64,000 nt of DNA from positions 8,678 to 72,677 of the forward strand of contig DATAIT010000031.1 of the NCBI GenBank assembly GCA_036262515.1. Direction: 5' to 3'. Shown piece after piece: positions 1-64,000 of the stretch (positions are counted from its first letter, which is position 1; every line of letters begins with the position of its first letter). Source of the stretch: Acidimicrobiales bacterium. Its GTDB lineage: Bacteria; Actinomycetota; Acidimicrobiia; Acidimicrobiales; GCA-2861595. Made by a program: the position numbers and the translations under genes. The notes beneath the pieces are model-generated. The model saw nothing but the letters and a program-made list of their open reading frames with translations, was not told where the DNA came from and made no database searches.

Positions 1-190
1 CCTGGAGGATCCGATGTACCCACGCCAGGGTCTTCTCGGCCTTGCTCGCCGGCTCGACGGTGAAATCGACGTCGTACTTGTTCTTGAAGTAGCGGGCCTC
101 GTTGGCGCGGAGGCCGGCGAGGGCGGCAGCGACCGGCGACGATTCGAGTCCGACGGTCGAGACGTTGACGAAATCAACGGTGTAGGGCAT
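1..190 (-). CDS. hypothetical protein, N-terminal part only (gene continues past window start)
   Basis: Own minus-strand translation. ATG at 190-188 sits 6 nt after AGGAG (revcomp of 197-201). Reads MPYTVDFVNVSTVGLESSPVAAALAGLRANEARYFKNKYDVDFTVEPASKAEKTLAWVHRILQ with no stop to position 1. Absent from the ORF track because no stop lies in the window. No family recognised. Confidence 0.4.
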   Translation of the reverse strand, partial: MPYTVDFVNVSTVGLESSPVAAALAGLRANEARYFKNKYDVDFTVEPASKAEKTLAWVHRILQ

Positions 191-379
191 CGCGAACTCC
201 TGATCGGCCTCGAAGGACGCGCGGGACGTTAGCGCCGAGCAACCTTCGTCACGCCCTGCGTGACGTCGCCGCAGCCGGAACGGGACAGTCGCGTCATTAT
301 TGCCACCCACCTCGTCGAGGCGTAGTATTCCCGAAGCACGCCGACGGGCACGCGGTTCCAAGGGGGAAAGGAATACTGG

Positions 380-1528
380 ATGGACAACAAGATCGATGCG
401 ACGCGCTCGCGCGTCGGACCAGGCCAGCGCGTCGCGTTGCGTCGGCTTCGGCTGGCTGTCATGGCGGTGGGGAGCGCAGCGCTCATGGTCGTCGGCACAG
501 GATCCACCCAGGCCATCGCGCCGGGCGACAGCGGCTTGATCGCGTACGAGTCCAACCGCGACGGGTCCAACGACATCCTCGTGATGAACCCGGACGGCAC
601 CATCGAGACGAACCTGACCAAGAATCCGGCCAACGACGTGTTTCCGGCGTGGTCGAACGACAGCACGAAGATCACCTTCTCCAGCGATCGTCACCAGGCC
701 GGGAATCTCGATATCTACGTCATGAACGTGGACGGCAGCGGGGTCACGCAGCTGACCGACTCGCCGGGCGAGGATCGGGGTACCAGCTGGACGGACGACG
801 GTTCCACCATCGTGTTCCACAGCGCCCGCAACCGGATCCTGGGCGGCCACAACTTCGACATCTTCACCATGAGATCCGACGGCAGCGACCCGACGATGAT
901 CTTCCAGAACGGCTCGGCCGCCTACGTATGCGGATCGAGCCTGAACGGCCATATCGTCTTCAACAGCGCCAGCGATCCCACCGGCGAGAACCCGCCGATA
1001 GGGGCCGACCCGACGACCGGCGCGCCCATCTACGACTTCGAGATCTTCACGATGGACATGAGCGGCGGCGACGTGACCCAGCTCACCGACAACACGATCC
1101 TGGACAGCGGGCCGAAGTGGTCGCCCGACTGCCAGACGGTCTCCTACAACAGCCTCGACGCCGGGGGCAGTCTCGACGTCCACCGGGTGGACGCCACCGG
1201 CGCCAACGACGTCAACCTGACCAACGCGCCCGGCATCTTCGACGGCTTCTCCGCGTGGTCGCCGGACGGGAACGAGATCGTCTTCTCGAGCGACCGCAGC
1301 GTCAACTTCGAGCTCTTCAAGATGAGCTCCGTGGACGGCAGCAACGTCCAGCGCCTCACGACCACCAAGCGCGCAGTGGCGGACCTGCGTGCCGACTGGG
1401 GGAGCGCACCGGCTCGCCAGATCCCTCCGGACGACAAGGACCAGTGCAGGTACAACCAGTGGAAGGAGTTCACGACCCCGTCCTTCACCAGCCAGGCGGT
1501 GTGCATCGACTACGTGAACGCCCTTTGA
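380..1528 (+). CDS. secreted PD40/TolB-like beta-propeller repeat protein
   Basis: ORF 380-1528 with a purine-rich GGGGGAAAGGA run just upstream of the ATG. N-terminal signal/anchor LAVMAVGSAALMVVGTGSTQA. Repeated PD40-type blocks: AWSNDSTKITFSSDR, SWTDDGSTIVFHSAR, KWSPDCQTVSYNS, AWSPDGNEIVFSSDR. Confidence 0.85.
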   Translation: MDNKIDATRSRVGPGQRVALRRLRLAVMAVGSAALMVVGTGSTQAIAPGDSGLIAYESNRDGSNDILVMNPDGTIETNLTKNPANDVFPAWSNDSTKITFSSDRHQAGNLDIYVMNVDGSGVTQLTDSPGEDRGTSWTDDGSTIVFHSARNRILGGHNFDIFTMRSDGSDPTMIFQNGSAAYVCGSSLNGHIVFNSASDPTGENPPIGADPTTGAPIYDFEIFTMDMSGGDVTQLTDNTILDSGPKWSPDCQTVSYNSLDAGGSLDVHRVDATGANDVNLTNAPGIFDGFSAWSPDGNEIVFSSDRSVNFELFKMSSVDGSNVQRLTTTKRAVADLRADWGSAPARQIPPDDKDQCRYNQWKEFTTPSFTSQAVCIDYVNAL

Positions 1529-1534
1529 CCGGCC

Positions 1535-1564
1535 GCCGACCGTGCGCTTCCACGCACGGTCGGC
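1535..1564. terminator. GC-rich hairpin between convergent genes
   Basis: Perfect 12-bp inverted repeat GCCGACCGTGCG (1535-1546) / CGCACGGTCGGC (1553-1564) with a 6-nt loop. It starts 7 nt after the PD40 stop. No clear U-tract. Confidence 0.5.
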
Positions 1565-1673
1565 CGTCTGTGCGCAATGATCGCGGCCCGACGGGCCCAG
1601 GCCACCTACGCCAGGGTCGAAGTGGCCGACCCTACGAGCGGGCCGTGGCCGCCGCCCGCCACCTCCCGGACCG

Positions 1674-2134
1674 TTACCTCGGAAGGTCGGTCCGCTCGAG
1701 CAGCTCGTCGAGCTGGACCAGGCCGGCGGCCGTCATCACCCCGACGAAGCGGCCGTCCTCGCACACGGCCAGCCGCTCCCCGCCGGCGGTCTCCATGGCC
1801 CGGATGGCGTCCCCCAGTGGCCACGAGGGCTGCGCCACCGGCACCGATGGCGGCGCCGGCCTACAGACGTCGCCGACGAACCGCCCCGCCCGGCCCACAG
1901 ACACACGACGGCCGCCGCGAGTCCGAGGGCGGGGGCGACGACCTGCACCAGCGGAGCGTGGACGACCGCGTCGAGCAGCACGTCCTTGGTGAGTCGCTCG
2001 AACGCAGCAACGGCCAGCCCGGTCACGGCTCCGGTGACGGTCGCCGGGAGGAGCATCTGCCGCGTCCGGCGGGAGAGGTCCCGCAGTTGCGCCGAGCTGG
2101 GACGCGCGTGCCAGCGGCGGCTGGGGAGGATCAC
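1674..2134 (-). pseudogene. remnant of a ClC chloride-channel gene (N-terminal helix fused out of frame to one CBS module)
   Basis: Frame 1 (GTG 2134, overlapping the marR stop as GTGA) gives LLPATVTGAVTGLAVAAFERLTKDVLLDAVVHAPLVQVVAPALGLAAAVVCLW, a ClC-type N-terminus. After a frame change near 1880-1895 the other frame gives RFVGDVCRPAPPSVPVAQPSWPLGDAIRAMETAGGERLAVCEDGRFVGVMTAAGLVQLDELL, a CBS domain, stopping at 1674. The channel body (about 400 aa) is missing. Confidence 0.45.
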
Positions 2135-2643
2135 CGGTCGGCGGTCTCCCACCCGAACAGGTCTGCTTCCTGCAAGGCCTCCTCGGCCGCAGCCGCGAAT
2201 GCCCGCAGCACGCGCACCGCGTCGGCTGCTGCCGCCTCGCCCATCCTCTCGGCGATGGCTGCAAGGTCCCGCCGCCGGCGCTGCGTCACCCGGCTCACGA
2301 GCCGGCGCCCGGCGGCCGTGACGAAAAGATCGGTCTGGCGTCGATCCTCGGCCGCCTCCCTCCGCTGCAGCAGGCGCTTGCGCACGAGGCGGTCGCACAA
2401 TCGCGAGGCCGACGTGGAGTGGACGCCGAGGGCAGCCGCGAGATCGGACACCGTCGTGCGGTCCCGAGACGAGACGAGCACCAGCACCCGGAACTGGGGC
2501 AGGGTCACGTCGCCCACGCCGGCCAGCGAACGCGCCGCCACCCCGACCAGCGCACGGGACGCCACCAGCAGAGCGTCGCCCGCCTCGGTCGCGTAGCTCA
2601 CCGCATCAAGTGTAGTAGTGCATCCATCGATGGCCCGCAGCAC
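2131..2643 (-). CDS. MarR family transcriptional regulator
   Basis: ORF 2131-2643. Winged-helix block TLPQFRVLVLVSSRDRTTVSDLAAALGVHSTSASRLCDRLVRKRLLQRREAAEDRRQTDLFVTAAGRRLV is typical of MarR. Confidence 0.9.
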   Translation of the reverse strand: MLRAIDGCTTTLDAVSYATEAGDALLVASRALVGVAARSLAGVGDVTLPQFRVLVLVSSRDRTTVSDLAAALGVHSTSASRLCDRLVRKRLLQRREAAEDRRQTDLFVTAAGRRLVSRVTQRRRRDLAAIAERMGEAAAADAVRVLRAFAAAAEEALQEADLFGWETADR

Positions 2644-2692
2644 CGGAGCGCCGGGACCCGAAGCGGCGATCTACCGGCGTCCGATGGAATCC

Positions 2693-2977
2693 CTAGCGGT
2701 CGCCCACCGGCCGGCCGCAGGCCCGGACAGTGTCACGGCCGGCCCGCTTCGCCTCGTAGAGGCACTCGTCCGCCAGGCGCGACAGGTCGCCGGCGACGAG
2801 CCCGACGCCGTCGCAGGTGCACACGCCGGCTGAGGCCGGGCCAGGCGGTACGCCGTCCAGGCTGGCGACGACCGCGGAGGGCAGGTGCTCCGCGCGCGTT
2901 CGGCCCACCCTCCCCAGCTCCGGCCAGCATGAGGACGAACTCCTCGCGGCGAGTCCGGACCGACGCATGACCCGCAC
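2693..2977 (-). pseudogene. 3-prime fragment of a GGDEF (diguanylate cyclase) gene, frame-split
   Basis: One frame reads SVRTRREEFVLMLAGAGEG (degenerate GGEEF strand). The adjacent frame reads EHLPSAVVASLDG...GVCTCDGVGLVAGDLSRLADECLYEAKRAGRDTV (GGDEF C-terminal helix). The N-terminal half of the domain is absent, and a plus-strand gene starts at 3012. Confidence 0.45.
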
Positions 2978-3011
2978 CTAGGCTGCCATCCGCCTGGAAG
3001 GAGGCCACGCG

Positions 3012-3451
3012 ATGACCGTCGACGTCCTCACCGAGATCGACATCGGCCTCCCGGTCGTGACGGTCGGGGCATACGCGGCCGACCCGTCCAACGCTCCCGA
3101 GTGGTACGTCAACATCGAGTCGGCCCGATGGAAGACCGGCCACCGCTGCGGGTCGGATCGGTCGTGGCATTCACCGCCCGGTTCCTCGGCCGGCGCCTGG
3201 CATACGACTACGAGGTCGTCGAGCTCGTCCCCGGCGAGCGGCTGGTCATGCGCACCGCCGACGGGCCCTTCCCCATGGAGACCACCTACACCTGGACACC
3301 GACCCCGAGCGGTGGGACTCACATGACCCTCCGCAACCGCGGCGAACCCGGCGGGTTCTCCCGACTGGCGTCGCCGCTCATGGCTCCGGCGATGCGGCGC
3401 GCCAATCGGAAGGACCTCGCCAACCTCAAGACGATCCTCGAGGGCCGCTGA
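3012..3451 (+). pseudogene. SRPBCC (polyketide cyclase/dehydrase-like) family gene with a frameshift near 3139
   Basis: ORF 3012 frame gives [42 protein letters not shown]. Continuity is only restored in the ORF 3101 frame: [54 protein letters not shown]...NRKDLANLKTILEGR. One base appears to be missing at ACC-GG-CCA. Confidence 0.6.
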
Positions 3452-3493
3452 GCCGACGGCTCGGGACCATGCGACCGCCCCGGCCCGGCCGCC

Positions 3494-4352
3494 TAGGTGC
3501 TCGGGCTGTGCCGGATCAGGAAGTCGACCATCGTGTCGACGACGGCGCGACTCATCTCGTGGCCGGTTCTCGGCACGACGCCGAGCTCGCCCGTCGGAAG
3601 GCTCCGATACACCAGGCCCGCCCCTTCGGCGCTGCAAGACATGTCACGGTCGCCCGTGAGGATGAGCGTGGGGACGGCGATGTCGGCGAAGTCGGCGACT
3701 GAGTAGCCCAGCGGGGCGACGCCGCGGTCGAAGAAGAGTCGGAGGTCTCCCGCCAGTGACCCTCGCCCTGGGCACCGTCGTAGTCGGCCTTCATCGTGGC
3801 GAACATCGCCGCCATCACCGGCGACATGGACTGGATCGTGCGCTCGGCGGCATCGGGGTCCGCTGCGGTGGCATCAGGACGGCCGCCGAAGATGGGGCGG
3901 ATGGTCTGGTGGGCCATGGCATGGGGGTCGAACACGTCGAAGCCGGCGTGGTTGACGAGGGCCCGCACCAGGTCGGGACGCCTGAGGGCCACGACGGTGG
4001 CCGTCGTCCCGCCCTCGCTGAACCCTGCGAACAGCGGCCGGTCGAGCCCGAGGGCGGTCACGAGGGCGACGACGTCGTCGGCCAGGACGTCGAAGGTCGC
4101 CGTCCCGCCCGCGTGCACCGTCGCACCCGAACCCCGTGTGTCGGGGGCGATGACGCGGAAATGCTCCCCGAGCGCGCCGAGATGGTCGACGTGCGCGGCC
4201 GGCGAACCGGCCCACCCCGGTCCCGTCGAGACCAGGCCGCCGTGGAGCAGCATCAGGGGCGGGCCGTCGCCGACGTCGGTGTAGGCGATGTCGATCCCGT
4301 TCGCTCGGATCAGCTTGGCGCCGCGCTCTGCGGCGACGTCGGCGATGGTCAT
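3494..4352 (-). pseudogene. alpha/beta hydrolase gene with a frameshift near 3760
   Basis: ATG 4352 follows GGGAGGG. The N-part reads MTIADVAAERGAKLIRANGIDIAYTDVGDGPPLMLLHGG...FAGFSEGG (nucleophile elbow). The C-part is found only in another frame by own translation: SLAGDLRLFFDRGVAPLGYSVADFADIAVPTLILTGDRDMSCSAEGAGLVYRSLPTGELGVVPRTGHEMSRAVVDTMVDFLIRHSPST, stop 3494-3496. The shift falls in a C3 run at 3760-3762. Confidence 0.6.
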
Positions 4353-4389
4353 GTCATCCCTCCCGTTCGTTGGTTGGTTGGATCCGCGC

Positions 4390-5796
4390 TCATCCGACGG
4401 TGAAGTCGACCGAGGCCGTGGCGTCGTCCCGCAGGACGAGCTTGTACGCGCCCTGCGGAGGATCGTCCACGAGGTACGACGCTCGGAAATCCACGGCCGG
4501 CTTGTCCGGGTAGGGCAGCTCGTTGAGGCTGTCGGCGGCGACGGTCGTACCGTCGGGGAGCGTGACGACGATGGTGCCGTTGAACACGTTCTGCCCGTAG
4601 GGGACGGTGGTGGCGATGCTGGCGAAGTCGACGACCAGGAACCGGTGGCCGCGTGGCGCCTGACGGTACCCACCGGCCAATGGGTCGTCGGCCCTGGCCT
4701 CGGCCCTGCGCACGTCCAGCGTGAGCCGTCCCGCCGAAAGGCGAGTGGCGGCGAAGACCACCGGTACCGGCTCGAGGCTGGCCACCGTTCCGGCTGAGCC
4801 GAGCGGCACGACGGCCTGGTTCCGGTCCGACGCTCCGAAGGTGACCACGGCGTCGCCGAGCGAGAAGTCGTTCCCGACCTCGAACGACAGCGTGCCCTTG
4901 CCGGTCGAACGCCCGGGCACCGTCGGGAGGTCGCTGGAGTAGGCCAGCTCATGGCTGCGGCTGTGGGATTCGACGAAGATCGTCCGCTCGAGCACGACGT
5001 CCTGGTCGCCCTGGTTCTCGAGGGACGCGGCCACGTCGAGCCGGCGCACATCGCCGACCGTGTGCAGGACGGCCCGCTGGAGCGTGATCTTGAACCCTGC
5101 GTACCAGAGGGACCTGCCCATCTCGACCTCGGCGTCGCGACCGCGCACCGACGACGCGGCATGCGTCGTCTCCGGACTGGTGGCGTCGTCGACGAACCGG
5201 TTGACCACGAGGCTGGCGGCGGCCAGACCCACCAGCAGGACGACGAGCCGTGGCCCACCGTACGAGCGGCGTCGCCGTGGTAGAGCCGGCGGTGGTTCGG
5301 GAGTGGGCATCGGCGCAGGGCCGGGCGGGGCTGTCGGCCCGAGCAGCTCTTCGAGCCGGGCGATGAGACGACCCACGTCGTAGTCCCACCGGTCGTCGCT
5401 CAGTTCGATGGCCTGGCGGCGCCCGAGGACGGCGATCGACTCGGGAAGATCGGACGGCCCCGGCGGCCCCGCCCCTTCGACCAGGACCGGGATGACGTCG
5501 ATCCCCTTGTGCAACGCCGACGCGATCTCGAGGCGCACGAAGTCGCCGGGATCGTCGAGGCGCCGACGACCCGACGTGTCGGTGATCGTGAGCCAGTCCT
5601 TCCCGATCAGGGCGATGACCGCTCCAGAGCCCGCGACGGCCGCCTCGATGGTGGCGACGAAGTCGGCGCCGGGGCGGATGGCGTCGATGTCCCGGAACAC
5701 GCCGTCGTCCCCGAAGCGGTGGCGCAGCGCATCGTCCAGCCGCCCTCCGTATCCCGACGTGTCGTCACGGCGGTAGCTGATGAAGACCGGTTTCAC
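4390..5796 (-). CDS. membrane-anchored TIR domain protein with an extracytoplasmic beta-rich C-terminal region
   Basis: GTG start 5796 overlaps the CHAT stop (GTGA 5793-5796). Residues 1-150 are TIR_2-like: VFISYRRDD, conserved Glu in DFVRLEIASAL (E90, codon 5527-5529). Then a Pro-rich linker, RRRR, and one TM helix (LVVLLVGLAAASLVVN). The C-terminal region of about 230 aa forms two beta-rich repeats resembling DUF4352-type sandwiches (tentative). Confidence 0.9.
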   Translation of the reverse strand: MKPVFISYRRDDTSGYGGRLDDALRHRFGDDGVFRDIDAIRPGADFVATIEAAVAGSGAVIALIGKDWLTITDTSGRRRLDDPGDFVRLEIASALHKGIDVIPVLVEGAGPPGPSDLPESIAVLGRRQAIELSDDRWDYDVGRLIARLEELLGPTAPPGPAPMPTPEPPPALPRRRRSYGGPRLVVLLVGLAAASLVVNRFVDDATSPETTHAASSVRGRDAEVEMGRSLWYAGFKITLQRAVLHTVGDVRRLDVAASLENQGDQDVVLERTIFVESHSRSHELAYSSDLPTVPGRSTGKGTLSFEVGNDFSLGDAVVTFGASDRNQAVVPLGSAGTVASLEPVPVVFAATRLSAGRLTLDVRRAEARADDPLAGGYRQAPRGHRFLVVDFASIATTVPYGQNVFNGTIVVTLPDGTTVAADSLNELPYPDKPAVDFRASYLVDDPPQGAYKLVLRDDATASVDFTVG

Positions 5797-8744
5797 GCCG
5801 GGCCCACGGTGCCGGCCCCACCGGCCACCCCGCGGGCGGCGCCCGGCAGGAGCGACCTGGCCAGGTCGGTGAGGCTCGAGCCGCGTTGCAGCTCGCCGAC
5901 GTCGCGCAGGTGGTCGACGACGGTGTCCCGGTCGCGGCGGCTGGAGCGCGTGGCGAAGGCGTCCAGGTACAGCCCCTCGAGCCGGTGAAGATCCGCCGGC
6001 TCTCCGAGCAGGTAGCGCGTGAGCGCCAGGTCGGCCAGCATCACGCGCTGCCAGAAGTCCTCCGGGTCGAGCGCCTTCGCCTCAGCGCGATCGGTCCCCC
6101 CGGTCGCATCCCCGGGCCCTGCCGCCGCCCGTCCCGGAGACGGCGGCTCCACCGCCGCCAGCGCAGCCCGGGCCTCGGCCTCGGGCACGGGGGCCCCGGC
6201 GAGCGCGTGCATCTGCAACCAGTTCAGCGCGTGGTACGGCTTGGGCCGCCCATGCTTCGAACCGAGCTCCGACGCCTCGCCATACCGACGGGCCGCCTCG
6301 GAGACGTGGCGCCGGCGCTGGTCGCCGCCCACCAGGGTCGCCGCCTTCTTGTGGAAGCTTCCCAGCAGGGCCAGCCGTTCGGGGGTCTCGCCCAGCCCCA
6401 GGGCCAACTCGAGGTGGGCCCCCGCCGCCTCCAGCAAATCACCGACCTGGGCGGCGGCGTCCGCTGCGGCGCCGGCATCGACGGCGGCGCGCACCTGCTG
6501 CTGGGCGAGGCGCACCTCGAAGTTGCCGAGCTGCTCCAGCAGCTTCACCGGCGCCGTGTTGCTGTCGGCGTGGTCCCACGCCCGCCGGTAGCACTCCACC
6601 GCCTGGGCGTAGGCGCCGAGCTCCCCGTAGGCCAGGCCAAACTCGTACAGGACCGGCGGGACGTCCCACCCGCTGGTGGCGAGCCGGCGGCGATGGCCGT
6701 CGAGCTCGGCCACGAGCGCCCGGCCGCGCGTGGACAGCTCCTCGAAGTCGGGGAGCCCGATCTTCCCGGCGAGCACGGTGATCGTTCGCAGTCGCCGCAC
6801 GAGCTCGCCGGCACTGACCATGTGGTGCTCGGCTTCCGCAGCGGCGCCGGCGCTGAAGAGGCGGTACCCGGGATCGCCGTAGCACTGGAACGCCGCCCAC
6901 GTGGTCGACGCCGGGTACCGGCGGTGGACCATCTCGCGCCCGGTCTGGACGGCGGCGCCGAAGAGGGCTCCGCCGAGGAGCTCCTCGTAGAAGGTCTCGG
7001 CGAAGACCACGGCCGCGTCGTCGTCGACGGCCCAACCGGCGGCCACCACGGCGTGGACTCCCAGGCACATGAGCTCGCGCGCCACGCTGGCCGCGAGGCG
7101 GTGCCGGTCCGTCGGTGCGTTCGAGCGGTCGTCGACCCGGGCCAGGTGACAGCAGTTGAGGAACACCAGCTCGGGAACAGCGGGAAGCTGGCGGACCACG
7201 TTGGCGGTGATGGCGGTCTCGCCGTCGATCACCACCCCCGAGGCGGCGGGATCGGCCGGCTCGAAGACCCCGTGGGCGGCGATGTGGACGACCCGCCACT
7301 CGGCGGAGAACAGTGCGTCGAGCACCCGGCGGCCGGTGGTGCCGGTGAGCTGCGGGAACGAGTCGAGCACCGGGTCACCGTGCTCGTCCCACACGAGCGC
7401 AGAGACGTCGAACTTCCTCCCCAGCGCCGCCGAAACGGCTGCCCCTTCGCGCCCCGCCCCCGGCAGCCCGCTCGCTCCTGGCGGCGGCGGCGGATTGCCC
7501 ACCACGAGCACACGCGACCCGACCGGCGGCCGGGCCGGCAGGCGCGACCGCTCCATGTCGCGGAACTGGCGGAGGAACCCGCCGCGCAGCGCCAGCTCGC
7601 TGGCCCGGCGGCCCCCGAAGCGGGCCGTGAGCGCCTCCCACGGAAGGTCGGCCGTGTTCTCGTCGACGATCAGCTGGAGGTTGTCGCTCTTCGCCAGATC
7701 GCTCTTCAGGTCGTTCGGGAGCAGCAGCTCGTAGAGCGTGTTGCCCACCTGGCCGTCGGGCCGGGCGTCGCGGACGGCGCCTTGCACGAGGCGCTCGATG
7801 GCCCGGAGGTCGATCGCCACCTCCAGGGCCGCTGCGCGCGCCCGGCGACCGATGGCGGTGAACTCGAGCACGGCGACGGAACCGGGCCCCTCCTCCGGCG
7901 GGCCGTCGTGGCGCTCGCGGCGAGGATTGCGGATGATGACCCGCTGCCAGTCCCCCGACCGCTGGAGGCCCGACAGCGACGCGGGGAGACCTCCCTCGCG
8001 GATCCGGAGTCGCTCGTGGAGGACGAGCTCGGTGTGGCCGGCCGTCCCGACCTGGGCCAGATCCCTCGACCTGCGGACGGCGTGCGCCACACGTTCGGCC
8101 CGGTCGCTGAGCACCTCCAGGAACTCCAGCCCGGCGATCCGCACGTGGTCCCAGGCCCGGATCCCGGTGACACCGTCGCGCTGCGTGTGGAGCGCCTGGT
8201 TGGCCAGGATGAGGCCGTCGACCATGGCGGCCACGCAACTCTCGACGGAGATGGCGCCGACGCCCCAGGTGCCGACGGGGACAGCCGAGACCTCGAGGGC
8301 CTGGATCGGCCGGTCGGCCTCCCCCCGGGCGAGGCGGGACTCCATCTCGCGGACCGCGTAGCAGAGCAGGCCGGCCGACACGGCGGCGGTGAGCCGGTCG
8401 CGGGTCAGCTCTCCCGGCAGGTCGAGCCCGACGACGATCGCCCCAGGCGGGTAGCCGGGCCTGCCGCCGGCCAGGCCGGGGGCGTCGACGACGATGGCGT
8501 CGCCCACCCGCTCGGGATACTGCCGGAGAAGCTGCCGGGTCGTGAGACGCCTGCCCAGTCGCTCGTCGACGAACGACTCGGCACCGCCCAACGGCGAGCC
8601 CAGGAAGTGGCCGACCAGGACGTGGCGGCCGGCGAACTCCAGGCTGGCGTGGGCGGCGGAGACGACGACGGGTTGCGGGGCCGCGCCGGGCGGCACCGCC
8701 TCGCCGCTTCCCGCCGACGTCCCGGGCGTGGTCATCGCCGTCAA
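5793..8744 (-). CDS. CHAT (caspase-fold) domain protein with C-terminal TPR-like repeats and an unassigned N-terminal region
   Basis: ORF 5793-8744 (start TTG 8744 or ATG 8735). CHAT core: VLVVGNPPPPP, WRVVHIAAHG (His codon 7272-7274), LVFLNCCHLA (Cys codons 7149-7154), AVVAAGWAVDDD, FQCYGDPGY. The C-terminal region of about 330 aa is helical and repeat-like (YEFGLAYGELGAYAQAVECYRRAW). The N-terminal region of about 370 aa has no recognised motif. Confidence 0.9.
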   Translation of the reverse strand: MTAMTTPGTSAGSGEAVPPGAAPQPVVVSAAHASLEFAGRHVLVGHFLGSPLGGAESFVDERLGRRLTTRQLLRQYPERVGDAIVVDAPGLAGGRPGYPPGAIVVGLDLPGELTRDRLTAAVSAGLLCYAVREMESRLARGEADRPIQALEVSAVPVGTWGVGAISVESCVAAMVDGLILANQALHTQRDGVTGIRAWDHVRIAGLEFLEVLSDRAERVAHAVRRSRDLAQVGTAGHTELVLHERLRIREGGLPASLSGLQRSGDWQRVIIRNPRRERHDGPPEEGPGSVAVLEFTAIGRRARAAALEVAIDLRAIERLVQGAVRDARPDGQVGNTLYELLLPNDLKSDLAKSDNLQLIVDENTADLPWEALTARFGGRRASELALRGGFLRQFRDMERSRLPARPPVGSRVLVVGNPPPPPGASGLPGAGREGAAVSAALGRKFDVSALVWDEHGDPVLDSFPQLTGTTGRRVLDALFSAEWRVVHIAAHGVFEPADPAASGVVIDGETAITANVVRQLPAVPELVFLNCCHLARVDDRSNAPTDRHRLAASVARELMCLGVHAVVAAGWAVDDDAAVVFAETFYEELLGGALFGAAVQTGREMVHRRYPASTTWAAFQCYGDPGYRLFSAGAAAEAEHHMVSAGELVRRLRTITVLAGKIGLPDFEELSTRGRALVAELDGHRRRLATSGWDVPPVLYEFGLAYGELGAYAQAVECYRRAWDHADSNTAPVKLLEQLGNFEVRLAQQQVRAAVDAGAAADAAAQVGDLLEAAGAHLELALGLGETPERLALLGSFHKKAATLVGGDQRRRHVSEAARRYGEASELGSKHGRPKPYHALNWLQMHALAGAPVPEAEARAALAAVEPPSPGRAAAGPGDATGGTDRAEAKALDPEDFWQRVMLADLALTRYLLGEPADLHRLEGLYLDAFATRSSRRDRDTVVDHLRDVGELQRGSSLTDLARSLLPGAARGVAGGAGTVGPA

Positions 8745-8864
8745 CTTCTAGTCGATGGGCAGGTTCTCGACGGAGACTCCTGGGAGCGTGCCGCGAATCG
8801 CCGCGCGGGAACCAGCATCGACGGACCAGAGGACGCCGTCGAACCAGCGCCGTAGGGTGCTGCC
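8745..8864. promoter_or_regulatory. divergent intergenic region between the CHAT-TIR operon and the SLOG-like gene, with repeat elements
   Basis: 120-bp non-coding gap bounded by in-frame stops at 8748-8750 and 8853-8855. It contains the inverted repeat TCGACGG (8818-8824) / CCGTCGA (8836-8842), flanked by direct repeats GAACCAGC (8809-8816 and 8841-8848). A third TCGACGG lies at 8767-8773. No -10/-35 assignment attempted. Confidence 0.3.
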
Positions 8865-9464
8865 GTGCCGGGCGCACCTCCGACCGACCCGCGTGCGAGC
8901 TTCGATCGGGTGGTGGTCGCCGGCGGTCACATGGTCGACCGTCCCGACCGCCCTGCGCCGCGGTTCCCGGCGGGATCCGAAGGCACCGTCACCAGCGCCA
9001 TCGGCTCGACACTCGACCGCTGGGTCACCGGACGGGGAACCTTGATCGTCTGCGGCGGCGCCCGCGGGGCCGACATCATCGCCGCCGAGCAGGGGCTGGC
9101 GCGCGGTGCCGACGCATGGCTGCTCATCGCCATCCCGGAGGCCGACCACCTCGCCGGCTCGGTGGAGCTGCCCGGCACCGACTGGGCGGACCGGTACCGC
9201 AACCTCCGCCGCCGCTGCCCGACCTGGTTCCAGGACGATGAGCTGCCACCCCTCCAGCCGGGCGAGGACCCCTTCGAGCGCAACAACGAGTGGAGCCTGC
9301 GGGTCGGGATCGCCCAGGCGCCGCCCCACCAGCTGTTCGTCCTCGCCGTCTGGGACGGCGCCGGCGCCGACGGCCCCGGGGGCACCTCCCACCTGCTCGA
9401 GCGCGCGCGCGCCGCCGGAGCGACGGTGGAGACCATCCACCCGCGGACCGGCACCGCGAGCTGA
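8865..9464 (+). CDS. LOG/DprA-like (SLOG superfamily) Rossmannoid protein, uncharacterised
   Basis: GTG 8865 is the first possible start after the in-frame TAG at 8853. Two signature loops of the LOG/SLOG fold are present: LIVCGGARGADIIAAE (GGARGAD = 9054-9074) and DGPGGTSHLLERA (PGGTSHLLE = 9375-9401, like PGGxGTxxE). GC3-rich codons. Confidence 0.6.
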   Translation: MPGAPPTDPRASFDRVVVAGGHMVDRPDRPAPRFPAGSEGTVTSAIGSTLDRWVTGRGTLIVCGGARGADIIAAEQGLARGADAWLLIAIPEADHLAGSVELPGTDWADRYRNLRRRCPTWFQDDELPPLQPGEDPFERNNEWSLRVGIAQAPPHQLFVLAVWDGAGADGPGGTSHLLERARAAGATVETIHPRTGTAS

Positions 9465-9522
9465 GCAGCAGGAGTCAGCCTAGCCCGACCTCGCCGAACT
9501 GCTCGCCCTCTGTGAGGACGGC

Positions 9523-9568
9523 AAGATGCGCTATATGCATCCGGAATCCGGATGTTTCAGCGCATCTT
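9523..9568. terminator. nested AT-rich hairpin between the convergent SLOG-like and caspase genes
   Basis: Outer 9-bp stem AAGATGCGC (9523-9531) / GCGCATCTT (9560-9568). It encloses an inner 7-bp stem CATCCGG (9538-9544) / CCGGATG (9548-9554) with loop AAT. This is locally the most AT-rich stretch in the area (CTATATGCAT). Confidence 0.4.
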
Positions 9569-9611
9569 CCGACCGAAGGTTTGCGCCCGGTCCCTCGCTC
9601 GGAGGGTGGGC

Positions 9612-12188
9612 TCAGCTCGGATCCAGGTCCACCACCTCGTAGGCGAACGACATGTCCTGGGCGTGCACGAATCCGTCGACCGGATGGCGCCCGATCCGGC
9701 CTGGCGCGGCACCGGCACCGAAGCGCTGATGGGGAAGAAGCGACGTCCGGTACACGCCGACGCTCGCCCCCTGGGCCGCGGCGACGATCCGATCGCCGGT
9801 GCGGACGACGGCCGCCACGGCGGCGGCCGATCCCGCTATCACGGCCGCCTGCGGCGCAGCCGCGGCCAGACCGGCGAGCGTGGCCACGGCCCCCTCGAGA
9901 TCGACGCTGCTGGCCTCGGCGACCAGGAGATCGGCGAGATCGGCCTGGCGCCCGTCGTCCTTGCCCAGCCAGATGGCGATGTCGACGAACCGCCCGACGG
10001 GGCCCTCGAAGAGGAGGAGGTCGTCGAACGGGAGCCGGTCGCCGTCCCTGGCCCGATCGATGCGCGCCGTGGCCGCCGTGTACGGCTCACCGGAGCCCTC
10101 CGGCGGCACCGTGACCACCAGGGCGTCGAGCCGCACGGCCGCCGCCAACAGAGAGCGCGTGCTGTGGACGCTGACCTCCTTCAGCCGCACGGCCACCCGA
10201 CTCGGGGCGCCGACCGCCCGAGGGACCACCAGCCGGAACGACGGGTCCGGGCGTTCGTCCACCTCGAAGTGCGGCTCGTCGACCTCACCACCGCGCTGCT
10301 CTGCGTGGAACACGAAGTCGAGGTGGTGGACGCGGTAGCGCGTGGGAACCGTCTGCTCCGTCGGCCGGGCGTCGCGGCGGCCCGTGTCGAGGTCCCGGAT
10401 GAGGCGTCCCAGCGAGGACGCCGGTTCGCCGCCGACGCCTCCGGCCTCCCGCGACCGCACGCCGGTCTGCTCGAGCCGCTCGAGCCCGTCCACCTTCGCG
10501 TCCGCCACGATGGTGACCATCGTCTCCGGGCGGGGTGCGCCGGCGGGGACGTCGTCGGGCCAGAACAGCTCGATCCCGTCGAGCCGTCCGGCCAGATCCT
10601 CTCCCAGCGTGTAGCGCTCGCCGGGCTCGAGCGTCACCCCGGCGGGCTCCGAGGCCGTCTGGACCGAGACGGCGCCCGACACCCCGACGTCGAGGACGCT
10701 GACGTACCTCCTCTCGGCCGACCCATTGCCGAAGCGGATGACGAGCCGGTCGCCGCCGAACAGGTGCTCCCCCGAACGGTCGAGCTCGGCTTCGCCGCCT
10801 CCGGGGAGAAGGCGGGCGTACGACACCTCGACCTCGTCAGGCAGGCCGGCCGGGCCGGCGCCCGACGCCAGCTCGCGCACATGGGTGGCCCGTGCCAGCT
10901 TCCGCAGGTCGTCTGCGACGAGGGTCAGCGCGCCGGGGCTCACCGGGCGTGGCGCGGTTCCGAGTGGCTGGCCGCCGGCGTCGAGGACGAGCATCCCGTT
11001 GTCATCGAGCTGGACGGTGGCCACTACCCCCGTCGGGCGTTCGGTGACGCGGACGTGGGTCGACCCACGAAGGGCGGCGGCGACACGGACCCGCTCGGGG
11101 TGGTCCAGCGGGAGGATCGCCACGGGGCGCGCACCGAGGGCGACGTCGACCGGATGGGCCGACGCCCCTGTGGGCAGTGCATCGAGGGCGATTCCCCGGA
11201 GGGCGAGCCGGGCCCGATCGCCCACGATCCGTTCGACGACCGCCGTGGCCAGGGGGTGCCGGCGGTCGCCCGACGGGCCGACGATGTCGTAGGTGTCGCC
11301 CTCGCTCATCCCGAGCAGCACGGCGCCCTCGAGCACGGCCGCCCCGCCGTCCACCACGACCGGGAGCACGCCGGTGTCGTCGCAGGTCTCCGTGGTGAAC
11401 AGAAGCCTGTTGGCCGGTCCTTCGAGCTCCGGTCGCTGCTGCGGCACGACGTCCATGACCGCGGGGCGCACCAGGTCGAGCACGGCACGCCAGGTGAGCG
11501 CCCCCGCCTGCCCGCTGGTGAGGATCGGCACGAGGGTGCTCGTCAGAGCCCCGTGCGACCCGCCGAGTGCGGTGGAGGCCAGCTCGTAGGCGCTCTCGTC
11601 GGGCGAGCACGCCACCACGCGCACGGCGAGGCGGTTGGCGTCGCCCGCGGCCAGGTCGGCTCTCGGGTCGGCACGAAGGGCCGAGAGGCGGCGCCCGACA
11701 TCGTCCCACGGGAAGGCGCCTCGCCGGTCGTCGGCCTTCGGCAGCATGGCGGGATCGCGGGACATGCGGGCCGAGTGGCAGCAGTCGAGGATGCTGGTCA
11801 CGTTGGGCGACCGCTCGGTGAGCTCGAGCTGCAGCAGACTCAGCTCCTGAGCGAGCAGGCCGCGGAAACGGCCGTTCGAGTGGTCGTCGACATCGGTGGG
11901 CACCAGGAACTGCAACCACTGCGGCTGCGCAGGATCCGACTCGACCAGCGGGTTGCGCTGGCGGCCACCGTGGCCGGAGTAATAGACGGCGGCCGCGTCG
12001 TCGCTCGCCGTGTCGTCGATGAGCCCGCGATAGCGCTCGACGATCCCGTCGTACGTCGCCTCCCGCTCGATCGCCCGGGTGACGGTGAACCCGAGCGAGG
12101 TCAACGCGTCGGCCACTACCTCGACGTCGCCGTGCACGCCGCGCAGCCCGCCGGTCTGGCTGCCGATCACGAGCGCACGCCTGGCCAT
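9612..12188 (-). CDS. caspase-fold (peptidase C14) protein with a ~600-aa uncharacterised C-terminal extension
   Basis: ATG 12188 follows GGGGAGG. N-terminal C14 core: RRALVIGSQ, AAVYYSGHGG (His73, 11970-11972), SILDCCHSA (Cys136/137, 11778-11783). The remaining ~600 aa have no TM segment and no recognised motif. Confidence 0.9.
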   Translation of the reverse strand: MARRALVIGSQTGGLRGVHGDVEVVADALTSLGFTVTRAIEREATYDGIVERYRGLIDDTASDDAAAVYYSGHGGRQRNPLVESDPAQPQWLQFLVPTDVDDHSNGRFRGLLAQELSLLQLELTERSPNVTSILDCCHSARMSRDPAMLPKADDRRGAFPWDDVGRRLSALRADPRADLAAGDANRLAVRVVACSPDESAYELASTALGGSHGALTSTLVPILTSGQAGALTWRAVLDLVRPAVMDVVPQQRPELEGPANRLLFTTETCDDTGVLPVVVDGGAAVLEGAVLLGMSEGDTYDIVGPSGDRRHPLATAVVERIVGDRARLALRGIALDALPTGASAHPVDVALGARPVAILPLDHPERVRVAAALRGSTHVRVTERPTGVVATVQLDDNGMLVLDAGGQPLGTAPRPVSPGALTLVADDLRKLARATHVRELASGAGPAGLPDEVEVSYARLLPGGGEAELDRSGEHLFGGDRLVIRFGNGSAERRYVSVLDVGVSGAVSVQTASEPAGVTLEPGERYTLGEDLAGRLDGIELFWPDDVPAGAPRPETMVTIVADAKVDGLERLEQTGVRSREAGGVGGEPASSLGRLIRDLDTGRRDARPTEQTVPTRYRVHHLDFVFHAEQRGGEVDEPHFEVDERPDPSFRLVVPRAVGAPSRVAVRLKEVSVHSTRSLLAAAVRLDALVVTVPPEGSGEPYTAATARIDRARDGDRLPFDDLLLFEGPVGRFVDIAIWLGKDDGRQADLADLLVAEASSVDLEGAVATLAGLAAAAPQAAVIAGSAAAVAAVVRTGDRIVAAAQGASVGVYRTSLLPHQRFGAGAAPGRIGRHPVDGFVHAQDMSFAYEVVDLDPS

Positions 12189-12225
12189 GTCGCCTCCCCG
12201 AGCCGTTGCCCGAGCCTTGCACGCC

Positions 12226-12248
12226 GCCGCCGGTCAGGGTCCGGCGGC
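12226..12248. terminator. hairpin downstream of galT / upstream of the caspase gene
   Basis: 8-bp inverted repeat GCCGCCGG (12226-12233) / CCGGCGGC (12241-12248) with a 7-nt loop, in the 82-bp gap between the galT stop and the caspase start. No U-tract. Confidence 0.35.
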
Positions 12249-12270
12249 TCGCTGCCCCGGGGCCCGGTGG

Positions 12271-13254
12271 TCAGGATCGTCCCGGCACGACGGCCCGTAG
12301 GTGCTCGGCCGCGTCCTCCGGGGTCACGTCGTTGAGGAAGGCGCCGGCGCCGAGCTCCGAGCCGGCCAGGTACTTGAGCTTGGTTGCACTGCGGTGGGGC
12401 GGCGTGAACTCGATGTGGAAGTGGCTCACCGGCTGCCACTGGCCGTCGTCCGTCGGCGCCTGGTGCACGACCATCACGTAGGGCATGGAGAAGCCGAACA
12501 GCCCGTCGTAGGCGCGCAGCACCGACGCCAGCAGGTCGGCCAGGGCGGCCCGCTCGGGGTCACCGAGGTCGAGCAGGCTGGGGGCGTGGCGGCGGGCGGT
12601 GACGTGCACCTCGTAGGGGTACCGGGCCGCGAAAGGCACGAAGGCCAGGAAGCCGGCGTTCTCGTCCACGACCCGCACGCCGTCGGAGCGCTCCTTGGCC
12701 ACCACGTCGCAGTGCACGCAGGTGCCCCGCGCCGCGAGGTGGGCCCGGGCGGTGAGGAGCTCGAGCAGCGGCCGGGGTGGGATCTCGGGATAGCCGTAGA
12801 TCTGCCCGTGCGGGTGGTGGAGGGTCACGCCCATGGCCTCGCCCTTGTTCTCGAACACGAGCACGTAGGCGACCTCGTCGCGGTTGCCGAGCCGCTCGTA
12901 GCGGTCGGCCCACACCTCGACAAGCCGCCGGATCCCCGGCGCCCCCAGGTCGGCCAGCGTGCTGGTGTGGTCGTCGGAGTAGACCACCACCTCGGTGGCA
13001 CCGAAAGCCGGGGCCACCCGGTACAGCGCGCCGTCCACGTCCAGGGGGGGCGGCGGCTCCGCCATCAGCGCAGGAAACCGGTTGTCGAACACCACGACCT
13101 CGTAGGCCGGCCTCGGCACCTCGGTGAGCGGGAACCCTGGTCTTGTCGGGCACAGCGGGCAGTGCTCCGACGTGGGCAGGAACGTGCGGTCCTGGCGGGC
13201 GCTGGAGATCGTCGTCCACTGGCCCGTCGTCGGGTCGAGCCGCCGCTCGTTCAC
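12271..13254 (-). CDS. galT: galactose-1-phosphate uridylyltransferase
   Basis: C-terminal 327 aa of ORF 12271-14184. GTG 13254 overlaps the GH2 stop (GTGA). Motifs: EHCPLCP zinc motif, VFENKGEAMGVTLHHPHGQIYGYP (HPHGQ active site), HFHIEFTPP. Confidence 0.9.
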   Translation of the reverse strand: MNERRLDPTTGQWTTISSARQDRTFLPTSEHCPLCPTRPGFPLTEVPRPAYEVVVFDNRFPALMAEPPPPLDVDGALYRVAPAFGATEVVVYSDDHTSTLADLGAPGIRRLVEVWADRYERLGNRDEVAYVLVFENKGEAMGVTLHHPHGQIYGYPEIPPRPLLELLTARAHLAARGTCVHCDVVAKERSDGVRVVDENAGFLAFVPFAARYPYEVHVTARRHAPSLLDLGDPERAALADLLASVLRAYDGLFGFSMPYVMVVHQAPTDDGQWQPVSHFHIEFTPPHRSATKLKYLAGSELGAGAFLNDVTPEDAAEHLRAVVPGRS

Positions 13255-16052
13255 CGGTCCCACCCGGGCGGGAACGAGTAGTACGTGAGGCTGCGGCCGT
13301 CGTCCTTGGTGTGGACCTCGGCGCCCATGACGCCCCTCGGGTCCGCCGCCCATCGGACGAGATCCGCCAGCAGTGCCCGCGCCGCCGCGTCGCCGGCGAC
13401 GGCGCGCCTCGTGAGGCGGTACTGGCACAGCACCAGGCGGCCCGCTCCCACCTGGTGGCTGCCCACCACGGTGGCGGTGAGGGCGCCGGGCACGGGCTTG
13501 TAGGCGATCACCACCGGGAGGTCCGGGAACGTCCGCCCGTCGATGCCGGACACGACCGTTGTCGCGGCAATGGTGGAGTCCTCGGCCACCAGCAGCGCCC
13601 GGCGGGGTAGCGACGGCAGCGCCCCGCTGGTCGTGGTGAAGTGGAACACGGTCGACCCCCACGCCGTCTCCACCGGCTCGAGCGACACCGGGAGGGGGAA
13701 TCGGCCGGCCGCTTCGGGGCGCTGGGCCAGGACGACCACCGTGTCCCCTGCCGAGAGCCGGGCCCGCACGCCGGCGGCGGCGGCAGGATCGTCGAGAGCG
13801 CCCTCGGCCACGAACGTCGGCCCTTCGCTTCCGACCCGGGCCCCGACCGCCGACAGTGCGTCGGCGAGTGTGCGGTCGCCGACCGCCCGTACGGCCAACG
13901 GCGCGTGCGGTGCGGCGACCACGTGGATGGGATACCGGTTCGCGGCCACGGTCCGGCCACCCGAGCGCAGCGTGACCACGAGATCGTGGCTGCCCGTGGC
14001 CTCCGGGGCGACGAGCGCGGCGGTGCCAACTCCCGCCGCACGCCAACCGGGCACGTCCCCAACCCTGACGGCCGACATCGACTCGTTGAACCGGGCCATC
14101 ACCCGCTCGGCCGGCAGGACACTGGCATCCACGCGGCCGAGCTCCTCGACGCTCTGGGTCGGCTCGGCGTCCCCGAAGCGGCACTCGACGACCACGTCGG
14201 CCAGCGGCGGGCCGTCGTTGGCGACGTGGACCGGCGCGCGCACGAGGTCGCCCGCCACCACGACCAGGCTGTCGAGGTGCAGCATCGGGAGCACGACCTG
14301 GTTCGCCCGGGCCATCTCGGCCACCGCCATCGGCTTGGGCCGGCGGTGCAGGTCCAGGAGGCCGTTGAGCTCGGCCGGCACGTCGGTGAGCTCGGTGAGG
14401 CAGTACCCGCCGATCGAGTCATGGCGGCGGAACACCTCGGCCTGGAGCCGATCCGAGAGGCCCTGGTACCGCTGCGTCTCGACCACGAAGCGGGCCACCG
14501 TCGCCGGCCACGAGGCGGCCGTCAGCCCGGCCGCGTAGCCGGCCCTCGTGTCCCAGAACGGGGGCTCGGCCAGCAGCGGCATGTCGGGGAGGCCCCAGTC
14601 GCCGAACTCGGTGACGAACAGCGGCCTCCCCACGCCGTCCCACTCGGTGCACGACGCCTCGATCTTGTCGAGGTAGTCGGCGTGCAGGCGGCCGTACCAA
14701 TGGGCGGTGAGGATCCGGGCGGCGTGCACCCGCCCGGGGTCAGGCTCCACCCAGTCGTTCTCGATCACGGGGCGGGTGGGGTCGGCGGCGGTGACCGCCG
14801 CCACCATCGTGCGGGCGAAATCGGCATAGCCGGGCCAGTCGCGCGCCTCGATGCGGTCGACGCCCACCTCGTTCATCGCCGACCACAGGATCACGCTCGG
14901 GTGGTTTCGGTCCCGGCGGACCTGCTCGGTGGCGGCCCGCACGCACCGCCGGGCCAGCGCCGTGTCGCCTCCCAGCTCCTCGTGGGCGATGGGCTCGGCC
15001 ACGGGGATGTCGCAGTGCAGGAGCATGCCGAGCTCGTCGCACACGTCGAGGTACGCCGGATCGAACGCCTTGATGTGGAGGCGAAGGGTGTTGAAGCCCA
15101 TCGCCAGCGCCGCCCGCACCTCCTCCTCGATGGCGCCGCGGTCGCCCTCGGCGTACAGCTCGCCGGCCCGGAAGCCCTGCACCAGGGCGCTCTTCATCCG
15201 GTACGGCTCTCCCTCGACGACCAGCCGCGTCCCGTCGACGCGGACGCGGCGCAGACCGAACCGCACGGCCCGGGCGTCGCTCACCACGCCGTCGGTCCGC
15301 GCCTCCACCAGGCACTCGTGGAGCACGGGGCAGGAGGGCGTCCACCGGGCGGCCGGCGTGGCACCGAGGGAGACCTCGACGATCGCCGTCTCGCCCGGTT
15401 CCAGGCGCGCCTCCACGTCGACGGCAGCGCCGACGGCGTGCACCCCGACCCGGACGCGACGGGGTGACGCCGACCGGTTCTCCACCTCGACGGCCACCAC
15501 GAGGTCGTCGGCGTCGCCGTTGACGAACGCGTCGGCCACGACGACGGGACCGTGCCGGCGCAGGCTCACCGGCTGCCAGATCCCGCCGTACGTCATGTAC
15601 AGGCTGGGCGGGCTGGGGAAGACGTGGTTCGCCCATCCCTGCTTCCCGTGCGGCAGCCGGGCGTGCTCGGGATCGCCCACCGCGGGGTCGGTGACCTTGA
15701 CGGCGAGCTCGTTCGGTCCGGCGCGCAGCACCTGCGTGGCGTCCAGCTCGAACGGCGTGAAGGGGCTGTCGTGGGTGCCGAGGGCCTGGCCGTTGAGGAA
15801 CACGTCGGCGATGTCCATCACGGCGCCGAATCGCAGCGTCCAGAAGCCGGCCAGGTCGTCCACCGCGAACGTGCGTCGGTACCACGCCACCCCGTCGAGC
15901 GCCAGGCGGCCCTGCGCCTCCCACAGGCGGGGCACGTCGATCGACTCGGGTTGCATCGACCCGAGCTCCGACAATGCGTGGTCACCGGGATGGAAGTCCC
16001 AGCGCCCGTCCAGCGACGCGGTCCCGTGCTCGTCGAACACCAGGGACCCCAT
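13251..16052 (-). CDS. glycoside hydrolase family 2 protein (beta-galactosidase/beta-mannosidase-like)
   Basis: Starts at the MGSLVFDEHG ATG at 16052 inside ORF 13251-17168. Motifs: sugar-binding domain WYRRTF...VFLNGQALG, TIM-barrel RDRNHPSVILWSAMNE (acid/base), LFVTEFGDWG (nucleophile). Confidence 0.85.
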   Translation of the reverse strand: MGSLVFDEHGTASLDGRWDFHPGDHALSELGSMQPESIDVPRLWEAQGRLALDGVAWYRRTFAVDDLAGFWTLRFGAVMDIADVFLNGQALGTHDSPFTPFELDATQVLRAGPNELAVKVTDPAVGDPEHARLPHGKQGWANHVFPSPPSLYMTYGGIWQPVSLRRHGPVVVADAFVNGDADDLVVAVEVENRSASPRRVRVGVHAVGAAVDVEARLEPGETAIVEVSLGATPAARWTPSCPVLHECLVEARTDGVVSDARAVRFGLRRVRVDGTRLVVEGEPYRMKSALVQGFRAGELYAEGDRGAIEEEVRAALAMGFNTLRLHIKAFDPAYLDVCDELGMLLHCDIPVAEPIAHEELGGDTALARRCVRAATEQVRRDRNHPSVILWSAMNEVGVDRIEARDWPGYADFARTMVAAVTAADPTRPVIENDWVEPDPGRVHAARILTAHWYGRLHADYLDKIEASCTEWDGVGRPLFVTEFGDWGLPDMPLLAEPPFWDTRAGYAAGLTAASWPATVARFVVETQRYQGLSDRLQAEVFRRHDSIGGYCLTELTDVPAELNGLLDLHRRPKPMAVAEMARANQVVLPMLHLDSLVVVAGDLVRAPVHVANDGPPLADVVVECRFGDAEPTQSVEELGRVDASVLPAERVMARFNESMSAVRVGDVPGWRAAGVGTAALVAPEATGSHDLVVTLRSGGRTVAANRYPIHVVAAPHAPLAVRAVGDRTLADALSAVGARVGSEGPTFVAEGALDDPAAAAGVRARLSAGDTVVVLAQRPEAAGRFPLPVSLEPVETAWGSTVFHFTTTSGALPSLPRRALLVAEDSTIAATTVVSGIDGRTFPDLPVVIAYKPVPGALTATVVGSHQVGAGRLVLCQYRLTRRAVAGDAAARALLADLVRWAADPRGVMGAEVHTKDDGRSLTYYSFPPGWDR

Positions 16053-16352
16053 GTCGCTCAGTATCGCCGGTCGGCCTGGCACAGGCGCCGAGGCCGCCCC
16101 CCTCCTTCTTCGTCCGCGACACGACACGCGATGTCGCGTCGCCGGCGGCGAAGCGCCGGACTCGCGCTGGTTCGGACGCCGCCACTTGGGGAAGGTCGTT
16201 GAGGGCAGTCGATGCCCGCGCCACCGGGACGCGGGCCGGTGGTCCGGGCGTGACCACAGCCGAGGACGGAGAGCCGACGTGACGGACGAGATGCAGCGCG
16301 AGCGCAACCCCCTCGCTGTGGATGCAGACGTCCCCCGCTCCCACGTTCCCGG

Positions 16353-17816
16353 ATGAGCCATGAGCCGCGTCGTGCAGGCCGCCGACCCTGGAACCGCCCC
16401 GCCGAGGGCACGGTGACCGCGGGCACAGATCATCGGGACGAGGACGTCGTCCTCGTCAGCGACCTCCACCTGGGACCGGGCGCGCTGCACTGCGTCGAGA
16501 CGTTCTTCCACGACGCCGAGTTCGCCCGCTTCCTCGACTCCTTGGTGCGCCGGGCCCAGCCGGAAGGTCGACGATGGCGGCTGGTCATCCTCGGCGACTT
16601 CCTCGACTTCCTGCGCTGCGAGCTGGTGACCAACCCGGAGGGCGGTCCCCCGACGGAGACGATCGCCATGGCGACCCTGGATCGGATCGTCGCCAACCAC
16701 GACGTCGTCTTCGCCGGGCTGGCCCGCTTCCTCGCCGCCGGATTCCCGGTCGACATCGTGATCGGCAACCACGACGCCGAGCTCGCCCGCCCTGCGCTGC
16801 AGGACCGCGTACGTTCCGTTCTGGCCGCTGCCGGTGCGGGGGGCGCGGCGGACCGGGTGCGCTTCCACCCGTGGATCTACTACCTCCCCGGCGTGGTCTA
16901 CGCGGAGCACGGCAATCAGCACGACGGCTTCAACGCGTTCAGCACGGTGCTGGACCCGTACGCCGAGGGCCCGGGCGGCCCGCTCGAGCGTCCGATCGGG
17001 ACCCATCTGTTCGAGGCCGTCGAACGCCTCCTCTACTCGATCGACCCCTGTCCCGACCATGCCAGCTCGCCGCTCCGCTACTACTGGCTGGCGGCGCGCC
17101 GCCGGCCCGGGTCGGCGGTGGACGCCCTGCGGCGCCAGGCGGCGATCTTCCTCGACCTGTTCCGCCACGCCCGCTCGCTGTCGGGACCGTCGTGGCCCGC
17201 CCGGCGGGCCACCTACCGGGCCGACATGCTGGAGCCGTACGCCAAGGAGATCGGCCTCGACTTCCGGGTGGTCGCCGCCATCGACGAGATGTCGTCGGCG
17301 TCGGAGCCACCGTCCTCGCTGCTGGTGGAAGAGGCGGTCAAGATCAACACCCGCCGCTCGGGTCCGGCGCTGGCGCTGCTGTCACTGGGGTACCTCGCGT
17401 CCAAGAGAGGCGCCACGAGGACGCTCGCCATGGGTGGCTCGGCGGCTGCGGCCATGGCGTTCGTGCGCAAGGGCCTGCCGCTGTCGCCCACCGGTCGACA
17501 CGTCATGTACCTGCAACGGGCGGCCATGCGCATCCACGACCTGCTGACCGAGGAGGAGGCAGGCGTCCCGTGCTACGTGTTCGCCCACACCCACGCCGCC
17601 CAGCACCTTCCGCTCGGGTTCGGACCGGAGGCGCCCCAATACCTCAACACAGGCACTTGGGCCTGCCTGGCTCCTCCGGCGGCCGAGACGCTGCGCACCA
17701 TCAGACCGACCTTCGTGCACATCATGCCGGGACGGGACGGGGTGCCTCCGGCCGCTCGCCTCCTGGCGTGGAACGCAGCCTCGGAGTCAGCGGAGACCCT
17801 GCGGTTCCAGGCGTAG
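16353..17816 (+). CDS. metallophosphoesterase (calcineurin-like)
   Basis: Motif series VLVSDLHLG, LVILGDFLDFL, IVIGNHDAE, YAEHGNQHD, VFAHTHAA. The C-terminal half is unassigned. Confidence 0.85.
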   Translation: MSHEPRRAGRRPWNRPAEGTVTAGTDHRDEDVVLVSDLHLGPGALHCVETFFHDAEFARFLDSLVRRAQPEGRRWRLVILGDFLDFLRCELVTNPEGGPPTETIAMATLDRIVANHDVVFAGLARFLAAGFPVDIVIGNHDAELARPALQDRVRSVLAAAGAGGAADRVRFHPWIYYLPGVVYAEHGNQHDGFNAFSTVLDPYAEGPGGPLERPIGTHLFEAVERLLYSIDPCPDHASSPLRYYWLAARRRPGSAVDALRRQAAIFLDLFRHARSLSGPSWPARRATYRADMLEPYAKEIGLDFRVVAAIDEMSSASEPPSSLLVEEAVKINTRRSGPALALLSLGYLASKRGATRTLAMGGSAAAAMAFVRKGLPLSPTGRHVMYLQRAAMRIHDLLTEEEAGVPCYVFAHTHAAQHLPLGFGPEAPQYLNTGTWACLAPPAAETLRTIRPTFVHIMPGRDGVPPAARLLAWNAASESAETLRFQA

Positions 17817-17927
17817 CCGGTTCCGGCGCGTTGCCCGGCCGATCACGCGTGGCACGGCGTGGGTCCCCCACCGCAGCGCCGCCGGCGGCCACACTGGCTG
17901 TCCAAAACCTACGAGCCAGGAGCACCG

Positions 17928-18410
17928 ATGAACCGCAAGGAGTTGGTCAACGCCGTCGCCGCCCATACCGGCCTCGCGCCCCGTGACGTCGACACGGCAC
18001 TGCGTGGCACGACCGAGGTGATCTCGGCGGTGGCCGCCAAGGGAGAGCAGATCACCATCTCGGGCTTCGCCAAGTTCGCAAGGGTCGACCGGCCGGCCCG
18101 CATGGCGCGCAACCCCGCCACGGGAGCTCCGGTCAAGGTCAAGGCCTCCAAGAAGGCGAAGATCACGCCGCTCAAGGGCTTCAAGGACGCGGTGATGAGT
18201 GCGTCGGCGGCGCCCAAGCTGGCCAAGGGCGTGTGGCCGCCCGCCGCGGCCAAGCCGGCGGCGGCCACCAAGGCCGCACCGGCGACCAAGGCCGCTCCCT
18301 CCAAGAAGGCGGCTGCTCCTGCGAAGAAGGCGGCACCCGTCAGGAAGACCGGCGGACCAGTGAGCCGAACCAGTGGCGCAGCCCGCAAGGCACCGGCCAG
18401 GACGGCGTAG
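17928..18410 (+). CDS. hup: HU family nucleoid protein with a Lys/Ala/Pro-rich C-terminal tail
   Basis: ATG 17928 follows AGGAG (17918-17922). HU core: MNRKELVNAVA...ISGFAKFARVDRPARMARNPATGAPVKVKASKKAKITPLKGFKDAV. The tail AAKPAAATKAAPATKAAPSKKAAAPAKKAAP resembles actinobacterial HupB/Hlp. Confidence 0.9.
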   Translation: MNRKELVNAVAAHTGLAPRDVDTALRGTTEVISAVAAKGEQITISGFAKFARVDRPARMARNPATGAPVKVKASKKAKITPLKGFKDAVMSASAAPKLAKGVWPPAAAKPAAATKAAPATKAAPSKKAAAPAKKAAPVRKTGGPVSRTSGAARKAPARTA

Positions 18411-18433
18411 GCCGTCGCCCCTCGGGGGCAGCG

Positions 18434-20779
18434 TCAGGCCGTGCGGGCGTGCTGGGCCAGGACCTTCCCCGCCCGCACCGGAGCGCTCCAGCCGTCCGGG
18501 CCATCGCGGCCGGCGGCGCACGGGCGGCCGAGCAGGTAGCCCTGGGCAGCGTCACATCCGAGGCGGCGCAGCTCGTCGAACTGCTCGGCCGTCTCGACGC
18601 CCTCGCCGACCACCTCGAGCCCGAGGGCGTGGGCCAGGCTGACGACGGCATGGACGATGGCGTGGTCCTCGGCATCGACAGCCAGGCCGTCCACGAACGT
18701 CCGGTCGATCTTGAGCGAGTCGACGGGGAAGCGCTTCAGGTAGCTGAGCGACGAATACCCGGTCCCGAAGTCGTCGATCGAGAGGCTCACGCCCAGCTGC
18801 TTCAACGCTCTAAGCGTCTCGGCTGTCGCCTCCACCTCCTCCATGAGCACGCTCTCGGTGATCTCCAGCGCCAGCGACGACGGCGAGATCCCGGCCCGCT
18901 CCAGGGCCTCGGCCACGTTCGACACGATCCCGGGATCGGTGAACTGCCGGGCCGACAGGTTCACCGCGACCTGGAGATCGTGCAGGTCCGGGTTGGCGGC
19001 CTGCCACCGCCCGAGCTGGGCGCACGCCTCGGCCAGCACCCACCGGCCGATGGGGAGGATGAGGTCCGTCTCCTCGGCCACGGAGATGAACCCGTCGGGC
19101 TGGACGAGCCCGCGATCCGGGTGCTGCCAGCGCACCAGGGCCTCGACACCCAGGAGGCGGCCGTCGCCGCAGCGGATGATGGGTTGGTAGTGCAGGATCA
19201 GCTCGTCCTGCTTCAGCGCCCGGCGCAGCGCATGCTCGATCTCGAGTCGCTCGAGGAGGCGCTCGCGCACGGCGCTGTCGAAGGCCTCGATGCGGGCCCG
19301 GCCTCGTTGCTTGGCCCGGTACATGGCGACGTCGGCATCGCGGAGCACTTCCTCCGGGTGGGCGTTGCCGGAGACGTGGGCGACGCCGATGCTGGCGGTG
19401 ATCACGGCGTCCCGGCCATAGAGCGACAAGGGCGCCTCGATGGTGCGGGCGGCGCGTTCTGCGATCTGGAGCAGCTCCTCGCCGTCGACCTGGTCGCACA
19501 CGACGACGAACTCGTCCCCCGCCAGACGGCCCACCGTGTCGTCGGGGCGGACGGCCGCCTGCAGGCGCTCGCCGATGCGTATGAGCACTTCGTCCCCCAC
19601 GGAGTGGCCCAGCGTGTCGTTGACGACCTTGAAGCGGTCCAGGTCGACGAAGAGGACGCCGACCTGCCGGGGCGGCCGGTGGCGGCGGGCGAGGGCCTGA
19701 CCGAGCCGTTCCAGCACGAGGGCCCGGTTGGGAAGACCGGTGAGGGTGTCGTGGTGCGCCTGGTGCACTGCGTCGGCGAACGCCTTGCGCATGGCCTCGA
19801 CGGCGCTGGCGTCGTTGAGGGCAAGGGACGCGTGCTCGGCGAAGGCCAGGAGCATCTCCTGCTCCGTGGAGTCGTAGCGCCGGTCGGCGTCGTGCGAAGC
19901 GACGACGAGGCTCCCGATCGGGTTGCCGTCCTGGAACACCGGCGCGCCCATGGCCGTCTTGAGGCCGTCCGTCACGAGCGGCTCCAGCGGGTGCCCGAGC
20001 CCTGCGTAGTCGTGGGTCACGACGAGTCGACCTTCCTTCACCACCAACCCGCCGACGCCCTCGTCGATGGCGCTGCGGTCGAGGGATCGGGCAAGCTCGT
20101 CCTCCATCCCCCGGGAGGACACCATGACGAGCATCAACGGGTCCTCGGGATCGAGCAGGCGGAGGCCGACGACGTCGTCGCCGAGCAGCTGGGCGGCGCC
20201 GTCGGTGATGGCATCCAGAACGTCGGCGATGGGCGCCCGGTGCGAGATCGATTGCTGGATGCGGAAGAGCCGTTCGAGCAGGTTCTGGCGCTCCTGGAGC
20301 GACGCCAGGAGGCCGGCGTTCTCCTCGGCCTGGCGCTCGCTCTCCTCGCGCGACGCCCGTTCCGCCTCGAGCGTCCGCAGCATGCGCAGCGTCAGGCTGA
20401 GGACCCTGGCCATGGCCCCGATGAGCGAGGCCTCCTGATGGGAGAAGTCGTCACCGGATCGCGCCAGCACCAGGAACGAGGACCGCTCCTCCTCCAACTC
20501 GATCGAGACGGCCCGGCACGACCCCACGCCGGGGACGTCCAGTGCGTGGAGCTCACCCGTGGTCAGCCGGCAGAGATCGCCCTCCGGCACGCGCCCGCGC
20601 GGAAAGCCGACCGACGACACCACCCGGCCGCTGCGGACCAGGGCTCCGATCTCGGCCTCGACCGCCTCCGCCATGCGTTCGACGCCGCCGGCGATCGCAG
20701 CAGCCTCGTCGGGGAACGACGAAACGGCCGCCAGGAACTCGGCCAGCTGCTGGCCGGACCAGTCGCCGTTCGGCTCCAC
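18434..20779 (-). CDS. GAF-GAF-GGDEF-EAL c-di-GMP signalling protein (GGDEF site degenerate: AGDEF)
   Basis: Start proposed at GTG 20779, 4 nt after the FIST stop; other starts are possible. GGDEF domain LTGLPNR...RPDDTVGRLAGDEFVVV. EAL domain QPII...GVEALVRW...EITES...SIDDFGTGYSSLSYL...LKIDRTFV...EGVET...QGYL. Confidence 0.9.
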   Translation of the reverse strand: MEPNGDWSGQQLAEFLAAVSSFPDEAAAIAGGVERMAEAVEAEIGALVRSGRVVSSVGFPRGRVPEGDLCRLTTGELHALDVPGVGSCRAVSIELEEERSSFLVLARSGDDFSHQEASLIGAMARVLSLTLRMLRTLEAERASREESERQAEENAGLLASLQERQNLLERLFRIQQSISHRAPIADVLDAITDGAAQLLGDDVVGLRLLDPEDPLMLVMVSSRGMEDELARSLDRSAIDEGVGGLVVKEGRLVVTHDYAGLGHPLEPLVTDGLKTAMGAPVFQDGNPIGSLVVASHDADRRYDSTEQEMLLAFAEHASLALNDASAVEAMRKAFADAVHQAHHDTLTGLPNRALVLERLGQALARRHRPPRQVGVLFVDLDRFKVVNDTLGHSVGDEVLIRIGERLQAAVRPDDTVGRLAGDEFVVVCDQVDGEELLQIAERAARTIEAPLSLYGRDAVITASIGVAHVSGNAHPEEVLRDADVAMYRAKQRGRARIEAFDSAVRERLLERLEIEHALRRALKQDELILHYQPIIRCGDGRLLGVEALVRWQHPDRGLVQPDGFISVAEETDLILPIGRWVLAEACAQLGRWQAANPDLHDLQVAVNLSARQFTDPGIVSNVAEALERAGISPSSLALEITESVLMEEVEATAETLRALKQLGVSLSIDDFGTGYSSLSYLKRFPVDSLKIDRTFVDGLAVDAEDHAIVHAVVSLAHALGLEVVGEGVETAEQFDELRRLGCDAAQGYLLGRPCAAGRDGPDGWSAPVRAGKVLAQHARTA

Positions 20780-20783
20780 CGGC

Positions 20784-21977
20784 CTACGCCAGCGCCAGCA
20801 CGACGAGCGTCTGGTTGTGGAAGCCGCTGATCCCGCGCGTGCGGGCGATCTCGCCGTACGTGTAGAAGCCGGCCACCGGCGCACCGCCGGCGTAGCCCGA
20901 GATCTGCTCGATCTCCCGCTCGATGCCGGCGTCGCCGAGCACGCCGCGGCGCGCGATGCAGTCGAACGCCAGGAGCCCGAGGGGCGGGCGCTCGCCAAGG
21001 CCTTCGAGAGCGGCACGGCAGGCATCGTCGGTCGCGGCCAGCACCGAGTCGTCGTCGCCCTCCATGATCCACGCCTGACCGCCGGCCGGGACCTGGGCGA
21101 TGCACGTGAGCGAGCGAGCTTCGAAGTCGGCTCCGCCGACGAAGCGCACCTCCTCACCACTCCTCCGGCTCAACCCGAGCGGATGGGTCAGGGCGAAGCG
21201 GGTGAAGGCGGCAGGGTCCGTCCGGGCGTCGTCCGGTGCGCCGAGCCGCTCGAGGTAGACGTCGAGAGCCGGGCAGCCGTCGAGCTCGTGCACGATGGTG
21301 CCCTGGCTGGCCGTCACCAGCATCGGATCCCCCACCCGCCGCCAACCGTGGCGAACCCCGATCCCGATGGGAGCGTCGGACGCGATGGCGGCGGCGACCA
21401 CGGCGTTGTCGAGCACGTCGGTCCCGTGGAGCTGGAACGTCGCCTTCATCTTCAGCCCGTCGCCGGCACAGCCGCCGACGAGCGGCACCTCGGCGCCGAC
21501 GGCCTGGTAGGCGCCGCGAACGACCTCCTGCTGGTCCCCGGCCAACCCGTCGGCCAGGAGGAGCAGCACCCGGTGCGACGAGGGCGCCGTCTTCTCGACG
21601 CAGGCGGCAGCGGCTGCGCTGGCGTCCCGCAGGCTCGTCCCCTCGGCACGGGCGGCGGCGGTGGCGACGGTGAAGCCCGGGCCGCCGAGCACCATGGCCA
21701 CCACGCCCGCGTCACCTGGGCCGCTGGCCGAGATCTCGCCGGCGGTGGAGCAGCCCACGAGCGGCACGCCGGGTGCGACGTCGGCGATCCCGCCGAGCAA
21801 CGCGCCGAGGTCGTAGCGGTCCGAGGTGAAGACGATCACCAGACGCGCGTCGTCGCCCTGCATCGCCTCACGGGCGGCGTTCGCACCGGCCGAGCGCGAG
21901 TCGTCGTCGTCGCTGCGGCCGACGCCCAGCCAGCGTGCTCGGATGTCCACCTCGGGGTGCTCTTGAAGCCAGGTCAT
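20784..21977 (-). CDS. FIST domain signal-transduction protein
   Basis: Starts at the MTWLQEHPEV ATG at 21977 within ORF 20784-22343. FIST_N/FIST_C-type blocks: LVIVFTSDRYDLGALLGG, PLVGCSTAGEI, VPLVGGCAGDG, FDCIARRGVLG, APVAGFYTYGEI. Confidence 0.85.
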   Translation of the reverse strand: MTWLQEHPEVDIRARWLGVGRSDDDDSRSAGANAAREAMQGDDARLVIVFTSDRYDLGALLGGIADVAPGVPLVGCSTAGEISASGPGDAGVVAMVLGGPGFTVATAAARAEGTSLRDASAAAAACVEKTAPSSHRVLLLLADGLAGDQQEVVRGAYQAVGAEVPLVGGCAGDGLKMKATFQLHGTDVLDNAVVAAAIASDAPIGIGVRHGWRRVGDPMLVTASQGTIVHELDGCPALDVYLERLGAPDDARTDPAAFTRFALTHPLGLSRRSGEEVRFVGGADFEARSLTCIAQVPAGGQAWIMEGDDDSVLAATDDACRAALEGLGERPPLGLLAFDCIARRGVLGDAGIEREIEQISGYAGGAPVAGFYTYGEIARTRGISGFHNQTLVVLALA

Positions 21978-22110
21978 GCCTCTCCATCGACAGCCGGCGG
22001 CTGACCACAACGTGGGCCAGGCGATTTCATCGTCCTCCGGTCCACCCCGGTTGAGCCGATCCGACACTATGCCCCCTTTCGCGGTTTTCGATCCTCGGGG
22101 GACGAGGGCG

Positions 22111-23031
22111 CTACCCGAGCTCCAGCCGCAGCCCCGCCTGCGGCGCAGAGGCCGGGGGGCCGATGGCGGCCGTGACTGCCCGTGCCATCCCCCGCATGCC
22201 GGTGGCACTCGGGTGCACGGGTGCGGCCGCAGCCAGCGGCACCACCGGCTCGATCCACCGCAGGAGCGGCAGGGCGCACGCATCGTGGCCGATGCTGGGG
22301 GTGTAGGTGTCCACGTATGCCGCTCCGGCCGCCGCCGCCTCACCTGCGAGCATGCCGTTCAGCTCCCGCTGCTTGGCCCGGAGGTAGGGGACGTCGGCCG
22401 GGGCGAACGGCATCACCGGCCAGCACCCGGGTCCCTGCTCGGGAAGGATGGCCGGATAGCCCACCAGGTGGATCCGCGCCGTCGGCGCCCGGCGGCGGAT
22501 CTCCTCGAGCACCACCGCCACCTTGGGACCAGTCGCGCGGATCCGGCGGCTGACCTCGTCGCCGGCCGGCCCCACGAACCGGTCCTGGCACGGCTGGCCG
22601 ACCGGCGCCACGGCGACGCAGGCCTGGACGATCTTCGCGAAACCGATGTCGTTGCCGCCGATGCCGACGGTGACGACGTCGGCGGTGTCGTCCAGCGCCG
22701 CCAGCTGGGGGACGTTGGGCCCGCCTGGAACCGGCTGCGGGGCCCACAGATCCTCCGTCGTGGCACCGCCACAGCTCACGTCGCGGAGCACCAGGCCCAG
22801 GGCGGCCGCGGTGATGGCCGGGTAGTCGTGGTCGGAGCGGCCGCACCCGGCGGGGTCGGCCGAACGCGCCGGGATGCCCGGGCCGGCGGTGTAGGAATCG
22901 CCGAGTGCCACGTACCGGACGTCGTCCCCGGCGCGCGCTGCCAGCCCGGCACCGCCCAGGACGAAGGCGGCGGCGACTGCCGCCACCGCTCCGCCCCGCC
23001 ACCACCGTCCCGCCCACCCCGTCGCGGTCAC
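22111..23031 (-). CDS. secreted SGNH/GDSL hydrolase
   Basis: GTG 23031 sits 6 nt after AAGGAGG. Signal/anchor AVAAVAAAFVLGGAGLAA. Block I YVALGDSYTAG, block III VGIGGNDIG, C-terminal DAC...VHPS block. Confidence 0.85.
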   Translation of the reverse strand: MTATGWAGRWWRGGAVAAVAAAFVLGGAGLAARAGDDVRYVALGDSYTAGPGIPARSADPAGCGRSDHDYPAITAAALGLVLRDVSCGGATTEDLWAPQPVPGGPNVPQLAALDDTADVVTVGIGGNDIGFAKIVQACVAVAPVGQPCQDRFVGPAGDEVSRRIRATGPKVAVVLEEIRRRAPTARIHLVGYPAILPEQGPGCWPVMPFAPADVPYLRAKQRELNGMLAGEAAAAGAAYVDTYTPSIGHDACALPLLRWIEPVVPLAAAAPVHPSATGMRGMARAVTAAIGPPASAPQAGLRLELG

Positions 23032-23162
23032 GTCGCACCTCCTTGGGTTCCGTCCTTCGTCGCAGAGTCTGCGCCAGCTCCGCCCCGCCGCGGGCTGCGC
23101 CCGACCCTTGCGCTCCGGGTGCAATGGCGGCGCCCTCGCGCCGCGGGTGCCGATGCTCGGCG

Positions 23163-24038
23163 CTACGCCTCCGGCGCGGCGGTGGCGCCGACCTCGGTGC
23201 GCCATCCCGGCTCGCCGTCCGTGGCGAAGCGGAGCACCCGCTGCGGGAACGGGATCTCGATCCCGGCCTCGCCGAGGGCCCGCTTGACGGCGAGGGCCAC
23301 GTCGGTGCGGACGCGCCACAGCGTGTCGCTGTCGGGTGCGTGCCAGTACCGGACGGCCATCGTCACGCCCGACTCCCCGAACTCCTGCACGTGGACCTGG
23401 GGCGCCGGCCTGGCCAGCACGCCCTCGGTCGTGCGTACGGCGTCGCCCACCGCCTCCAGAGCCTTTTCGAGGTCAGCGGCGTAGCTGACGTCGACCGCCA
23501 GCGTCGTCCGTCGCCGACCGTGCGCCGTGTGGTTGGTGATCGGGTTGCTCAGCACCTGGGCACACGGGACCATCACCCGCTCGCCGTCGTAGGTGCGCAG
23601 CACCACGGTCCTGAAGTTGACGTGCTCGAGGATGCCCTCCCCGCCGCAGACGGCGACCTGGTCGCCACGGCGGAAGGGCCTGCGCAGCTGGAGGATGAGG
23701 CTCGACAGCACGTTGGCGAGGATGCTCTGGCTGGCGAAGGCGATGGCCAGACCGCCGATGCCCAGAGCGCCGACCAGCGGCCCCAGGCGCAGGCCGATGA
23801 CCCCCAGGGCGTACACCATGGCGACGGTCATCAGCACCGCCCCGACGAACCGCCCGACCGCTTCGGCCGCTGCATCGTCGTCCTCGGGGTGCCCGGCGGC
23901 CCGCTCGACGACCCTGCGCACCACGGCACCCAGCACACCGCCGACGACGACGATGACTCCGGCCACGATCCAGTCGCGCGCCGTGAGGGATCGGCTGACT
24001 ATCGCGTCGTTCGACGCGGCGGCCACGAGCGAGCGCAC
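23163..24038 (-). CDS. mechanosensitive ion channel (MscS family)
   Basis: TM helices followed by the MscS signature GIGGLAIAFASQSILANVLSSLILQLRRPFRRGDQV and a beta-domain VLRTYDGERVMVPCAQV. Confidence 0.9.
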   Translation of the reverse strand: MRSLVAAASNDAIVSRSLTARDWIVAGVIVVVGGVLGAVVRRVVERAAGHPEDDDAAAEAVGRFVGAVLMTVAMVYALGVIGLRLGPLVGALGIGGLAIAFASQSILANVLSSLILQLRRPFRRGDQVAVCGGEGILEHVNFRTVVLRTYDGERVMVPCAQVLSNPITNHTAHGRRRTTLAVDVSYAADLEKALEAVGDAVRTTEGVLARPAPQVHVQEFGESGVTMAVRYWHAPDSDTLWRVRTDVALAVKRALGEAGIEIPFPQRVLRFATDGEPGWRTEVGATAAPEA

Positions 24039-24149
24039 CCGGATCTCCTACCCCCGGCACCGGCCTCGCATGCCCGGCCCCACATCCGGCGCCGCCGTGG
24101 GCGGCTGGCGGCATACGGCGAGGGGGGCCGCGCCGTAGGACCTGGCGCC

Positions 24150-24767
24150 ATGAGACGGGTGCGCGCCGCTGCCGCCGGCCCTGCCGCCGTCGTCCTGCTG
24201 TGGTCGACGCTGCCGGCGGCGTCGATCCACTCGGGGTTCCCGTTGCTCGGGCCACGCCCGCTCAGCTGGCTGGCCGCCGACCCGGCATCGGCAGCCCTCT
24301 TTCAGGCCGGGTTGGCCGGCGCGGGTCTGCTCCTCGTGGTCTTTCACGGCCATGTGCGCGCTCGGTATCCAGTCGGCCCCTGGTTCAGCGTCGCCATGCT
24401 GACCGGCCTGGCCGGGCAGATGGTCGCCGCCGTCGTTCCGATCTCCGGCGCCGACCTCGCCCACCACGTCCACACCGTCGCCGCGCTCACTCTCGGCGCG
24501 TCCCTGCCGGTCCTGATGTGGCTCTTCGCCGATGCCCAGCCGGCCGGCGCGTGGCGGCGGCGAGCCCGCCACCTGGCGTGGGCCGAGGTCATCGCATCCA
24601 TCGCCGGGCTCGTCCTCTCCCGCCGGTCGGTCGCCGCCCTGGCGGAGGTCCTGCCTGCGGCGGTCTTCCACGTCTGGGTCGTCGTCACCGCGGTCTCGGC
24701 GGGGCCGGGCCCCCGGAAACCGCGGCTGGTCACCGGCAGGGAACACACTGTACCGGTCCGGTGTTGA
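24150..24767 (+). CDS. hypothetical integral membrane protein
   Basis: Starts at the MRRVRAAAAG ATG at 24150 in the frame of ORF 22905-24767. Several hydrophobic helices (AVVLLWSTLPAA, LAGAGLLLVVF, FSVAMLTGLAGQMVAAVV, VAALTLGASLPVLMWLF, VIASIAGLVL, AAVFHVWVVVTAV). No family recognised. Confidence 0.5.
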   Translation: MRRVRAAAAGPAAVVLLWSTLPAASIHSGFPLLGPRPLSWLAADPASAALFQAGLAGAGLLLVVFHGHVRARYPVGPWFSVAMLTGLAGQMVAAVVPISGADLAHHVHTVAALTLGASLPVLMWLFADAQPAGAWRRRARHLAWAEVIASIAGLVLSRRSVAALAEVLPAAVFHVWVVVTAVSAGPGPRKPRLVTGREHTVPVRC

Positions 24768-24803
24768 GCTGCTTGCACTTGCAACTACTTGGAGGCAACC
24801 ACG

Positions 24804-25757
24804 ATGCCCGCCGTCACCGCTGACACGCTCACCCTCCCCAGGATCGACGCGCCGTCGCCGGCCGCCGTCGACCGCCCGGTGCGCTCGGTCACCACGGCGC
24901 CCGCCGGGTTCGAAGGGGAGGGATTCCCGGTCCGGCGGGCCTTCGCCGGGGTCGACCGTCGCGAGCTCGACCCGTTCATCCACATGGACCAGATGGGCGA
25001 GGTGAACTACGCGCCGGGCGAGCCCCGCGGCACCGACTGGCACCCGCACCGCGGCTTCGAGACCGTCACGTACATGATCGACGGGACGTTCCGGCACCAG
25101 GACTCGCACGGGGGCGGCGGCGTCATCCGGAACGGGGCCACCCAGTGGATGACGGCCGGCGGCGGCATCCTGCACATCGAGACGCCGCCGGAGGAGCTCG
25201 TGGTCAGCGGGGGCACCTTCCACGGGGTGCAGCTGTGGGTGAACCTCCCGGCCAAGGACAAGATGGTGGCGCCCCGCTACCAGAGCCTCGAGGGCGACGA
25301 GGTCAGCCTGCTCTCGTCCCCCGACGGCGGCGCACTGGTCCGCCTGATCGCCGGCGATCTCGCCGGCCACCGCGGCCCCGGGTCGACCTACACCCCGATA
25401 ACGGTCGCCCACGCGACCCTGTCGCCCGGTGCGGAGCTGGTGGCGCCATGGCCATCCGAATTCAACGCCGTGGCCTACGTCCTCTCCGGAACCGGGACGG
25501 TGGGGGCCGAGGGCCGGCCCGTCGTGTCCGGGCAGCTGACCGTGTTCGGGCCCGGCGACTCGCTCACGTTGACGGGCGGCCGATCGCAGCCGTTGGACGT
25601 CCTGCTGCTCGGCGGCCTGCCGATCCGGGAGCCCATCGCTGCGTACGGGCCTTTCGTGATGAACACCCACTCCGAGCTCGTCCAGGCGGTGGAGGACTTC
25701 CAGGCGGGGAGGCTGGGCACCGTCCCCGCCGACGGTCTCCGGCCGTACCGCCCGTAG
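24804..25757 (+). CDS. pirin family protein
   Basis: ATG 24804 sits 8 nt after GGAGG (24791-24795). Cupin metal motif DWHPHRGFETVTYMIDG...HIE, and C-terminal cupin FVMNTHSELVQAVEDFQAGRLG. Confidence 0.9.
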   Translation: MPAVTADTLTLPRIDAPSPAAVDRPVRSVTTAPAGFEGEGFPVRRAFAGVDRRELDPFIHMDQMGEVNYAPGEPRGTDWHPHRGFETVTYMIDGTFRHQDSHGGGGVIRNGATQWMTAGGGILHIETPPEELVVSGGTFHGVQLWVNLPAKDKMVAPRYQSLEGDEVSLLSSPDGGALVRLIAGDLAGHRGPGSTYTPITVAHATLSPGAELVAPWPSEFNAVAYVLSGTGTVGAEGRPVVSGQLTVFGPGDSLTLTGGRSQPLDVLLLGGLPIREPIAAYGPFVMNTHSELVQAVEDFQAGRLGTVPADGLRPYRP

Positions 25758-25794
25758 CAGCGCTCCGCACCGACACAGGCCTCAGCTCCGACCC

Positions 25795-27162
25795 CTACGC
25801 TCCCGAGAGGTCGGGCGTCCCGGCGGGAAAGCGATCCACCCGCCGCAGGTCGGGGAAGAGGAGCCCCCAGGCGGCGGCGACGACAAGGGTCGCGGCGCCA
25901 CCGAGCACGACCGCTCCGGACGGTCCCAGGAGCTGGCCGGCCACGCCCGACTCGAAGGCGCCGAGCTCGTTGCTCCCCCCGATGAACACGTTCTCAACGG
26001 CCAGCACCCGGCCCCGCTTGTCCCCGGGAGTGACGAGGGGGACGAGGGTGGCCCGGACGAACACGCTCACGGCATCGGCCGCCGACAGCAGGACCATGGC
26101 CGCGAACGCCACGGCGTAGCTCCTGGTGACCCCGAGCACGATGGTGAACAGGCCGAATGCGGCGACCACGAGGAGAAGGGCGGGCCCGACCCGTCTCTCG
26201 AGGGGACGGCGGGTGAGCGCGAGCGTCACGGCGCCGGCTCCGAGGCCGCCCGCCGCCCGGAGCCAACCGAGCCCGGCGGCGTCGACGCCGAGGCGGTCGG
26301 TGGCGATGGCCGGAAGCAGCGCCACGGCGCCGCCGAACAGGACGGCGAACAGGTCGAGGGACAGGGCGCCGAGGAGGACGGGTACCCGGCGGATGAAGCG
26401 GAACCCCTCCACCGCGTCGCGAAGACCGGCCCTCAGCGGCGTCCCGCCGGCTGGTGACCCGGCCACCGCCGGCGCTCCGGCCGCCGCCAGGGCGTCGCCC
26501 GGCGACGCCGGTTGGACGGCGGCGGCCACCGACGTCCGCCCCGCATCGGTCGCCCGCAACGGCCGCACCACCAGGAGCGCAGCGGCGGCCACGAGGAGCA
26601 GCCCGGCTGCGGCGGCGTAGGGCAGCCGCACGTCCACGGTGTAGAGCACACCTCCCAGGACGGGCCCGGCCACGAGGGCCGACTGCCAGGCGAACGAGAA
26701 GCGGGCCACGAGCCAGGGGAGGCGATGGGGCGGGACGATGTCGCTCAGCAGGGCGCGTGACGCCGGTGCCGCGAAGGCCCTGGCGATGCCGAACCCGAAG
26801 ACGAGGCCGAAGATCGGACCGGCTGCCGTGGGGTGGGACCCGGCGTAGAGGCTGAGGGCGACGGCGACCACGGCCTCGGCGGCCAACGCCGACGATGCCA
26901 CCCGACGGCGGTCGTGGCGGTCGGCGACGGCGCCGGTCACGAGCACGAGCAGGGCGGCGGGAGCGAACTCGGCCAGCCCCACCAGTCCCAGGTCGAGCTC
27001 GCGCCCGGTGAGGTCGTACACCTGCTTGCCGAGCGACGTCACCTGCGCGGCGGTCGCCGCCATGCCACAGAAGACGCTGACGAGCAGCGCCACCACCGTG
27101 CGGTCCGGGGCTGCCGCCGGCGCCGCGCCCCGGCCGTCGTCCTCGATCCCGGCTCGCGTCAC
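25795..27162 (-). CDS. MFS transporter
   Basis: 455-aa ORF that is hydrophobic throughout. It has a central cytoplasmic loop and an MFS-like GAVADRHDRRR motif after the second/third helix. Confidence 0.8.
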   Translation of the reverse strand: MTRAGIEDDGRGAAPAAAPDRTVVALLVSVFCGMAATAAQVTSLGKQVYDLTGRELDLGLVGLAEFAPAALLVLVTGAVADRHDRRRVASSALAAEAVVAVALSLYAGSHPTAAGPIFGLVFGFGIARAFAAPASRALLSDIVPPHRLPWLVARFSFAWQSALVAGPVLGGVLYTVDVRLPYAAAAGLLLVAAAALLVVRPLRATDAGRTSVAAAVQPASPGDALAAAGAPAVAGSPAGGTPLRAGLRDAVEGFRFIRRVPVLLGALSLDLFAVLFGGAVALLPAIATDRLGVDAAGLGWLRAAGGLGAGAVTLALTRRPLERRVGPALLLVVAAFGLFTIVLGVTRSYAVAFAAMVLLSAADAVSVFVRATLVPLVTPGDKRGRVLAVENVFIGGSNELGAFESGVAGQLLGPSGAVVLGGAATLVVAAAWGLLFPDLRRVDRFPAGTPDLSGA

Positions 27163-27343
27163 GGCCGGTGCACGCTACTGCTCGAAGCCCCTCGCCCCCG
27201 CGGTCGATTCTCGCGAGGCGATCCCCGAGACGCCGTCCGGGGCGCCGGCTGCCTGCACATCCGCCCCTGTGGGGCCTACCCGCGCCTCCCGGTCGGAAAC
27301 GCTCGGTGGGAGGGGTGCACCGGCACTGGCAGCGGCAGACCGA

Positions 27344-27823
27344 TTACCACTCGTCCCGGAACGATCCGTCGGGGGGGACGGCCGCGCAGTCGTTGTCGGC
27401 GAAGCGCAGCTGGTCGATGCCGCCCGTCGTGCGGATCCAGTAGCAGCGCCCGGACCCGCTCTTGGCACCGACGAGAACCGTGTCGTTCGGCACCTCGACG
27501 TAGGGGAGGAGCTCCACGTACACGACGTTGCCCTTCGGGTTGAGCGCCGACAGGACCGTGGTGAACGAGAGTGAGGAGTCGACCGCCGACAATCGTGCGC
27601 CGTCATCGGTGAACTGCTCACCATCGGCGTAGACGATGAGCTCCGTCACGTGGGCGTTGCGCACGTTCGACTGGGCGGCCCGGTCGCTCGCCCGCTCCCT
27701 GGCCCCCAGGAACGTCGGGACGGCGATGGCGAGCAGGATGCCGATGATCATCACGACCACCATCAGCTCGATGAGGGTGAACCCCTCCTCCTGCCCGACG
27801 CTCGCGTGCTGGCGGACCTTCAT
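27344..27823 (-). CDS. type IV pilin-like protein (prepilin N-terminal cleavage/methylation domain)
   Basis: ATG 27823. Leader MKVRQHASVGQEEG followed by FTLIELMVVVMIIGILLAIAVP (G/F cleavage site, Glu+5). Two Cys lie near the C-terminus. Confidence 0.8.
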   Translation of the reverse strand: MKVRQHASVGQEEGFTLIELMVVVMIIGILLAIAVPTFLGARERASDRAAQSNVRNAHVTELIVYADGEQFTDDGARLSAVDSSLSFTTVLSALNPKGNVVYVELLPYVEVPNDTVLVGAKSGSGRCYWIRTTGGIDQLRFADNDCAAVPPDGSFRDEW

Positions 27824-27872
27824 GGATGACGATCGGCACGAGAGCCCCCGACCTTGATCTTCCAACGGGGCA

Positions 27873-28478
27873 TTGCCAGGTTTGGTTGACTTGAACGACG
27901 TGGCCGACGAACGCCGCACCGGCGAGATCGTCGCCGCCGAGGAGGCGGCGATGCTGGCACGGGTCGCGGGCGGGGACCGGGGCGAGCCGTTGGAGGAGCT
28001 GTTCCGTCGCTACGCCGGGCGCCTCTACACCCTCGGTCTGGCCCTCCTGGGCGACAACGGACTGGCCGAGGAGCTGGTGCAGGAGAGCTTCGTCCGTGTG
28101 TGGCGCCAGGCGGCGCGATTCGACCCGGCGCGCGGCTCGGTGGGCACGTTCGTGTTCGCCCTCGCCCGGCGGATCGCCGTGGACCTCTGGCGCCGCCCCT
28201 CCTCCCGCCCCCTGATCGCCGGCCTGGCGGTCGACCGGGCGCCGGCGCGGTCAGCCGACCCGGCGCCGGAGGTCGTCGACGGCGTGGTGGTGCGCCGGGC
28301 GCTCGACGCCCTGTCGCCCGCCCACCGGGAGGTCATCGAGCTCTCCTACGGCGGAGGGCTCACGCAGGCCGAGATCGCCCGCAGGGTCGGCGTGCCCCTC
28401 GGCACCGTGAAGACCCGCACCTATCACGCCCTGCGGGCGCTCAAGCAGCAGCTGGAGTCCCAAGGTGTCGATGCCTGA
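27873..28478 (+). CDS. ECF-type RNA polymerase sigma-70 factor
   Basis: Region 2 AEELVQESFVRVWRQAARFD. Region 4 LSPAHREVIELSYGGGLTQAEIARRVGVPLGTVKTRTYHALRALK. Start uncertain (TTG 27873 or GTG 27901). Confidence 0.9.
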   Translation: MPGLVDLNDVADERRTGEIVAAEEAAMLARVAGGDRGEPLEELFRRYAGRLYTLGLALLGDNGLAEELVQESFVRVWRQAARFDPARGSVGTFVFALARRIAVDLWRRPSSRPLIAGLAVDRAPARSADPAPEVVDGVVVRRALDALSPAHREVIELSYGGGLTQAEIARRVGVPLGTVKTRTYHALRALKQQLESQGVDA

Positions 28479-29208
28479 CCACGCCATCCCCCACCCCGAC
28501 GTCGCCGGCTACGTGCTCGGCGCCCTCGAGCCGATCGAGGCGGAGCAGTTCTCCGCCCACCTGCGAGGCTGCGACCACTGCCGGAGCGAGGTGGCCGAGC
28601 TGGCATCGCTGCGCACGGTCCTCGACCGGGCCATGCCCGCTCCGGTCCTGCCGCCGAACCTGGCGGAGCGGACCTTCGCCGCCATCGAGCAAGCGGCGAG
28701 GGACAGCGCGGCGCGGCGGACGGGACCAGCGCCGGCTGCGCCGCTCCGGCAAGGCCGCCGGACCCGTCGGGTGGGGCCGATCGCAGCGGCGTTGGCCGGC
28801 GTCGCCGCCCTGGTGACCGGACTGGTCCTCATGACCGACTCGTCGCCACCCACGCGCCAGGTCGTCCTCCTGGCGGCCGACGGTGGGGCGGCCCGGGGGG
28901 TCGTCCACCTGCACCGGGAGGACGCCGGCGTGGTGATCGAGCTGGCCGTGCGAGGGCTCCCCGTCCCGCCCGAGGGCTCCTTCTACGAGTGTTGGTACGT
29001 GGCCGGCGACGACACGCCGGACCACCCCGCCCGGGTGACGGCCGGAACGTTCACGGTCGCCCCTGCAGGCACCACCGAGGTGCAAATGACCACGGCCGCC
29101 GGCCATGAGCTATTCCCGGGCATCGAGGTCACCTTGGAGCCCGGCGACGGCGATCCGCGCCGGACCGGGCCGGCCGTCCTGCGCTCCGCCCCCACGACGC
29201 ACGACTGA
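28465..29208 (+). CDS. anti-sigma factor (zf-HC2, RskA-like extracytoplasmic domain)
   Basis: Overlaps the sigma gene by 14 nt. Motifs: HLRGCDHCRSEV (H-x3-C-x2-C), one TM helix (IAAALAGVAALVTGLVLM), C-terminal YECWYV...TLEPGDG block as in anti-sigma-K/RskA. Confidence 0.8.
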   Translation: MSMPDHAIPHPDVAGYVLGALEPIEAEQFSAHLRGCDHCRSEVAELASLRTVLDRAMPAPVLPPNLAERTFAAIEQAARDSAARRTGPAPAAPLRQGRRTRRVGPIAAALAGVAALVTGLVLMTDSSPPTRQVVLLAADGGAARGVVHLHREDAGVVIELAVRGLPVPPEGSFYECWYVAGDDTPDHPARVTAGTFTVAPAGTTEVQMTTAAGHELFPGIEVTLEPGDGDPRRTGPAVLRSAPTTHD

Positions 29209-29256
29209 CGCCTGGTCGGTTGAACCGAACCGGGTGCTCAACCCGTATCGGGACAC

Positions 29257-29943
29257 ATGCCGCCACGCCTCCGTCCCCGCCGCCCTGCGTCCGTCCTCGC
29301 CCTCGCCCTCGTGGCGGCCGTCCTGGCGCTCACGCACCTCGGCGCCGCTTCGGCGGCCACTGTCGGCGTGACCGTGGCCGACAACACGTTCACACCCGGC
29401 TCCGTCACTGTCACCGCCGGCGACACCGTCGTGTGGACCGACAGCGGGGCGAGGCCCCATACGGTCACCGCCGACGACGGCTCGTTCGACTCCGGGACCC
29501 TGTCGACCGGTGCCACGTTCAGCCGGACGTTCGACACGCCCGGCACCATCCCCTACTTCTGCAAGATCCACGGCGCCGCAGGCGGCATCGGCATGTCGGG
29601 CACCATCGTCGTCCTGGCCGCACAGGTCACGACGACGACCGCAGCGACCACCACCAGCTCGACGCCGGCGACCACGACCACGGCCGCGCCTCCCACCACC
29701 TCGGCCGGCAGCCCCGCAGGCACCGCCGCCAACGGCACGACGACGACCACGACCCGCCCGACGGCTGTGCTGTCCGCGACAGAGGAGCGCCCACCTGCCG
29801 CCGCCCAGCCGGCGAGGCTGGCCCGGACCGGAACGCCCACCGGAGCCGTGGCGGCGATCGGCTTGGCCCTCGTCCTCAGCGGCGCCGTCGTCCTGCGCGT
29901 ACTGCACCGGGGAGCCGGCACCGGCGGACCGCTCCGACGCTGA
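29257..29943 (+). CDS. cupredoxin (blue copper) protein with a Thr/Pro-rich stalk and LAxTG sortase signal
   Basis: Signal peptide ASVLALALVAAVLALTHLGAASA. Type-1 Cu ligand pattern ARPHTV...YFCKIHGAAGGIGMSG. T/P/A-rich linker. LARTG followed by a hydrophobic helix and RVLHR basic tail. Confidence 0.85.
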   Translation: MPPRLRPRRPASVLALALVAAVLALTHLGAASAATVGVTVADNTFTPGSVTVTAGDTVVWTDSGARPHTVTADDGSFDSGTLSTGATFSRTFDTPGTIPYFCKIHGAAGGIGMSGTIVVLAAQVTTTTAATTTSSTPATTTTAAPPTTSAGSPAGTAANGTTTTTTRPTAVLSATEERPPAAAQPARLARTGTPTGAVAAIGLALVLSGAVVLRVLHRGAGTGGPLRR

Positions 29944-30083
29944 CCCCGGGCCTCTCGCCCGGCATCCCGTTCGGACGGGCGGCAGGGCCGTGAGGGCAGG
30001 CGTGATCCCCCAAATGCCCGAATTGTTCTGGCGTTGGGCAAGAGTTGATCAACCCGGCTCCGGTCGGCGACGACAGGTTGGCC

Positions 30084-31025
30084 ATGACCAAGTACGTCGC
30101 TACCGTCGGTTTCTTCCTCGCCGCCTGCTTCGCCTTCGTCCCAGCCGCAGAGGCCGCCGACTGTGGACTGCTCGCCCTGCTCTCCCCGTGCACACCGGTG
30201 ACGCAGCCTGCACCGGCCCCCCTGCCGCTGCCCCTGCTCGACACCACGCCGACGACCGTGCCCGTACCCGATCCCGCCCCCGCCGCCGTCCCAGTGGCGG
30301 CGCCGGTCGCCGTACCGGTTGCCCAGAAGATGGCGCTGCCCGACGCCGCCGACCGCCTCCTCCAGCTGGTCAACGGAGAGCGCGGGCGCGCCGGCATGCC
30401 GGCCCTGTCCTCGAGCACGACGATCGCCGCCATCGCCACCGGCCAGAGCATGGCCATGGCGGAGCGCGGCGACATCTGGCACAACACCGCCTACTTCACC
30501 ACCGCCACCCACCGCCTGCTGAACGCCAAGGCTCTCGGCGAGAACGTGGCGATGAACGGGTCGCTCGACGATGCCCACAGCCGGCTCATGGCGAGCCCCG
30601 GGCACCGGGCCAACATCCTGAACGCTGGCTTCGACACCGTGGGCATCGCCGTGGTGCGGGACGCCAGCGGGATGCTCTACATCACCCAGGACTTCGCGGA
30701 CACGAACGGCCAACCGGCGGCGGCCGCCGCACCGGCCGCGGCCAAGGCACCGGCCGCCCGGCCCGCCACGGGCCCGGCGGCGACCCGGAGCGCGCCAGCC
30801 GCCACGGCCGGCACCGCCGCCGGCGGGACCGGGCCCGCGGCACCGTCGTTCGTGGCCGCCGCCGCTCCGGGCAGCGCGCTGGCGGCGGGGGTCGACGCAG
30901 CGGCGGGCGACAGCTCGGCGCCGCCCGCCCGCTACCTCTCGATCGGGCTGTTCGCCCTCGCCCTCCTCGCAGGCGTCGCCACCGCCGGGACGCAACTCGG
31001 GACCTCCGCCCTGGCCCGACGATGA
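30084..31025 (+). CDS. secreted CAP/SCP (YkwD-like) domain protein with an Ala/Pro-rich tail and C-terminal TM
   Basis: ATG 30084. Signal MTKYVATVGFFLAACFAFVPAAEA. CAP block LVNGERGRAGMPAL...HRLMASPGHRANILNAGFDTVGIAVV. C-terminal hydrophobic LSIGLFALALLAGVATAG. Confidence 0.8.
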   Translation: MTKYVATVGFFLAACFAFVPAAEAADCGLLALLSPCTPVTQPAPAPLPLPLLDTTPTTVPVPDPAPAAVPVAAPVAVPVAQKMALPDAADRLLQLVNGERGRAGMPALSSSTTIAAIATGQSMAMAERGDIWHNTAYFTTATHRLLNAKALGENVAMNGSLDDAHSRLMASPGHRANILNAGFDTVGIAVVRDASGMLYITQDFADTNGQPAAAAAPAAAKAPAARPATGPAATRSAPAATAGTAAGGTGPAAPSFVAAAAPGSALAAGVDAAAGDSSAPPARYLSIGLFALALLAGVATAGTQLGTSALARR

Positions 31026-31810
31026 TCCCGGTCCGCAGCGCCCGCGTCACCAGCACGGACGCCGAGCTGGTGGCGGCGGCGGCCGACGGTCAGCAGTCCG
31101 CCTTCGCCGAGCTCTATCGGCGGCACAGGGACAAGGCGGGGCGGGCGGCGCAGGTGGTGGCGAGCAACACCGAGGACAGCGCCGACGCCGTGTCCGACGC
31201 CTTTGCCGCCGTCTTCCGCATCGTCCGGGCCGGCCGGTTCCCCGCCGGCGCCGACTTCGGCGCCTACCTCCTCACCGCCACCCGTCGCAACGCGATCGAT
31301 CAGGTGCGCCGGGCCGCCCGCACCACGCTCCACCCCCACCTCGACCGGGGCGAGTCGGCCGACATGCGCCCGTCCGGGCGCGTGGTGGCCGTCGAGAGCG
31401 CGGCGATGATGGCCCAGGCCTTCGGCGGGCTCAGCGCGAACCTCCGCACGGTGCTGTACTTCACCGAGGTCCTCGAGATGCCGCTGCGTGAGGTCGCCGC
31501 CGTGCTCGGCATCACTCCGAACGCCTGCGCCCAGCGGGCCGTGCGGGCGCGTGCCCGGCTCCGCCAGCGCTACCTGCAGGCGCACGTCGCGCCCTCGGCC
31601 GACCGGGCCTGCCGGGCCACCGTGGCCAATCTGGGCGCCTACGTGGGCGGGGGGCTGGCGGATGGAGCCCGGGAAAAGGCCGACGCCCACCTGGCTGCCT
31701 GCGAGACATGCCGCCACCGGGTGGTCGAGCTGCGCCACATCGGATCGGTGCTCCGGAAAGCCGTGCCCCGCGAGGTGGACGGCACCGCCGGAGCTCCGGC
31801 TACCAGGTGA
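31022..31810 (+). CDS. ECF-like sigma factor fused to a C-terminal zf-HC2 (anti-sigma-type) motif
   Basis: ATG 31022 overlaps the preceding stop (ATGA). Sigma region 2 SADAVSDAFAAVFRIV. Region 4 LSANLRTVLYFTEVLEMPLREVAAVLGITPNACAQRAVRARARLR. Then HLAACETCRHRV (H-x3-C-x2-C). Confidence 0.75.
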   Translation: MIPVRSARVTSTDAELVAAAADGQQSAFAELYRRHRDKAGRAAQVVASNTEDSADAVSDAFAAVFRIVRAGRFPAGADFGAYLLTATRRNAIDQVRRAARTTLHPHLDRGESADMRPSGRVVAVESAAMMAQAFGGLSANLRTVLYFTEVLEMPLREVAAVLGITPNACAQRAVRARARLRQRYLQAHVAPSADRACRATVANLGAYVGGGLADGAREKADAHLAACETCRHRVVELRHIGSVLRKAVPREVDGTAGAPATR

Positions 31811-31888
31811 CACCTCCCGCCCGGGTGCGCCGGCGGGACGACACGGGCACGAGGGCAGCGAGCGAGGGCCCCGGCTGGCGGAGCGGCA

Positions 31889-31923
31889 CAACGCCCCCGC
31901 CGCAGGAGCGGGCGGGGGCGTTG
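31889..31923. terminator. strong GC hairpin in a convergent intergenic region
   Basis: Perfect 13-bp inverted repeat CAACGCCCCCGCC (31889-31901) / GGCGGGGGCGTTG (31911-31923) with a 9-nt loop. Confidence 0.55.
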
Positions 31924-31965
31924 CCAGAGCTCTTCGCCCGGCCGCCGGAGCGGGCGGGGCAACCG

Positions 31966-31988
31966 GCCGGGGCCTGAGGGGCCCCGGC
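31966..31988. terminator. second GC hairpin in the same convergent gap
   Basis: 9-bp inverted repeat GCCGGGGCC (31966-31974) / GGCCCCGGC (31980-31988) with a 5-nt loop, ending 6 nt from the stop of the minus-strand LPXTG gene. Confidence 0.45.
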
Positions 31989-31994
31989 AAGGCA

Positions 31995-32273
31995 CTAGGC
32001 CAGCGTCACGGGGCCGTCGTCGCGCCGGCGACGCGTGGTGACCACCAGCATGGTGCCGGCCAGCACCAGGGCGACTGCGCCGATCGCCATCGGGACGACG
32101 TCGGACCCGGTGCGGGGAAGCGTGTCCGCAGCCACCGCCGGAGCGGGGGGCGCCTCGACGACGACGCCCTGGACGGCGGGCGGCGAGCCGGCCTGCGCGG
32201 ACGCAACGCCAGGAAGGAGCGCCAGGGCCGCCAGGGCCAGAATCGCAACGGCCAATGTGAAACGACGTGTCAT
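31995..32273 (-). CDS. small LPXTG cell-wall-anchored protein
   Basis: ATG 32273 (MTRRFTLAVAILALAALALLPGVASA signal). Short Pro/Ala mature segment, LPRTG, hydrophobic helix, RRRRDD tail. Confidence 0.65.
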   Translation of the reverse strand: MTRRFTLAVAILALAALALLPGVASAQAGSPPAVQGVVVEAPPAPAVAADTLPRTGSDVVPMAIGAVALVLAGTMLVVTTRRRRDDGPVTLA

Positions 32274-32378
32274 CGAAGACCCCCACCACGAACGGGAACG
32301 GACTTCATTCTGACGCATAGCGTGGCGCTTGTCGAGCGCGCGCCCAAAGAAACCACTCTCCGCGCACTGAATGCCCGG

Positions 32379-34763
32379 TTACCGGCCCCGGCGGAGCCGG
32401 TTCAGCAGGCCCCCCAGCGGTCGATCGGCGCCCACCCGGAAGGTCCGGGGGCGGTCCATGGTGACGGTGGCGCTGGCCGACCCCGGCGCCGACGCGGTCG
32501 TTCCCGGGACCGTATCGACGGCCTCGTCCACCCTGACCCTCCATCCCGGCGCCAGCGAGACGGACAGCGTGGCCTGGTCGGGGGTCACGGTCGGCTGGCG
32601 CAGGACGTCGGCGCTGTAGTCGCCGCTGCGGATCCTGCCGCGCATCTGCAGGGTGACGGTGCGGGTGGACATCGACTGCACCGACACCAGCGCCGAGTAG
32701 ACGCGGCGACCGAGCTCGTTCTGGCGCGACACCTGGAGCACCTGCCCGTCGTCGACCGTCATCGTGCGCAGCTCGAGCGGGCTGTACACCGACAGCAGGA
32801 GCAGGTTCTCGCCGAACGCGGTCTGCGGCTGGCCGGGCGCGGCGAAACCGCCGAAGCCGATGACGGAGCGGGGCAGGCCATCAGTCGGCGCGTCGTTGCG
32901 CAGCTGCACCTCCAGCGTGGCCGACACGTCGCCCGTCGCCGGGTCGAACTCGGCGTCGTAGCTGTAGGCGCGGTGGAGGAACCAGTCGATCTTGTTCCCG
33001 TCGAAGTTCTGCGTGACGACACCGACGAAGTCACCACGCACCGGAGGCATCACCCCCGCCGCCCCGATGCGCTCGAAGAAGCGCTGCTCGGCCGGATGCG
33101 TGCTGGCCAACTGCAGGTGGCGGCCGGCCACCGCCGGAGCCAGGGCGTCGGCGACCTTTCGCGGCGACGGCAGCGTCGTCGACGTGAGCCGCAGGAACAC
33201 CGTGCGCGAGGCCACGTCGAGGAAGTCCACCCGCTCGGCTTCCGCCGACTCGCCGAACCGGACGTACTGGTCGTGCAGCAGCAACCTGGGGGCGTTCTCG
33301 GCGGTGAGCTGCTCCCCGCCGCCCTCCACCGACACCGGTCCGGTGAGGCGCAAGAGGGCGGCGAAGGCGAAGGGATCCAGGCTGATGACCCCGTCGACGG
33401 GAGCCCCGCCGGACTGCGGGTACAGCTCGGCGATCACCTGGGCAACTGACGGGAAGTCGGGCGACATCGTCACCGTCTGCCAGTAGAGGTTGGGCTTGAA
33501 GGGGGCGTAGCGGCGGACGTAGTCGGCCGGTCCGGAGATGCGCCGGGCCGAGGGTGTGCCACTGGTGTTCAGCTCCTGCGTACGCCCGAAACGGCCGAGG
33601 GCGAGGTGTCCGTCCTCGGCCACCAGCTCACCCCAGTTGCCGATGAGACCGCCGCTGGCGCGCGCTTCGGCAGGGTTCTGGACGGCGATGAAGTACCGGC
33701 GCGGCCCGTCGCCGCCGAGCAGCGCTGGCGCGTTCCGCAGCGCCAGCACGGCCGTCCCGGTGCGGTCCGACGCCGACCGGACCCGCTCCGTCAACTCGTC
33801 GACCCGGTCGGCGACCGGCGTCACCAGCCACGGCGACCGTGCCTCCCCCAAGCTGCGGCGGCTGCGCACCAGGCTGGCCATCGCCGCCTCCAGCGGGGCG
33901 CGCACACGCTCCAGGGCGCGGAGGTCGAAGCCCCCGTTGGAGAGCCGCAGGCTGTCGGGGTCGGCCTCACGGGCGGCCCGCGCGCCGGCCCCGGCCAGGT
34001 CGGCTCCTGCTCCCGCCAAGGTGCGCAGCGCTCGTGCGTGCTGGCCCACGAAGGGCACGGCCAGTGCGGGGCGGGTCCACCATGCCCCGATCGAGCGATC
34101 CGCCTTCTCGAAGGCCGAGGCGGCGCGACCGAAGCGGTCGGCAGCGACGGCCCGGTCGGCCTGCTCCGCGGCGCGAAGGCCGTCGCGCGCCGCGTGCACG
34201 CCCTCGTCGACCGACGAGCGGGCGCCCAGGGCGCCGGCCAGCCCGAGACCGGCGGCGACGGCCGACAGCACGATCGAAGCAGCCGTCGCCCGCGCCACGA
34301 TCCGGCGCGTCGCGGCCGAGGACCGGGCCAGGCCCGTGAGGAGCACGGGCGCGAGCACGCCGGCCGCAACCAGTGCCGACGTCCCGGTCGGCGCTGGCCA
34401 CTCGAGCCGCAACGCCGCCTGGGCCAGACCGGCGGCCGACAGCGCGGGCAGGACGGGCGCCGCCCGACCTGCGGCCAGCACGGCGGCCGACAGCCCCAGC
34501 GCGGCGCCACCGGCCACGGCGGCGGGCGACGACCCACCGCTGCTCACCACGGCCACGACGCCCCCGACGACGCACGCCGCAGGCCCCGCCCGGAGTCCGG
34601 CACCGACCATCGCCGCGCCCAGCAGGCCGGCCAGCACCACGTCGGACACCACGGACCCCGTCGGCCCGACCCCGGAGACCGCCGCCCCCACCGCCGACGC
34701 GGCGGCCACAGCGGCGACGAAGGTCGACGTGGGCACGAGCGCGCCCGGCGATGCGCCCCGCAC
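32379..34763 (-). CDS. DUF4012 domain membrane protein (actinobacterial cell-envelope glycan loci)
   Basis: N-terminal ~170 aa contain multiple TM helices. Block GGDGPRRYFIAVQNPAEARASGGLIGNWGELVAEDGHL is typical of DUF4012. Large extracytoplasmic remainder. Confidence 0.8.
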   Translation of the reverse strand: MRGASPGALVPTSTFVAAVAAASAVGAAVSGVGPTGSVVSDVVLAGLLGAAMVGAGLRAGPAACVVGGVVAVVSSGGSSPAAVAGGAALGLSAAVLAAGRAAPVLPALSAAGLAQAALRLEWPAPTGTSALVAAGVLAPVLLTGLARSSAATRRIVARATAASIVLSAVAAGLGLAGALGARSSVDEGVHAARDGLRAAEQADRAVAADRFGRAASAFEKADRSIGAWWTRPALAVPFVGQHARALRTLAGAGADLAGAGARAAREADPDSLRLSNGGFDLRALERVRAPLEAAMASLVRSRRSLGEARSPWLVTPVADRVDELTERVRSASDRTGTAVLALRNAPALLGGDGPRRYFIAVQNPAEARASGGLIGNWGELVAEDGHLALGRFGRTQELNTSGTPSARRISGPADYVRRYAPFKPNLYWQTVTMSPDFPSVAQVIAELYPQSGGAPVDGVISLDPFAFAALLRLTGPVSVEGGGEQLTAENAPRLLLHDQYVRFGESAEAERVDFLDVASRTVFLRLTSTTLPSPRKVADALAPAVAGRHLQLASTHPAEQRFFERIGAAGVMPPVRGDFVGVVTQNFDGNKIDWFLHRAYSYDAEFDPATGDVSATLEVQLRNDAPTDGLPRSVIGFGGFAAPGQPQTAFGENLLLLSVYSPLELRTMTVDDGQVLQVSRQNELGRRVYSALVSVQSMSTRTVTLQMRGRIRSGDYSADVLRQPTVTPDQATLSVSLAPGWRVRVDEAVDTVPGTTASAPGSASATVTMDRPRTFRVGADRPLGGLLNRLRRGR

Positions 34764-34918
34764 GATTGCCGCTCCCAGTGCGAAGCCGGCGGCGATGGCG
34801 AGAACTGCGAGCAGCGGGCGACCTCCTGGCGCGGCCGGCCCGCAGGCCGGAGCGCTCGATCCTACGTTCGTCGCTCCGCCCGCACCCCCGCCTGCTCTTC
34901 CGCTCCTATGCTCGATCG

Positions 34919-35875
34919 ATGCGCGTGGTCGTCACCGGCGGGGCCGGGTTCATCGGAGCCAACCTGTGCCGAGTGCTGGGCGACGTTCCCGGCGTCTCGG
35001 AGGTCGTCGTGATCGACGATCTCTCCACCGGCTTCGCGTCGAACCTCGACGGCCTCGCCCACGTCGAGCTGGTGCAGGGCACCATCCTCGACGCCGACGT
35101 GCTGGACAAGGCGTTCGTCGGCGCCGAGGCCGTCGTGCACCTGGCGGCCCGGTCCTCGGTCCCCCGGTCGCTCGACGACCCGGTCGCGACCCACGCGGCC
35201 AACGCCACCGGCACGCTAGAGGTCCTCGAGGCGGCGCGGCGGGCCGGCGCTCCCTACGTCGTGCTGGCGTCCTCCTCGTCCGTGTACGGCGCCAACCCGG
35301 CCCAGCCGAAGTCGGAAGACCTCACCCCCATGCCCATGAGCCCCTACGCCGTGAGCAAGCTGGCGGGCGAGTCCTATGCGCTGGCCCACGCCACCTGCTT
35401 CGACCTGCCCGTCCTGGCCCTGCGGTTCTTCAACGTGTTCGGCCCCCTCCAGGCACCCCACCACACGTACGCGGCGGTGGTTCCGGCCTTCATCGACGCC
35501 GCCCTGGCCCGACGGCCCCTCCCCGTGTACGGCGACGGCCTCCAGACGCGCGACTTCACCTACGTGGACAGCGTGGCCGGCGTGCTGGTCGACGCCGTGA
35601 CCCGGCGGGTCGTGAGCCCCCGTCCGGTCAACCTCGCCTTCGGCACGCGCGTCACCCTGCTGGAGCTGATCGCCGAGCTCGAGGCCATCCTGGGCCACCG
35701 GCTCGACGCCCATCACCTCCCGCCCCGCGCCGGCGACGTCCGGGCCTCGCAGGCCGATCAGACCCGCCTCCACGCCCTGTTCCCCGAGGCCCGCCGCGTC
35801 GACCTGGCCACCGGTCTGCGGGCGACGCTCGAGTGGTTCCGCTCGACCGGGTCCGGTGCTGGCTCCGGCACCTGA
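34919..35875 (+). CDS. NAD-dependent nucleotide-sugar epimerase/dehydratase (SDR)
   Basis: ATG 34919 in the frame of ORF 34373-35875. Motifs: MRVVVTGGAGFIGANL (GxxGxxG), SSSSVYG, YAVSK (YxxxK). Confidence 0.9.
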   Translation: MRVVVTGGAGFIGANLCRVLGDVPGVSEVVVIDDLSTGFASNLDGLAHVELVQGTILDADVLDKAFVGAEAVVHLAARSSVPRSLDDPVATHAANATGTLEVLEAARRAGAPYVVLASSSSVYGANPAQPKSEDLTPMPMSPYAVSKLAGESYALAHATCFDLPVLALRFFNVFGPLQAPHHTYAAVVPAFIDAALARRPLPVYGDGLQTRDFTYVDSVAGVLVDAVTRRVVSPRPVNLAFGTRVTLLELIAELEAILGHRLDAHHLPPRAGDVRASQADQTRLHALFPEARRVDLATGLRATLEWFRSTGSGAGSGT

Positions 35876-35894
35876 CCGGGACCGCAACGCGCGA

Positions 35895-36506
35895 CTAGCC
35901 GGAACGGGCACGGGCGGGCACCCCGACGACCACGAGCCTCTCGCCGACGTCGCGCGTCACGACCGCGCCGGCGCCCACGAACGTTCCCCGGCCCACGCCG
36001 AGGTTCTGGAGGATGACCGCATTGCTGCCCACGGTGACGTCCTCGTCGAGGCGGACGGTGCCGGCCACGTTGGCGCCGGGGTACACGGTGACGAAGTCCG
36101 ACAGCACGGCGTCGTGGCCCACCGTGGCGTTGTACTGGACGTGCACGTGGGCGCCCAGCCGCACGCTGCTCGACACGTGCGCCCCGGCCATCACCACGCA
36201 CCCGGGACCCACCGTCGTGTCGGGCCCGATCACGGCACGGGGGTGAACGACAGTGGCAACCTCGAGGCCCTGGGCGACCAGGAGACCGGCCAGGCGCCGG
36301 CGGGCCGCCGGGTCGGCGATGCCGATCACGAAGGCGGCGCCGGCCGGCGCCTCGGACGGCGCCAGCACGGGCAGGCCGCGCACGGTGGACCCCGCGAGCC
36401 GGTCGTCGAGGAATCCGGCCGCTCCGGCGCCCGACGCCAGGGCCACGTCGAGCGTCTCCCGGCCCGCTCCACCCGCACCCACCACGTACAGCGCCACGCC
36501 CGACAT
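35895..36506 (-). CDS. NeuD/PglD-family sugar N-acetyltransferase (left-handed beta-helix)
   Basis: ATG 36506 (MSGVALYVVGAGGAGRE Rossmann-like N-domain). Followed by hexapeptide repeats IGPDTTVGPGCVVMAGAHVSSSVRLGAHVHVQYNATVGHDAVLSDFVTVYPGANV. Confidence 0.85.
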   Translation of the reverse strand: MSGVALYVVGAGGAGRETLDVALASGAGAAGFLDDRLAGSTVRGLPVLAPSEAPAGAAFVIGIADPAARRRLAGLLVAQGLEVATVVHPRAVIGPDTTVGPGCVVMAGAHVSSSVRLGAHVHVQYNATVGHDAVLSDFVTVYPGANVAGTVRLDEDVTVGSNAVILQNLGVGRGTFVGAGAVVTRDVGERLVVVGVPARARSG

Positions 36507-36605
36507 CCTGCCGGGCGCCGGTATCGTCCGGGCGCATGGTCGATCGACGCGGCGGCCGCCCCGGCCGGCGGCCTCGTCGCCCAACGAGCGGCCGGTGAAC
36601 CGGCG

Positions 36606-37421
36606 GTGAGCGTCACGTGCAGCGTCATCGTGCCGACCCACGACCGGCCCGCCATGCTGGCGGACGCAGTCCTGTCGGTGCTGGGCCAGCGGGTCAGCAC
36701 CGTCGAGTGCATCGTGGTCGACGACGGGAGCCGGCCGCCGGTCGATCTCGCCGGCGATCGGCGGCTCGTCGTCCTCCGCCGACCCGATGCGGGCGGGCCG
36801 GCGGCGGCGCGCAACATGGGTCTGTCGGCGGCAACGGGCGACGTGGTCGCCTTCCTCGACGACGACGACGTGCTCGTGCCCGAGCGCCTCGACCTCGCCC
36901 TCGCCGGGCTCGAGCGGGCGCCGGTGGCGATCTGCGCCGACGCGCCGCTCGACGACCCGGGGGCGTCGGGCAGTGGCCGGCGGCTCGAGGGGCGGGTGCA
37001 CGACGTGATCCTGGACGCCACGACGCCCCAGCTCGGCGCCACGGCCGTCCGGCGCAGCGACGTCGTGGCCTTCGACGAGGCGTACCTGGGGTGCGAGGAC
37101 GTCGACTGGTGGCTGCGGATGAGCGAGCGCGCCGCCGTCACCACCGTGGCCAGGGTCGGGCTCCTCGTCCGCCGCCACGGCGGCGACCGGGGCCTGGCAG
37201 GCACGCGCGCCCGCATCGACGGCAGCCTGCGGCTGCTCGACCAGCACGGCGCCTACTTCGCCACCCATCCGCGGGCACTTGCCTTCCGGTGGCGGCGGAT
37301 CGGCATCATGGCCGCCTCCGTCGGCGATCACGCCGAGGCACGGCGGGCCCAGGTCCGATCACTGCGAGCTCGTCCCAGCGTCCGCTCGGCGGTTCACCTC
37401 GCCCGCACCCTTCGAGCGTGA
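36606..37421 (+). CDS. glycosyltransferase family 2
   Basis: GTG 36606. Motifs: CSVIVPTHDRPAMLADAVLSVLGQ, IVVDDGS, ARNMGLSAATGDVVAFLDDDD (DxD). Confidence 0.85.
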   Translation: MSVTCSVIVPTHDRPAMLADAVLSVLGQRVSTVECIVVDDGSRPPVDLAGDRRLVVLRRPDAGGPAAARNMGLSAATGDVVAFLDDDDVLVPERLDLALAGLERAPVAICADAPLDDPGASGSGRRLEGRVHDVILDATTPQLGATAVRRSDVVAFDEAYLGCEDVDWWLRMSERAAVTTVARVGLLVRRHGGDRGLAGTRARIDGSLRLLDQHGAYFATHPRALAFRWRRIGIMAASVGDHAEARRAQVRSLRARPSVRSAVHLARTLRA

Positions 37422-38437
37422 CGGAGAACGCCGGTCCGGCGGCACCGGCTCTCGGGCGCCGCCTCGATGCGGCCGGCATCGGACTGGTCGTGGCGTCGGT
37501 CGCCTGGACGGCATGGACGGCCCGCGCGTCGATCGCCGACGCCGCGCCGGTCGCCGCCCTCCAGACCGGCTGCGCCGCGGCCTACGCGACCGCCCGGTGG
37601 GTGTCCGTGCGGGCGCGGGCGGCGGTGCCGCTGGCCGCGCTGGCCCTCGGCGGCGGCGTCCTCGTCCTCGGGACCGTGCTCCCCCGCCTGGGTCGTACCG
37701 GGTACGAGAACGCCGATGCATCGCTGTGCGTGCAGCTGGCCATCGCCGGCGCCATGGCGGCGCGTGCGCTGCACCCGGGACGACCGGCGTGGGCGGCCGG
37801 CGGGGTGGCCGCCGTGTTCGCCCTGGCCACCGGCCTCAGCGGCTCGGTCGCCGCCATCGTCGCCCTCGCCCTGGTGGCCCTGCTGCGCACCGCCGGTGCG
37901 GCACGCATGCCGGCATTGGCCGTCGGCCTCGGCGCCATCGCGGTGGTCGCCGTCGTGGCCGGAACCGCCTTCGTCGCCGTGGCCCGTGTCTCGGGTGTCG
38001 CGCCGGGCGTCGTGGCCGACGTCGGGCACGCCGCCGACGCCCGGCGGGTGGCGCTGTGGGCCGACGCCGCCTCCATCGCCCATGCCCACCCGTGGGCGGG
38101 CGCGGGCCCGGGGCGGTTCGAGCGGCTGAGCCCCACCGCGCGACAGGACCGCGACGCCCGGTGGGCCCACAGCGACTTCCTCCAGCAGGCGGCCGAGGGC
38201 GGCGCCGTGGCCATGGCCCTGCTGCTCGCAGCCTTCGGTTGGGGGTTCGCCCGGGTGTGGGCGGCGGCGGTCGACGACCCCGCCGCCGTGCTCGGCGCCA
38301 TGGCCCTGACCGCCCTCGGCATGCACGGGGCCGTCGACTACGTCCTGCGGTTCCCGCTGTTGACCATGACCGCCGTCGCCCTGGTCGGCGCCGCTACGGC
38401 TCCCCGTCCGGCTCGGGCAGCGGGAATCCCTGGTTGA
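37418..38437 (+). CDS. O-antigen ligase-like (Wzy_C domain) membrane protein
   Basis: GTG 37418 overlaps the GT2 stop (GTGA). Polytopic. The loop GAGPGRFERL...RWAHSDFLQQAAEGGAVAMALLL matches the Wzy_C/WaaL-type periplasmic loop pattern (AH-x-x-[FY]L). The 3-prime end overlaps the convergent sugar transferase by 44 nt. Confidence 0.7.
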   Translation: MTENAGPAAPALGRRLDAAGIGLVVASVAWTAWTARASIADAAPVAALQTGCAAAYATARWVSVRARAAVPLAALALGGGVLVLGTVLPRLGRTGYENADASLCVQLAIAGAMAARALHPGRPAWAAGGVAAVFALATGLSGSVAAIVALALVALLRTAGAARMPALAVGLGAIAVVAVVAGTAFVAVARVSGVAPGVVADVGHAADARRVALWADAASIAHAHPWAGAGPGRFERLSPTARQDRDARWAHSDFLQQAAEGGAVAMALLLAAFGWGFARVWAAAVDDPAAVLGAMALTALGMHGAVDYVLRFPLLTMTAVALVGAATAPRPARAAGIPG

Positions 38438-38987
38438 CGCCGCCGGGCCCCGTGATGCCCTCCCGTCGCACCAGGTTGAGGATGGTGCGGAACAGGATGC
38501 GCACGTCGAGGGCCAGGGTCCGGTTGTCGATGTACCAGATGTCGAGCTCGATGCGCTCGGGCCACGTGATGCTGTTGCGGCCCTTCACCTGCGCGTACCC
38601 GGTGATCCCCGGTCGCATCTCGAGGCGGCGTCGCTGATGGGCGCTGTAGTGAACCACCTGTTCGGGAAGGGTGGGCCGCGGCCCGATCAGGCTCATCTCG
38701 CCCCGGAACACGTTGAGGAGCTGCGGCAGCTCGTCAAGGCTGGTGCTCCGCAGCAGCGCACCCACCCTGGTCAGGCGGGCGGCGTCGGGCTCGTCGGGAT
38801 ACCGGGGAGGGCGCATGGTGCGGAACTTGGCGATGGAGAACTCCTCGCCATGCAGGCCGCTGCGCTGCTGGCGGAACAGCACGGGCCCGCCCATGGTCAG
38901 CCGGATGGCGACGGCGATGAGGGCGGCCAGCGGCGACAGCACCACGGTGGCCACCGTGGCCACGACGAGATCCACCCCCCGCCTCAC
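38394..38987 (-). CDS. small monotopic phosphoglycosyl transferase (bacterial sugar transferase, PglC/WbaP-C type)
   Basis: GTG 38987 overlaps the upstream stop (GTGA). Motifs: LVVATVATVVLSPLAALIAVAI, PVLFRQQRSGLHGEEFSIAKFRTM, LRSTSLDELPQLLNVFRGEMSLIGPRP, GITGYAQV. Confidence 0.9.
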   Translation of the reverse strand: MRRGVDLVVATVATVVLSPLAALIAVAIRLTMGGPVLFRQQRSGLHGEEFSIAKFRTMRPPRYPDEPDAARLTRVGALLRSTSLDELPQLLNVFRGEMSLIGPRPTLPEQVVHYSAHQRRRLEMRPGITGYAQVKGRNSITWPERIELDIWYIDNRTLALDVRILFRTILNLVRREGITGPGGVNQGFPLPEPDGEP

Positions 38988-40108
38988 GGGTGCCCCCAGG
39001 CGAGCCGGCGGCGACGGGCGACCAGCCGGTAGGTGTCGATCGAGGCCTGCGCCACGTCCCGCTGGTCGAAGGCATCCGCGGCACGTGTGGCGGCGGCCCG
39101 GCCCAGACGGGCGCGGAGGTCCGGGTCTGCCAGCAAGGTGTCGACGGCGGTGGTGAGGGCGGCCGCGTCGGCGGGCGGTACGAGCAGGACGTGCCGGTCG
39201 TGCTCGCCCACCTCGCGGCAGCCGCGGATGTCGCTCAGCACCATGGGCCTGCCACAGGCCGCCGCCTCCATGGCCGAGCGGGAGAACCCCTCCCGGTAGG
39301 ACGGCAGGACGAAGACGTCGAGCGCCGAGTACACCGCCGGCATGTCGGAGCGCCCGCCCACGAAGTCGAGGCCGGCGGGCGACACGCTCTCGCCATCATC
39401 CGGGCCGACCCAGACGAAGCGGGCCTTGCCGGCGAGGGCACGGGCGGCGGACGCCAGCTCGTGCAGGCCCTTCTCGGCCACCCGGCGGCCGACGCCGCCG
39501 ACCAGCAGCTCGTCCGGCCCAACGCCGAGCTCGGCCCGTACCGCGTCCCTGCCGTCCGGGTCGAACCGGAAGCGGGCGAGGTCCACGCCGTTGCCGACCA
39601 CGCGTGCCCGGCGGGGCCCTACGAAGAATCGCAGGGCCCGTCGGTCGTCGGCGTTCTGGTACAGCTCGAAGTGGGCGAAGGCCGACGCCAGGGCCTCGAC
39701 GCCGACGACGAGGGACCGCTTCAGTCGCCCATCGCCCTCCCGCATCCACAGGCCGTGGCAGGTGTCCACGACGACGGGGACGCCGGCCAGGCGGCCGAGG
39801 ACGCGCCCGAGCACCCCGGCTTTGGGCGTGTGCGTGTGGAGGACGTCCGGCCGGAGTCTGCGGAGGGTGCGGTAGAGCTCGACGGCTGCGGCCGCGTCAC
39901 TGCGCACGTCCCACGCTCTGGTGAAGCGCACGGAGAGGTGGGTGACGCCGATCGCCTCCACGGCCGCCACGTACGGACCGGGGGCCGAGATCCCCACCAC
40001 GTCGAGGCCGGCCTCCACGTCCACCCGGAGCTCGCACGCCAGCAGCAGCGCCAGGCTCATGTCGACGGTGGTCAGGTGGGCCACGGTGACCCGACCGCCG
40101 TCAGGCAT
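38984..40108 (-). CDS. glycosyltransferase family 4
   Basis: ATG 40108 (MPDGGRVTVAHLTTVD). GT4 C-domain VFVLPSYREGFSRSAMEAAACGRPMVLSDIRG (E-x7-E). Confidence 0.9.
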   Translation of the reverse strand: MPDGGRVTVAHLTTVDMSLALLLACELRVDVEAGLDVVGISAPGPYVAAVEAIGVTHLSVRFTRAWDVRSDAAAAVELYRTLRRLRPDVLHTHTPKAGVLGRVLGRLAGVPVVVDTCHGLWMREGDGRLKRSLVVGVEALASAFAHFELYQNADDRRALRFFVGPRRARVVGNGVDLARFRFDPDGRDAVRAELGVGPDELLVGGVGRRVAEKGLHELASAARALAGKARFVWVGPDDGESVSPAGLDFVGGRSDMPAVYSALDVFVLPSYREGFSRSAMEAAACGRPMVLSDIRGCREVGEHDRHVLLVPPADAAALTTAVDTLLADPDLRARLGRAAATRAADAFDQRDVAQASIDTYRLVARRRRLAWGHP

Positions 40109-40892
40109 GGGCTCCCAGCCGCTTGGCCACCGTGACGGCGGCGCCGTACGCCCGCTCGGGCAGGAGCCGCCCGCACAGCTTGGCCGTGAAGAACTCGATG
40201 GGGTCGCTGCGCCGTACCGGGATCCGGCGCAGGACGATGGGATCGCAGCCGGGAAGGTTGCGGCCCAACCGGCCGGTGGCGGCCGAGCGGAACCGGGCCC
40301 GGAGCGCCTCGTGCATCGCCGGCACGTCGATCCCCCACGTGTAGGCGAAGTGCCGGGGCCGGGCACCTTCGCCCAGATGCGCCTCGACGGCGTCGGAGCA
40401 CCGGTCGAGCTCGTCGGTGGTGAGGCCGTCCGGGCGGGGATGGGTGAAGGTGTGGTTCCCCACCGTGCACAGTCCCGACGCCGCCATCTCCGAGAGCTGC
40501 GCCCACGTCAGCCCGCTCCCTGCCTGGCGGGCGGTCGAGCCCTCCCAGTGCATGGTGGCGCCGACGTGTCCTGCGGCCAGGTACAGGGTGAACGGCAGGG
40601 CCCGATCCCGCAGGAGCGGCCAGGCGTGCTCGTGGACGTCGGCGAACCCGTCGTCGAAGGTCAGCACCACGCTGGGCCGGCGGTCACCGGCGTCGAGGCG
40701 GTCGAGGGCGACATCGAGTGGCACCACGTCGTGAGCCGTGAGCGCGTCCATCTGGGCCGCGAACGCCGGCGCCGGCAGGTCCCGCTCGTCGGGAGAGCCG
40801 CCGCCGACTCGGTGGTAGATCAGCAGGCTGGCGCCGCTGGCGGCGGCCCGGCCGCCCGCCCGCGAGAGCTGGCGCTTCAGGGCGGTGCGCAT
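40101..40892 (-). CDS. polysaccharide deacetylase (CE4/NodB-type)
   Basis: Motifs: LLIYHRV, VVLTFDDGFADVHEHAWPLL, FTLYLAAG, TFTHP. Confidence 0.85.
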   Translation of the reverse strand: MRTALKRQLSRAGGRAAASGASLLIYHRVGGGSPDERDLPAPAFAAQMDALTAHDVVPLDVALDRLDAGDRRPSVVLTFDDGFADVHEHAWPLLRDRALPFTLYLAAGHVGATMHWEGSTARQAGSGLTWAQLSEMAASGLCTVGNHTFTHPRPDGLTTDELDRCSDAVEAHLGEGARPRHFAYTWGIDVPAMHEALRARFRSAATGRLGRNLPGCDPIVLRRIPVRRSDPIEFFTAKLCGRLLPERAYGAAVTVAKRLGAHA

Positions 40893-40990
40893 GGCCCTGC
40901 AGGGTAGGCCCGGTCGCCCGAGGCCACCGCGCCACCCGGGGGAAACGGGGACGGGGTTGGTCGGTTGCGACCGTTACGGCGCGACGGGAG

Positions 40991-41488
40991 CTAGCCGGCG
41001 ACCTTCGAGCCGAGCAGCGGGGTGCCGTCGGCGGCGACGACGAAGCACGTGACGGCACGGTCGTCCTTGCTCGTCCAGCTGTCGTCACTCGGGACCAGGA
41101 AGGTGAGATCGAGGTTCCTCGCCGGGTCGTAGGCGCCGAAGGTGCCCTCCCAGCGAGACGCACACTGCTCGCCGGCACTCGACTGGACGGCGTCGACTCC
41201 GGGGAACGCGCCGTCGCCGGTGAGGGTGAGCTCGGCGTACACCTGGGCGTCGTGGGGCGAGTCGCACGGCACACCCTCGACGGAGACGACCTTCTGGGTG
41301 CCGGGGTCGGGAAGCTGCACGCAGTCTCCGTGCCGCACGGCGAAGGCACCCAGACCGCCGGACTCGACGATGGCGCCGGCGTCGTCGCGAGTGGTCTTGT
41401 CCTCCATCGCGTTCGTGCCGGCGAACACGGCGATACCGCTGGCCACGAGGCCGCCGATGACTCTCTTCGAGATGGACACGTGTCTCAC
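40991..41488 (-). CDS. membrane-anchored extracytoplasmic protein (possibly septum-formation family)
   Basis: N-terminal anchor VIGGLVASGIAVFAG, then a 130-aa domain with 4 Cys (GDCVQLP...VPCDSPHDAQVY...EQCASRW...VTCFVV). This resembles the actinobacterial Septum_form pattern. The call is tentative. Confidence 0.45.
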   Translation of the reverse strand: MRHVSISKRVIGGLVASGIAVFAGTNAMEDKTTRDDAGAIVESGGLGAFAVRHGDCVQLPDPGTQKVVSVEGVPCDSPHDAQVYAELTLTGDGAFPGVDAVQSSAGEQCASRWEGTFGAYDPARNLDLTFLVPSDDSWTSKDDRAVTCFVVAADGTPLLGSKVAG

Positions 41489-41577
41489 TCCCCGTCTGGT
41501 CTGGCAAAGACCATCGGTTCGTGGGGGAGAGTTGATAGCGAGCCACGAAGAAAACGGGCCGTGACCGCCGCCACCCT

Positions 41578-42684
41578 TCAGGAGCCGGCCGCCGCCTCCG
41601 CGAATGCATCGAGGTAGTCGTCGGCGACGGGTCCGATGGCGAACTGCTCGGTACAGCGGCTCGCCGCCGACGCGCCCATCGCCATGCGCCGGGCGTCGTC
41701 GGCCAGGAGCGACGACACGGCGGCCGACGCGGCAGCGTCGTCACCGGGCGCCACCAGGACGCCGGACTCGCCGTCCACCACCACCTCGGCCACCCCGGCG
41801 ATACGGTCGGCCACGACGGCCACGCCGCACAAACCCGCTTCGATCACCACCGCCGGCATCCCTTCCATGCCGTCGGGACGGCTGCAGAGCAGCAGCACGT
41901 CGGCGGCGCCGAGGACCACGCCGACGTCACCACGAGCGGGGAGCAGCCGCACGGTGGCGTCGCCGGCGGCGGCGGCCCGCACCGCGTCGGCCAACGGACC
42001 GTCACCGACGAGCAGGTGGACGCCACCGCCGTGGCCCGACCGGCTGGCGGCCGTGATGCGCAGGGCCCGCATCGGGTCCTTCTCCCATGAGAGCGAGCCG
42101 AGGGACAGCACGACGCGAGCGTCCGCTTCGACACCGACGGCGGCCCGGCACGCCGCCCGGTCGGGCCTGGCCATCCGATCCGGGTCGACGCCGTTCGGCA
42201 CGGTCCGCACGCGCGGCGGCGGAAGTCCGAACACGTCGAGCGTCTCGTCGCGCACGGCCTCGGCCACGCACAGGACGAGGGCGGCGCGACCCATGAGCCA
42301 TCGATGCCAGAGCCGGCGCGGGCCCGTGGTGATCGAGGGCGGAGCGGCGCCGATGCGCCGGTAGACGATGGGCCCGGCGCCGGCCAGCACGGCGGCGCGG
42401 AGGGCCTCGCCTCCGTGCGCGCACACGACGACCCCCCGACCCCGAGCGACGCTGCGGCGCAGTCCCCATACGGCCCACGCCGCCGCACGGGCGGCTGCGG
42501 GCGGGCACGCCAGCACGGTGGTGGGGGCGGCGAACTCGACCTTCGCGCCGCCGCCCCGGCGCAGGGCCACGACCTCCTGATGGGCGCCGCGATCGGCCAG
42601 AGCCCGGACCAGGTCGGCGGCGAAGACCTCGGCGCCGCGCCGCTGGTCCGAGGCCACGACGTGCACCACCCGCACGTCGGTCAC
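41578..42684 (-). CDS. glycosyltransferase family 4
   Basis: GTG 42684 overlaps the upstream stop (GTGA). Motifs: VRVVHVVASDQRRGAEVFA and LLLCSRPDGMEGMPAVVIEAGLCGVAVVADRIAG. Confidence 0.85.
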   Translation of the reverse strand: MTDVRVVHVVASDQRRGAEVFAADLVRALADRGAHQEVVALRRGGGAKVEFAAPTTVLACPPAAARAAAWAVWGLRRSVARGRGVVVCAHGGEALRAAVLAGAGPIVYRRIGAAPPSITTGPRRLWHRWLMGRAALVLCVAEAVRDETLDVFGLPPPRVRTVPNGVDPDRMARPDRAACRAAVGVEADARVVLSLGSLSWEKDPMRALRITAASRSGHGGGVHLLVGDGPLADAVRAAAAGDATVRLLPARGDVGVVLGAADVLLLCSRPDGMEGMPAVVIEAGLCGVAVVADRIAGVAEVVVDGESGVLVAPGDDAAASAAVSSLLADDARRMAMGASAASRCTEQFAIGPVADDYLDAFAEAAAGS

Positions 42685-43790
42685 GCCAGAGCCCGCTGGT
42701 ACAAGCCGGCCATCTGGGCGACCACGGCATCGGCGGTGTACCGCTCGTCGAACCTTCGTCTCGCCGCCGCGATGGACGCGGCCGGCGGTTGCCGGAGCAC
42801 GCCCACAACCGCCCGGGCGAGGGCCATCGGCTCGTCGGGCGGCACGAAGGCGGCATGGCCGTCCAGAACCTCACGGGTGGCGGGGAGGTCGCTCGTCACG
42901 ACGGCGACCTCGAGCGCCATCGCCTCCAGCAGCGTCCCGCCCACACCTTCCCACCGCGACGGGAAGGCGAAGACGTCGGCGGCACACAGCAGGTCGGGGA
43001 CATCGGAGCGGTCGCCGAGCAGGTCGGCACCGACGGCGGCCGCCCGGGCACGCACGTCGGCCGACGCCGAGCCGTCCCGCCCGGCGATCAGCAGGCGGGC
43101 GCCCGGCACCTCGGCGATCACCTCCGGCCAGGCTTCGAGCAGGACGTCGAGACCCTTCTGGCGCTCCTGGCGGGCGGCGGCGAACACCAGTGGCTCCTCG
43201 GGGCCGATGCCCAGGGCGGCACGCACCGACGCCCGCCGCTCGGGCGTCCGCGTGCCGAGGGCCTGGGGGTCACGCCCGCGCGGCACCACCTCGATGCGCG
43301 AGGACGAAAGGCGGAGCCGCCGCGCCATCTCGCGAGCCACGTGGTCGCTGATGGCATGGAACCGCCGGACCCTGCGCGCCGTCAGCATGTCGACGAGCTG
43401 CGACGTCCGGATCTTCCACACCGGCACGCCCGACCGGGTCAGATGGCCGGGGCCGTACGAGTCGTTCACCAGGCTGCACACCAGGGCCGGGCCCCGGCGC
43501 CCGACGGCCAGCCGGGCGGTGAGGTCGGCCTCGTACAGCGTGCTGTGCACGATGTCGGGACCGCGCTTTGCGACGACGGCGCGCAGCTCCACGGCCCGGC
43601 CCCGGCGCGTCGCGCTGGCCAGCACGGACACGGGTACGACGGCCTCCACGTCGGCTCGCACGCCCGGCCGGTCCAGCAGCGTCACGACCTCGAGGTCCAT
43701 GCCGTGCGGACGGTAGGCGGGCGCCATGGCGGCGAGCGACCGCTCGGCGCCCCCGTTGGCCAGGCTCTCGATCACGTACAGGACCTTCAC
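42681..43790 (-). CDS. glycosyltransferase family 4
   Basis: GTG 43790 (VKVLYVIESLANGGAERS) inside ORF 42681-44396. Motif VFAFPSRWEGVGGTLLEAMALEVAVVTSDL. Confidence 0.85.
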   Translation of the reverse strand: MKVLYVIESLANGGAERSLAAMAPAYRPHGMDLEVVTLLDRPGVRADVEAVVPVSVLASATRRGRAVELRAVVAKRGPDIVHSTLYEADLTARLAVGRRGPALVCSLVNDSYGPGHLTRSGVPVWKIRTSQLVDMLTARRVRRFHAISDHVAREMARRLRLSSSRIEVVPRGRDPQALGTRTPERRASVRAALGIGPEEPLVFAAARQERQKGLDVLLEAWPEVIAEVPGARLLIAGRDGSASADVRARAAAVGADLLGDRSDVPDLLCAADVFAFPSRWEGVGGTLLEAMALEVAVVTSDLPATREVLDGHAAFVPPDEPMALARAVVGVLRQPPAASIAAARRRFDERYTADAVVAQMAGLYQRALA

Positions 43791-43911
43791 ACGGGGCGCC
43801 GCTCTCGGGCGGCGGCGGCGCAGGTCACCGGGGCAGTATGAACGATCGCCTCCGGGCCGGCGCCGCGGCACGTGGGCAGGAACCGGCGCAGTGGCGGGTG
43901 CCGGCCCGACC

Positions 43912-45087
43912 TCAGACCTCGGTGACCGTCCAGTCGGCGTGGAGGTGGATCGGCGCCAGGCGCACGATGCCCACTGGGACGTGGTCGAGCGGCGGCCCGA
44001 CCACGTCGAAGTGGCCGGTGGGATGCCACCGGGTGATGGCCCGTCCCCGATCGCCGTAGATGCCCAACCAGAGGTAGTACCGCCCGGCGGCGAACGGGAG
44101 CGAGGGGACCGTGCAGCGCACGTCCAGCTCCGCGCCGTCGATCTCGACGTCGTTCCTGAACAGGACCAGGGGGGACGCCGGGCCCTGGCTGATCCCCACC
44201 TGCAACGTGCCCGACCGGGGCTCGGGCGCCTGGAGCCGGATCTCGATGCGGAACGGCTCACCGGTGGTGACGGCGCCCCGCTCGACTCCCATGACGGCGG
44301 CTTTGAGCACCCGGACGTCGCCCTCGACGGCCGAGTCCTCCTCGGCCCCCTCCTCGATCCAGCGCCGGTACCCGGCCAGGACGTCGGCGGTGGCACCGAT
44401 CTCCTCGACGACGCCCTTCTTGAGCCACAGGGCGGAGCTGCACATCGCCTCGACCGTCGCCAGGTCGTGGGAGACGTAGACGAGGGTGGTGCCCTGGGCC
44501 AGCACCTCGCGCATGCGGTCCAGGCACCGCTGCTGGAAGCTGGCGTCGCCCACGGCCAGGACCTCGTCGACCAGCAGCACGTCGGGCTCGAGAAATGCCG
44601 CCACGGCGAAGCCGAGACGCATCTTCATCCCGCTCGAATAGAACTTCACCTGGCGGTCGATGGCGTCCTCGAGCTCGGCGAAGGCGACGATGTCGTCGAA
44701 GCGGGCCGCGACCCGCGTGCGGTGCAGGCCGAGCAGCGAGCCGTAGAGATAGCAGTTCTCCCTGCCGGTGAGGTCGGGGTGGATACCCGACGCCACCTCG
44801 ATCAGCGCACCCACCCGACCGACGGCCTCGATGGTGCCGGCGTACGGGTACATCACCTCGCTGAGGATCTTGAGGAGCGTCGACTTGCCGGACCCGTTCG
44901 AGCCGATGAACGCGAAGGATCCCCCCGGCTCGATCTCGAAGTTGACGTCGCGCAGCGCCCAGGTCCACGACTTCCGGGGCCCGTGCGTCCGGAGCCGCTC
45001 GATGTGATCGCGAATGAGCGACCGGCTGCGGTCGGGGCGGAAGCGCTTCCACAGGTGGTGGGCGGCGACCGTGCCGCTAGGCGACAT
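43912..45087 (-). CDS. polysaccharide ABC exporter ATP-binding protein (Wzt/TagH type) with a C-terminal extension
   Basis: Walker A GSNGSGKSTLLK, signature YSSGMKMRLGFA, Walker B LLVDEVLAVGD. The ~150-aa C-terminal beta-rich extension (RIEIRLQAPEP...GRYYLWLGIYG) resembles Wzt glycan-binding domains. Confidence 0.9.
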   Translation of the reverse strand: MSPSGTVAAHHLWKRFRPDRSRSLIRDHIERLRTHGPRKSWTWALRDVNFEIEPGGSFAFIGSNGSGKSTLLKILSEVMYPYAGTIEAVGRVGALIEVASGIHPDLTGRENCYLYGSLLGLHRTRVAARFDDIVAFAELEDAIDRQVKFYSSGMKMRLGFAVAAFLEPDVLLVDEVLAVGDASFQQRCLDRMREVLAQGTTLVYVSHDLATVEAMCSSALWLKKGVVEEIGATADVLAGYRRWIEEGAEEDSAVEGDVRVLKAAVMGVERGAVTTGEPFRIEIRLQAPEPRSGTLQVGISQGPASPLVLFRNDVEIDGAELDVRCTVPSLPFAAGRYYLWLGIYGDRGRAITRWHPTGHFDVVGPPLDHVPVGIVRLAPIHLHADWTVTEV

Positions 45088-45988
45088 CGGCCACGCCCGT
45101 CTCGAGCCGCTTGAACACCCGGTAGCCGACGAACAGCTGCACGGCCGAGCTCAGGGCGGCGATGACGACGAGGCCGGTGCGCGGAGCATGGCCTTCGAGC
45201 ACGGCGCGCCGAAGCCCGTCGATGACGGGGGCGATGGGGTTGAGCGCCGAGTACACGCCGCGGAGGTTGGCCGGGACAACCTCGATCCCGTAGGCGACGG
45301 GCGTGGCGAACAACCCGACCTGGAGGAAGATGGGCAGGACGTGGCGCAGGTCGCGGAGGTACACCGTGAGCACGCCGAGGACCAACGAGACCGCCGTGGT
45401 GAACGCCAGCCCGATCAGCGCCAGAACAGGAATCCACACCGAGGTCGCCCGGGGCGCGTACCCGGTGACCACGAACAGCAGGCCGAGGACCAACGTCGCG
45501 ATGGCGGTATCGACGCCGGCGCTGGCCACGCTGCTCAGGGGAAAGACCTCGCGCGGGCAGCTCACCTTGTTCAGCAGCGACATGTTCGTCACCAGGCTGA
45601 GCGCCGCCTGCGACACCGACGTCGAGAAGAACGTCCACGGCAGCAGGCCGATGTACGAGAACAGGGCGTAGGGAGCGCCTCCCGTGTCGACCTCGGCCAC
45701 CCGGTTGAAGAACAGGGTGAACACGATCATGTACACGAGCGGGGTGATGACGGCCCAGGCGACGCCCAACGAGGCCTGCTTGTAGCGGGCACGCAGCTGA
45801 CGCTCGGTGAGCGAGCGCACGAGCTCCCGGGCCCGCCACAGGTCGCTCAGCGCGGAACGCAGGGCGACGCGGCGGCGGAACCGCAGCTCGGGCGGTGGGA
45901 CCTCTCCGAGGCCGCTGACGTCCGTCACCGGTATCCCGCTGCTGTGGTGGTCGATGGTCGCTCCATCCCGGTTCACCGCTGCTGGCAA
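45077..45988 (-). CDS. ABC-2 type polysaccharide exporter permease (Wzm type)
   Basis: Motif LTERQLRARYKQASLGVAWAVITPLVYMIVFTLFF followed by six hydrophobic segments. Overlaps wzt by 11 nt. Start uncertain. Confidence 0.85.
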   Translation of the reverse strand: MPAAVNRDGATIDHHSSGIPVTDVSGLGEVPPPELRFRRRVALRSALSDLWRARELVRSLTERQLRARYKQASLGVAWAVITPLVYMIVFTLFFNRVAEVDTGGAPYALFSYIGLLPWTFFSTSVSQAALSLVTNMSLLNKVSCPREVFPLSSVASAGVDTAIATLVLGLLFVVTGYAPRATSVWIPVLALIGLAFTTAVSLVLGVLTVYLRDLRHVLPIFLQVGLFATPVAYGIEVVPANLRGVYSALNPIAPVIDGLRRAVLEGHAPRTGLVVIAALSSAVQLFVGYRVFKRLETGVADVA

Positions 45989-46181
45989 CCTTCAATCGTA
46001 CGGCGGCGGATCGCCGGAGCCGACAACCGCGTCGCCCAGGGTGGCCCGGCGCTTCTTTTCCACGTCGGTGACACTCCGTGTCGTGTCGGGGACGAAGAAT
46101 GGGGCAGAGCGGGCATCGGTCGACGGGGTTTACCGGCAGCGGGTCGGCCTGCCGTGGTCCGACGGGGACCGGCTCGGCTCT

Positions 46182-47195
46182 CTAGAAGAGCTCGATGTCG
46201 CCGAGCGAGAGGTCCCACGCCCGCGCGGGCGGGCGGCCACCGGCACCGACGCCCCGCCACGTGAGCACCGGACCCTCACCAGGCACGGGGACGAAGCCGC
46301 GCCAGCGCCGGGTACCGGTCGCCACCGCGTAGTCGGCACCGGAGACGACGAGGACCTCGCGGGCGAGACGGGCGGCCGCTCGGGCGTCGGCACCGGGCAC
46401 CAGCACCTCGCCGATCATCACCTCCACGGCCGCACCGCGCCGGCGCAGGCGGAACAGGGCCAGGCCGGCGGCCGGCCCACCGACCCCGGTGAGGCCGCGG
46501 TAGGCGAGGGCGGGAAAGCCCGCGTAGCGCCAGCGCAGCACCTCAGGAGTGAGCCGCGTCCGCAGCCCCGTGGGCGGCGGCTGCGCCCGCAGCAGCCCGG
46601 CCACGGCGTCCTCGTCGGCGAGCACCTCGGCCGCGGGCAGGCCAGCGTCGCTCGGCACCGACCACAGGTCGGCCGTCGTCCGGGCGCGGGCCACGCGCGG
46701 CAGCGAGCGCACCGATGCCAGGCGCAGCTGCAACGCGACACGCCCGACGTCCTCCCACCCCATCTTCAGGTAGCCCGGCCGGCTCTGGTCGTTCGGCGTG
46801 TTGAAGACGAAGCGGACGCCGTGGCCATCGAGCGACTCCAGCCCGGCCCGCGTGAGAGCGGTGAAAACGCCCCGTCCGCGGGCCGCCGGCGCGGTGGCCG
46901 TGTCGACCGCCCGCACCGCCTGCAGCACGGCGCCCGGCTGCTCGAACTCCCAGCGGAGGAAGGCCCGGAAGCCGATCACCTTCCCGTCGCGCTCCGCCAC
47001 CCACGCCAGCGAGGGCCCGAACGGGCTCTCGGCGTGCTTCCAGGAGAAGAAGGCCGCGTGGTGACCGTCGGGCACCCAGCCGAGGGACACGGCCAGGAGG
47101 TCCAGGACCTGGGGCATGTCGCCCGTCGCGAACGGGCGGATCGAGGGGCGTCCGCCGTCGGTCGCCCCGATCGTCCCCGGCGGTGCGGGACTCAC
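46182..47195 (-). CDS. GNAT family N-acetyltransferase (two-domain type)
   Basis: Proposed GTG 47195 overlaps the asnB stop (GTGA). Motifs: IRPFATGDMPQVLDL and the acetyl-CoA loop VRAVDTATAPAARGRGVFTALTRAGL. Confidence 0.75.
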   Translation of the reverse strand: MSPAPPGTIGATDGGRPSIRPFATGDMPQVLDLLAVSLGWVPDGHHAAFFSWKHAESPFGPSLAWVAERDGKVIGFRAFLRWEFEQPGAVLQAVRAVDTATAPAARGRGVFTALTRAGLESLDGHGVRFVFNTPNDQSRPGYLKMGWEDVGRVALQLRLASVRSLPRVARARTTADLWSVPSDAGLPAAEVLADEDAVAGLLRAQPPPTGLRTRLTPEVLRWRYAGFPALAYRGLTGVGGPAAGLALFRLRRRGAAVEVMIGEVLVPGADARAAARLAREVLVVSGADYAVATGTRRWRGFVPVPGEGPVLTWRGVGAGGRPPARAWDLSLGDIELF

Positions 47196-49141
47196 CAGGC
47201 GTCGATCCACGATTGGAACATGAGCACAGACCACAGCCGGTAGTCGTTGTTGCGGCGCCCGGCCAGATGGTCCTCCCACTGAGCCCGCACCGGCACCGCG
47301 TCGAACCAGCCGTCCGAGGCCAGCCGGCCCGGCGCCAGCAGCTCCTCGGCCCAGGCGCGCAGGGGGCCACGGAGCCAGGCGCCGAGGGGCGGGTCAAAGC
47401 CCATCTTGGGCCGGTCGACCAGCGCGGACGGGACATACCGGTCGAGCACCTGGCGCAACACCCACTTGCCCCGCCCGTCGCGCACCTTGGCGGCGGCGGG
47501 CAGCGTCCAGGCCCATTCCACGATCCGGTGGTCGAGGAGCGGGACGCGCAGCTCCAACCCCACGGCCATGCTGGCCCGGTCGACCTTCACCAGCATGTCG
47601 TCTGGCAGCACCATGGCCGTGTCGAGCCAGAGGAACTCCTCGAGGGCGTCGTCGAGCGGCGGCCACCGGTCCGGCTGGCCGGCGAGCGTGGCCGGCTCGC
47701 GGGACCCGAGGACCACCGACGCAGGGTCGTCCCACTGGCCGGCCAGGTTCCGGTAGAGCCCCGCTGCGTCGGGTGCGGCCAGCAGCCGGCTGAGCTTCTC
47801 GACCTTGTCGGCGGGGTTCCGCACCCGGATCCGTGCCGGCAACGCCGCACCGGCCCGGTCCCACGCCGTCCTCGGCGGGGCCAGCAGGACGGCGCCAGCG
47901 GCCCGGCGCACCGGGCGCGGCAGCGGGCCCAGGCGGCGCCACAGCCGTGGCCCCAGAACGTGGCGGTTGTAGCCGGCGAACACCTCGTCGCCGCCGTCCC
48001 CGGACAGGCACACGGTGACGAAACGGCGCGCCACCTCCGACACCAGCAGGGTGGGAACGGCCGAGGGGTCGCCGAACGGCTCGTCGTACACGGTGGCCAG
48101 CCGGGGGATGACGGCCAGGGCGTCGGCGACGGAGAGCGTGACCTCCTCATGGTCGGTTCCGAGATGCGAGGCGACGGCGCGCGCCTCGGGCGCCTCGTCG
48201 AAGCCGGCGTCGGGCATGGCCACGGTGAACGTACGGACCGGTCCGGCGCCGTTGGCCCGGTCCTGGGCCAGCGCAACCACGGCGGACGAGTCGACGCCGC
48301 CGGAGAGGAAGGCACCGACCGGGACGTCGGCCGACAGACGCAGCGACACGGCGTCGCCCAGCACCTCGTCGAGGTGGTCGGCGGCGTCGCCGGGCGTCTC
48401 CCGCCGGCGTGCGTCCCGTCCCGCTGCGATCACGGCGCCGAGCTCCCACCACCGCTGCGGCTCCGGCATCGAGCCCGACCGGCACCCGGCGTCGAACGTC
48501 ACGAGCGCGCCCGGGGGCACGGTGGCGACCCCGCGGTAGATCGTGCGGGGGTGGGGAACGAAGCTGGACCGCAGGTACGCGGCCAGGCTGTCCCGGTCGA
48601 CGTCCGGCCGGAAGCCGTCATGGCCCCGTAGCGCCTTCAGTTCCGAGCCGAAGACCAGGTCCGATCCGCCCCACCCGTAGTACAGGGGCTTCTCCCCCAG
48701 CCGGTCACGCGCCAGGGTGAGGCGGCGCTCGGCGCGGTCCCACAGGGCGAGGGCGAACATGGCGTTGGCCCGATCGAGCGCGGTGCGCAGGCCCCAGGCG
48801 TCGACCGCGGCGAGCAGCACCTCGGTGTCGGAGTGACCGCGAAAGCGCGCCCCCTGCCCCTCCAGCCGTGACCGCAGGGCGCGGTGGTCGTAGACCTCGC
48901 CGTTGAAGACGAGCACGTGGCGACCCGAGGCCGACACCATGGGCTGGTGGCCGGCGGCGGACAGGTCCACGATGGCGAGACGGCGCATGGCCAGGGCGAC
49001 GCCGGCGGACGCGTCGACCCACACGCCCTCGTCGTCGGGGCCCCGGTGGCGGAGCCGGTCCGCCATGGTCCGGGCCCGGGCCTCGAGGTCCCCAGCCGGT
49101 GTGCCGGCCGGCAGACTCAGGAGCCCGGCGATGCCGCACAC
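47192..49141 (-). CDS. asnB: asparagine synthase (glutamine-hydrolysing) family protein
   Basis: GTG 49141 gives (M)CGIAGLLS, the N-terminal nucleophile Cys. Motifs: GPDDEGVW, HQPM, FNGEVYDH, PP-loop AFLSGGVDSS. The rest of ORF 47192-50497 is antisense to the next gene. Confidence 0.9.
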   Translation of the reverse strand: MCGIAGLLSLPAGTPAGDLEARARTMADRLRHRGPDDEGVWVDASAGVALAMRRLAIVDLSAAGHQPMVSASGRHVLVFNGEVYDHRALRSRLEGQGARFRGHSDTEVLLAAVDAWGLRTALDRANAMFALALWDRAERRLTLARDRLGEKPLYYGWGGSDLVFGSELKALRGHDGFRPDVDRDSLAAYLRSSFVPHPRTIYRGVATVPPGALVTFDAGCRSGSMPEPQRWWELGAVIAAGRDARRRETPGDAADHLDEVLGDAVSLRLSADVPVGAFLSGGVDSSAVVALAQDRANGAGPVRTFTVAMPDAGFDEAPEARAVASHLGTDHEEVTLSVADALAVIPRLATVYDEPFGDPSAVPTLLVSEVARRFVTVCLSGDGGDEVFAGYNRHVLGPRLWRRLGPLPRPVRRAAGAVLLAPPRTAWDRAGAALPARIRVRNPADKVEKLSRLLAAPDAAGLYRNLAGQWDDPASVVLGSREPATLAGQPDRWPPLDDALEEFLWLDTAMVLPDDMLVKVDRASMAVGLELRVPLLDHRIVEWAWTLPAAAKVRDGRGKWVLRQVLDRYVPSALVDRPKMGFDPPLGAWLRGPLRAWAEELLAPGRLASDGWFDAVPVRAQWEDHLAGRRNNDYRLWSVLMFQSWIDAW

Positions 49142-49159
49142 CGCTAGCTTGCGATTCGC

Positions 49160-50377
49160 ATGAGTGCTGCCGGCGACCCGGGCACCGCCGGGGACCCGGG
49201 CGCAGGGCGGGGCACGCGGCGGCTGCGGGTCCTGTGGCTGGTGAAGGGTCTCGGCATCGGCGGCGCGGAACGGCTCCTGGTGGCCGGCGCCGGCGCCCGC
49301 GACGAGGCCGGGTTCGCCATCGAGGCAGCGTACGTCGTACCCGTGAAGTCGCAACTGGTCGGCGACCTCGAGGAGCGCGGCGTGCCGGTCACCTGCCTGG
49401 GCGGTGGTCGCCCGGGCGCGTGGGTGCCCAGGCTGCGGGCGCTTCTCGTGTCCGGCCGGTTCGACGTGGTGCACGTGCACTCCCCGCTCCTGGCCGGGAC
49501 GACCCGCCTGGCCGTCCGGACCCTGCCGAAGCGGCGCCGGCCGGCCATCGTGACCACCGAGCACAACGGCTGGTCGACGTTCACCCTCACGACCCGCCTC
49601 CTCAACGCCTTCACCGCACCGTTGGACGACGCCACCATCGCCGTCTCCGAGGAGACGCGGGCTTCGATGTGGTGGCCGGGTACCCGGCGGCGCACGGCCG
49701 TGCTCGTCCACGGCGTGGACCTCGACACCCTCCGCTCGGCGCGTCGCCACCGCGCCGCCGTCCGCCGCCAGCTCGGTCTCGTCGATGACGACGTGGCCGT
49801 GATGACGGTGGCCAACTACCGCGAGCAGAAGGCGTGGCCCGACCTCCTGGCCGCCGCCCGTGCCGTGATCGACCGCGGCCTGCCGGTGCGGTTCGTGACG
49901 GTCGGCCAGGGCCCACTCCAGGCCGAGATCGAGGCTCTGCACCGCCGCCTCGAGCTGGGGGACCGGGTGCTGCTGCTCGGCCGGCGTGACGACGTGCCGA
50001 GCCTGCTGGCGGCAGCCGACGTCTTCGTCCTCGCGTCCACCTACGAGGGCTACCCGCTGGCGGTGATGGAGGCGCTGGGCGCCGGTCTCCCCGTCGTCGC
50101 CACCGCCGTGGGCGGCGTGGTGGACGCCGTCGGCCCGGACTCGGGCGTGCTCGTCCCTCCCGGGCGACCGGACCTGCTGGCCGAGGCCGTGGCGCGGGTG
50201 GCGACCGATCCTGGCGAGCGGGCCCGCCTGGCCGCAGGCGCCGCCCGCGCCGGCGACGCCTACGACGTGGCCACGGCCGTGGCTGCCACCGAGACCATCT
50301 ACCGCCGGATCGCCCCGCCGGCCGCGACCGAGCGGCCGGCGCCGACCCGGCGCCGGGCCCGGCGATCCGGCACATGA
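49160..50377 (+). CDS. glycosyltransferase family 4
   Basis: Motifs: LRVLWLVKGLGIGGAERLL and VFVLASTYEGYPLAVMEALGAGLPVVATAVGG. Lies only 18 nt from the divergent asnB start. Confidence 0.85.
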   Translation: MSAAGDPGTAGDPGAGRGTRRLRVLWLVKGLGIGGAERLLVAGAGARDEAGFAIEAAYVVPVKSQLVGDLEERGVPVTCLGGGRPGAWVPRLRALLVSGRFDVVHVHSPLLAGTTRLAVRTLPKRRRPAIVTTEHNGWSTFTLTTRLLNAFTAPLDDATIAVSEETRASMWWPGTRRRTAVLVHGVDLDTLRSARRHRAAVRRQLGLVDDDVAVMTVANYREQKAWPDLLAAARAVIDRGLPVRFVTVGQGPLQAEIEALHRRLELGDRVLLLGRRDDVPSLLAAADVFVLASTYEGYPLAVMEALGAGLPVVATAVGGVVDAVGPDSGVLVPPGRPDLLAEAVARVATDPGERARLAAGAARAGDAYDVATAVAATETIYRRIAPPAATERPAPTRRRARRSGT

Positions 50378-50521
50378 CCCATGGATCGCCACGGAGCGTG
50401 GTGGTACGATCACAAAAGGGCGATCCGGCGGCCGATTCAGTCGTTCGGTCGGTCGGAGCACCGGCAACGGGGGGCGTACCGGCATACGGTCTCCCACGAG
50501 ATCGGCGGAGGTCGGAGAACT

Positions 50522-52450
50522 GTGGACAAGCGAGCGGGATCACGGTCGACGCCCACGTGGACGAAGGTCGCCCAGGTTGCAGCGCGCACGCGCAGCGACC
50601 TCGTGCTCGGCATCTTCGATGCCCTCCTCGTCACCGCCGCCTTCGCCACCGTGCTCGTGCTCCGCTTCGACGGCGAGGTCCCCGGGCACCATTGGCGCAG
50701 CTTCTGGGGCTTCGTCCCCTACGGCGTGGCGGTGAGCCTGGCCAGCAACTGGCTCTGGGGCCTCTACGGCCAGCTGTGGCGCCACGCCAGCATCCAGGAG
50801 GCCCGACGACTGCTACTGGCCGGAGCCACCACCACCTCGGTGCTGGTGTTCCTCGAGATCGGCGTACGTCGCACCGTCCCGTACTCCGTCGTCACCCTGG
50901 GCGTCGGCCTGGGCATCTTCCTCACGGGCGCCCTGCGCTTCCAGTCCCGGCTGTTCTCCTTCCAGCGGCGTTCCACCGACGGCACCGGTCTCCGGGTCGT
51001 GGTGATCGGTGCCGGCGACGCCGGGGCGGCCCTCGTGCGCGAGATGCTCCGCAGCCCGCGGGCCGGGCTGGTGCCGGTGGCGGTGCTCGACGAGGACGTG
51101 CGCCGGCACGGGCGGTCGTTCATGGGCCTGCGCATCGAGGGCGGCATCGCCGACCTGCCGCGGGTCGCCGCCCGCACCAACGCCCACCAGGCCGTGCTGG
51201 CCATGAGCTCCGTCGAGCAGTCCCTCGTGCGCCAGGCGGCGAGCGCGGCCGAGGAGGCCGGCGTGGCGCTGCGCATCGTCCCGGGCATGGCGTCGACCGT
51301 TGGGAACCGCGTGTCGATCAGCGACGTCCGCGACCTGCGCATCGAGGACCTCCTCGGGCGCAAGCAGGTGGTCACCGACCTCGATGGCGTGCGCCGGCTG
51401 CTGGAGGGCAAGCGGGTGCTCGTCACCGGTGCCGGCGGCTCGATCGGCTCGGAGATCTCGCGCCAGGTGGCCGCCTGCGATCCCGCCGCTCTCGTGCTGG
51501 TCGACCACGACGAGACGCACCTGCACGACACGGCCACGTCGGTCGCCGGTCCCACCGAGCAGGTGCTGGCCAACATCCGCGACCGCGACCTCATGCGGCA
51601 CGTGTTCGCCACGCACCAGCCCCAGATCGTGTTCCACGCCGCCGCCCACAAGCACGTGCCGCTCCTCGAGGCCCACCCCTGCGAGGCGGCCCTCACCAAC
51701 GTGGTCGGCACGGCCAACGTGCTCCACGCGGCCGAGCAGGTGCACGTCGAGCGCCTGGTGTTCATCTCCACCGACAAGGCCGTGGTTCCCTCCAGCGTGA
51801 TGGGCGCCTCCAAGCGGCTCGGCGAGCAGCTCGTGCTCGGGCAGGCGCCCGAAGGGACCCGCTACTGCGCGGTGCGCTTCGGCAACGTGCTCGGCAGCAG
51901 GGGCAGCGTCGTTCCCACCTTCATGCGCCAGATCGCCACGGGCGGGCCCGTCACGGTCACCGATCCCGCCATGACCCGCTTCTTCATGAGCATCGAGGAG
52001 GCCGTCCAGCTGGTCCTCCAGGCGGCGGCCATGGCCGAGGGGGGCGAGCTGTTCATGCTCGACATGGGCGAGCCCGTGCGCATCCTCGACCTGGCCGAGC
52101 GCATGATCCGGCTCTCGGGCCGGGAGGTCGGCACCGACATCGAGATCAAGGTCACCGGCGTCCGCCCGGGGGAGAAGCTGGTGGAGGAGCTGCGCGACAG
52201 CGAGGAGGACGCCTTTGCCACCATCCACCCGTCGATCATGAGGGTGCAGCCCCTTCCGACACCTGGGGCCCTCCTGCACATGGGCATGGTGCAGCTCGAG
52301 GCGTTCGCCACGGACCGCCGGTCCGAGGAGGTCCGCAACCTGATGTTCGCCCTGGCCGAGGCGCGGGTGCCGCCCGAGCCTGCACCGCGCGGCGCCCAGC
52401 CGGGTGGGACGGAGGGCGTGGCGCCGATGACAGGGACATCCAGGTCGTGA
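50522..52450 (+). CDS. membrane-bound nucleotide-sugar 4,6-dehydratase (CapD/PglF/WbpM family)
   Basis: Frame of ORF 50381-52450. GTG 50522 is proposed as the start because it is followed by the typical four N-terminal TM helices (start uncertain). Motifs: VVVIGAGDAG, VLVTGAGGSIGSEI, STDKAV, SKRLGE, FGNVLGSRGSV. Confidence 0.85.
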   Translation: MDKRAGSRSTPTWTKVAQVAARTRSDLVLGIFDALLVTAAFATVLVLRFDGEVPGHHWRSFWGFVPYGVAVSLASNWLWGLYGQLWRHASIQEARRLLLAGATTTSVLVFLEIGVRRTVPYSVVTLGVGLGIFLTGALRFQSRLFSFQRRSTDGTGLRVVVIGAGDAGAALVREMLRSPRAGLVPVAVLDEDVRRHGRSFMGLRIEGGIADLPRVAARTNAHQAVLAMSSVEQSLVRQAASAAEEAGVALRIVPGMASTVGNRVSISDVRDLRIEDLLGRKQVVTDLDGVRRLLEGKRVLVTGAGGSIGSEISRQVAACDPAALVLVDHDETHLHDTATSVAGPTEQVLANIRDRDLMRHVFATHQPQIVFHAAAHKHVPLLEAHPCEAALTNVVGTANVLHAAEQVHVERLVFISTDKAVVPSSVMGASKRLGEQLVLGQAPEGTRYCAVRFGNVLGSRGSVVPTFMRQIATGGPVTVTDPAMTRFFMSIEEAVQLVLQAAAMAEGGELFMLDMGEPVRILDLAERMIRLSGREVGTDIEIKVTGVRPGEKLVEELRDSEEDAFATIHPSIMRVQPLPTPGALLHMGMVQLEAFATDRRSEEVRNLMFALAEARVPPEPAPRGAQPGGTEGVAPMTGTSRS

Positions 52451-53622
52451 TCACCCCGCCCGCCGTGGTGGGCGGGCCGCAAGCGTTCCCCGACGGTCTC
52501 CCGATCACGCGGCCCTACGTGCCCGGCATCCCGGCCCTCGCCTCCCGCCTGCAGTCCATCCTCGACAGCGGCCGCCTCACCAACGGGCCCACCGTGGGCG
52601 AGTTGGAGGAGAAGGTGGCGCAGCTGCTCGGCGTGGCCCACGTCGTCGGCGTGTCCAGCTGCACGGCCGGCCTCATGCTCGTGCTCCAGGCGCTGGAGGC
52701 CACCGGTCGGGTGGTCCTGCCCAGCTTCACGTTCTCGGCCAGCGCGCACGCCGTCGTGTGGGCCGGCGGCGCTGCGGACTTCGCCGAGGTCGACGGTTCG
52801 ACCTGCACGCTCGACCCGGCCGACGTGGCGCCGATGGTCGAAGGCGCGTGCGCCATGACGGCCACCCACGTGTATGGCACCCCGTGCCGCACCGACGAGC
52901 TCCAGGCGCTGGCCGACGGGGCGGGGATACCGCTCGTCTACGACGCCGCCCACGCCCTCGGCAGCAAGCGGGGCGGCGTGCCCATCGGCGGCTTCGGCGC
53001 GGCCGAGGTGTTCAGCCTGAGCCCCACCAAGGTCGTGGTCGCCGGCGAGGGCGGCCTGGTCGCCACCAACGATGCCGGCCTGGCCGAGGCCTGCCGACTC
53101 GGCCGCGATTACGGGAATCCCGGCGACTACGACTGCCGCTTCCCCGGCCTCAACGCCCGCCTGTCCGAGCTCCACGCCGCCGTCGCGCTGGCATCGCTGG
53201 AGGGCCTCGACGAGCGGGTCGCGTACCGCAGCGCCCTCGCCGCCCGCTTCGCCGCCGGCGTGGCCGGCGTGGCCGGGCTTCGCCCGGCAGCCGTCGGCGC
53301 AGGGGACACCTCCACGTTCAAGGACCTCACGGTGATCGTCGAGGCCGAGTCCTTCGGCCTCACGGCGGAACAGCTCGGGCGGGCCCTGCGGGCGGAAGGC
53401 ATCGACTCCCGTCGCTACTACCACCCGCCGATCCACCAGCAGAAGGCCTACGCCTCCCGCTGGGCCGAGCGGCGTCCCCTGCCCGTCACCGAGCTGCTGT
53501 CCACGAGCGTGCTGAGCGTTCCGCTGTGGTCCCACATGACGCCCGACCACATCGACGGCATGGCCGACGCCGTGGTGCGCATCCACACCGACGCCGAGGC
53601 GGTCCGTCATGCCCTCGCATGA
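52447..53622 (+). CDS. DegT/DnrJ/EryC1/StrS (PglE-like) sugar aminotransferase
   Basis: GTG 52447 overlaps the preceding stop (GTGA). Motifs: GPTVGELEEKVAQLLG, SCTAGLMLVLQAL, FSLSPTKVVVAGEGG (PLP Lys). Confidence 0.9.
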   Translation: MITPPAVVGGPQAFPDGLPITRPYVPGIPALASRLQSILDSGRLTNGPTVGELEEKVAQLLGVAHVVGVSSCTAGLMLVLQALEATGRVVLPSFTFSASAHAVVWAGGAADFAEVDGSTCTLDPADVAPMVEGACAMTATHVYGTPCRTDELQALADGAGIPLVYDAAHALGSKRGGVPIGGFGAAEVFSLSPTKVVVAGEGGLVATNDAGLAEACRLGRDYGNPGDYDCRFPGLNARLSELHAAVALASLEGLDERVAYRSALAARFAAGVAGVAGLRPAAVGAGDTSTFKDLTVIVEAESFGLTAEQLGRALRAEGIDSRRYYHPPIHQQKAYASRWAERRPLPVTELLSTSVLSVPLWSHMTPDHIDGMADAVVRIHTDAEAVRHALA

Positions 53623-53780
53623 GCACGGCAGGTGCCGGGTCGGGCAGGGTCCCGGCGCTACAATTGCCCAGGGCCGGGCTCAAGCCGAACACGCCCGCTG
53701 CCGTACCTCCACATGGAGGGTTTCCGTGGTGAGCAGCGCCGAGACGGGTCCTTCGAGCACCGCCGCCGCCCGATCCGGAG

Positions 53781-55562
53781 ATGTTCATGGAGCCCATTGA
53801 GTACGCCAGGCTGATCCGACGCAGGTGGCGGATCCTCGCCGCGTGCTGCCTGGTGTCCTTCGTCGTCGTCTGGGTCCTCACGCCCGCCTCGCCGGCCGCA
53901 GAGGACCCCGAGTACGTGGGCGAGCACACCTTGATCCGCAGCGACGACAACGCGTCGCCGCAGGCGCTGGTCACCGTGGCCCTGTTCGTGAAGACCGGTG
54001 AGGTTCCCCGCCGCGTCGCCGAACGCATCGGCTTCACGCGCGACCCCGCCCTGCTTGCCAGGAGCGTCGATGTCGACGTGGACGAGCAGATCGGCACCCT
54101 CACCGTGCAGGCCACCGCCAACGGGCGGGCGGCCGCCAGCGAGCTGGCCAACGCCTTCGCCGAGGAGACGCTGGCCGTCCTCGGCGAGAAGGCACAGCAG
54201 GCCCTGGAGAAGACCAAGAGCGACCTGGCCGCGCGCGTCGTCAAGCGGCGGGCCACCATCGACGACCTCGAGCACCAGAGCGCGGCGGCCCGCGCCGCCG
54301 GCAACTCCTCCGAGCTGATCGACGCGCAGCGCGATGCCGAGCTCCGCCTCTACGGCGCCGACCTCGAGCTCCAGCAGAAGCAGGCCGACCTACCGCCGCC
54401 TTCCGCCGGCTTCGTGACCCTCGAAGCCGCCACCCCCGACCTGGCCGAGCCGAAGAACGCGGGCCTCGGCGTGCCGGCCAGCCGCCCCGGCCGCGCTGCG
54501 GCGGCGGGCCTTCTCGGCCTGCTGCTCGGCGCCGTCGTCGCCCTGGTCGTCGAGCGGGTGGACCCCGCCATCACCCTGCGCTCGGGCGCCGAGCGGGCGT
54601 TCAAGCTACCGGTCGTGGCCGAGGTGCCCTTCAGCCGGGGTCGGCGCTACGACGTGGCCACCGCCACCGACCCGTCCTCGTCGGTGGCCGAGGCATACCG
54701 CGCCGTGCGCTCCGCCCTGCTTCTCATTCCCGGTACCACCCTCGGCCGCGTCGACGACATCCCGAGCGCCGAGCCGGCCCGCCCCGATCCTTCCGTCCGG
54801 GTGCCGAGCATCCTCGGGCCGACCGGGAACGGCCACGTCGCACCGCCCACCGACGGGGCCGGGAGCGCCCCCTTCACCGAGCCGCAGGTCGTGCTGGTGA
54901 CGTCGGCTGCGCCCAGCGAGGGCAAGACGGCCACCGTGGCCAACCTGGCCGCCAGCTTCGCCGAGACCGGACGCTCGGTCCTCGTGCTCAGCTGCGACTT
55001 CCGCCGGCCCTCGATCCACGAACATCTCGGCGTGCGACAGGCATGGGGTCTCACCGACGTCCTCGAGGGCGGTTCGGCGGCGCCCAGGCTCGCCGACGTG
55101 GTGAAGGAGACCCACATCCCCGGCGTGCGCATCGCCACCAACGGCTCCCCCCTCGACAGCTATGGCGAGGTGGCGGCCGGCGGTCGCCGGCTGGTGCAGG
55201 AGGCACGGTCGCTGGCCGACATCGTGCTCATCGACACCGCCCCCCTTCTCGTGGCCCACGAGGCGACAGAGCTCATCCCCGCCGCCGACACCGTGCTCGT
55301 GGTGTGCCGCAGCGGCCAGACGTCGAAGGAGGACGCGGTGCGCACGCGCGAGATGCTCACGCGCCTGCGGGCGTCGGTGGCCGGCGTGGTGCTGGTGGGC
55401 GCGCCGGAGAGCGACACCGGGTACTCGACCTACTACTACGAGGCCCGCCCCAAGCCGGCACGGCGCGGCATGGGTGCCTGGATCCTCGGGCGGGCGCCGG
55501 CCAAGCAGCCCGAGCCGACGACCGACGTGAGCGAGCCGGAGAGGAAGCGGGCCGTCACCTGA
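53781..55562 (+). CDS. polysaccharide co-polymerase (Wzz domain) fused to a BY-type tyrosine autokinase
   Basis: N-terminal TM (ILAACCLVSFVVVWVL), coiled-coil periplasmic region, second TM. Walker A SAAPSEGKTATVANLA, Walker B IVLIDTAPL, C-terminal Tyr cluster GYSTYYYEA. Confidence 0.85.
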   Translation: MFMEPIEYARLIRRRWRILAACCLVSFVVVWVLTPASPAAEDPEYVGEHTLIRSDDNASPQALVTVALFVKTGEVPRRVAERIGFTRDPALLARSVDVDVDEQIGTLTVQATANGRAAASELANAFAEETLAVLGEKAQQALEKTKSDLAARVVKRRATIDDLEHQSAAARAAGNSSELIDAQRDAELRLYGADLELQQKQADLPPPSAGFVTLEAATPDLAEPKNAGLGVPASRPGRAAAAGLLGLLLGAVVALVVERVDPAITLRSGAERAFKLPVVAEVPFSRGRRYDVATATDPSSSVAEAYRAVRSALLLIPGTTLGRVDDIPSAEPARPDPSVRVPSILGPTGNGHVAPPTDGAGSAPFTEPQVVLVTSAAPSEGKTATVANLAASFAETGRSVLVLSCDFRRPSIHEHLGVRQAWGLTDVLEGGSAAPRLADVVKETHIPGVRIATNGSPLDSYGEVAAGGRRLVQEARSLADIVLIDTAPLLVAHEATELIPAADTVLVVCRSGQTSKEDAVRTREMLTRLRASVAGVVLVGAPESDTGYSTYYYEARPKPARRGMGAWILGRAPAKQPEPTTDVSEPERKRAVT

Positions 55563-55575
55563 ACGGGGCCGGGAG

Positions 55576-56991
55576 ATGATCGCCGCGCTTCGGACCAGCA
55601 CCCTGCGGCCCTACGGGGTCACGATCCCCGCCATCGCCGCCGTCGGCGCCTACATGGCCTTCCTGTCGTGGGCCGTCGAGAACAGCGGGTACGACACCTG
55701 GGGCGGCGTGCTCGTCGCCACCGCCGTACTGCTCGCCAGCCTGCCGGTCGTCCGCTACCTGGCCCGGCGCGAGGCGGATCCGCGGGTCGCCCGCCTGCTC
55801 CCCTGGGCGCTGGCGCTCAAGCTCGGGGCCTCGCTCATCCGCCTGGCCATCACGTTCGGCGTCTACGACGGCGTGGCGGACGCCACGACCTACCACTCGG
55901 CCGGCCAGCTGCTCGCCCCGCTGTACCGGCGCGGCGACTTCTCCGCCGACATCGGCCCGCTCGTCGGGACCGGCTTCGTGAAGGCGCTCACCGGCGTGGT
56001 CTACGCGGTCATCGGTGCCACCCGCCTCGGGGGTTTCGTCGTCTTCTCGTGGTTCGGCTTCTGGGGCCTCTACCTCTTCTACCGGGCCTTCTGCGTGGCG
56101 TGCCCCGAAGGCGACCAGTGGCGCTACGCCCGCCTGGTGTTCCTCCTGCCCTCCTTGCTGTTCTGGCCCTCGAGCATCGGCAAGGAAGCGTGGATGACCC
56201 TGGCGCTCGGGATGGCCACCTACGGCGCGGCCAGGATCCTGACCCGCGCACGCGGTGGGTTCGCCGCGCTCGCCGCCGGCGGCCTGGCCATGATGGCGGT
56301 GCGGCCCCACGTGGCGATCATCCTGGTGGTGAGCCTCGTGCCCGCCTACCTGTTCCGGCGCCCTCCAGCCGGCGGGTCCATCCTCGGGCCGGTCGCCAAG
56401 ATCGGCGGAATCCTGCTGCTCGGGGTGATCCTCGCCGTCGCTGTCGGCGAGGCCTCGGAGCTGTTCGGGCTCCAGGACCGGTTCGACGCCGAAGCGGTGT
56501 CCCAGGTGCTCGAGCGGGCCAACGAGCAGACGGCGGTGGCGGGGTCGGCGTTCGGGACCGGTTCGACGGATTTCTCGCCGTCGGCCTTCCCCCGCGAGCT
56601 GATGTCCGTGCTGTTCCGCCCCTATCCCTGGGAGGCGGGCAACGCCCTTGCCTTCGCGGCGTCGATCGAGGGCACGTTCCTCCTCGGCCTCATGGTCGTG
56701 TGCCGGGGCCGGCTGGTGGGTGCCGTCCGGTCCATCCTGCGGACGCCGTACGTCGTCCTGTGCCTCGTCTACGCCGTGCTCTTCATCTACGGCTTCTCCA
56801 GCTTCGCCAACTTCGGGGTCTTGACGCGCCAGCGCGTGCAGGTGTTCCCCTACCTGCTGGTCCTCCTGGCGCTCCCGTCCCACCGCCACACCGACGGCGG
56901 TTGGCGCGACCTGTTCACCCGGCCCTACGACGACGTGCCCGGCGAGGCGGACGGCGAGCGCAGCCTGGCGTCCACGTCGCCTCCGCGATGA
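55576..56991 (+). CDS. polytopic membrane protein, candidate glycan polymerase
   Basis: 471 aa with about 11 hydrophobic segments and no soluble domain. Placed between the Wzz-kinase and the PqqD-like gene. No motif recognised. Confidence 0.45.
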   Translation: MIAALRTSTLRPYGVTIPAIAAVGAYMAFLSWAVENSGYDTWGGVLVATAVLLASLPVVRYLARREADPRVARLLPWALALKLGASLIRLAITFGVYDGVADATTYHSAGQLLAPLYRRGDFSADIGPLVGTGFVKALTGVVYAVIGATRLGGFVVFSWFGFWGLYLFYRAFCVACPEGDQWRYARLVFLLPSLLFWPSSIGKEAWMTLALGMATYGAARILTRARGGFAALAAGGLAMMAVRPHVAIILVVSLVPAYLFRRPPAGGSILGPVAKIGGILLLGVILAVAVGEASELFGLQDRFDAEAVSQVLERANEQTAVAGSAFGTGSTDFSPSAFPRELMSVLFRPYPWEAGNALAFAASIEGTFLLGLMVVCRGRLVGAVRSILRTPYVVLCLVYAVLFIYGFSSFANFGVLTRQRVQVFPYLLVLLALPSHRHTDGGWRDLFTRPYDDVPGEADGERSLASTSPPR

Positions 56992-57287
56992 CCGACGGCG
57001 AGTGCTGGGCCCGGGCCGACGCAGCGCTGTTCCGGCGCTGCTGGGGCACGGTCCTCGTCCGCCTGCCGGACGGCCCGGTGCACACGCTCACCGGCACCGC
57101 CTCGGAGATCTGGGAGCTCCTCGCGCGTCGGTCGACGGTGGCCGAGCTGGTCCATGCGCTGTCGCATCGGTACGACGCCGTGCCGGACGTTATCGGGCCG
57201 GACGTGGCCCGCTTCATCGAGACGTTGTCCGCCGCCGGCGTCGTCGCGGCCGGCCCGGGTCCTTCGACGGCTTCGCCCGTTGCCTGA
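56988..57287 (+). CDS. PqqD-family (RRE-type) small protein
   Basis: ATG 56988 overlaps the preceding stop (ATGA). VHTLTGTASEIWELLARRSTVAELVHALSHRYDAVPDVIGPDVARFIETLSAAGVV matches the PqqD winged-helix pattern. Confidence 0.75.
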   Translation: MTDGECWARADAALFRRCWGTVLVRLPDGPVHTLTGTASEIWELLARRSTVAELVHALSHRYDAVPDVIGPDVARFIETLSAAGVVAAGPGPSTASPVA

Positions 57288-58425
57288 GGGGTCCGGGATC
57301 CCGATCCCGGGCACGCCGCTGCTGCGGGCGGTGGCCGCCTACGGCCTGCCCGGTACCCGTCCCCCGTTCCCCACCGTGCCCCTCCCGGACGGTGCATGGG
57401 CCGACCTCCTCGGCGGCGCCGGCCGCCAGCGCGTGGTCGGTTTACTGGCGGCGGCGGTCGGCGACGGCGCGTTCGAGGTGAGCGCCGGCCAGCGTGACGA
57501 GCTGGCCGACGTGCACTGCGCCACCATGACCAGGGTCCTCGACATCGAGGCGGCCGCCGTGCACGTCGTCGGCCTCCTCGGCGGTGCAGGCGTCGACGTC
57601 CGGGTCCTCAAGGGGCTCGCCGCCGCCCATCTCGACCTGCCGGACCCCTCGCAGCGCGAGTTCGGGGATGCCGACCTCCTCGTCCGGCCCAGCGCCTTCG
57701 CGCCGGCCGTCGAGCTGCTCGTCGCCGCCGGGCTGCCGCGGGACCTGCCCGAGCGGCGGGCCGGGTTCGACCGTCGCTTCGGCAAGGACGCCACCGTCTA
57801 CGGCCGGAGCGGCGTGGAGATCGATCTCCACCGCACCCTGGCCCTCGGCGCCTTCGGCATGGCCCTCGAGCCGGACCTCGTCTGGGACGACGGCGAGCCG
57901 TTCCGGATGGGGCCGCACGAGGTCCGCGCCCTGGCACCCGCCGCCCGGCTCGTGCACGCCTGCTACAGCGCCGTGCTCGGCGACCGCGTCCCACGGCTGC
58001 CCGCGCTGCGTGATGTCGCCGCCCTCGCCGGTCGGGCCGACATGGCCGCCGATGTGGTCGTACGGCTGGCCGAGCGGGGCCGGGGCGGTTCGGTGGTGGC
58101 GCTCGGGGTGCGGCTGGCGGCCGAGACCATGGGGACCGGCTCGTCGTGGCCACTGTCGCCCTGGGCCCGGGCCCGTCCGCAGTCACGGTGGGAGCGCACC
58201 GCCCTCGCCTCCTACGAGAGCCATGGAGGTACCAACACGTCCACCTTGCTGGCGGGGGTCCTCGGCCTGTCGACGGCGGGCGCCCGGCTGTCGTATCTGT
58301 CGGCCCTGGCCTTCCCCGCTCGCCACTACCTGTCGGCACGGCGCGACGCCGGCCGACCCTCCGAGCGCCGGCAAGGCCTGCACGAGTTGGCGCTCGGCAG
58401 GCGAGCCCGCCGGACGCCCGGCTGA
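57280..58425 (+). CDS. uncharacterised nucleotidyltransferase (NTP_transf_5-like)
   Basis: Frame of ORF 57154-58425. TTG 57280 is proposed as the start (uncertain). Motifs: VDVRVLKGLAAAHLDLPDPSQREFGDADLLVRPSAF...VEIDLHRTL, the G-x-D-x-D plus DLH pattern of this family. Confidence 0.7.
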   Translation: MPEGSGIPIPGTPLLRAVAAYGLPGTRPPFPTVPLPDGAWADLLGGAGRQRVVGLLAAAVGDGAFEVSAGQRDELADVHCATMTRVLDIEAAAVHVVGLLGGAGVDVRVLKGLAAAHLDLPDPSQREFGDADLLVRPSAFAPAVELLVAAGLPRDLPERRAGFDRRFGKDATVYGRSGVEIDLHRTLALGAFGMALEPDLVWDDGEPFRMGPHEVRALAPAARLVHACYSAVLGDRVPRLPALRDVAALAGRADMAADVVVRLAERGRGGSVVALGVRLAAETMGTGSSWPLSPWARARPQSRWERTALASYESHGGTNTSTLLAGVLGLSTAGARLSYLSALAFPARHYLSARRDAGRPSERRQGLHELALGRRARRTPG

Positions 58426-58538
58426 TCCCGCAGGACCAAGGTCGGGCGCTCTCGGTGGTCGAAGGAGACGGTTTGTCACACAGCGTCCACCTGCTACCGT
58501 ATGCGGCAATCGAGATGGTGGGGACGGGGAGAACGCAC

Positions 58539-59069
58539 ATGGAACGAGAGACGGGAACCGAAGGCCTTTCGAGGCGTGACGTCCTCAAGCGCTCCGCCGT
58601 CGTCGGCGGTCTCGTGTGGGTGGCCCCGACGGTGCTGTCGTCTTCGGCAGGCGCCACGTCTAATCTCGCCAACTGCGCGCCCTCCTCTCGATTCGCGCTG
58701 AAGCACGGCGCCCCGAACGAGGCGTGCGAGACACCGGGCACGAACCCCACCACCGGCAACTGCTCGGCCAGCGCCGGCTTCACCTCCTTCCGGGACGGGT
58801 GCTGCCTCGAGTCGCACGGTCTCATCACCTTCAGCGAGAGCGGCAACCACCAGACCCATACCTACGTGCTGGCCAGCGGCGTCGAGCTGGCCGGGGCGTT
58901 CGCGAAGTGCGCGACGGACTGCATCGGCTACTCACCTTCGAGCTCCGTGATCACCGTCACCACCGACCCGTCCACCGGGAAGACCACGGTCACCATCACC
59001 TGCTCCAACCTGTCGCACAGCGAGATCGTCGTGTGCTTCAGCGGTTCGAACGCCCCGAACTGCCCCTGA
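58539..59069 (+). CDS. Tat-signal secreted cysteine-rich protein (10 Cys), paralogous leader to 60523-61263
   Basis: ATG 58539. Leader MERETGTEGLSRRDVLKRSAVVGGLVWVAPTVLSSSAGA (twin-Arg plus h-region plus AxA). The mature ~135 aa have 10 Cys, including a CC pair. No family recognised. Confidence 0.7.
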   Translation: MERETGTEGLSRRDVLKRSAVVGGLVWVAPTVLSSSAGATSNLANCAPSSRFALKHGAPNEACETPGTNPTTGNCSASAGFTSFRDGCCLESHGLITFSESGNHQTHTYVLASGVELAGAFAKCATDCIGYSPSSSVITVTTDPSTGKTTVTITCSNLSHSEIVVCFSGSNAPNCP

Positions 59070-59146
59070 CGACCCCAGACCGCCGGGCCCCGGCGGAGGA
59101 GCAACCGGAGACGGGGCCCAGGTTCTCGACACGGCCGTTCGGCGCG

Positions 59147-59953
59147 TTGGGGCACCGCTTCCGCTTCGAGGTCCCCGACCAGGAATGGGCGGCGTACCTG
59201 GCCGGAGCGCTCGGTTCCCTCGCGTCCGACGGCCCTGCCGGGCGGTGGTCCGTGATCGACCATGGGCTCGAGGCAACCGGCGGGCGGTATGGGGCATACC
59301 GCGACGGCCGCCGGCTCTTCTGGTGCGACGACGCCGACGACGTCGTGCCGCTCCTGCTGTGGTGGGTCAACCGGACGATCTGCTTCGAGACGGACCACCG
59401 GGTGATGGTGCACGCCGCCGCCGTCACTGCCGGCGACCGGGCTCTCGTCCTGCCGGCCCCGCAGGAGTCGGGAAAGACGACGCTGGCGGCAGCCCTTGTC
59501 GGGGAGGGCTTCGGCTACCTCACCGACGAGGCGGCGGCGTTCGACCCCGCCACCGGCGTAGTCGACCCGTATCCCAAGTGGCTGTCGCTCAAGGCCGGGT
59601 CGTGGGCCCTGTTCCCCCACCTCCGGCCACGGTTGCCGGCGCGGGTGGCCCGATTCGCGGCATCGCAGTGGCACGTCGACCCCAACGCCGTCCGCCCGGA
59701 CTCGGTGGCCCGCAGCGCCGAACCGGCGTGGCTCGTCGTCCCTCGCTACGAGCCCGGGCGGTCCACCGATCTCCAGCCCATGGAGCGGTCCGAAGCCCTG
59801 TCGCTGCTCGCCGGGGAGGCGTTCACGCTCCGGCGCTTCGGTCCGGCGGGATTCCAGGTGCTGGCGGAAGTCGTTCGGCGGAGCTCGTGCTGGAGGCTCA
59901 CCACGGGTTCCCTGGACGACGCCGTCGCCGCCGTGCGGTCGATCACCGGCTGA
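59147..59953 (+). CDS. HPr kinase-like P-loop protein (HprK-related kinase)
   Basis: Frame of ORF 58724-59953. Start uncertain (TTG 59147 is the first candidate after the upstream stop). Motif VMVHAAAVTAGDRALVLPAPQESGKTTLAAALVGEGFGYLTDEAAAF is the HprK C-domain pattern: H-A, P-loop, L-x-D-E. Confidence 0.7.
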   Translation: MGHRFRFEVPDQEWAAYLAGALGSLASDGPAGRWSVIDHGLEATGGRYGAYRDGRRLFWCDDADDVVPLLLWWVNRTICFETDHRVMVHAAAVTAGDRALVLPAPQESGKTTLAAALVGEGFGYLTDEAAAFDPATGVVDPYPKWLSLKAGSWALFPHLRPRLPARVARFAASQWHVDPNAVRPDSVARSAEPAWLVVPRYEPGRSTDLQPMERSEALSLLAGEAFTLRRFGPAGFQVLAEVVRRSSCWRLTTGSLDDAVAAVRSITG

Positions 59954-59989
59954 GGCCCCGCCCGGCGGCGATCGTCTACCGTCGCGACG

Positions 59990-60406
59990 GTGCGCGAAGG
60001 ACGCTGGTTCATCTGGCTCGTCGTCGTCCTGGCCACCGTGCTGGCCGCCGACACGCTGCACCTGTTGCCGGGCTCGGACGACGATCGCGTCCGCCGGCGC
60101 CGGCCCGACGTGCTCGGCGAGGTGATCACCCGCGACACTGTCCCCGCCGATCCAGCGCTGACCGCACCCGTGGCGACGGCACCGGCGACGCCGCCGACCG
60201 CGCCGCGCACCGTCCCGACTACGGCGGCGCCGGTCCCGGCCACCGTGGCCCGGGCGAGCACCACGAGGCCCAGCACCACCACCCGCCCGACGGTGGCGAC
60301 GACGACCACCACGGCGACGACGAGCCCCGACGAGACGACCACGTCGACGTATCCCTCAGTCGAGCCGCCGACCGATCCGCCGGACACGGTGACGCCGCAG
60401 ACCTGA
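59990..60406 (+). CDS. membrane-anchored Thr/Pro-rich low-complexity protein
   Basis: GTG 59990. N-terminal helix WFIWLVVVLATVLAA, then ~100 aa dominated by T, P and A (TTRPSTTTRPTVATTTTTATTSPDETTTSTYPSVEPPTDPPDTVTPQT). Confidence 0.5.
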   Translation: MREGRWFIWLVVVLATVLAADTLHLLPGSDDDRVRRRRPDVLGEVITRDTVPADPALTAPVATAPATPPTAPRTVPTTAAPVPATVARASTTRPSTTTRPTVATTTTTATTSPDETTTSTYPSVEPPTDPPDTVTPQT

Positions 60407-60522
60407 GCCTCGCCCGCCCGGAGGGCGGCCAGGCGTCCGGCCGCTCGTCGCCCGACGGTGCGGGACGGATGCGCGGCGCTTCCGGCGCCTCCGCCCTGCT
60501 CACGTGGTGCGGGAGCCGTGCC

Positions 60523-61263
60523 TCAGCAGCTCAAGGGGACGCAGTTGATCTTGGAAAGCTGGGTGACGCAGAGCTCCATCTCGATGAAGTTCAGCTTCGT
60601 GCCGAGCGTCTTGGTGGTCATGTACATGCCGCTGATGGGCGTGGCGCACCCGCACGGCACACCGTTGCTGCTGCCACAGCGCTGGCCGGTGGGCCGAAAG
60701 TCGTCGACCTGGCCGGTGCAGCGGGTGCTGGCCGGGCCGGTCCCGCCCGTGTACACCTGGAACATGGCGTCGTCGTCGCTGGCCGCCGGATCCGTGAAGA
60801 TGCACGGGTCGTTGTTGCCCGAGCACGCCGGCACGCCGTTGTACTGCTCGGCGTTGAACGACGCCGTCCACCGGTAGATCACGCTGAAGCCCTCGTTGCA
60901 GCGGACGATGTAGCAGCTGTTCTCCGACTTGATGGCGAACTTGTACGGCGTGACGCCGGTGCCGAAGGCGAGGGAGGCCGTGTCGTCGTTGCTGTTGACG
61001 TCGTCGCAGTTGCCCAGCAGGCCGGCGCCCACGAGGCAGTCGAACTCGAAGCGGGCGATGGAGCCCGGCTGGAGGCACTGGTTCTGGCACGTCTGGGAGT
61101 TGCCCGGTGCGAACTTGGCGTAGATGAGGTCACCCCCGTCGCAGGCGCAGCATCCGGCCGCTTGGCCCCATGCCCGCCCGCTCGACAGCATCGGCGCAGC
61201 CCACACGAGGCCTCCCGCCACCGCCGACCGCTGCAGCAGCTCCCGTCGTGTCAGCCCGCCCAT
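60523..61263 (-). CDS. Tat-signal secreted cysteine-rich protein (18 Cys)
   Basis: ATG 61263 follows GAGGGGG (ORF track start 61296 is a GTG alternative). Leader MGGLTRRELLQRSAVAGGLVWAAPMLSSGRAWG. The mature part opens with CCAC and contains 18 Cys. Lower GC than the surroundings (56 of the first 100 nt, counted 60523-60622). Confidence 0.7.
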   Translation of the reverse strand: MGGLTRRELLQRSAVAGGLVWAAPMLSSGRAWGQAAGCCACDGGDLIYAKFAPGNSQTCQNQCLQPGSIARFEFDCLVGAGLLGNCDDVNSNDDTASLAFGTGVTPYKFAIKSENSCYIVRCNEGFSVIYRWTASFNAEQYNGVPACSGNNDPCIFTDPAASDDDAMFQVYTGGTGPASTRCTGQVDDFRPTGQRCGSSNGVPCGCATPISGMYMTTKTLGTKLNFIEMELCVTQLSKINCVPLSC

Positions 61264-61373
61264 GTCGCCCCCTCGTGTCCGCCAGCGTTTCGCCACGCAT
61301 AGTGGCTGTGGTCACAGCGTACACGCTGCGTGCCGGCGGGTGAAGCGAAATCTCACCCGATGTGGTGAGAACA

Positions 61374-62315
61374 CTACCGACAAAGACGGTCAAACCCGCC
61401 TGTCTCGACCAGGGTGGCGACCAGCGCCGGGACCCCGGCGAGCCCGTCGAGCACCAATCGGTGGCACGTCGCCCGCCGGACGCACCCTTCCAGGCGCTCG
61501 AACCCCGCCTGGCCCAGGGCGTTGAGGTTGAACGTGAGCGGCAGGAGCCGCTCCAGCGCCTCGGCCCGGGCGACCGGCTCGAGGCGGGCGGTGGCGCCGG
61601 CGACGACCTCGGGGAACACGATGGCGGCGGGGGTGGCTGCGGTCGGTTCGCACGGGATCCCGAGCGATGCCGGCAGCACAAGGCGCAGGTCGCTCACCAT
61701 GGCCGGCACACCGGCCGGCCACCGGTCGGCTGCCTCGGGGACAAGCGACCACGAGCCGGCCTCCAGTGCCAGCGGGCGGGGGTAGGGCCGCACCTCGGCA
61801 CCTCCCGGGCCGAGCGCCGCCACCTCGTCGGAGAGGTACCTCCACCCGGCCAGGACGAGGGCCGTCACCAGCGTGGTCTTGCCGGCGCCGGAGCGGCCCG
61901 GCATCACGACCGCACGGGCCCCCAGGCTGGCGACCGCGGCGTGCACCAGCACGTCCTGCGTCGGGGCGGCCAGGGCGAGGCGGTTGAGCTGCCAGACGAG
62001 CGAGCGGGCCATGGCCGTGGTGGAGGGCGCGGACACCGTGCGGGCGCCGTCCTCGTATGCGGCCCAATACCCACGCACGCTGACGACGTCGAGCCGGGTG
62101 CGGGCGGCCTCGGCGCTCGGAAAGGCGGCGACGAACGCCTCCAGGAACCGGCCCAGCTCTGCGTCCTCACAGCGCAGCAGCAACCGCTCGTCGAGGAGGC
62201 GGATGGGACCGAGCACGGTCGCCCACGTGATCCGGTCGAGGAGCTCCGGGTCGATGGTGAGTGGCGGACCGCCGTCCGGCGCCGGCGCCAGAGCGGCGGC
62301 GTCGAGGACGTTCAC
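61374..62315 (-). CDS. HPr kinase-like P-loop protein (second copy)
   Basis: GTG 62315 overlaps the upstream stop (GTGA 62312-62315). The longer ORF-track start would overlap the upstream gene by 220 nt. Motif VLVHAAVASLGARAVVMPGRSGAGKTTLVTALVLAGWRYLSDEVAAL aligns with the 59147-59953 protein. Confidence 0.75.
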   Translation of the reverse strand: MNVLDAAALAPAPDGGPPLTIDPELLDRITWATVLGPIRLLDERLLLRCEDAELGRFLEAFVAAFPSAEAARTRLDVVSVRGYWAAYEDGARTVSAPSTTAMARSLVWQLNRLALAAPTQDVLVHAAVASLGARAVVMPGRSGAGKTTLVTALVLAGWRYLSDEVAALGPGGAEVRPYPRPLALEAGSWSLVPEAADRWPAGVPAMVSDLRLVLPASLGIPCEPTAATPAAIVFPEVVAGATARLEPVARAEALERLLPLTFNLNALGQAGFERLEGCVRRATCHRLVLDGLAGVPALVATLVETGGFDRLCR

Positions 62316-63088
62316 GCCGGCGGAGGCCGGTCGAGGACGGCGTCGACCATGGCCGAGGAGTGGCCCGGGAACATCGATGCCGCTCGGATCGACGTGAACA
62401 GCTCGGCCACCGTGGCGAGCAGCTCGGCGTCGGGATGGTGGATGCCGTCGAGGATCTCGAGCACGGCGGCCCGGGTGGCGGTGGCCCGGCTGATGGGGCC
62501 CCAGCGCCCGCCGTAGTCGACGAACACCCATCGCTCGATGGGATAGCGCCCGTGGGCCAGCGTGGGCTCGGCCCGCCGCTGGACGACCCCGTCGGCGGCA
62601 CGGGCGAGGGCGTCGCCGTCGACGTCGACGAGATCGGTGACCACGAGCTCACCGGACACGAGGTCCACGAGGGCGCGGGGGGCGTCGACGGCGACGTAGC
62701 CGGCGGTCCGGAGCTGGCGGTCGACGATGCGCAGGTCGTCCTTGAACGGCGACGGCATCAGCACCGCCCGCCCGTCCCGGACATAGGGGAGCGAGCTGAT
62801 CCACACCAGCTCCTCCGGAGGCGGGCGGTGGGCGGAGAGGTGATCGACCAGCGAACGCAGGATGCGGTGCGGGTCGAAGGACCGGGCCGCCACGCACCCA
62901 CCCCAGAAGAGGAGGTGGGCGTCGGACGTCGTGGGGCTGAAGCGGAGGGAGAAGTTCTTCGGCGCCAAGGGGTCGTCCACCACATGGGCGGCCAGGGCCC
63001 GGCGCACGGCCATTGCTCCGGCTTCGGTGTTCACCCTGATGCCCGCCCGCAGCGAACCGAGATCGACGGTGCACGAGTCCACCCACAC
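62312..63088 (-). CDS. hypothetical protein, apparent P-loop-less paralogue of the HprK-like proteins
   Basis: GTG 63088. The block VWISSLPYVRDGRAVLMPSPFKDDLRIVDRQLRTAGYVAVDAPRALVDLVSGELV aligns by eye with VHAA..G.RA.V.P...SGKTTL...L...G...L.DE of the two kinases, but it lacks GK[ST]. Confidence 0.5.
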   Translation of the reverse strand: MWVDSCTVDLGSLRAGIRVNTEAGAMAVRRALAAHVVDDPLAPKNFSLRFSPTTSDAHLLFWGGCVAARSFDPHRILRSLVDHLSAHRPPPEELVWISSLPYVRDGRAVLMPSPFKDDLRIVDRQLRTAGYVAVDAPRALVDLVSGELVVTDLVDVDGDALARAADGVVQRRAEPTLAHGRYPIERWVFVDYGGRWGPISRATATRAAVLEILDGIHHPDAELLATVAELFTSIRAASMFPGHSSAMVDAVLDRPPPA

Positions 63089-63109
63089 GAGGTGGTCGAC
63101 GGTCTGGCC

Positions 63110-63514
63110 TCACGGGGCCGGTGGGTCCACCAGGTACGCCGGCCGCCACAAGCTCTCGTCGGCGGCCGCCTCTGTGGTCGTCTGGCCCGATCCGACGAGG
63201 AGGTCCTGCCCGGGCTCGCTGCCGTCGAGGACACGGGCCGTGCGCAGGGCGGCGAGCAGGTCGCCGAGGTCCTTGCGCACCGCTGCGGCCGGCGCCGAGA
63301 ATGCCTCGGCCAGGTCGACGACCAGCTCGTCGACCGTCGCCTCCCCGTCGAGCACCGACCAGATCACGGTGCCCAGCCGGTCCAGCTGGTGCAACCCGTC
63401 CGTGCGCGGGTCCAGCAGCAGCAGCTCCCCGTCGAGCGGCATGGCGACCAACCCGGCTGCCGGCCGCGGAGCGAACGACCCGTCGATCACCTCTGCACTG
63501 TGCGTATGCGCCAC
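63110..63514 (-). CDS. PqqD-family (RRE-type) protein
   Basis: Motif LVAMPLDGELLLLDPRTDGLHQLDRLGTVIWSVLDGEATVDELVVDLAEAFSAPAAAVRKDLGDLLAALRTARVL, plus a 35-aa acidic/Thr tail. Confidence 0.7.
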   Translation of the reverse strand: MAHTHSAEVIDGSFAPRPAAGLVAMPLDGELLLLDPRTDGLHQLDRLGTVIWSVLDGEATVDELVVDLAEAFSAPAAAVRKDLGDLLAALRTARVLDGSEPGQDLLVGSGQTTTEAAADESLWRPAYLVDPPAP

Positions 63515-63556
63515 GGCGTCTCCTGTGCTCGTCGAAGGCTACGACCCGGTCGGTGC

Positions 63557-63850
63557 CTAGGAAGGTTCTTCGACCAGGAGGCCCATCTCCGAAAGCCGTG
63601 CGACCAAGGTGACGACGTCGCGCCGCACGACCTCGGGCGGCGTGGCGAAGCCGGCGGCGAGATCACCGGTGACCTCGTCGAGCGACGACTCGCCGTCGAG
63701 GCAGGCCCACACGAGCGAGCCCACGCGATCGAGACGGGCCACGCAGCCGGTCTCGGGGTCCCAGAGCACGCGCTCACCGTCGAGCTCAGCGTCCCCGAGT
63801 CCCGCCTTGTGGCGCCACGTCGACCCCGTCCGGATCCCCTCGTCAGTCAC
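63557..63850 (-). CDS. PqqD-family (RRE-type) protein
   Basis: GTG 63850. Motif AELDGERVLWDPETGCVARLDRVGSLVWACLDGESSLDEVTGDLAAGFATPPEVVRRDVVTLVARLSEMGLL. Confidence 0.7.
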   Translation of the reverse strand: MTDEGIRTGSTWRHKAGLGDAELDGERVLWDPETGCVARLDRVGSLVWACLDGESSLDEVTGDLAAGFATPPEVVRRDVVTLVARLSEMGLLVEEPS

Positions 63851-64000
63851 CGGTCGACCCCTTCCCGACGGTGGCCCGCCGCCGGGACGCCACCTCCCGC
63901 AGCCCGGTGGTCCACTCGCGCGGCCGGCCGGCCCGGCGCCGGGCGTCCAGGTAGGCGGCGTCGGGCGCCACCAGGGCCCGCACGTAGCGCGCCCGCGCCT
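63844..64000 (-). CDS. 3-prime end of an unidentified gene (runs off window end)
   Basis: Own translation of the minus strand gives ARARYVRALVAPDAAYLDARRRAGRPREWTTGLREVASRRRATVGKGSTGD with stop at 63844-63846. It overlaps the next start by 7 nt. The frame was chosen for protein-like composition only. Confidence 0.3.

Follow-up and report, generated by a model that had tools for sequence, protein, structure and literature searches.

A four-gene TIR, CHAT, SLOG and caspase set from an Acidimicrobiales bacterium as a candidate nucleotide-controlled protease system

The window, that is the whole 64-kb stretch of DNA analysed here (GC content about 73%), contains four neighbouring genes for a TIR protein, a CHAT protease, a stand-alone SLOG-fold protein and a second caspase-fold protease. 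This gene set is a new combination, each part of which is already known. The interpretation that we prefer, and to which we give about an even chance of being correct, is that the island belongs to the TIR/SLOG–TPR-S class and is a Thoeris-like protease system controlled by a nucleotide second messenger, in which the CHAT protease acts on the metacaspase-like protein.

The four genes and their products

All four genes are present and, as originally predicted, adjacent; they are intact, and the catalytic residues are kept (Table 1). The reading frames display a coding signature (GC3 0.88–0.92, GC2 about 0.5), and by codon-position GC this signature is absent from the long ORFs overlapping the four genes in other frames. 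The motif coordinates given with the prediction proved arithmetically correct; the TIR, CHAT and C14 assignments were upheld by Pfam, and the SLOG assignment by structure prediction and Foldseek.

Table 1. Positions of the four genes and of features of their products in the window
Feature	Position	Strand	Evidence
TIR protein, 468 aa	4390..5796	-	TIR_2 E 7.7e-12
Beta-rich C-terminal domain of TIR protein, aa 222-468	4393..5133	-	homologue conservation
Predicted transmembrane helix, aa 184-202	5191..5247	-	Kyte-Doolittle mean 2.27, 19 residues
TIR domain, aa 4-144	5365..5787	-	Pfam TIR_2 E 7.7e-12
Catalytic Glu E90 of TIR domain	5527-5529	-	SARM1 alignment and conservation
Overlap of CHAT stop codon and TIR GTG start, 4 bases	5793-5796		ORF coordinates
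CHAT protease, 983 aa	5793..8744	-	Pfam, homologue alignment, structure matches
All-helical TPR region including TPR-S, aa ~645-965	5850..6812	-	helical-repeat model, TPR-protein matches
Pfam TPR-S match PF20308, aa 712-845	6210-6611	-	E 1.1e-10
CHAT caspase-fold protease domain, aa 333-624	6873..7748	-	Pfam CHAT E 3e-30
CHAT C531/C532	7149-7154
CHAT catalytic H491	7272-7274
N-terminal macro-like domain, Peptidase_M17_N type, aa ~24-230	8055..8675	-	family Pfam/profile/Foldseek matches
Divergent CHAT/SLOG intergenic region, 120 bp	8745..8864	.	gene coordinates
Stand-alone SLOG-fold protein, 199 aa, YpsA/YspA-related	8865..9464	+	AlphaFold and Foldseek
SLOG motif G64-D70	9054-9074
SLOG motif, P171	9375
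Caspase-fold protein, 858 aa	9612..12188	-	Peptidase_C14 E 4.9e-13
Metacaspase-like C14 domain, aa 3-256	11421-12182	-	Pfam Peptidase_C14
Caspase C136/C137	11778-11783
Caspase H73	11970-11972

The SARM1-like TIR domain of the TIR protein is followed by a linker rich in proline, a single transmembrane helix and a C-terminal domain rich in beta structure. SARM1 is the nearest solved TIR, and its catalytic glutamate, E642, aligns with E90, a residue invariant in nine TIR homologues. An RRRR stretch precedes the predicted helix on its N-terminal side; by the positive-inside rule this suggests that the TIR domain is intracellular and the C-terminus of the protein outside. In two homologues the transmembrane segment is missing. 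The C-terminal domain has no Pfam match, is conserved with 37–59% identity across the full-length homologues P0168–P0172 and P0175, and was not found on the TIR partners of 86 CHAT loci. The ORF coordinates confirm the predicted overlap between the CHAT stop codon and the TIR start codon, suggesting that both genes are cotranscribed.

In the CHAT protein a macro-like N-domain is followed by a linker, the CHAT domain and the TPR-S domain; an alternative ATG start at 8735, resulting in 980 aa, may be the true one. In the 24 CHAT homologues neither H491 nor C532 varies. Foldseek matched the CHAT domain to Csx29, the SAVED-CHAT filament (8tl0) and separase. Whereas the CHAT fold had been recognized correctly in the original prediction, the C-terminal TPR-S domain had been overlooked. 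The macro-like domain had been missed as well, so that the claimed absence of a Macro component is doubtful: the N-domain resembles Peptidase_M17_N, which has a macro-like fold. PF02789 was matched by 8 of 39 family members (best E 1.2e-8), the family profile matched leucyl aminopeptidase 3jru with E 5.5e-5, and the N-domain retrieved LAP N-domains and 2dx6 in Foldseek. In most members of the family a lipase-like DUF7379/LCAT domain is fused to the protein.

The 199-aa protein gave only weak matches to the SLOG models of Pfam, both below the cut-off (YAcAr, E 0.0057; DprA, E 0.068). The best PDB matches of its AlphaFold model (pLDDT 94) are all SLOG proteins, with YpsA (2nx2, E 4.7e-6) followed by DprA, ShosA, LOG and TRPM MHR; as modelled, the protein is of the SLOG fold. 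Seventeen residues, including H22, D25, R29, R33, R67, D70, S99, W107 and N141, are invariant in at least 196 homologues. The intergenic stretch between the divergent SLOG and CHAT genes presumably holds a shared regulatory region; a sigma-70 consensus was not found within 8745..8864.

The nearest solved structures of the 858-aa caspase are metacaspases. About 600 conserved residues follow its C14 domain on the C-terminal side, and conservation of the family extends over the full length (550 representatives at E<1e-30). D135, C136, C137 and H138 are invariant among 32 homologues, and H73 is conserved in at least 90% of them. The gene is a separate transcription unit; it has the same orientation as galT and lies 83 bp downstream of it.

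Besides galT, the flanking genes comprise an alpha/beta-hydrolase fragment, a GH2 glycosidase gene and a Metallophos-like gene. The original prediction had placed the set in an accessory region next to a tract of decayed genes. One hydrolase is indeed clearly frameshifted, but the MarR gene appears to be intact, and the flanks consist of ordinary genes in which a defence-island context was not seen. The predicted lack of an ATPase, cyclase or CRISPR partner agrees with our searches: no NTPase or cyclase was found among the flanking genes and no CRISPR-like repeat array across the whole 64-kb window. A GGDEF-EAL gene of housekeeping type lies about 6 kb from the four-gene set.

Co-occurrence of the partner genes in other genomes

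Relatives of the CHAT–TPR-S protein were detected in at least 596 loci from many phyla; none were found in the IMG/VR viral contigs. Among the best 80 CHAT loci 18 have a TIR gene, which in 16 of them lies no more than 3 kb from CHAT, and 18 have a separate caspase gene, at most 160 bp away from CHAT in 17 cases. Near/far binomial tests around CHAT gave p=4.6e-5 for TIR and p=1.4e-7 for the caspase. Co-localisation of the predicted partner genes, TIR and SLOG among them, with CHAT homologues across phyla exceeds chance, and in these best 80 loci it is well above it. In 46 of these 80 representative CHAT–TPR-S loci no TIR, SLOG or caspase gene was present within the up to 10 kb examined per side; therefore a TIR in cis is not obligatory.

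L018, a Burkholderiales MAG, contains members of all four families, and so do L081-83 and L084, which are close actinobacterial relatives of the window locus. Within the window's own clade (seven loci including the window) the SLOG gene is found in six loci, and TIR, caspase and an M15/PG-binding protein in four each. The divergent SLOG/CHAT arrangement is retained in L081, L084, L086 and L174. SLOG and TPR-S are also fused in one protein (L012 and L023) or form a two-gene operon (L090), and of all pairs in the set this one is the most constant. L081 and L084, the closest relatives, have a TIR partner of another, cytosolic type. The 858-aa-type caspase adjoins CHAT again in L081, L084 and L172. 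Of 80 metagenome loci centred on the caspase family, many of them on short contigs, only 3 have it beside CHAT; the family is mostly found without CHAT, and its link to the rest of the set is only partial. The four genes recur together, but their linkage is unequal.

We considered whether the functional unit could consist of the divergent SLOG and CHAT–TPR-S genes only, the TIR and the 858-aa caspase being independent or loosely and interchangeably recruited. The constancy of SLOG, its pairing with TPR-S even where CHAT is missing, the exchange of the TIR type among close relatives and the few caspase loci with CHAT would be explained in this way. The same applies to P0172 and P0173, homologues with the C-terminal domain of the window TIR that lie in unrelated gene contexts without CHAT. 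Nevertheless, we regard this alternative as unlikely: the stop/start overlap points to cotranscription of CHAT and TIR, both TIR and caspase genes keep close to CHAT in nearly all loci that have them, the 858-aa-type caspase returns beside CHAT in three further loci, and the full set is also found in a distant phylum (L018).

Comparison with known systems

No named system was matched by the four-gene set in PADLOC or in the NCBIfam system models. To call the set undescribed, as in the original prediction, is nonetheless too strong, because the TPR-S class was predicted in 2020 and one member, type VIII Thoeris, has been validated. As summarized in a later paper, TPR-S proteins were associated with TIR, YspA-SLOG, patatin, calcineurin and caspase genes (Burroughs & Aravind, J Bacteriol 2020; 10.1101/2023.05.26.542521) and TPR-S was predicted to sense nucleotides made by TIR or SLOG (10.1101/2023.05.26.542521). 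According to this summary the class shares with the window an effector-fused TPR-S beside TIR and/or YspA-type SLOG genes, and caspase, patatin and phosphoesterase genes as extra partners. The CHAT architecture with a macro-like N-domain and TPR-S, the lipase fusion (DUF7379) of the family and the membrane-anchored TIR partner may go beyond what was described for the class.

Type VIII Thoeris, which was validated experimentally, comprises the TIR protein ThsB and the CMP-hydrolase–TPR protein ThsI; its signal is canonical cADPR, and the TPR of ThsI was proposed to bind it (10.64898/2025.12.03.692087). There, too, the TIR gene adjoins an effector with an Aravind-type TPR, and the window TIR resembles SARM1, whose type of TIR is known as a maker of cADPR. 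However, the window effector is a CHAT protease instead of a CMP hydrolase, and the stand-alone SLOG, the second protease and the transmembrane TIR are additional.

In a type III-B CRISPR/CBASS hybrid SAVED-CHAT cleaves and activates PCaspase (10.1101/2023.06.23.546230; PDB 8tl0). As there, the window has a CHAT fused to a (putative) nucleotide sensor together with a second caspase-fold protease, and its CHAT fold matches 8tl0 in Foldseek. The sensor is SAVED in that system, whereas it would be the TPR-S and/or the macro-like domain in the window; the signal comes from Cas10 or a CD-NTase there and presumably from TIR/SLOG here. The window contains neither a CRISPR array nor cas genes, and cleavage of the caspase by CHAT is putative.

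The best structural match of the CHAT protein is Csx29 (TPR-CHAT) from the type III-E CRISPR system Craspase, with a Foldseek E of 4e-9. Both combine TPR and CHAT, but in reversed order, and Cas7-11, a CRISPR array and Csx30/31 are missing from the window. Csx29 is activated by RNA-guided target binding; for the window CHAT we propose activation by a small molecule. Borvo, a single-gene defence system, also has a CHAT-domain protein, BovA, but the BovA model matches the window CHAT weakly and partially (21 bits over about 130 residues), which sets the window apart.

In type IV Thoeris the TIR-made signal N7-cADPR activates the caspase-like effector ThsE (10.1101/2024.10.24.620036), and in the circuit proposed here a TIR-made signal would likewise control a caspase-fold protease that kills the cell. 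That the four-gene set simply is this already named system appears very improbable. The TIR gene and a gene for a caspase-fold protein are less than 8 kb apart, and such a pairing had been named in the original prediction. However, the TIR is coupled to the CHAT–TPR-S gene; the C14 protein belongs to a different 858-aa family, and its gene is separate and not adjacent to TIR. Furthermore, no Thoeris model scored above threshold (NCBIfam type III ThcB4, 24 bits with a cut-off of 220), PADLOC ThsB matches were weak, and the motif FISYRR of window-type TIRs is missing from the section of the Thoeris TIR table covered here.

A candidate signalling circuit

The general idea of a protease system controlled by a nucleotide signal fits the evidence. 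Each biochemical step given below is an inference, and so are the signal's identity, the direction in which the cascade runs and its role in biology. A cue, possibly at the cell envelope, would be read by the C-terminal domain of the TIR protein and switch on the membrane-anchored TIR, which would convert NAD+ into a signal derived from ADP-ribose; the most economical guess for this signal is canonical cADPR. The signal may be perceived by the TPR-S or, alternatively, by the macro-like N-domain of the CHAT protein, activating the protease. CHAT would then cut proteins further down the pathway, of which the neighbouring metacaspase-like protein of 858 aa is the most plausible, and this two-tier protease cascade would lead to growth arrest or cell death. 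SLOG, as the most constant TPR-S partner, may make, mature or destroy the nucleotide ligand or present it to TPR-S.

The order of events could also be inverted: the TIR could be an NAD+-depleting effector, and CHAT–TPR could sense a phage or damaged-self protein and switch on TIR, caspase or lipase by cleavage. SARM1-type TIR domains are efficient NADases, peptide binding is common for TPR repeats, and Csx29 is regulated by protein and RNA partners, not by a nucleotide. TIR partners elsewhere are fused to effector domains such as patatin and SIR2_2, and the fused lipase-like domain of most CHAT-family members could be freed by self-cleavage. We find this reading improbable, since the TPR region is of the TPR-S type, which turns up repeatedly with TIR and SLOG, both nucleotide-handling enzymes, and also in ThsI of type VIII Thoeris, a system driven by cADPR, and since the stand-alone SLOG protein would be left without an obvious role. 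Other TIR partners bear sensor-type domains (FGE-sulfatase, SPOR, WD40, nSTAND), which fits a TIR on the input side.

A multicellular or filamentous actinobacterium could use the same circuitry for regulated cell death or for signalling envelope stress, and not for defence against phages. This would be in line with the housekeeping-type flanks, the lack of relatives in IMG/VR viral contigs and the membrane anchor of the TIR; window-type TIRs elsewhere bear PASTA, SPOR or PD40 C-terminal domains, and sister loci hold genes for a peptidoglycan hydrolase (M15_4 + PG_binding_1) and lipase-like genes. An enrichment of such systems in multicellular bacteria has also been noted (PMC8195603). Yet the characterized relatives (Thoeris IV and VIII, SAVED-CHAT, Borvo) are all anti-phage, and patchy presence, exchange of partners and the ISL3 transposase adjoining the locus in L081 are typical traits of defence genes, so that we consider a role outside defence quite improbable.

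For the preferred reading, sensing resembles type VIII Thoeris and output the SAVED-CHAT–PCaspase cascade. The island appears to be a candidate cell-suicide or immune circuit in which TIR and SLOG would probably control a CHAT protease that bears a putative sensor, and a second caspase-like protease.

Genes of the island and their surroundings

The window has a GC content of about 73%, and because of this long spurious open reading frames are found on every frame. Real genes were distinguished from spurious ones by the GC content at the codon positions and by a sliding frame plot. The four open reading frames of the island are real: the GC content is 0.88–0.92 at the third and about 0.5 at the second codon position, and the frame plot supports each of them from end to end. 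The observation made in the original prediction was confirmed. All motif coordinates are arithmetically correct, and the GTG start codon of the TIR gene does overlap the stop codon of the CHAT gene. Pfam searches bore out the TIR (TIR_2, E 7.7e-12), CHAT (CHAT, E 3e-30) and caspase (Peptidase_C14, E 4.9e-13) assignments of the 468-aa, 983-aa and 858-aa proteins, respectively, and no cyclase was found in the flanking genes, as had been stated.

The flanks are ordinary, with the frameshifted alpha/beta-hydrolase, MarR and SRPBCC genes listed in the table on one side of the island and galT and a GH2 glycosidase gene among the other neighbours. No mobile-element genes were found in the window flanks; the sister locus L081 adjoins an ISL3 transposase gene. 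The region from 1500 to 3700 had been described as a tract of decayed genes. This holds for the SRPBCC, CBS and GGDEF-like fragments, but not for the apparently intact MarR gene, and no transposase or integrase was seen in this region. In the hydrolase gene the GFSEGG nucleophile elbow, which belongs to the N-terminal part, and the C-terminal Hydrolase_4 region lie in separate frames; the gene is either a pseudogene or carries an assembly indel. Calcineurin-like phosphoesterase genes are reported to accompany TPR-S systems as accessories. The one in the window is probably unrelated to the island, since galT and the GH2 gene intervene. The DNA of the PD40 gene has a GC content of 0.64 as compared to 0.73; in other organisms, TIR domains of the window type can have a PD40 propeller as their C-terminal partner. 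Promoter and terminator scans of the region 4200–12400 found nothing and are uninformative in DNA of 73% GC.

Positions of the island genes and of neighbouring features in the window
Feature	Position	Strand	Remark
PD40 beta-propeller protein	380-1528	+	
CBS and GGDEF-like fragments	within 1500-3700		
MarR regulator	2134-2670	-	apparently intact
SRPBCC/Polyketide_cyc2 fragment	3101-3451	+	
alpha/beta-hydrolase	3496-4380	-	directly downstream of the TIR gene; frameshift near 3790
TIR	4390-5796	-	468 aa
CHAT–TPR-S	5793-8744	-	983 aa
SLOG	8865-9464	+	199 aa; divergent from the CHAT gene, 120 bp apart
C14 caspase	9612-12188	-	858 aa; separate transcription unit
calcineurin-like metallophosphoesterase	16353-17816	+	weak match; about 4 kb from the caspase gene

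Domains of the four proteins

The closest solved relative of the TIR domain is that of human SARM1. Residue E90 (DFVRLEI) aligns with the SARM1 catalytic glutamate (DWVHKEI) and is invariant in the homologues; by alignment, the catalytic glutamate of an enzymatic SARM1-type TIR is present. Beyond the TIR domain come a proline-rich linker, four arginines (RRRR), one strongly hydrophobic helix (aa 184–202) and a beta-rich domain of 265 aa, which has no Pfam match and is missing from the other CHAT loci. This type of TIR is shared by over 2,900 database proteins, whose C-terminal domains vary (PASTA, PD40, FGE-sulfatase, SPOR, TPR, FHA). This variability suggests a receptor-like design, in which a sensing domain, often extracytoplasmic, would be combined with a cytoplasmic enzymatic TIR, with the caveat that the membrane segment is absent from two homologues having the same C-terminal domain. 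Two homologues that share the C-terminal domain of the window TIR occupy unrelated gene contexts.

In the CHAT protein H491 and C532 are invariant among 24 homologues, and a TPR-S domain (PF20308, E 1.1e-10; 42.4 bits with a gathering threshold of 27.6) is situated C-terminal to the CHAT domain. Foldseek searches with the full-length model (pLDDT 82) matched the protease domain to Csx29, the SAVED-CHAT filament and separase, and the C-terminus to TPR proteins; against PDB sequences the TPR-S region matched only generic designed TPRs. Over its first 200 residues the CHAT protein is related to M17 leucyl aminopeptidase N-domains: PF02789 is matched by eight of 39 family members, the family profile matches 3jru (E 5.5e-5), and the modelled domain matches leucyl aminopeptidase N-domains and 2dx6 in Foldseek. 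From structural classification we take this N-domain to have a macro-like fold. A nucleoside-hydrolase family was not found by Pfam in any of the island proteins. Among species-representative genomes a profile search gave at least 596 loci of the CHAT family, which span Acidimicrobiia, Acidobacteriota, Burkholderiales, Cyanobium, Bacteroidota, Nitrospira, Geobacter and others; no relatives were found in viral contigs. Typical relatives, comprising most of the best 80 loci (L018:7241-12880 and L012:4446-9860, for instance), are 1,800–2,000 aa long, and most relatives carry an additional N-terminal lipase-like alpha/beta-hydrolase (DUF7379, LCAT or PGAP1) in front of the macro-like, CHAT and TPR-S domains. 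The CHAT protein of the window's clade is without this lipase module, and L081 encodes a separate LCAT-like gene.

The LOG/SLOG assignment stayed under the Pfam cut-off (YAcAr, E 0.0057), but is supported by the AlphaFold model (pLDDT 94, from an alignment of 43 homologues). Its best PDB matches in Foldseek, YpsA, DprA, ShosA and LOG (each at probability 1.0) and the TRPM MHR domains, all belong to the SLOG superfamily, and both the Rossmannoid fold and the conserved Gly-rich loop (GGARGAD) of that superfamily are present. Seventeen residues are invariant in the 43-homologue alignment, which fits a putative enzyme or specific ligand binder. SLOG homologues also pair with TPR-S proteins without CHAT, as in a two-gene TPR-S and SLOG operon (L090), and TPR-S–SLOG fusion proteins are encoded in L012 and L023. 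At another locus (L091:1688-10648) a SLOG homologue adjoins DUF7379 and CHAT, which are separate genes here, and a protein with DUF4062, reportedly a TIR-like NADase family. Weak patatin-like proteins are found beside a SLOG gene (L089:8983-9999) and beside a CHAT gene (L173:13354-14238), and echo the pairings 'SLOG-patatin' and 'patatin–TPR' of the literature.

The N-terminal domain of the caspase protein is metacaspase-like. D135-C136-C137-H138 is invariant and H73 at least 90% conserved among 32 homologues. Conservation extends through all of the remaining approximately 600 residues in a large family (550 representatives at E<1e-30). This part had no PDB match, and no Pfam match except DUF4384 (E 0.009) in one member. 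An Ala-rich, moderately hydrophobic stretch at aa 767–795 (window 9615–10000 corresponds to aa ~730–858) precedes a conserved motif, IGxYRTS…GRHP…AQDFSFxYEV.

Gene linkage across genomes

Iteratively built HMMs were used to scan all open reading frames of the best 80 loci of CHAT–TPR-S relatives and of six close-relative loci. For the caspase HMM the CHAT reading frames were masked, as the iterated model drifted into CHAT domains. A separate caspase gene was present in 18 of the 80 loci, in 17 of these within 160 bp of the CHAT gene; over all 86 loci it was found in 23, mostly adjoining CHAT directly. TIR genes were likewise found in 18 of the 80 loci (16 within 3 kb of CHAT), SLOG genes in nine. 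The original prediction that the four genes are linked stood in part. In the best 80 loci caspase (p=1.4e-7) and TIR (p=4.6e-5) genes are enriched in the near flank, defined as ≤3 kb and making up 42% of the sequence searched, but 46 loci have none of the partners TIR, SLOG and caspase within the flanks covered, up to 10 kb on each side. The same test was not significant for SLOG in the best 80 loci. When metagenome loci centred on the 858-aa caspase family were scanned in turn, only three of 80 contained CHAT, although many of the 80 contigs are short. The TIR partners are heterogeneous and include TIR-patatin, TIR-SIR2, TIR-FGE-sulfatase, TIR-SPOR, TIR-WD40, TIR-nSTAND and caspase-TIR proteins. 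One locus (L016:2329-3591, minus strand) encodes a single 420-aa protein with a caspase domain fused to a TIR domain; it adjoins a second TIR gene and an operon of caspase and CHAT.

Members of the four families are all present at L018, a locus of a Burkholderiales MAG, and at L081–L083 and L084, which belong to the same clade as the window. Counting the window, SLOG is present in six of the seven loci of this clade, and TIR, the 858-aa-type caspase and the M15_4/PG-binding peptidase in four each. The TIR of the closest relatives is of a different, cytosolic type. Unlike L081 and L084, the window encodes neither the LCAT-like lipase nor the M15_4 peptidase, and its TIR is a different one, on the opposite side of the CHAT gene. 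A tblastn search of the whole window with the sister-locus accessory genes, LCAT-like lipase, M15_4 peptidases and cytosolic TIRs included, gave no matches. The missing lipase and M15_4 genes together with the different TIR on the other side of CHAT suggest that modules turn over around a SLOG|CHAT core that stays stable. A functional unit formed by SLOG and CHAT–TPR-S only would agree with this core and with the TPR-S and SLOG operon, less so with the near-flank enrichment of TIR and caspase genes; we consider it a possible but doubtful explanation.

Several sister loci (L081:6538-8768, L084:5248-6051, L173:14981-15748, L172:6048-7100) encode the peptidoglycan-binding Peptidase_M15_4 protein, and this recurrence hints at a cell-wall-directed effector there. 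Instead of defence, the circuit could serve cell death or envelope stress. The cell-wall peptidases of the sister loci and the membrane helix of the TIR could be accommodated by this alternative, the Thoeris and SAVED-CHAT precedents less readily, and we regard it as improbable.

Known systems and a proposed signalling chain

The island could not be assigned to Thoeris I–IV, Borvo, CBASS or a CRISPR-associated system, and these were rejected. PADLOC gave only weak domain-level matches with the window proteins and their relatives (SAVED_TIR, ThsB, SAVED_CHAT, BovA and a 'caspase' model), and the NCBIfam matches are far below threshold. Neither PADLOC 2.0 nor NCBIfam holds a model for the CHAT–TPR-S or SLOG proteins. 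The island had been put forward as an undescribed system. No PADLOC or NCBIfam model matched it and our literature search found no description of a TIR + CHAT–TPR-S system, but TIR, YspA-SLOG and caspase genes have already been noted around TPR-S proteins, according to a later summary (10.1101/2023.05.26.542521). The text and part of the tables of a recent Thoeris survey contain no CHAT effector, PF12770, PF20308 or window-type TIR motif, which is weak evidence.

The island has the tested features of the TIR/SLOG–TPR-S class (Burroughs & Aravind 2020, as summarised in 10.1101/2023.05.26.542521): TPR-S in one protein with an effector domain, here CHAT, and a TIR and/or YspA-type SLOG neighbour, in arrangements that recur in other phyla. 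It lacks defining features of the other systems. In type VIII Thoeris the effector ThsI consists of a CMP hydrolase and TPR, whereas the window effector is a CHAT protein. Type I Thoeris has a ThsA effector of SIR2–SLOG (or TM–Macro) type; the island is without SIR2, and its SLOG protein is stand-alone. As in SAVED-CHAT/PCaspase systems, the CHAT gene lies near a second caspase-fold protease gene, with only the SLOG gene in between, but neither a SAVED sensor nor a source of cOA (Cas10 or CD-NTase) was found in the island and its flanks; the SAVED profile matched weakly and covered the CHAT region only. The likeness to Csx29 of type III-E Craspase is at the level of the fold, and neither Cas7-11/gRAMP nor, as originally noted, a CRISPR array anywhere in the 64-kb window accompanies it. 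For Borvo, the BovA match is not full-length (21 bits, profile positions 539–663 of 711).

Type IV Thoeris is a two-gene operon of TIR and ThsE, with a caspase-like effector that is activated by a TIR signal (10.1101/2024.10.24.620036). A plain type IV Thoeris would account for the TIR and the caspase. However, the TIR gene is coupled to CHAT, and about 3.8 kb, including the CHAT and SLOG genes, separate it from the C14 gene. NCBIfam gave no type IV match at E values up to 0.01, and PADLOC 2.0 is older than this type. We consider this explanation highly improbable. We regard the island as a putative variant within a known kind and not as a categorically new system.

TPR-S has been proposed as a sensor of TIR-made nucleotides, and ThsI of type VIII Thoeris responds to canonical cADPR (10.64898/2025.12.03.692087). 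In another system a second protease, PCaspase, becomes active through cleavage by nucleotide-activated SAVED-CHAT (10.1101/2023.06.23.546230). From these two precedents and that of type IV Thoeris we therefore propose a chain leading from TIR via CHAT to the metacaspase. It is the most economical reading; the observations cover the parts list and the co-localisation, and each step of the chain is inferred. The TIR would be both input and signal synthase (E90), with an ADPR-derived messenger as product; the SARM1-like TIR is an indirect hint that this signal may be canonical cADPR. In the CHAT protein, either TPR-S or the macro-like N-domain would sense the messenger, and sensing would trigger CHAT proteolysis. 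This in turn would activate the metacaspase and, in relatives, also lipase-like and peptidoglycan-hydrolase effectors. The SLOG protein may make, edit or remove the ligand. Alternatively, the TIR could be an NADase effector beneath a protein-sensing TPR-CHAT; its catalytic glutamate would suit this role too, the proposed nucleotide sensing by TPR-S would not, and we think it unlikely.

In an extended version of the TIR-to-metacaspase chain, the pathway would be 'Toll-like': a transmembrane TIR receptor would read an envelope or extracellular cue by its outer domain and produce an NAD+-derived intracellular messenger, gated or edited by the dedicated SLOG enzyme, which would act through a TPR-S and/or macro-like sensor on the CHAT protease and then the metacaspase. 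Relatives of the window TIR have PASTA, SPOR, PD40 or lectin-like domains at the position of the outer domain. We put this version forward as speculative and rather doubtful. The membrane-anchored SARM1-like TIR would possibly allow sensing at the level of the envelope, and would then resemble the Toll-like receptors of animals more closely than do the ThsB proteins, which are cytosolic as far as known. If this 'Toll-like' pathway is real, it would be the first case of a two-tier protease cascade driven by a TIR, and its protease the first one shown to be under the control of a TPR-S sensor.

The TIR-made NAD+-derived messengers of Thoeris and caspase-type cascades such as that from SAVED-CHAT to PCaspase have been treated as separate themes until now; the model, if true, would bring them together. 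The predicted TPR-S sensor would also gain a second output of a quite different nature, and as this output is a protease, the question of the TPR-S ligand would become directly testable by a protease read-out. Since the CHAT–TPR-S family is large and has no counterpart in PADLOC or NCBIfam, one characterised member would annotate many genes.

Follow-up and report, generated by a model that had tools for sequence, protein, structure and literature searches.

In the bacterial TIR systems characterised so far, infection is sensed within the cell, and the ThsB proteins described for Thoeris are treated as cytoplasmic sensors. According to a 2024 survey, transmembrane (TM) features resembling those of Toll-like receptors (TLRs) seem to be absent from characterised bacterial TIR systems (PMC11350192). 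A Thoeris preprint describes several pairings of a TIR protein with an effector: type IV combines TIR with a caspase-like protease and N7-cADPR, type VII combines TIR with SLATT and cADPR, and type VIII combines TIR with a TPR-containing effector (ThsI) and cADPR, the TPR being presumed to perceive cADPR (bioRxiv 10.64898/2025.12.03.692087). The same preprint cautions that some TIRs, as long as they are unverified, could be effectors that deplete NAD+. Type III-B CRISPR has a known cascade that runs from SAVED-CHAT to PCaspase, and the caspase-like proteases of Thoeris and CRISPR are reported as possibly Arg-specific (bioRxiv 10.1101/2024.10.24.620036).

Other described proteins share parts of the layout reported here. 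SARM1, a soluble or mitochondria-associated octamer, is controlled through its ARM and SAM domains. TLRs are type I proteins made of an N-terminal LRR ectodomain, a TM helix and a C-terminal TIR. In actinobacterial PASTA Ser/Thr kinases of the PknB type, a linker and one TM helix connect the signalling domain in the cytoplasm to an extracytoplasmic domain associated with the wall. In Dictyostelium, TirC is a TIR NADase of the TIR-STING lineage held at the membrane by one N-terminal helix; it is toxic once this helix is removed, the tether is proposed to restrain its activity, and its release by proteolysis is the trigger that the authors suggest (PMC13142454).

Here we analysed a TIR gene found in the window, a 64,000-nucleotide stretch of DNA from an Acidimicrobiales bacterium. 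A preliminary description had proposed four elements for its product: a TIR, a Pro-rich linker, a hydrophobic helix and a large beta-rich domain thought to face outward. All four are present in the protein, with corrections that include the strand: the gene lies on the minus strand, and translation of the plus strand of 4390-5796 is riddled with stops.

Results

The gene encodes a predicted type II membrane protein with a SARM1-like TIR

The evidence for the architecture was concordant across Pfam, structure models and hydropathy. The product is very probably a type II single-pass membrane protein, with an enzyme-type TIR inside the cell, a Pro-rich linker and basic cluster, one TM helix and two tandem Ig-like beta-sandwiches outside. 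Its features are as follows.

4390-5796, minus strand: TIR-TM gene, GTG start, 468 aa
5341..5796, minus strand: TIR domain, residues 1-152 (Pfam TIR_2, phmmer, Foldseek, E90 conservation)
5527-5529, minus strand: codon of the predicted catalytic Glu, E90 (alignment to SARM1)
5248..5340, minus strand: Pro-rich, disordered, predicted cytoplasmic linker, residues 153-183, ending in RRRR..R (sequence, pLDDT)
5191..5247, minus strand: predicted single TM helix or signal anchor, residues 184-202, LVVLLVGLAAASLVVNRFV (hydropathy, AF2, homologues)
5134..5190, minus strand: acidic disordered juxtamembrane linker, predicted outer side, residues 203-221, DDATSPETTHAASSVRGRD (sequence, pLDDT)
4804..5133, minus strand: predicted ectodomain beta-sandwich 1, residues 222-331, opening with the family motif W-Y-A-G-F-K-I-T-L (AF2, Foldseek, family consensus)
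4393..4767, minus strand: predicted ectodomain beta-sandwich 2, residues 344-468 (about 344-467 in the model), conserved L-P-D-G-T motif (AF2, conserved columns)
4390-4392, minus strand: stop codon (sequence)

Residues 4-144 matched Pfam TIR_2 with 46.2 bits (cut-off 28), in line with the N-terminal TIR of about 150 aa described previously. The top phmmer matches in the PDB were all SARM1 TIR domains, and human SARM1 was the nearest solved relative by both sequence and fold. The two proteins share a start motif, FISYRR, as well as the motif around the catalytic Glu: 'DFVRLEIASAL' aligned to SARM1 'DWVHKEIVTAL', which places E90, the Glu already pointed out in RLEIASAL, at the position of E642. 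From established knowledge and the entry title 'Sarm1 E642A', we take E642 to be the SARM1 catalytic residue. E90 was conserved in 99% of 124 related TIR domains. The AF2 model of this region adopted a flavodoxin-like fold (pLDDT about 90-98) and superposed on SARM1 TIR with TMt 0.85-0.88, an rmsd of about 2-2.7 Å and 26% identity by Foldseek. Alignment and model together indicate that the TIR is of the SARM1-like enzyme (NADase) type rather than the TLR scaffold type, and NAD+ cleavage is predicted. Whereas SARM1 relies on ARM and SAM domains, a TM helix and an ectodomain would regulate the TIR here.

The Pro-rich linker PTAPPGPAPMPTPEPPPALP and the RRRR stretch could be read directly from the sequence; AF2 gave no secondary structure for residues 174-185 and a pLDDT below 50. 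As proposed beforehand, a single hydrophobic helix follows. Residues 184-202 formed the strongest hydrophobic segment of the protein (Kyte-Doolittle 19-mer 2.27), and AF2 modelled residues 185-202 as a helix with a disordered linker on either side, pLDDT being below 50 for 199-218. The uninterrupted hydrophobic core comprises 15 residues only (L184-V198; Hessa-scale sum -2.4), and the cores of homologues are longer. Charges around the segment fit the positive-inside rule, with five K/R before it and a net charge of -3 after it. A basic cluster also precedes the TM helix in homologues (mean K/R 3.7 before vs 1.4 after), and an equivalent segment was found in homologues P0006-P0010 and P0013, so that the position of the segment and its upstream cluster is conserved while the sequence is not. 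Two close relatives, P0011 and P0012, carry the same C-terminal module fused to TIR without a TM helix, so this module need not always lie outside the cell. Genome G002 also encodes a TIR and beta-sandwich protein lacking a TM helix.

The C-terminal module belongs to a family made mainly of lipoproteins

The C-terminal region was modelled as all-beta, with two domains at about 222-331 and 344-467 (AF2 pLDDT 94.4, pTM 0.88; about 97 for beta-sandwich 1). The two beta repeats proposed earlier thus correspond to two confident beta-sandwiches, and comparison of the halves by hhalign gave weak profile-profile similarity (E 2e-4, probability 46%). Their likeness to DUF4352 (PF11611), also suggested in the preliminary description, was seen at the level of the fold, with weak scores, and not in the sequence. 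Foldseek matched DUF4352-type proteins with probability 1.0 and weak scores (PDB E 1.7e-3 to 3e-2, TMt 0.45-0.53); the best viral DUF4352 match had an E of 1.5e-6, and single-domain matches of beta-sandwich 1 were 4eae, 4les, 5bxg, 3cfu (B. subtilis YjhA) and 4r4g (B. subtilis YcdA). In Pfam, residues 206-468 gave no DUF4352 match at E<=10, the sole match being a sub-threshold SH3_12, and the lipoprotein relatives of the module had no match either, DUF4352 included. The module also differs from DUF4352 proteins in being present as a tandem pair and in having a predicted TM helix, in place of a lipid, as its anchor.

Among 1.84 billion representatives, phmmer retrieved 309 relatives of the module at E<=1e-3 and 154 at E<=1e-10. 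The family consensus was WxAGFKVTL...ENLG...VPG, with conserved columns P209/G211/F236/G244/Y246. A signal peptide and lipobox Cys were present in 107 of the 150 representative relatives examined, and a cytoplasmic domain with a TM helix in 11; a 40%-identical lipoprotein form occurs within the order to which the host belongs, and by fold the nearest neighbours comprise lipoproteins together with DUF4352 proteins that are exported. The TIR-TM protein (P0001) has no Cys before the module, hence no lipobox, and has its internal TM anchor after the TIR instead. We infer strongly from these relatives that the module represents an un-named family, otherwise consisting mainly of actinobacterial lipoproteins. 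Because 107 of the 150 are predicted lipoproteins, the module of the TIR-TM protein is very probably extracytoplasmic. These relatives, together with the TM segment and basic cluster of the homologues, support the preliminary placement of the TIR in the cytoplasm and of the beta domains outside. In the module tree, TIR-fused modules split into two clusters, although a single origin is still conceivable. Two sets of lipoproteins considered as module homologues were rejected: the operon lipoprotein of genome G011 (hhalign probability 4%), and those of genus g107, whose 13-18 bit matches were attributed to the signal-peptide columns of the profile.

Predicted TM-anchored TIRs are widespread within the subfamily and diverse in their tails

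A TM helix followed the TIR in 94 of the 121 closest TIR relatives and in 17 of 20 genome copies, from genomes of five phylum-level groups. The tails of these relatives varied and included PASTA, SPOR, TolB/PD40-like, Big_9 and other domains. The host genome encodes three TIR-TM paralogues, one of which is TIR-TM-PASTAx2. Judged from these counts, the predicted TIR-TM-ectodomain layout is the norm within this TIR subfamily and marks a large unstudied bacterial class, not a rarity. The layout had been called unusual for bacterial immune TIRs, which stands against characterised systems but not in sequence space. Our search of the literature on TPR-S and membrane-anchored bacterial TIRs found no description of the TIR-TM-X class. 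The subfamily was patchily distributed (10/301 class genomes, 4/41 relatives, absent in 2/3 congeners) and multi-copy where present, a pattern typical of accessory conflict genes.

The resemblance to TLRs noted at the outset was borne out in part. Like TLRs, the TIR-TM protein is predicted to pass the membrane once, with a sensor-like domain outside and the TIR inside, but the order is reversed, the TIR here being N-terminal in a type II protein, the ectodomain consisting of Ig-like sandwiches instead of LRR, and the TIR being of the SARM1-like enzyme type and not adaptor-recruiting. There is no evidence for common descent of the TIR-TM layout with the TLR architecture. PASTA Ser/Thr kinases share the order of domains, and the TIR-TM-PASTAx2 paralogue adds to this likeness; they differ in that the output here is a TIR, not a kinase, and the ectodomain is not PASTA. 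TirC, a TIR NADase tethered by a single helix, resembles the TIR-TM protein in the predicted tether and the predicted NADase type of its TIR, and differs in the N-terminal position of this helix, the lack of an ectodomain and its eukaryotic origin.

The TIR-TM gene overlaps a CHAT-TPR-S gene

The genes surrounding the TIR-TM gene are listed below.

5793..8744, minus strand: CHAT-TPR-S gene, 983 aa, upstream and translationally coupled, proposed partner or effector (Pfam)
8865..9464, plus strand: SLOG-like protein (weak assignment), 199 aa, divergent (Pfam YAcAr E 0.0057, below cut-off)
9612..12188, minus strand: caspase (Peptidase_C14) protein, 858 aa (Pfam Peptidase_C14 49.7 bits)
3750..4352, minus strand: alpha/beta-hydrolase gene, 37 nt downstream of the TIR-TM gene (Pfam Abhydrolase_1 62 bits)

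The upstream protein combines a CHAT domain (106 bits, residues 333-624), in which the His/Cys dyad motifs HIAAHG and NCCH of the caspase fold are visible, with a C-terminal TPR-S domain (42.4 bits, residues 712-845). Its TGA stop and the GTG start of the TIR-TM gene (5794-5796) share a 4-nt GTGA overlap (junction GCGTGAAACCG), which points to co-expression of the two genes. The TIR gene lies in an operon with a proposed effector bearing a presumed signal-sensing domain, an arrangement expected of a Thoeris-type system. The closest full-length homologues P0009, P0010 and P0011 had no CHAT or TPR-S neighbour. In G011, which belongs to another genus, a CHAT-TPR-S orthologue (68% identical) has an unrelated lipoprotein gene, not TIR, in the overlapping downstream position; the pairing found here may therefore be recent or fortuitous. 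CHAT-TPR-S was rare (3/401 class genomes), and its more remote relatives are giant fusions that have no TIR gene beside them. The SLOG-like gene has a 63%-identical orthologue adjoining the CHAT orthologue of G011, and the caspase gene a 69%-identical orthologue in the same island of that genome; this caspase may act downstream as the executioner protease of the island. The alpha/beta-hydrolase gene appears frameshifted near 3700-3750, where the reading frame switches, and its membership of the system is uncertain. A promoter and terminator scan of the locus was empty, as expected at 72% G+C.

Across the subfamily, TPR-S genes were found 0.4-4 kb from TIR genes in 6 of 13 genomes (G000, G002, G204, G247, G266 and G290), four of which belong to one genus, so that only some 3-4 independent lineages are represented. 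The TPR-S fusion partners were CHAT, Trypsin_2 and MAP3K_TRAF_bd. DUF4231/SLATT lay directly downstream in 5 of 8 sampled TIR-TM loci, and one metagenomic locus held TIR-TM, DUF4231/SLATT_3, MAP3K_TRAF_bd+TPR-S and RyR together. No SLATT/DUF4231 gene was detected in the host genome, but the DUF4231 search was silent in control genomes too and may be insensitive. Partners of TIR-TM genes include caspase-fold proteases, SLATT and patatin, all death-type effectors.

The locus thus resembles Thoeris in that an enzyme-type TIR gene adjoins a gene joining a presumed ligand sensor (TPR-S) to a death-type effector (caspase-fold protease), and in that relatives of the TIR adjoin SLATT and MAP3K_TRAF_bd+TPR-S genes. 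In contrast to described ThsB proteins, the TIR here has a predicted membrane tether and a 245-aa ectodomain, and the proposed effector joins CHAT to TPR-S, which is not among the combinations named for Thoeris in the excerpted preprint text. Curated Thoeris models were unmatched: the TIR protein scored 24.1 bits against the NCBIfam Thoeris_type3_ThcB4 model (cut-off 220) and gave a partial match of only 60 residues to the PADLOC ThsB1 model (E 9e-4). Assignment to a catalogued defence protein was rejected, PADLOC and NCBIfam giving weak partial TIR matches only.

Discussion

Gene linkage makes it fairly probable that the TIR protein is a ThsB-like component of a Thoeris-like module, with CHAT-TPR-S as the receiver of an NAD+-derived signal that switches on CHAT. 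Clustered TIR domains would cleave NAD+ and release an ADP-ribose-derived signal, our best guess being cADPR-type molecules; the TPR-S domain would perceive this signal, and activated CHAT may in turn process the neighbouring caspase. Upstream of these steps, the ectodomain would control TIR clustering in response to an envelope cue, for instance damage to the envelope, a fragment of the wall or a phage in the act of adsorbing. This gating, which would parallel Ser/Thr kinase-TM-PASTA sensors, is the weakest step; outside sensing is plausible, and we propose it tentatively. Taken as a whole, a ThsB-like TIR that is tethered to the membrane and, under ectodomain control, feeds a TPR-S-CHAT protease is our best explanation, at a little less than an even chance.

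The alternative that survives best, albeit an unlikely one, is a TIR acting alone: the ectodomain or another cue would activate it, NAD+ would be destroyed in abortive infection or dormancy, no second messenger would be made, and the adjacency of CHAT-TPR-S would be coincidental. Full-length homologues are indeed solo genes in housekeeping-like surroundings, SARM1, the nearest relative of the TIR, is an NAD+ consumer, and the warning of the Thoeris preprint about NAD+-depleting TIRs (bioRxiv 10.64898/2025.12.03.692087) applies to this case. The repeated linkage of the subfamily to TPR-S and SLATT genes and the 4-nt overlap, which points to co-expression, argue against this reading.

Less likely still, the anchor could keep the TIR monomeric and harmless until CHAT-TPR-S, on sensing a cue, cuts the Pro-rich/RRRR linker; the freed TIR would then oligomerise and drain NAD+, and the ectodomain would only anchor or localise the protein. 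In favour of this, the TIR gene is preceded by the CHAT gene and translationally coupled to it, TIR and TM helix are separated by a long disordered stretch that includes an Arg cluster, the caspase-like proteases of Thoeris and CRISPR are reported as possibly Arg-specific (bioRxiv 10.1101/2024.10.24.620036), and proteolytic release has been proposed for TirC, which is toxic without its helix (PMC13142454). However, most TIR-TM-X genes have no protease neighbour, TPR-S beside TIRs of the subfamily is also fused to non-protease domains, and the positive-inside rule already explains the basic cluster; the diversity of the ectodomains and the wall-binding nature of PASTA and SPOR argue for more than anchoring.

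Similarly improbable is a role outside immunity, in which TIR-TM-X proteins would serve wall or growth-state signalling as analogues of PASTA kinases, reporting the state of the peptidoglycan by means of protein interactions or of signals derived from NAD+. Sister architectures with PASTA and SPOR and the host TIR-TM-PASTAx2 paralogue are consistent with such a role, as are the g107 operon encoding a Peptidase_M15_4+PG_binding_1 enzyme and a lipoprotein, and the two-component or sigma-factor genes adjoining some homologues; the very patchy, multi-copy distribution and the death-type partners (caspase-fold proteases, SLATT, patatin) speak against it. Finally, a wholly cytoplasmic protein whose hydrophobic stretch does not span the membrane is highly improbable: the 15-residue core and the TM-less TIR fusions of P0011, P0012 and G002 would fit it, but the segment and basic cluster are kept in position across homologues, the module is a lipoprotein domain in most of its relatives, and the modelled helix is flanked by disordered linkers.

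Returning to the ectodomain-gated, Thoeris-like reading, a broader proposal can be made for the class, although we consider it speculative and, as it stands, unlikely. TIR-TM-ectodomain proteins would be outside-in immune receptors, in which a constant SARM1-like TIR is combined with interchangeable envelope modules (tandem Ig-like, PASTA, SPOR, TolB-like, Big_9) that sense adsorbing phage or a damaged wall no later than genome entry; a cADPR-type signal would then lead TPR-S readers to set off proteases (CHAT followed by caspase, or trypsin) or SLATT pores. If true, the class would form a branch of Thoeris close to the membrane that evolved from the enzyme-type TIR ancestor of SARM1 and works in a manner analogous to TLR signalling. 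The linkage to TPR-S-protease and SLATT genes yields a testable pathway, from ectodomain to TIR, cADPR-like signal, TPR-S and protease, which would extend Thoeris to envelope surveillance, and CHAT-TPR-S offers a protease-coupled test case for TPR-S, whose perception of cADPR has until now been a presumption. Since SARM1 is the nearest solved relative of this TIR, the family may inform how SARM1-type TIRs are restrained and triggered. If the proposal holds, the TIR-TM protein and the thousands of relatives that have its conserved TIR together with a TM helix would show bacteria wiring TIR enzymes to the cell exterior.

A SARM1-like TIR domain with a predicted membrane tether

The gene under study and the parts of its product lie as follows.
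4390-5796, minus strand: ORF of the TIR protein P0001, GTG start, 468 aa
Residues 153-183 of P0001: Pro-rich linker ending in RRRR..R
Residues ~222-331 and ~344-467 of P0001: beta-sandwiches of the C-terminal module (predicted model)

G+C by codon position in the ORF (0.76/0.55/0.82; genome 72% G+C) followed the pattern of a real gene, and the plus strand at 4390-5796 carried many stops throughout. The start site was confirmed by homologues, which begin M/V-x-x-I-F-I-S-Y-R-R. An N-terminal TIR of about 150 aa with a conserved Glu, read in the preliminary description, was borne out: residues 4-144 matched Pfam TIR_2 (46.2 bits, cut-off 28), and SARM1 TIR domains were the sole matches in a search of all PDB sequences. 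Alignment of DFVRLEIASAL with DWVHKEIVTAL of SARM1 places E90 on the SARM1 catalytic Glu; among 124 related TIR domains E90 was conserved in 99%, and ~45 further positions in at least 85%. The full-length AlphaFold2 model had a pLDDT of 89.5 overall and 90-98 in the TIR region. For the TIR, the top Foldseek ranks went to ~34 entries for SARM1 and C. elegans TIR-1 (TMt 0.85-0.88, rmsd ~2-3 Å, 26% identity), with SPARTA, plant TIRs and AbTir below them. We conclude that the TIR is of the enzyme type and SARM1-like, its catalytic activity being predicted from sequence and model.

The linker, the RRRR stretch and the single hydrophobic helix were also found as described. Residues 184-202 (LVVLLVGLAAASLVVNRFV) form the hydropathy maximum of P0001 and are directly followed by DD and an acidic disordered stretch; AlphaFold2 predicted an isolated helix (185-202) with low-confidence linkers on either side. 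Conservation across full-length homologues was highest in the TIR (51-69%), intermediate in the ectodomain (30-64%) and lowest in the linker and TM segment. Six such homologues carried a hydrophobic stretch in the same position, unrelated in sequence and with a basic cluster ahead, and the mean K+R count in 94 TM-bearing relatives was 3.7 before versus 1.4 after the segment. The unbroken hydrophobic core of the P0001 segment is only 15 residues, as would suit a protein with no TM helix at all, the weakest alternative; positional recurrence and the K+R asymmetry in relatives argue for a membrane segment.

The C-terminal module is of an exported kind

Residues 206-468 modelled as all-beta (pLDDT 94.4, pTM 0.88, from a 96-sequence alignment), with weak similarity between the two halves (hhalign E 2e-4). 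No Pfam model matched the module of P0001 or its lipoprotein relatives. Foldseek matched it to the tandem FnIII RbmA and, as single domains, to uncharacterised exported proteins or lipoproteins of Firmicutes (4eae, 4les, 5bxg, YcdA 4r4g, YjhA 3cfu); in a viral structure library the matches included a lipoprotein of a Rhodococcus phage along with several proteins of DUF4352 and DUF5067 (best E 1.5e-6). Scanning all 1.84 billion representatives with HMMER gave 309 module relatives, 150 of which were classified by what precedes the module.

N-terminal features before the module in 150 relatives
Signal peptide and lipobox Cys: 107/150
N-truncated, not judgeable: 18/150
Long cytoplasmic domain (TIR or Hsp70-like) and TM: 11/150
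Plain hydrophobic anchor without lipobox: 4/150
Long N-terminal domain without a TM above threshold: 1/150
Other: 9/150

The same order also holds a lipoprotein version of the module, 40% identical. Since its relatives are mostly lipoproteins, the module is best read as an exported domain, hung in P0001 from a TM helix. The exceptions to this pattern are P0011 and P0012 (L003 8001-9233), in which the same two-sandwich module is fused to a TIR without a TM helix; these are either cytoplasmic variants or products of TM loss. P0192, P0193, P0194, P0247 and P0270 carry Hsp70/actin-like ATPase domains that a TM segment links to the same Ig-like module, which makes them a second kind of protein with a cytoplasmic domain, a TM segment and the module.

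The earlier reading of extracytoplasmic, two-repeat DUF4352-type sandwiches held for the two sandwiches, with mostly exported relatives and a weak DUF4352 likeness by Foldseek; Pfam gave no match and the halves are only weakly alike. Collectively, the data strongly support a predicted topology with the TIR inside, a single TM helix and two exported Ig-like domains outside.

TIR proteins with a TM helix and variable tail form a class

A word-indexed search with P0001 gave 2,904 matches. Coverage was full-length in only six (38-57% identity); the remainder had the TIR alone in common (45-67%), with tails comprising PASTA, TolB/PD40 propellers, SPOR, NHL, TPR, FGE-sulfatase, FHA and un-named domains. 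A TM helix followed the TIR in 94 of 121 close TIR relatives and in 17 of 20 copies from genome assemblies, from groups including Acidimicrobiia, Thermoleophilaceae, Bryobacterales, Pyrinomonadaceae and Sedimenticolaceae. The window's own genome (G000; 3.4 Mb, 129 contigs) holds three TIR_2 genes, all of this layout, P0001 and two others.
G000:C88:4774-6666 (L004), plus strand: TIR-TM-PASTAx2 with a C-terminal beta domain, 630 aa, TIR identity 68%
G000:C64 ~4161-5190 (L005), minus strand: TIR-TM with a small Cys-containing domain

The subfamily is patchy (10 of 301 class genomes, 4 of 41 relatives) and often multi-copy where found. The TIR-TM-ectodomain layout is a class rather than a curiosity. 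A topology unusual among bacterial TIRs had been suggested; this holds against the characterised bacterial TIR systems, but among sequence relatives of P0001 the layout is common. The window also encodes, at 380-1528 (plus strand), a beta-propeller protein of PD40/TolB-like type that begins with a signal-like segment; elsewhere such propellers serve as an ectodomain of TIR-TM proteins (e.g. P0022).

TPR-S genes recur beside these TIR genes

5793-8744, minus strand: CHAT protease with a TPR-S (PF20308) domain, 983 aa, upstream of the TIR gene
Divergent from the CHAT-TPR-S gene: SLOG-like gene, 199 aa (weak assignment)
Beyond the SLOG-like gene: caspase gene, 858 aa

The TGA of the CHAT-TPR-S gene overlaps the GTG of the TIR gene. 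In G011, of another genus in the family, the caspase, SLOG-like and CHAT-TPR-S proteins are 69%, 63% and 68% identical to those of the window, and the gene overlapping the CHAT stop encodes an unrelated lipoprotein in place of the TIR. No CHAT neighbour was found beside full-length homologues of P0001. Given this swap and this absence, the TIR/CHAT pairing, taken alone, seemed idiosyncratic. The G011 region (C342:1-14751; L012, L018) also has M15/PG_binding-like and lipase-like genes between the SLOG-like and caspase genes, and a distinct TIR-like protein of 435 aa ('FISHRHED…') adjoining the caspase.

Just downstream of the TIR gene in the window (3552-4352, minus strand), an alpha/beta-hydrolase gene shifts frame near 3700-3750, leaving the N-terminal Abhydrolase_1 and the C-terminal part (…PTLILTGDRD…GHEMS…) in different frames; the gene is a pseudogene or was misassembled. 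About 12 kb from the island, at 18434-21169 (minus strand), lies the gene for a GAF-GGDEF-EAL protein of 911 aa (c-di-GMP turnover).

At eight further TIR-TM-X loci sampled for neighbours, DUF4231/SLATT_3 lay immediately downstream in five, one carried a MAP3K_TRAF_bd+TPR-S gene together with a gene for an RyR-domain protein, and at one a TPR+CHAT gene lay ~4 kb off. Several TIR-TM + DUF4231/SLATT cassettes (L047-L051) are immediately preceded by genes for patatin phospholipases. When TPR-S was searched in the 13 genomes with the TIR subfamily, a TPR-S and a TIR gene were 0.4-4 kb apart in G000, its congener G002, G204, G247 (twice), G266 and G290. With one or two TPR-S genes per ~3 Mb, we estimate chance proximity at ~1% per genome; four of the linked genomes belong to one genus, leaving ~3-4 independent lineages.

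In genus g107 the operon encodes, in order, a polytopic TM protein, TIR_2-TM-Big_9-TPR, a lipoprotein, an alpha/beta hydrolase, TPR-S+Trypsin_2 and Peptidase_M15_4+PG_binding_1. It is conserved at G290:C51:1500-11000 (L058), L056, L057 and L059, and some genomes add a second short TIR-TM gene. In G002 (C19:31000-40000, L055) the order is TIR+beta-sandwich without TM, DUF4231/SLATT_3, SLATT_1 and MAP3K_TRAF_bd+TPR-S, which looks like a combined type VII/VIII Thoeris. Because the partners of TPR-S differ between loci, it appears to act as a common receiver domain on varied effectors beside P0001-type TIRs.

Comparison with known systems and proposed mechanism

Thoeris type VII pairs TIR with SLATT (canonical cADPR), type VIII pairs TIR with ThsI, the TPR of the effector presumably perceiving cADPR, and type IV pairs TIR with a caspase-like protease (N7-cADPR) (bioRxiv 10.64898/2025.12.03.692087). 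In type III-B CRISPR, SAVED-CHAT leads to PCaspase in a cascade (bioRxiv 10.1101/2024.10.24.620036). A 2024 E. coli survey stated that bacterial TIR systems seem to be without TLR-like TM features (PMC11350192), and a broad TIR survey did not mention the TIR-TM-ectodomain architecture. None of the texts consulted on Thoeris and TIR systems described a ThsB with a membrane tether and an ectodomain.

Activation of TIR NADases depends on oligomerisation. By analogy with these enzymes and with kinase-TM-PASTA sensors, an envelope cue perceived by the ectodomain might govern clustering of the TIR. Judging from gene linkage, the TIR of P0001 would make a signal derived from ADPR, with cADPR-type molecules as the likeliest candidates; the co-translated CHAT protease would read this signal through its TPR-S domain, and the neighbouring caspase may then be processed by CHAT.

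Alternatively, the TIR could be freed by protease cleavage, as proposed for the trigger of amoeba TirC, a TM-tethered TIR NADase (PMC13142454); the protease gene next to P0001 speaks for this, and TPR-S on non-protease partners elsewhere speaks against. P0001 as a solo NAD+ depleter would suit its SARM1-like TIR and the full-length homologues without a CHAT neighbour, and recurrent TPR-S linkage argues against it. A housekeeping role at the envelope agrees with the PASTA and SPOR tails of sister proteins and less readily with the patchy distribution and the caspase-fold, SLATT and patatin neighbours.

The preliminary observation is confirmed, and its interpretation partly supported. Linkage suggests that P0001 is a Thoeris-like TIR signaller, set apart by a predicted membrane tether and an ectodomain and paired with a putative TPR-S-CHAT effector.

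Follow-up and report, generated by a model that had tools for sequence, protein, structure and literature searches.

PqqD domains are peptide-binding modules, and RiPP recognition elements bind leader peptides. The HPr-rel-A system lies close to exopolysaccharide loci and is, to our knowledge, without known function. In the accessory Sec (SecA2/Y2) serine-rich glycoproteins and in the TorD/NapD systems, a special, conserved signal peptide marks surface proteins for modification or checking in the cytoplasm ahead of export. Lasso-peptide clusters encode HPr-kinase homologues that phosphorylate the precursor; for the addition of a hexose to that phosphate, PsmN, described as an 'uncharacterised NTP transferase', is required (PMC8498205; PMC6993621). 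An earlier note on the DNA studied here had compared its kinases to those of lasso peptides, in agreement with this literature. Here we describe a locus in which HprK-like kinases, PqqD proteins and nucleotidyltransferases are encoded together with twin-arginine (Tat) leader proteins. Our literature search found no paper describing this system.

Gene organization of the locus

The window, i.e., the whole stretch of DNA analyzed, spans 64,000 nucleotides of an Acidimicrobiales bacterium. All ten ORFs called in the earlier note were recovered at or near the same coordinates. On the plus strand, the gene of a Wzz-like tyrosine autokinase (BY-kinase; 53781..55562), matched in its C-terminal ATPase domain by TIGR01007 and TIGR03018, is followed by that of a 471-aa polytopic membrane protein (55576..56991) with at least eight hydrophobic segments, to which no family was assigned as it had no Pfam or NCBIfam match. 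The stop codon of the membrane protein gene and the start codon of the first PqqD gene (PqqD_a, 56988..57287) overlap in a verified ATGA. PqqD_a is paired with an NTP_transf_5 nucleotidyltransferase (57280..58425, TTG start verified) whose gene overlaps it by 8 nt. Downstream are Cys1, a 176-aa Tat-leader protein (58539..59069), HprK-like P-loop kinase 1 (59033..59953), and a 138-aa accessory protein (TP protein, 59990..60406) that has an N-terminal hydrophobic anchor, a Thr/Pro-rich region and no family match in Pfam and NCBIfam profile searches. The start of kinase 1, formerly placed at TTG 59147, was moved on the basis of orthologue lengths and is probably GTG 59033; the kinase 1 orthologues in loci L001 and L003 likewise overlap the Cys1 stop.

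The minus strand encodes, in order of transcription, PqqD_c (63557..63850), PqqD_b (63110..63514), a 258-aa P-loop-less kinase paralogue (62312..63088), HprK-like P-loop kinase 2 (61374..62315), coupled to the preceding gene by a verified GTGA overlap, and the 246-aa Tat-leader protein Cys2 (60523..61263). The first gene of this operon is a second NTP_transf_5 gene, the partner of PqqD_c, and the operon runs past the window edge, since the last 51 codons of that gene were found at 63844..64000 (minus strand; phmmer E=3.3e-6 against the NTP_transf_5 of the window itself). The frame and stop of this 3' end were read directly, and its position agrees with the gene order of L001, L016 and L019.

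Kinases, PqqD proteins and nucleotidyltransferases

The two P-loop kinases, 37% identical to each other, were both matched best among named families by TIGR04352 (HprK_rel_A), at 140 bits (E=8.5e-41) for kinase 1 and 120 bits (E=1.2e-34) for kinase 2, below the cut-off of 200 bits. In the PDB, Foldseek matched the AF2 model of kinase 2 (pLDDT 94.7) to ATP-dependent PEP carboxykinase at an E value of about 1e-6 and to HprK/P at E values from 3e-4. Residues H125, G145-K146, Y160 and D163-E164 of kinase 2 were invariant, with the catalytic P-loop, His and Asp-Glu intact. Profile and structure tests thus bore out the HprK-like assignment proposed earlier for both proteins. The product of 62312..63088 displayed no BLASTP similarity to these kinases; its profile (61 homologues) was collinear with the kinase profile over 257 columns (hhalign 94.7%, E=5.7e-8), and its HMM matched true kinases at E=1e-5 to 1e-7, confirming the earlier view of a P-loop-less HprK paralogue (hereafter pseudokinase). 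Its family comprises 477 representative clusters, and fusions of its members to PqqD, with or without an additional thioredoxin-like domain, are frequent.

The previous PqqD and NTP_transf_5 calls were likewise upheld. PqqD_a, PqqD_b and PqqD_c scored 58, 48 and 52 bits, respectively, all above the Pfam gathering score for PF05402, and the nucleotidyltransferase scored 97 bits against PF14907. Its motif LKG...DxD[LIV]LV is kept in six orthologues, with D130-x-D132 as the catalytic motif. PqqD is fused to the kinase in L009, L032, L058, L067 and L087, to NTP_transf_5 (as the counterpart of PqqD_c) in L017, L018 and L026, and to the pseudokinase (as the counterpart of PqqD_b, its partner in the window) in L031 (5316-6518), P0053, P0057 and P0064; PqqD-thioredoxin-like-pseudokinase fusions also occur. 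These natural fusions tie PqqD to each of the three enzymes.

A conserved core operon and an accessory module

The gene order PqqD-NTP_transf_5-PqqD-PqqD-pseudokinase-kinase-Cys2 was conserved in at least seven Acidimicrobiales-like loci, each of which has a tyrosine autokinase gene and a ~470-aa membrane protein gene upstream of the core operon. Cys2 always follows the kinase and is the last gene of the operon wherever this was found (L001, L003, L004, L016-L020, L023 and the window). Cys1, its kinase and the TP protein form an accessory module confined to a subclade, with TP protein orthologues only in L001, L003 and L004. Thus, the two equal, duplicated modules of the earlier note are instead a single conserved core operon, closed by Cys2, and one subclade-only accessory module, which in the window has gained its own PqqD-NTP_transf_5 pair; PqqD_a is the counterpart of the PqqD that comes first in the core operon (e.g., L016 6000-6275). 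Pfam and NCBIfam profile searches detected no protease or transporter gene within the cassette. Twice, independently, Tat genes adjoin it, as tatABC in L087/L075 and as a TatA_B_E gene in L038.

A common twin-arginine leader precedes variable cores

Cys1 and Cys2 share a twin-arginine leader with the consensus GLSRRxxLKRSAVxGGxVWxAP, which covers roughly residues 1-39 of Cys1 (58539-58655) and 1-33 of Cys2 (61165-61263). Cys1 passed the TAT signal model TIGR01409 (21.6 vs 16.7 bits) and matched a leader HMM at E=2.9e-18; Cys2, at 15.2 bits, fell narrowly below the 16.7-bit cut-off of TIGR01409. Beyond this generic signal, the Tat-leader partners matched no NCBIfam model. The cores of Cys1 (a family of 12 proteins) and Cys2 (32 proteins) have 10 and 12 conserved Cys residues, respectively, and are weakly similar in their N-terminal halves (hhalign 98.3%, 112 columns including the leader). 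The AF2 model of Cys2 (pLDDT 74.5) is all-beta and had no structural neighbour in the PDB.

The leader alignment was conserved across unrelated cores, with peptides of 15 residues at one extreme and proteins of 250 aa at the other; in other loci the cores are S/T/P-rich, sortase-anchored (both in the L099 partner) or short. Paralogous precursors with different cores behind the same leader lie together in the window, in L011 (four), in L036, in L040, in L076 (three) and in L079. A conserved leader, hypervariable cores and paralogous precursors in one locus are the pattern of RiPP precursors. Thus, the Tat leader described earlier stands, but Cys richness does not hold as a common feature: by sequence, the partners are defined by the conserved twin-arginine leader.

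Leader ORFs are concentrated near the kinase

Comparison loci were retrieved by kinase motif alone and scanned with an untrained Tat regular expression, using a distance threshold of 1.5 kb from the kinase. By this approach, 31 ORFs were detected within the threshold (1.58 per 10 kb) compared to four elsewhere (0.09 per 10 kb), a density about 17 times higher near the kinase. Similarly, three leader HMMs gave 55 matches at up to 2 kb from the kinase and two elsewhere. Among the 37 best-covered loci (at least 3 kb of flank visible), 27 had a leader ORF within 2 kb, clearly at odds with the possibility, raised earlier, that cassette and Tat-signal proteins never co-occur. The link is real and conserved, and the pairing recurs in about 40 unrelated loci, which makes a second role of the export signal probable, that of guiding the Tat-signal proteins to modification before they are exported. 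No leader ORF was present within 2 kb in L032 or in a clade with the order tyrosine kinase-membrane protein-PqqD-kinase (L008, L009, L041, L056 and L088), and a Cys1 paralogue with the same leader (P0009) lies in a polysaccharide locus without the cassette.

Proposed maturation pathway and alternatives

With domain identities, operon conservation, the statistical kinase-leader ORF link and the conserved leader on hypervariable cores established, we give about an even chance to a pathway in which the leader directs a cytoplasmic phosphorylation, a sugar or nucleotide is possibly attached to the phosphate, and the product is then exported by Tat. The substrates would be the co-encoded leader proteins, Cys2 for the core operon and Cys1 for the accessory module. 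The small PqqD proteins would bind the leader in an RRE-like manner and hand the substrate to their partner enzymes; the HprK/PEPCK-fold kinase and its P-loop-less paralogue would phosphorylate Ser or Thr of the core; and NTP_transf_5 may lengthen the phosphate by a sugar or a nucleotide, for which the surrounding amino-sugar genes would supply donors. The same leader would then act as Tat signal and be removed by signal peptidase, so that no dedicated protease or transporter would be needed. The chemistry is modelled on the lasso-peptide tailoring enzymes. This reading is favored by the conserved operon with Cys2 always last, the leader ORFs enriched near the kinase upon kinase-first sampling, the leader conserved over unrelated cores, the PqqD-enzyme fusions, the intact catalytic residues of kinase and NTP_transf_5 (DxD), the HPr-kinase/PsmN precedent, the adjacent Tat genes and a cassette devoid of protease or transporter. 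Against it count the leader-less clade and L032, P0009, the polysaccharide setting, and the leader-protein alignments, in which no conserved C-terminal Ser (the site used by lasso kinases) was found. Of the interpretation in the earlier note, the cassette-Tat protein link and the family calls were retained, and the equal modules and Cys richness were not; by the NCBIfam cut-offs the proteins also fall outside the HPr-rel-A models.

A glycan substrate is unlikely yet deserves weight, as every cassette lies within a polysaccharide or amino-sugar locus: the cassette could act on a lipid-linked glycan by phosphorylation or nucleotidylation, or regulate the autokinase and membrane protein pair, with the Tat proteins only co-regulated as secreted matrix or accessory proteins. 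BY-kinase homologues lie upstream of the cassette in L001, L003, L004, L006, L008, L009, L016-L019, L026, L031, L041, L045, L056 and L088, homologues of the ~470-aa membrane protein adjoin it in at least 17 loci, the pair is upstream in at least 17 loci, the stop codon of one gene often overlapping the start codon of the next, and even distant cassettes are surrounded by DegT, CapD/PglF-like, epimerase, UDP-glucose dehydrogenase, Bac_transf, WecG and Wzy_C genes. The leader-less clade and P0009 point the same way. By contrast, leader ORFs are enriched beside the kinase itself and not over polysaccharide loci generally, each of three PqqD peptide-binding modules is tied to an enzyme by fusion, and a conserved leader on hypervariable cores, with tandem short precursors, is ill-suited to bystanders.

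Cys-directed chemistry is improbable. By this account, phosphate placed on Ser/Thr by the kinase would be eliminated to a dehydro-amino acid, to which Cys thiols would add in thioether cross-links as in class III/IV lanthipeptides, or Cys redox and disulfide state would be controlled before Tat export. Type I cores are very rich in Cys, often with CCxC directly after the predicted cleavage site, some pseudokinase relatives are fused to PqqD and a ResA/AhpC-like thioredoxin domain, and a catalytically dead kinase paralogue could act as lyase or scaffold. However, many leader proteins are entirely free of Cys (L099, L012-L015, the second L083 protein and most short proteobacterial-type peptides), Pfam and NCBIfam profile searches detected no lyase or cyclase domain, and the thioredoxin fusions are a minority, with none in the window.

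Very unlikely is a role without covalent modification, in which PqqD proteins would serve as TorD/NapD-like Tat proofreading chaperones until folding or cofactor loading, with kinase and NTP_transf_5 employed elsewhere. Conservation of the leader beyond the Tat requirement, the two cases of adjacent Tat genes and conceivable metal binding by Cys-rich cores agree with it, but it leaves unexplained the PqqD fusions to all three enzymes and the intact catalytic motifs, and cores of 15-45 residues are too short to fold around a cofactor. The kinase, PqqD and nucleotidyltransferase trio and an Asn-synthase-like gene 8 kb upstream might suggest a lasso-peptide cluster that is degenerate or cryptic and whose short precursor escaped annotation. 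This reading was unsupported when tested and can practically be set aside, as that Asn-synthase-like gene encodes a true glutamine-hydrolysing AsnB (MCGIAG N-terminus; TIGR01536 455 bits, cut-off 267) and was rejected as a lasso cyclase (NF033535 190 bits, cut-off 525), no B2 protease domain was detected in the cassette by Pfam and NCBIfam profile searches, and intergenic gaps are only 22-117 nt.

Comparison with known systems

The leader-guided pathway proposed here resembles accessory Sec and TorD/NapD by analogy only, through the special signal peptide that marks its proteins, and S/T/P-rich substrates with a sortase motif also occur (L099); those systems have unrelated proteins, a different translocase and no kinase or RRE. 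Class III/IV lanthipeptide synthetases share with the proposed pathway a kinase step that starts the modification of a precursor with a leader and often many Cys residues, but have another kinase fold, and the cassette has no lyase/cyclase domain and many cores without Cys. The SynChlorMet cassette (ScmC, PF27840/TIGR04249; ScmD, a PqqD relative) is related through the precomputed PF27840 matches of the kinase 2 family and weak matches of the window PqqD proteins to TIGR04248; TIGR04249 reached only 16.7 bits in L009 (cut-off 125), and a radical SAM/SPASM partner is absent. The HPr-rel-A system (TIGR04352, TIGR04353) is likewise a kinase adjoining a PqqD protein, but membership is not borne out by the NCBIfam cut-offs, with both kinases below that of TIGR04352 and TIGR04353 (PqqD family chaperone) at 17-19.5 vs 35 bits; its substrate was named in no source, and a Tat-leader partner is seen here. 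The lasso tailoring set of paeninodin and pseudomycoidin (PadeK/PsmK, PqqD-like B1 and PsmN) shares its three protein types with the cassette, namely a P-loop kinase related to HprK, a PqqD leader binder and a DxD NTP transferase (PsmN being likened by description); its kinase works on a leader-bearing precursor, and a PsmN-dependent hexose is placed on the phosphate. Unlike the lasso set, the cassette is devoid of lasso cyclase, B2 protease and ABC exporter and its substrates of a conserved C-terminal Ser; it lies in polysaccharide loci, has an additional P-loop-less kinase paralogue and three PqqD genes, and its leader is a twin-arginine signal on substrates that include full-length proteins of 130-250 aa.

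Conserved operon and accessory module

All ten ORFs reported for this region in the earlier note were present in the window, where G+C was 72-75%. The surroundings of its two Cys-rich proteins with twin-arginine leaders, Cys1 (58539-59069, plus strand) and Cys2 (60523-61263, minus strand), were compared by use of 12 homologues of Cys1 and 32 of Cys2 as seeds, the contigs of which were read. By this approach, a recurring gene order was found, in which a tyrosine autokinase and a membrane protein of ~470 aa were followed by PqqD-NTP_transf_5-PqqD-PqqD-pseudokinase-kinase-Cys2. Cys2 was last in the operon every time (loci L001, L003, L004, L016-L019, L020 and L023) and was down to 42% identical to Cys2 of the window; the named relatives carrying the operon were Acidimicrobiales MAGs. 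By contrast to this conserved operon, the module of Cys1, kinase and Thr/Pro-rich anchored protein (59990-60406) was detected only in the subclade of the window, L001, L003, L004 and L023. In these four loci the accessory module was without a PqqD or NTP_transf_5 gene of its own, the window being the exception with PqqD_a (56988-57287, plus strand) and NTP_transf_5 (57280-58425, plus strand) placed ahead of Cys1.

A second NTP_transf_5 gene, of which the final 51 codons were found on the minus strand at 63844-64000, is cut by the window edge; its stop overlaps the start of PqqD_c (63557-63850, minus strand). Thus, the minus-strand operon continues past the edge, and both modules of this genome have their own NTP_transf_5. 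The description of the region as a duplicated module holds only in part: the window has a single conserved operon, joined by an accessory module that is limited to a subclade.

The membrane protein of the window (471 aa, 55576-56991, plus strand) had no match in Pfam or NCBIfam and has at least eight hydrophobic segments; it may be an undescribed part of the polysaccharide or maturation machinery. This protein precedes the cassette in at least 17 loci, as does its companion tyrosine autokinase accompany it there. Overlapping junctions were confirmed by reading between the membrane protein gene and PqqD_a (ATGA) and between the pseudokinase (62312-63088, minus strand) and kinase 2 (61374-62315, minus strand; GTGA). 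Kinase 1 (to 59953, plus strand) probably begins at GTG 59033 and not at TTG 59147; with the GTG start, it overlaps the stop of Cys1 by 37 nt, an arrangement also seen in L001 and L003.

Enzymes and PqqD proteins of the cassette

In RiPP pathways, it is PqqD domains that bind the leader. The three small genes assigned to this family scored above the PF05402 gathering score of 23.4 bits (PqqD_a, 58.0; PqqD_b at 63110-63514 on the minus strand, 48.1; PqqD_c, 51.8 bits), while their scores to TIGR04353 (19.5, 19.4 and 17.4 bits) were below its 35-bit cut-off. The protein encoded by 57280-58425 matched PF14907 (NTP_transf_5) at 97.3 bits, above the gathering score of 31.2 bits; the motif LKG...D-x-D-[LIV]LV was kept in all six aligned orthologues, with D130-A-D132 as the catalytic pair. 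Both assignments, PqqD and nucleotidyltransferase, were thus borne out by profile search.

The two kinases were 37% identical to each other. TIGR04352 ('HprK-related kinase A' of NCBIfam) was the best named match of both, though kinase 1 (59147-59953; 139.9 bits, E=8.5e-41) and kinase 2 (119.7 bits, E=1.2e-34) were under its curated cut-off of 200 bits. The Pfam Hpr_kinase_C model did not match the window kinases, the Pfam ScmC family (PF27840) also touched the kinase family, and the kinase and pseudokinase profiles gave P-loop noise only when compared to PDB sequences. An AlphaFold2 model of kinase 2, built on 34 homologues, had a pLDDT of 94.7. When this model was searched against the PDB with Foldseek, ATP-dependent PEP carboxykinase (PEPCK; E=1.2e-6) and HprK/P (3tqf, 1kkl and 1jb1; E=3e-4 to 5e-3) were retrieved, each with a probability of 1.0. 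Invariant residues of the family were H125, G145-K146-T148 (Walker A), Y160 and D163-E164. As modeled, the kinase has both the Walker A loop and the HprK/PEPCK fold, and the label 'HprK-like' is correct at the level of fold in view of these structural neighbors.

The P-loop-less protein had been called an HprK paralogue, and this proved correct at the profile level only. By BLASTP, it had no similarity to the window kinases. Its family, which comprised 477 representative clusters at E<=1e-3 in an exhaustive HMMER search, was nevertheless related: a profile of 61 sequences was collinear with the kinase profile over 257 columns (hhalign 94.7%, E=5.7e-8), and the family HMM matched true kinases at E=1e-5 to 1e-7.

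Kinase and PqqD genes were neighbors in most of the ~90 annotated loci, as they were in the window. Fusions of PqqD to the kinase (L009, L032, L058, L067 and L087) and to NTP_transf_5 (L017, L018 and L026) were detected, as were fusions to the pseudokinase (proteins P0053, P0057 and P0064, and in L031), with fusions being common among members of the pseudokinase family.

Leader ORFs are enriched around the kinase

To avoid circular reasoning, loci were fetched by the kinase motif alone, which provided 12 loci from reference genomes (by narrow patterns) and 79 from metagenomes, with kinases 26-82% identical to those of the window. An untrained Tat regular expression detected 31 ORFs in the 196 kb lying within 1.5 kb of a kinase (1.58 per 10 kb) compared to 4 in the 435 kb of the remaining parts of these loci (0.09 per 10 kb). 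The first leader HMM gave 38 matches near kinases and one far from any kinase, and for the three leader HMMs combined, 55 matches were at most 2 kb from a kinase and 2 were elsewhere. Once redundancy was removed, 37 loci showed 3 kb or more of flank, and 27 of these had a leader ORF; Tat-like ORFs were seen by eye in two others, L048 and L052. From the data it is established that the conserved operon ends in a leader protein and that leader ORFs are strongly enriched around the kinase across phyla.

The lone far match of the first HMM was P0009, a paralogue of Cys1 that belongs to a separate polysaccharide locus of the L003 genome. P0009 (L002, 10001-10519; GCA_046596195.1) has the same leader with no kinase or PqqD nearby, the full cassette being elsewhere in the genome; its locus includes a Wzy_C-GT2 fusion, Phosphodiest and two GH5 cellulases.

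A common leader precedes unrelated cores

In a BLASTP alignment of 106 residues, Cys1 and Cys2 were 36% identical, and the part that was clearly conserved was the N-terminal leader; when profiles were compared (98.3%, 112 columns), a weak likeness continued through the first half of the core. The common segment, G-L-[ST]-R-R-[DE]-x-L-[KQ]-R-S-A-V-x-G-G-L-V-W-x-A-P, is a twin-arginine signal, the hydrophobic region of which is conserved to an unusual degree; the S/T-R-R-x-x-L-K motif was read directly in 19 leaders. At the TIGR01409 (TAT signal) cut-off of 16.7 bits, Cys1 passed (21.6 bits) and Cys2 was just under (15.2 bits). A twin-arginine motif, a moderately hydrophobic h-region and an AxA-type cleavage site mark these proteins as predicted Tat substrates. 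The leader proteins matched no NCBIfam or Pfam model other than the generic TAT signal, and a Foldseek search of the Cys2 model against the PDB gave no match at E<0.001.

In many of the loci fetched by the kinase motif, the same leader was found beside the kinase ahead of unrelated cores (e.g., L030, L031, L036, L038, L040 and L055, and further in L068, L069, L078-L081 and L083), which often were Cys-rich regions of 60-100 residues beginning CCxC. A second leader type of 45 residues ('...RRxxLK...W-x-K-P-[VI]-V...P-A-H-A') was carried by four paralogous precursors in the Hyphomicrobiales (alphaproteobacterial) locus L011 (3000-9219) and was present in Chloroflexota (L012-L014; L012 5630-6331) and in an unclassified bacterium (L015 9192-9503), with the cores of L012 and L015 rich in T/S/P and free of Cys. 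A third, proteobacterial-type leader ('..RRAFVKTAAQVAVTAPAV..LLSAS..') preceded peptides of 61-95 residues. Short precursors of this type were observed in L076 (1101-2372, three in tandem), L073, L082, L084 and L087, and a LDDF[TS][FY]GN motif was common to several of their cores. Several precursor paralogues per locus were detected in L011, L036, L040, L076 and L079. As judged from these alignments, the precursors are organized in a RiPP-like manner, with a conserved leader, a hypervariable core and multiple paralogues per locus.

A Cys-free leader protein of 150 aa that looks like a sortase substrate is encoded in L099 (7085-7537, minus strand), divergent from a PqqD-kinase pair. After the type I leader, its sequence runs through a region rich in S/T/P, then LAYTG, a hydrophobic transmembrane segment and finally a charged tail. 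Such Cys-free proteins rule out Cys richness as the defining trait of the partners. The pairing of Cys-rich Tat proteins with the kinase therefore held for the leader, which is what the partners share, but not for Cys content, as cores can be entirely Cys-free. A further ORF with a type I leader (L006 14049-14381, plus strand) continues into Ala/Arg/Pro-rich text that is seemingly out of frame and may reflect a MAG frameshift or the decay of a precursor gene.

Near-invariant Ser and Thr residues were present in Cys2 (T58, T217 and S237, the last in C-V-T-N-L-S-K) and in Cys1 (S159 and S161, in C-S-N-L-S-H-S) and are candidate phosphorylation sites. In the alignments, a C-terminal Ser, the site used by lasso kinases, was not conserved and the leader proteins did not end in Ser; thus, the site rule of the lasso kinases does not transfer here.

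Proposed maturation and alternative roles

The leader proteins are probably the substrates of the cassette, and the conserved leader together with the fusion of PqqD to each enzyme gives indirect support to a binding of the co-encoded precursor leader by PqqD. In the scheme that we propose, PqqD proteins would bind the twin-arginine leader in the cytoplasm, the kinase, partnered by its dead paralogue, would phosphorylate a Ser or Thr of the core, and NTP_transf_5 may extend the phosphate with locally made nucleotide sugars; Tat would then export the finished product and signal peptidase would cleave off the leader. We give even chances to this scheme of leader-guided phosphorylation or maturation followed by Tat export when taken as a whole, and the specific chemistry is put forward tentatively, with less confidence than the assignment of the substrates. 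The cassette itself has no protease or exporter. It is conceivable, if somewhat doubtful, that these systems form a widespread class of maturation after translation in which a Tat signal is the leader recognized by PqqD, an HprK-fold kinase, a dead kinase and NTP_transf_5 add phosphate or phospho-sugar, and housekeeping Tat and signal peptidase finish the process. In Proteobacteria the substrates would be peptides of as few as 15 residues, and in Acidimicrobiia and Chloroflexota they would extend to full-length proteins of the cell surface, either Cys-rich or mucin-like. The earlier interpretation of the cassette is thus partly supported and is broadened.

Genes for Tat components were found in some cassettes' surroundings. 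In L087 (2954-6133), tatA-tatB-tatC are directly upstream of a PqqD-kinase fusion followed by an 80-residue twin-arginine-leader peptide, and L075 is arranged likewise; in L038, an independent locus of high GC in which a leader protein with 12 Cys is also encoded, a TatA_B_E gene (5740-6216, plus strand; PF02416, 64 bits) comes right after kinase and pseudokinase. Subtilase (Peptidase_S8) genes were observed near leader-protein genes in L055 (3048-5105) and L018 (1-160), and LuxR/GerE regulators adjoined cassettes in L055, L078 and L083.

Genes of polysaccharide and sugar-nucleotide metabolism flank even distant cassettes (DegT, a CapD/PglF-like 4,6-dehydratase, epimerases, UDP-glucose dehydrogenase, Bac_transf, WecG and Wzy_C). 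In the window, 47192-53622 looks like an amino-sugar pathway based on its predicted products: an amidotransferase of the AsnB type (47192-49141), for which the XrtA/PEP-CTERM amidotransferase model was closest, a GT4 glycosyltransferase, a membrane-anchored PglF/PseB-like UDP-GlcNAc 4,6-dehydratase (50381-52450) and a DesI/PseC-like aminotransferase (52447-53622). This universal context would suit a cassette that acts on a glycan, as would L008, L009, L041, L056 and L088, where tyrosine kinase, membrane protein, PqqD and kinase occur with no nearby leader ORF. A glycan-directed role leaves the peptide-binding domains and precursor-like genes unexplained, however, and we consider it unlikely.

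Less likely still is a Cys-directed chemistry, either thioether formation or redox. It is in keeping with cores rich in Cys and with P0081, P0088 and P0156, in each of which PqqD, a thioredoxin-like domain (AhpC-TSA/Redoxin, ResA/MauD-like) and pseudokinase are joined in a single protein. These three-domain proteins hint at a handling of substrate thiols. For the Cys-free cores, such a chemistry breaks down. A purely Tat-chaperone role takes no account of enzymes being fused to PqqD or of their catalytic motifs being intact, and is very improbable. A lasso-peptide cluster can be dismissed with near certainty: the sole Asn-synthase-like gene (47192-49141) passed TIGR01536 as a true AsnB and scored 190 vs 525 bits on the lasso cyclase model NF033535, the cassette proteins have no B2 transglutaminase-like protease domain, and the leader proteins have no C-terminal Ser.

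Significance and comparison with known systems

To our knowledge, cassettes of HprK-related kinase and PqqD are annotated in many genomes, with function and substrate known for none. The consistent neighbor gene encoding a twin-arginine leader offers these cassettes a concrete, testable candidate substrate. If leader-guided maturation proves true, the named but functionless 'HPr-rel-A' type cassettes would gain substrates, RiPP-type modification would reach whole secreted proteins, and one signal peptide would be both enzyme-recognition tag and export signal. Study of the cassette could reveal bacterial protein phosphorylation, or sugar addition to phosphate, tied to cell-surface polysaccharide loci; its proteins should lend themselves to expression, given the high-confidence kinase prediction and small partners.

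Closest by name is the HPr-rel-A system of NCBIfam, which the earlier note had mentioned. The adjacency of kinase and PqqD agrees with this system, but the window proteins are not filed as members, since the cut-offs of TIGR04352 and TIGR04353 were not reached. In mode of working, the cassette most resembles the trio that tailors lasso peptides (kinase, B1 protein and PsmN). In lasso clusters, HPr-kinase homologues phosphorylate a leader-bearing precursor at its C-terminal Ser, and PsmN, an 'uncharacterised NTP transferase' that is inactive as a D134A/D136A mutant, is needed to add one or two hexoses to the phosphate (PMC8498205, PMC6993621). In the full-text literature, subscription journals being outside its coverage, no description of such cassettes or of an RRE-recognized twin-arginine leader was found. 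Measured against RRE-guided maturation, the kind of system already known, the cassette would be new in taking a Tat signal for its leader and whole proteins for substrates, in having a pseudokinase as partner, and in its setting in polysaccharide loci.
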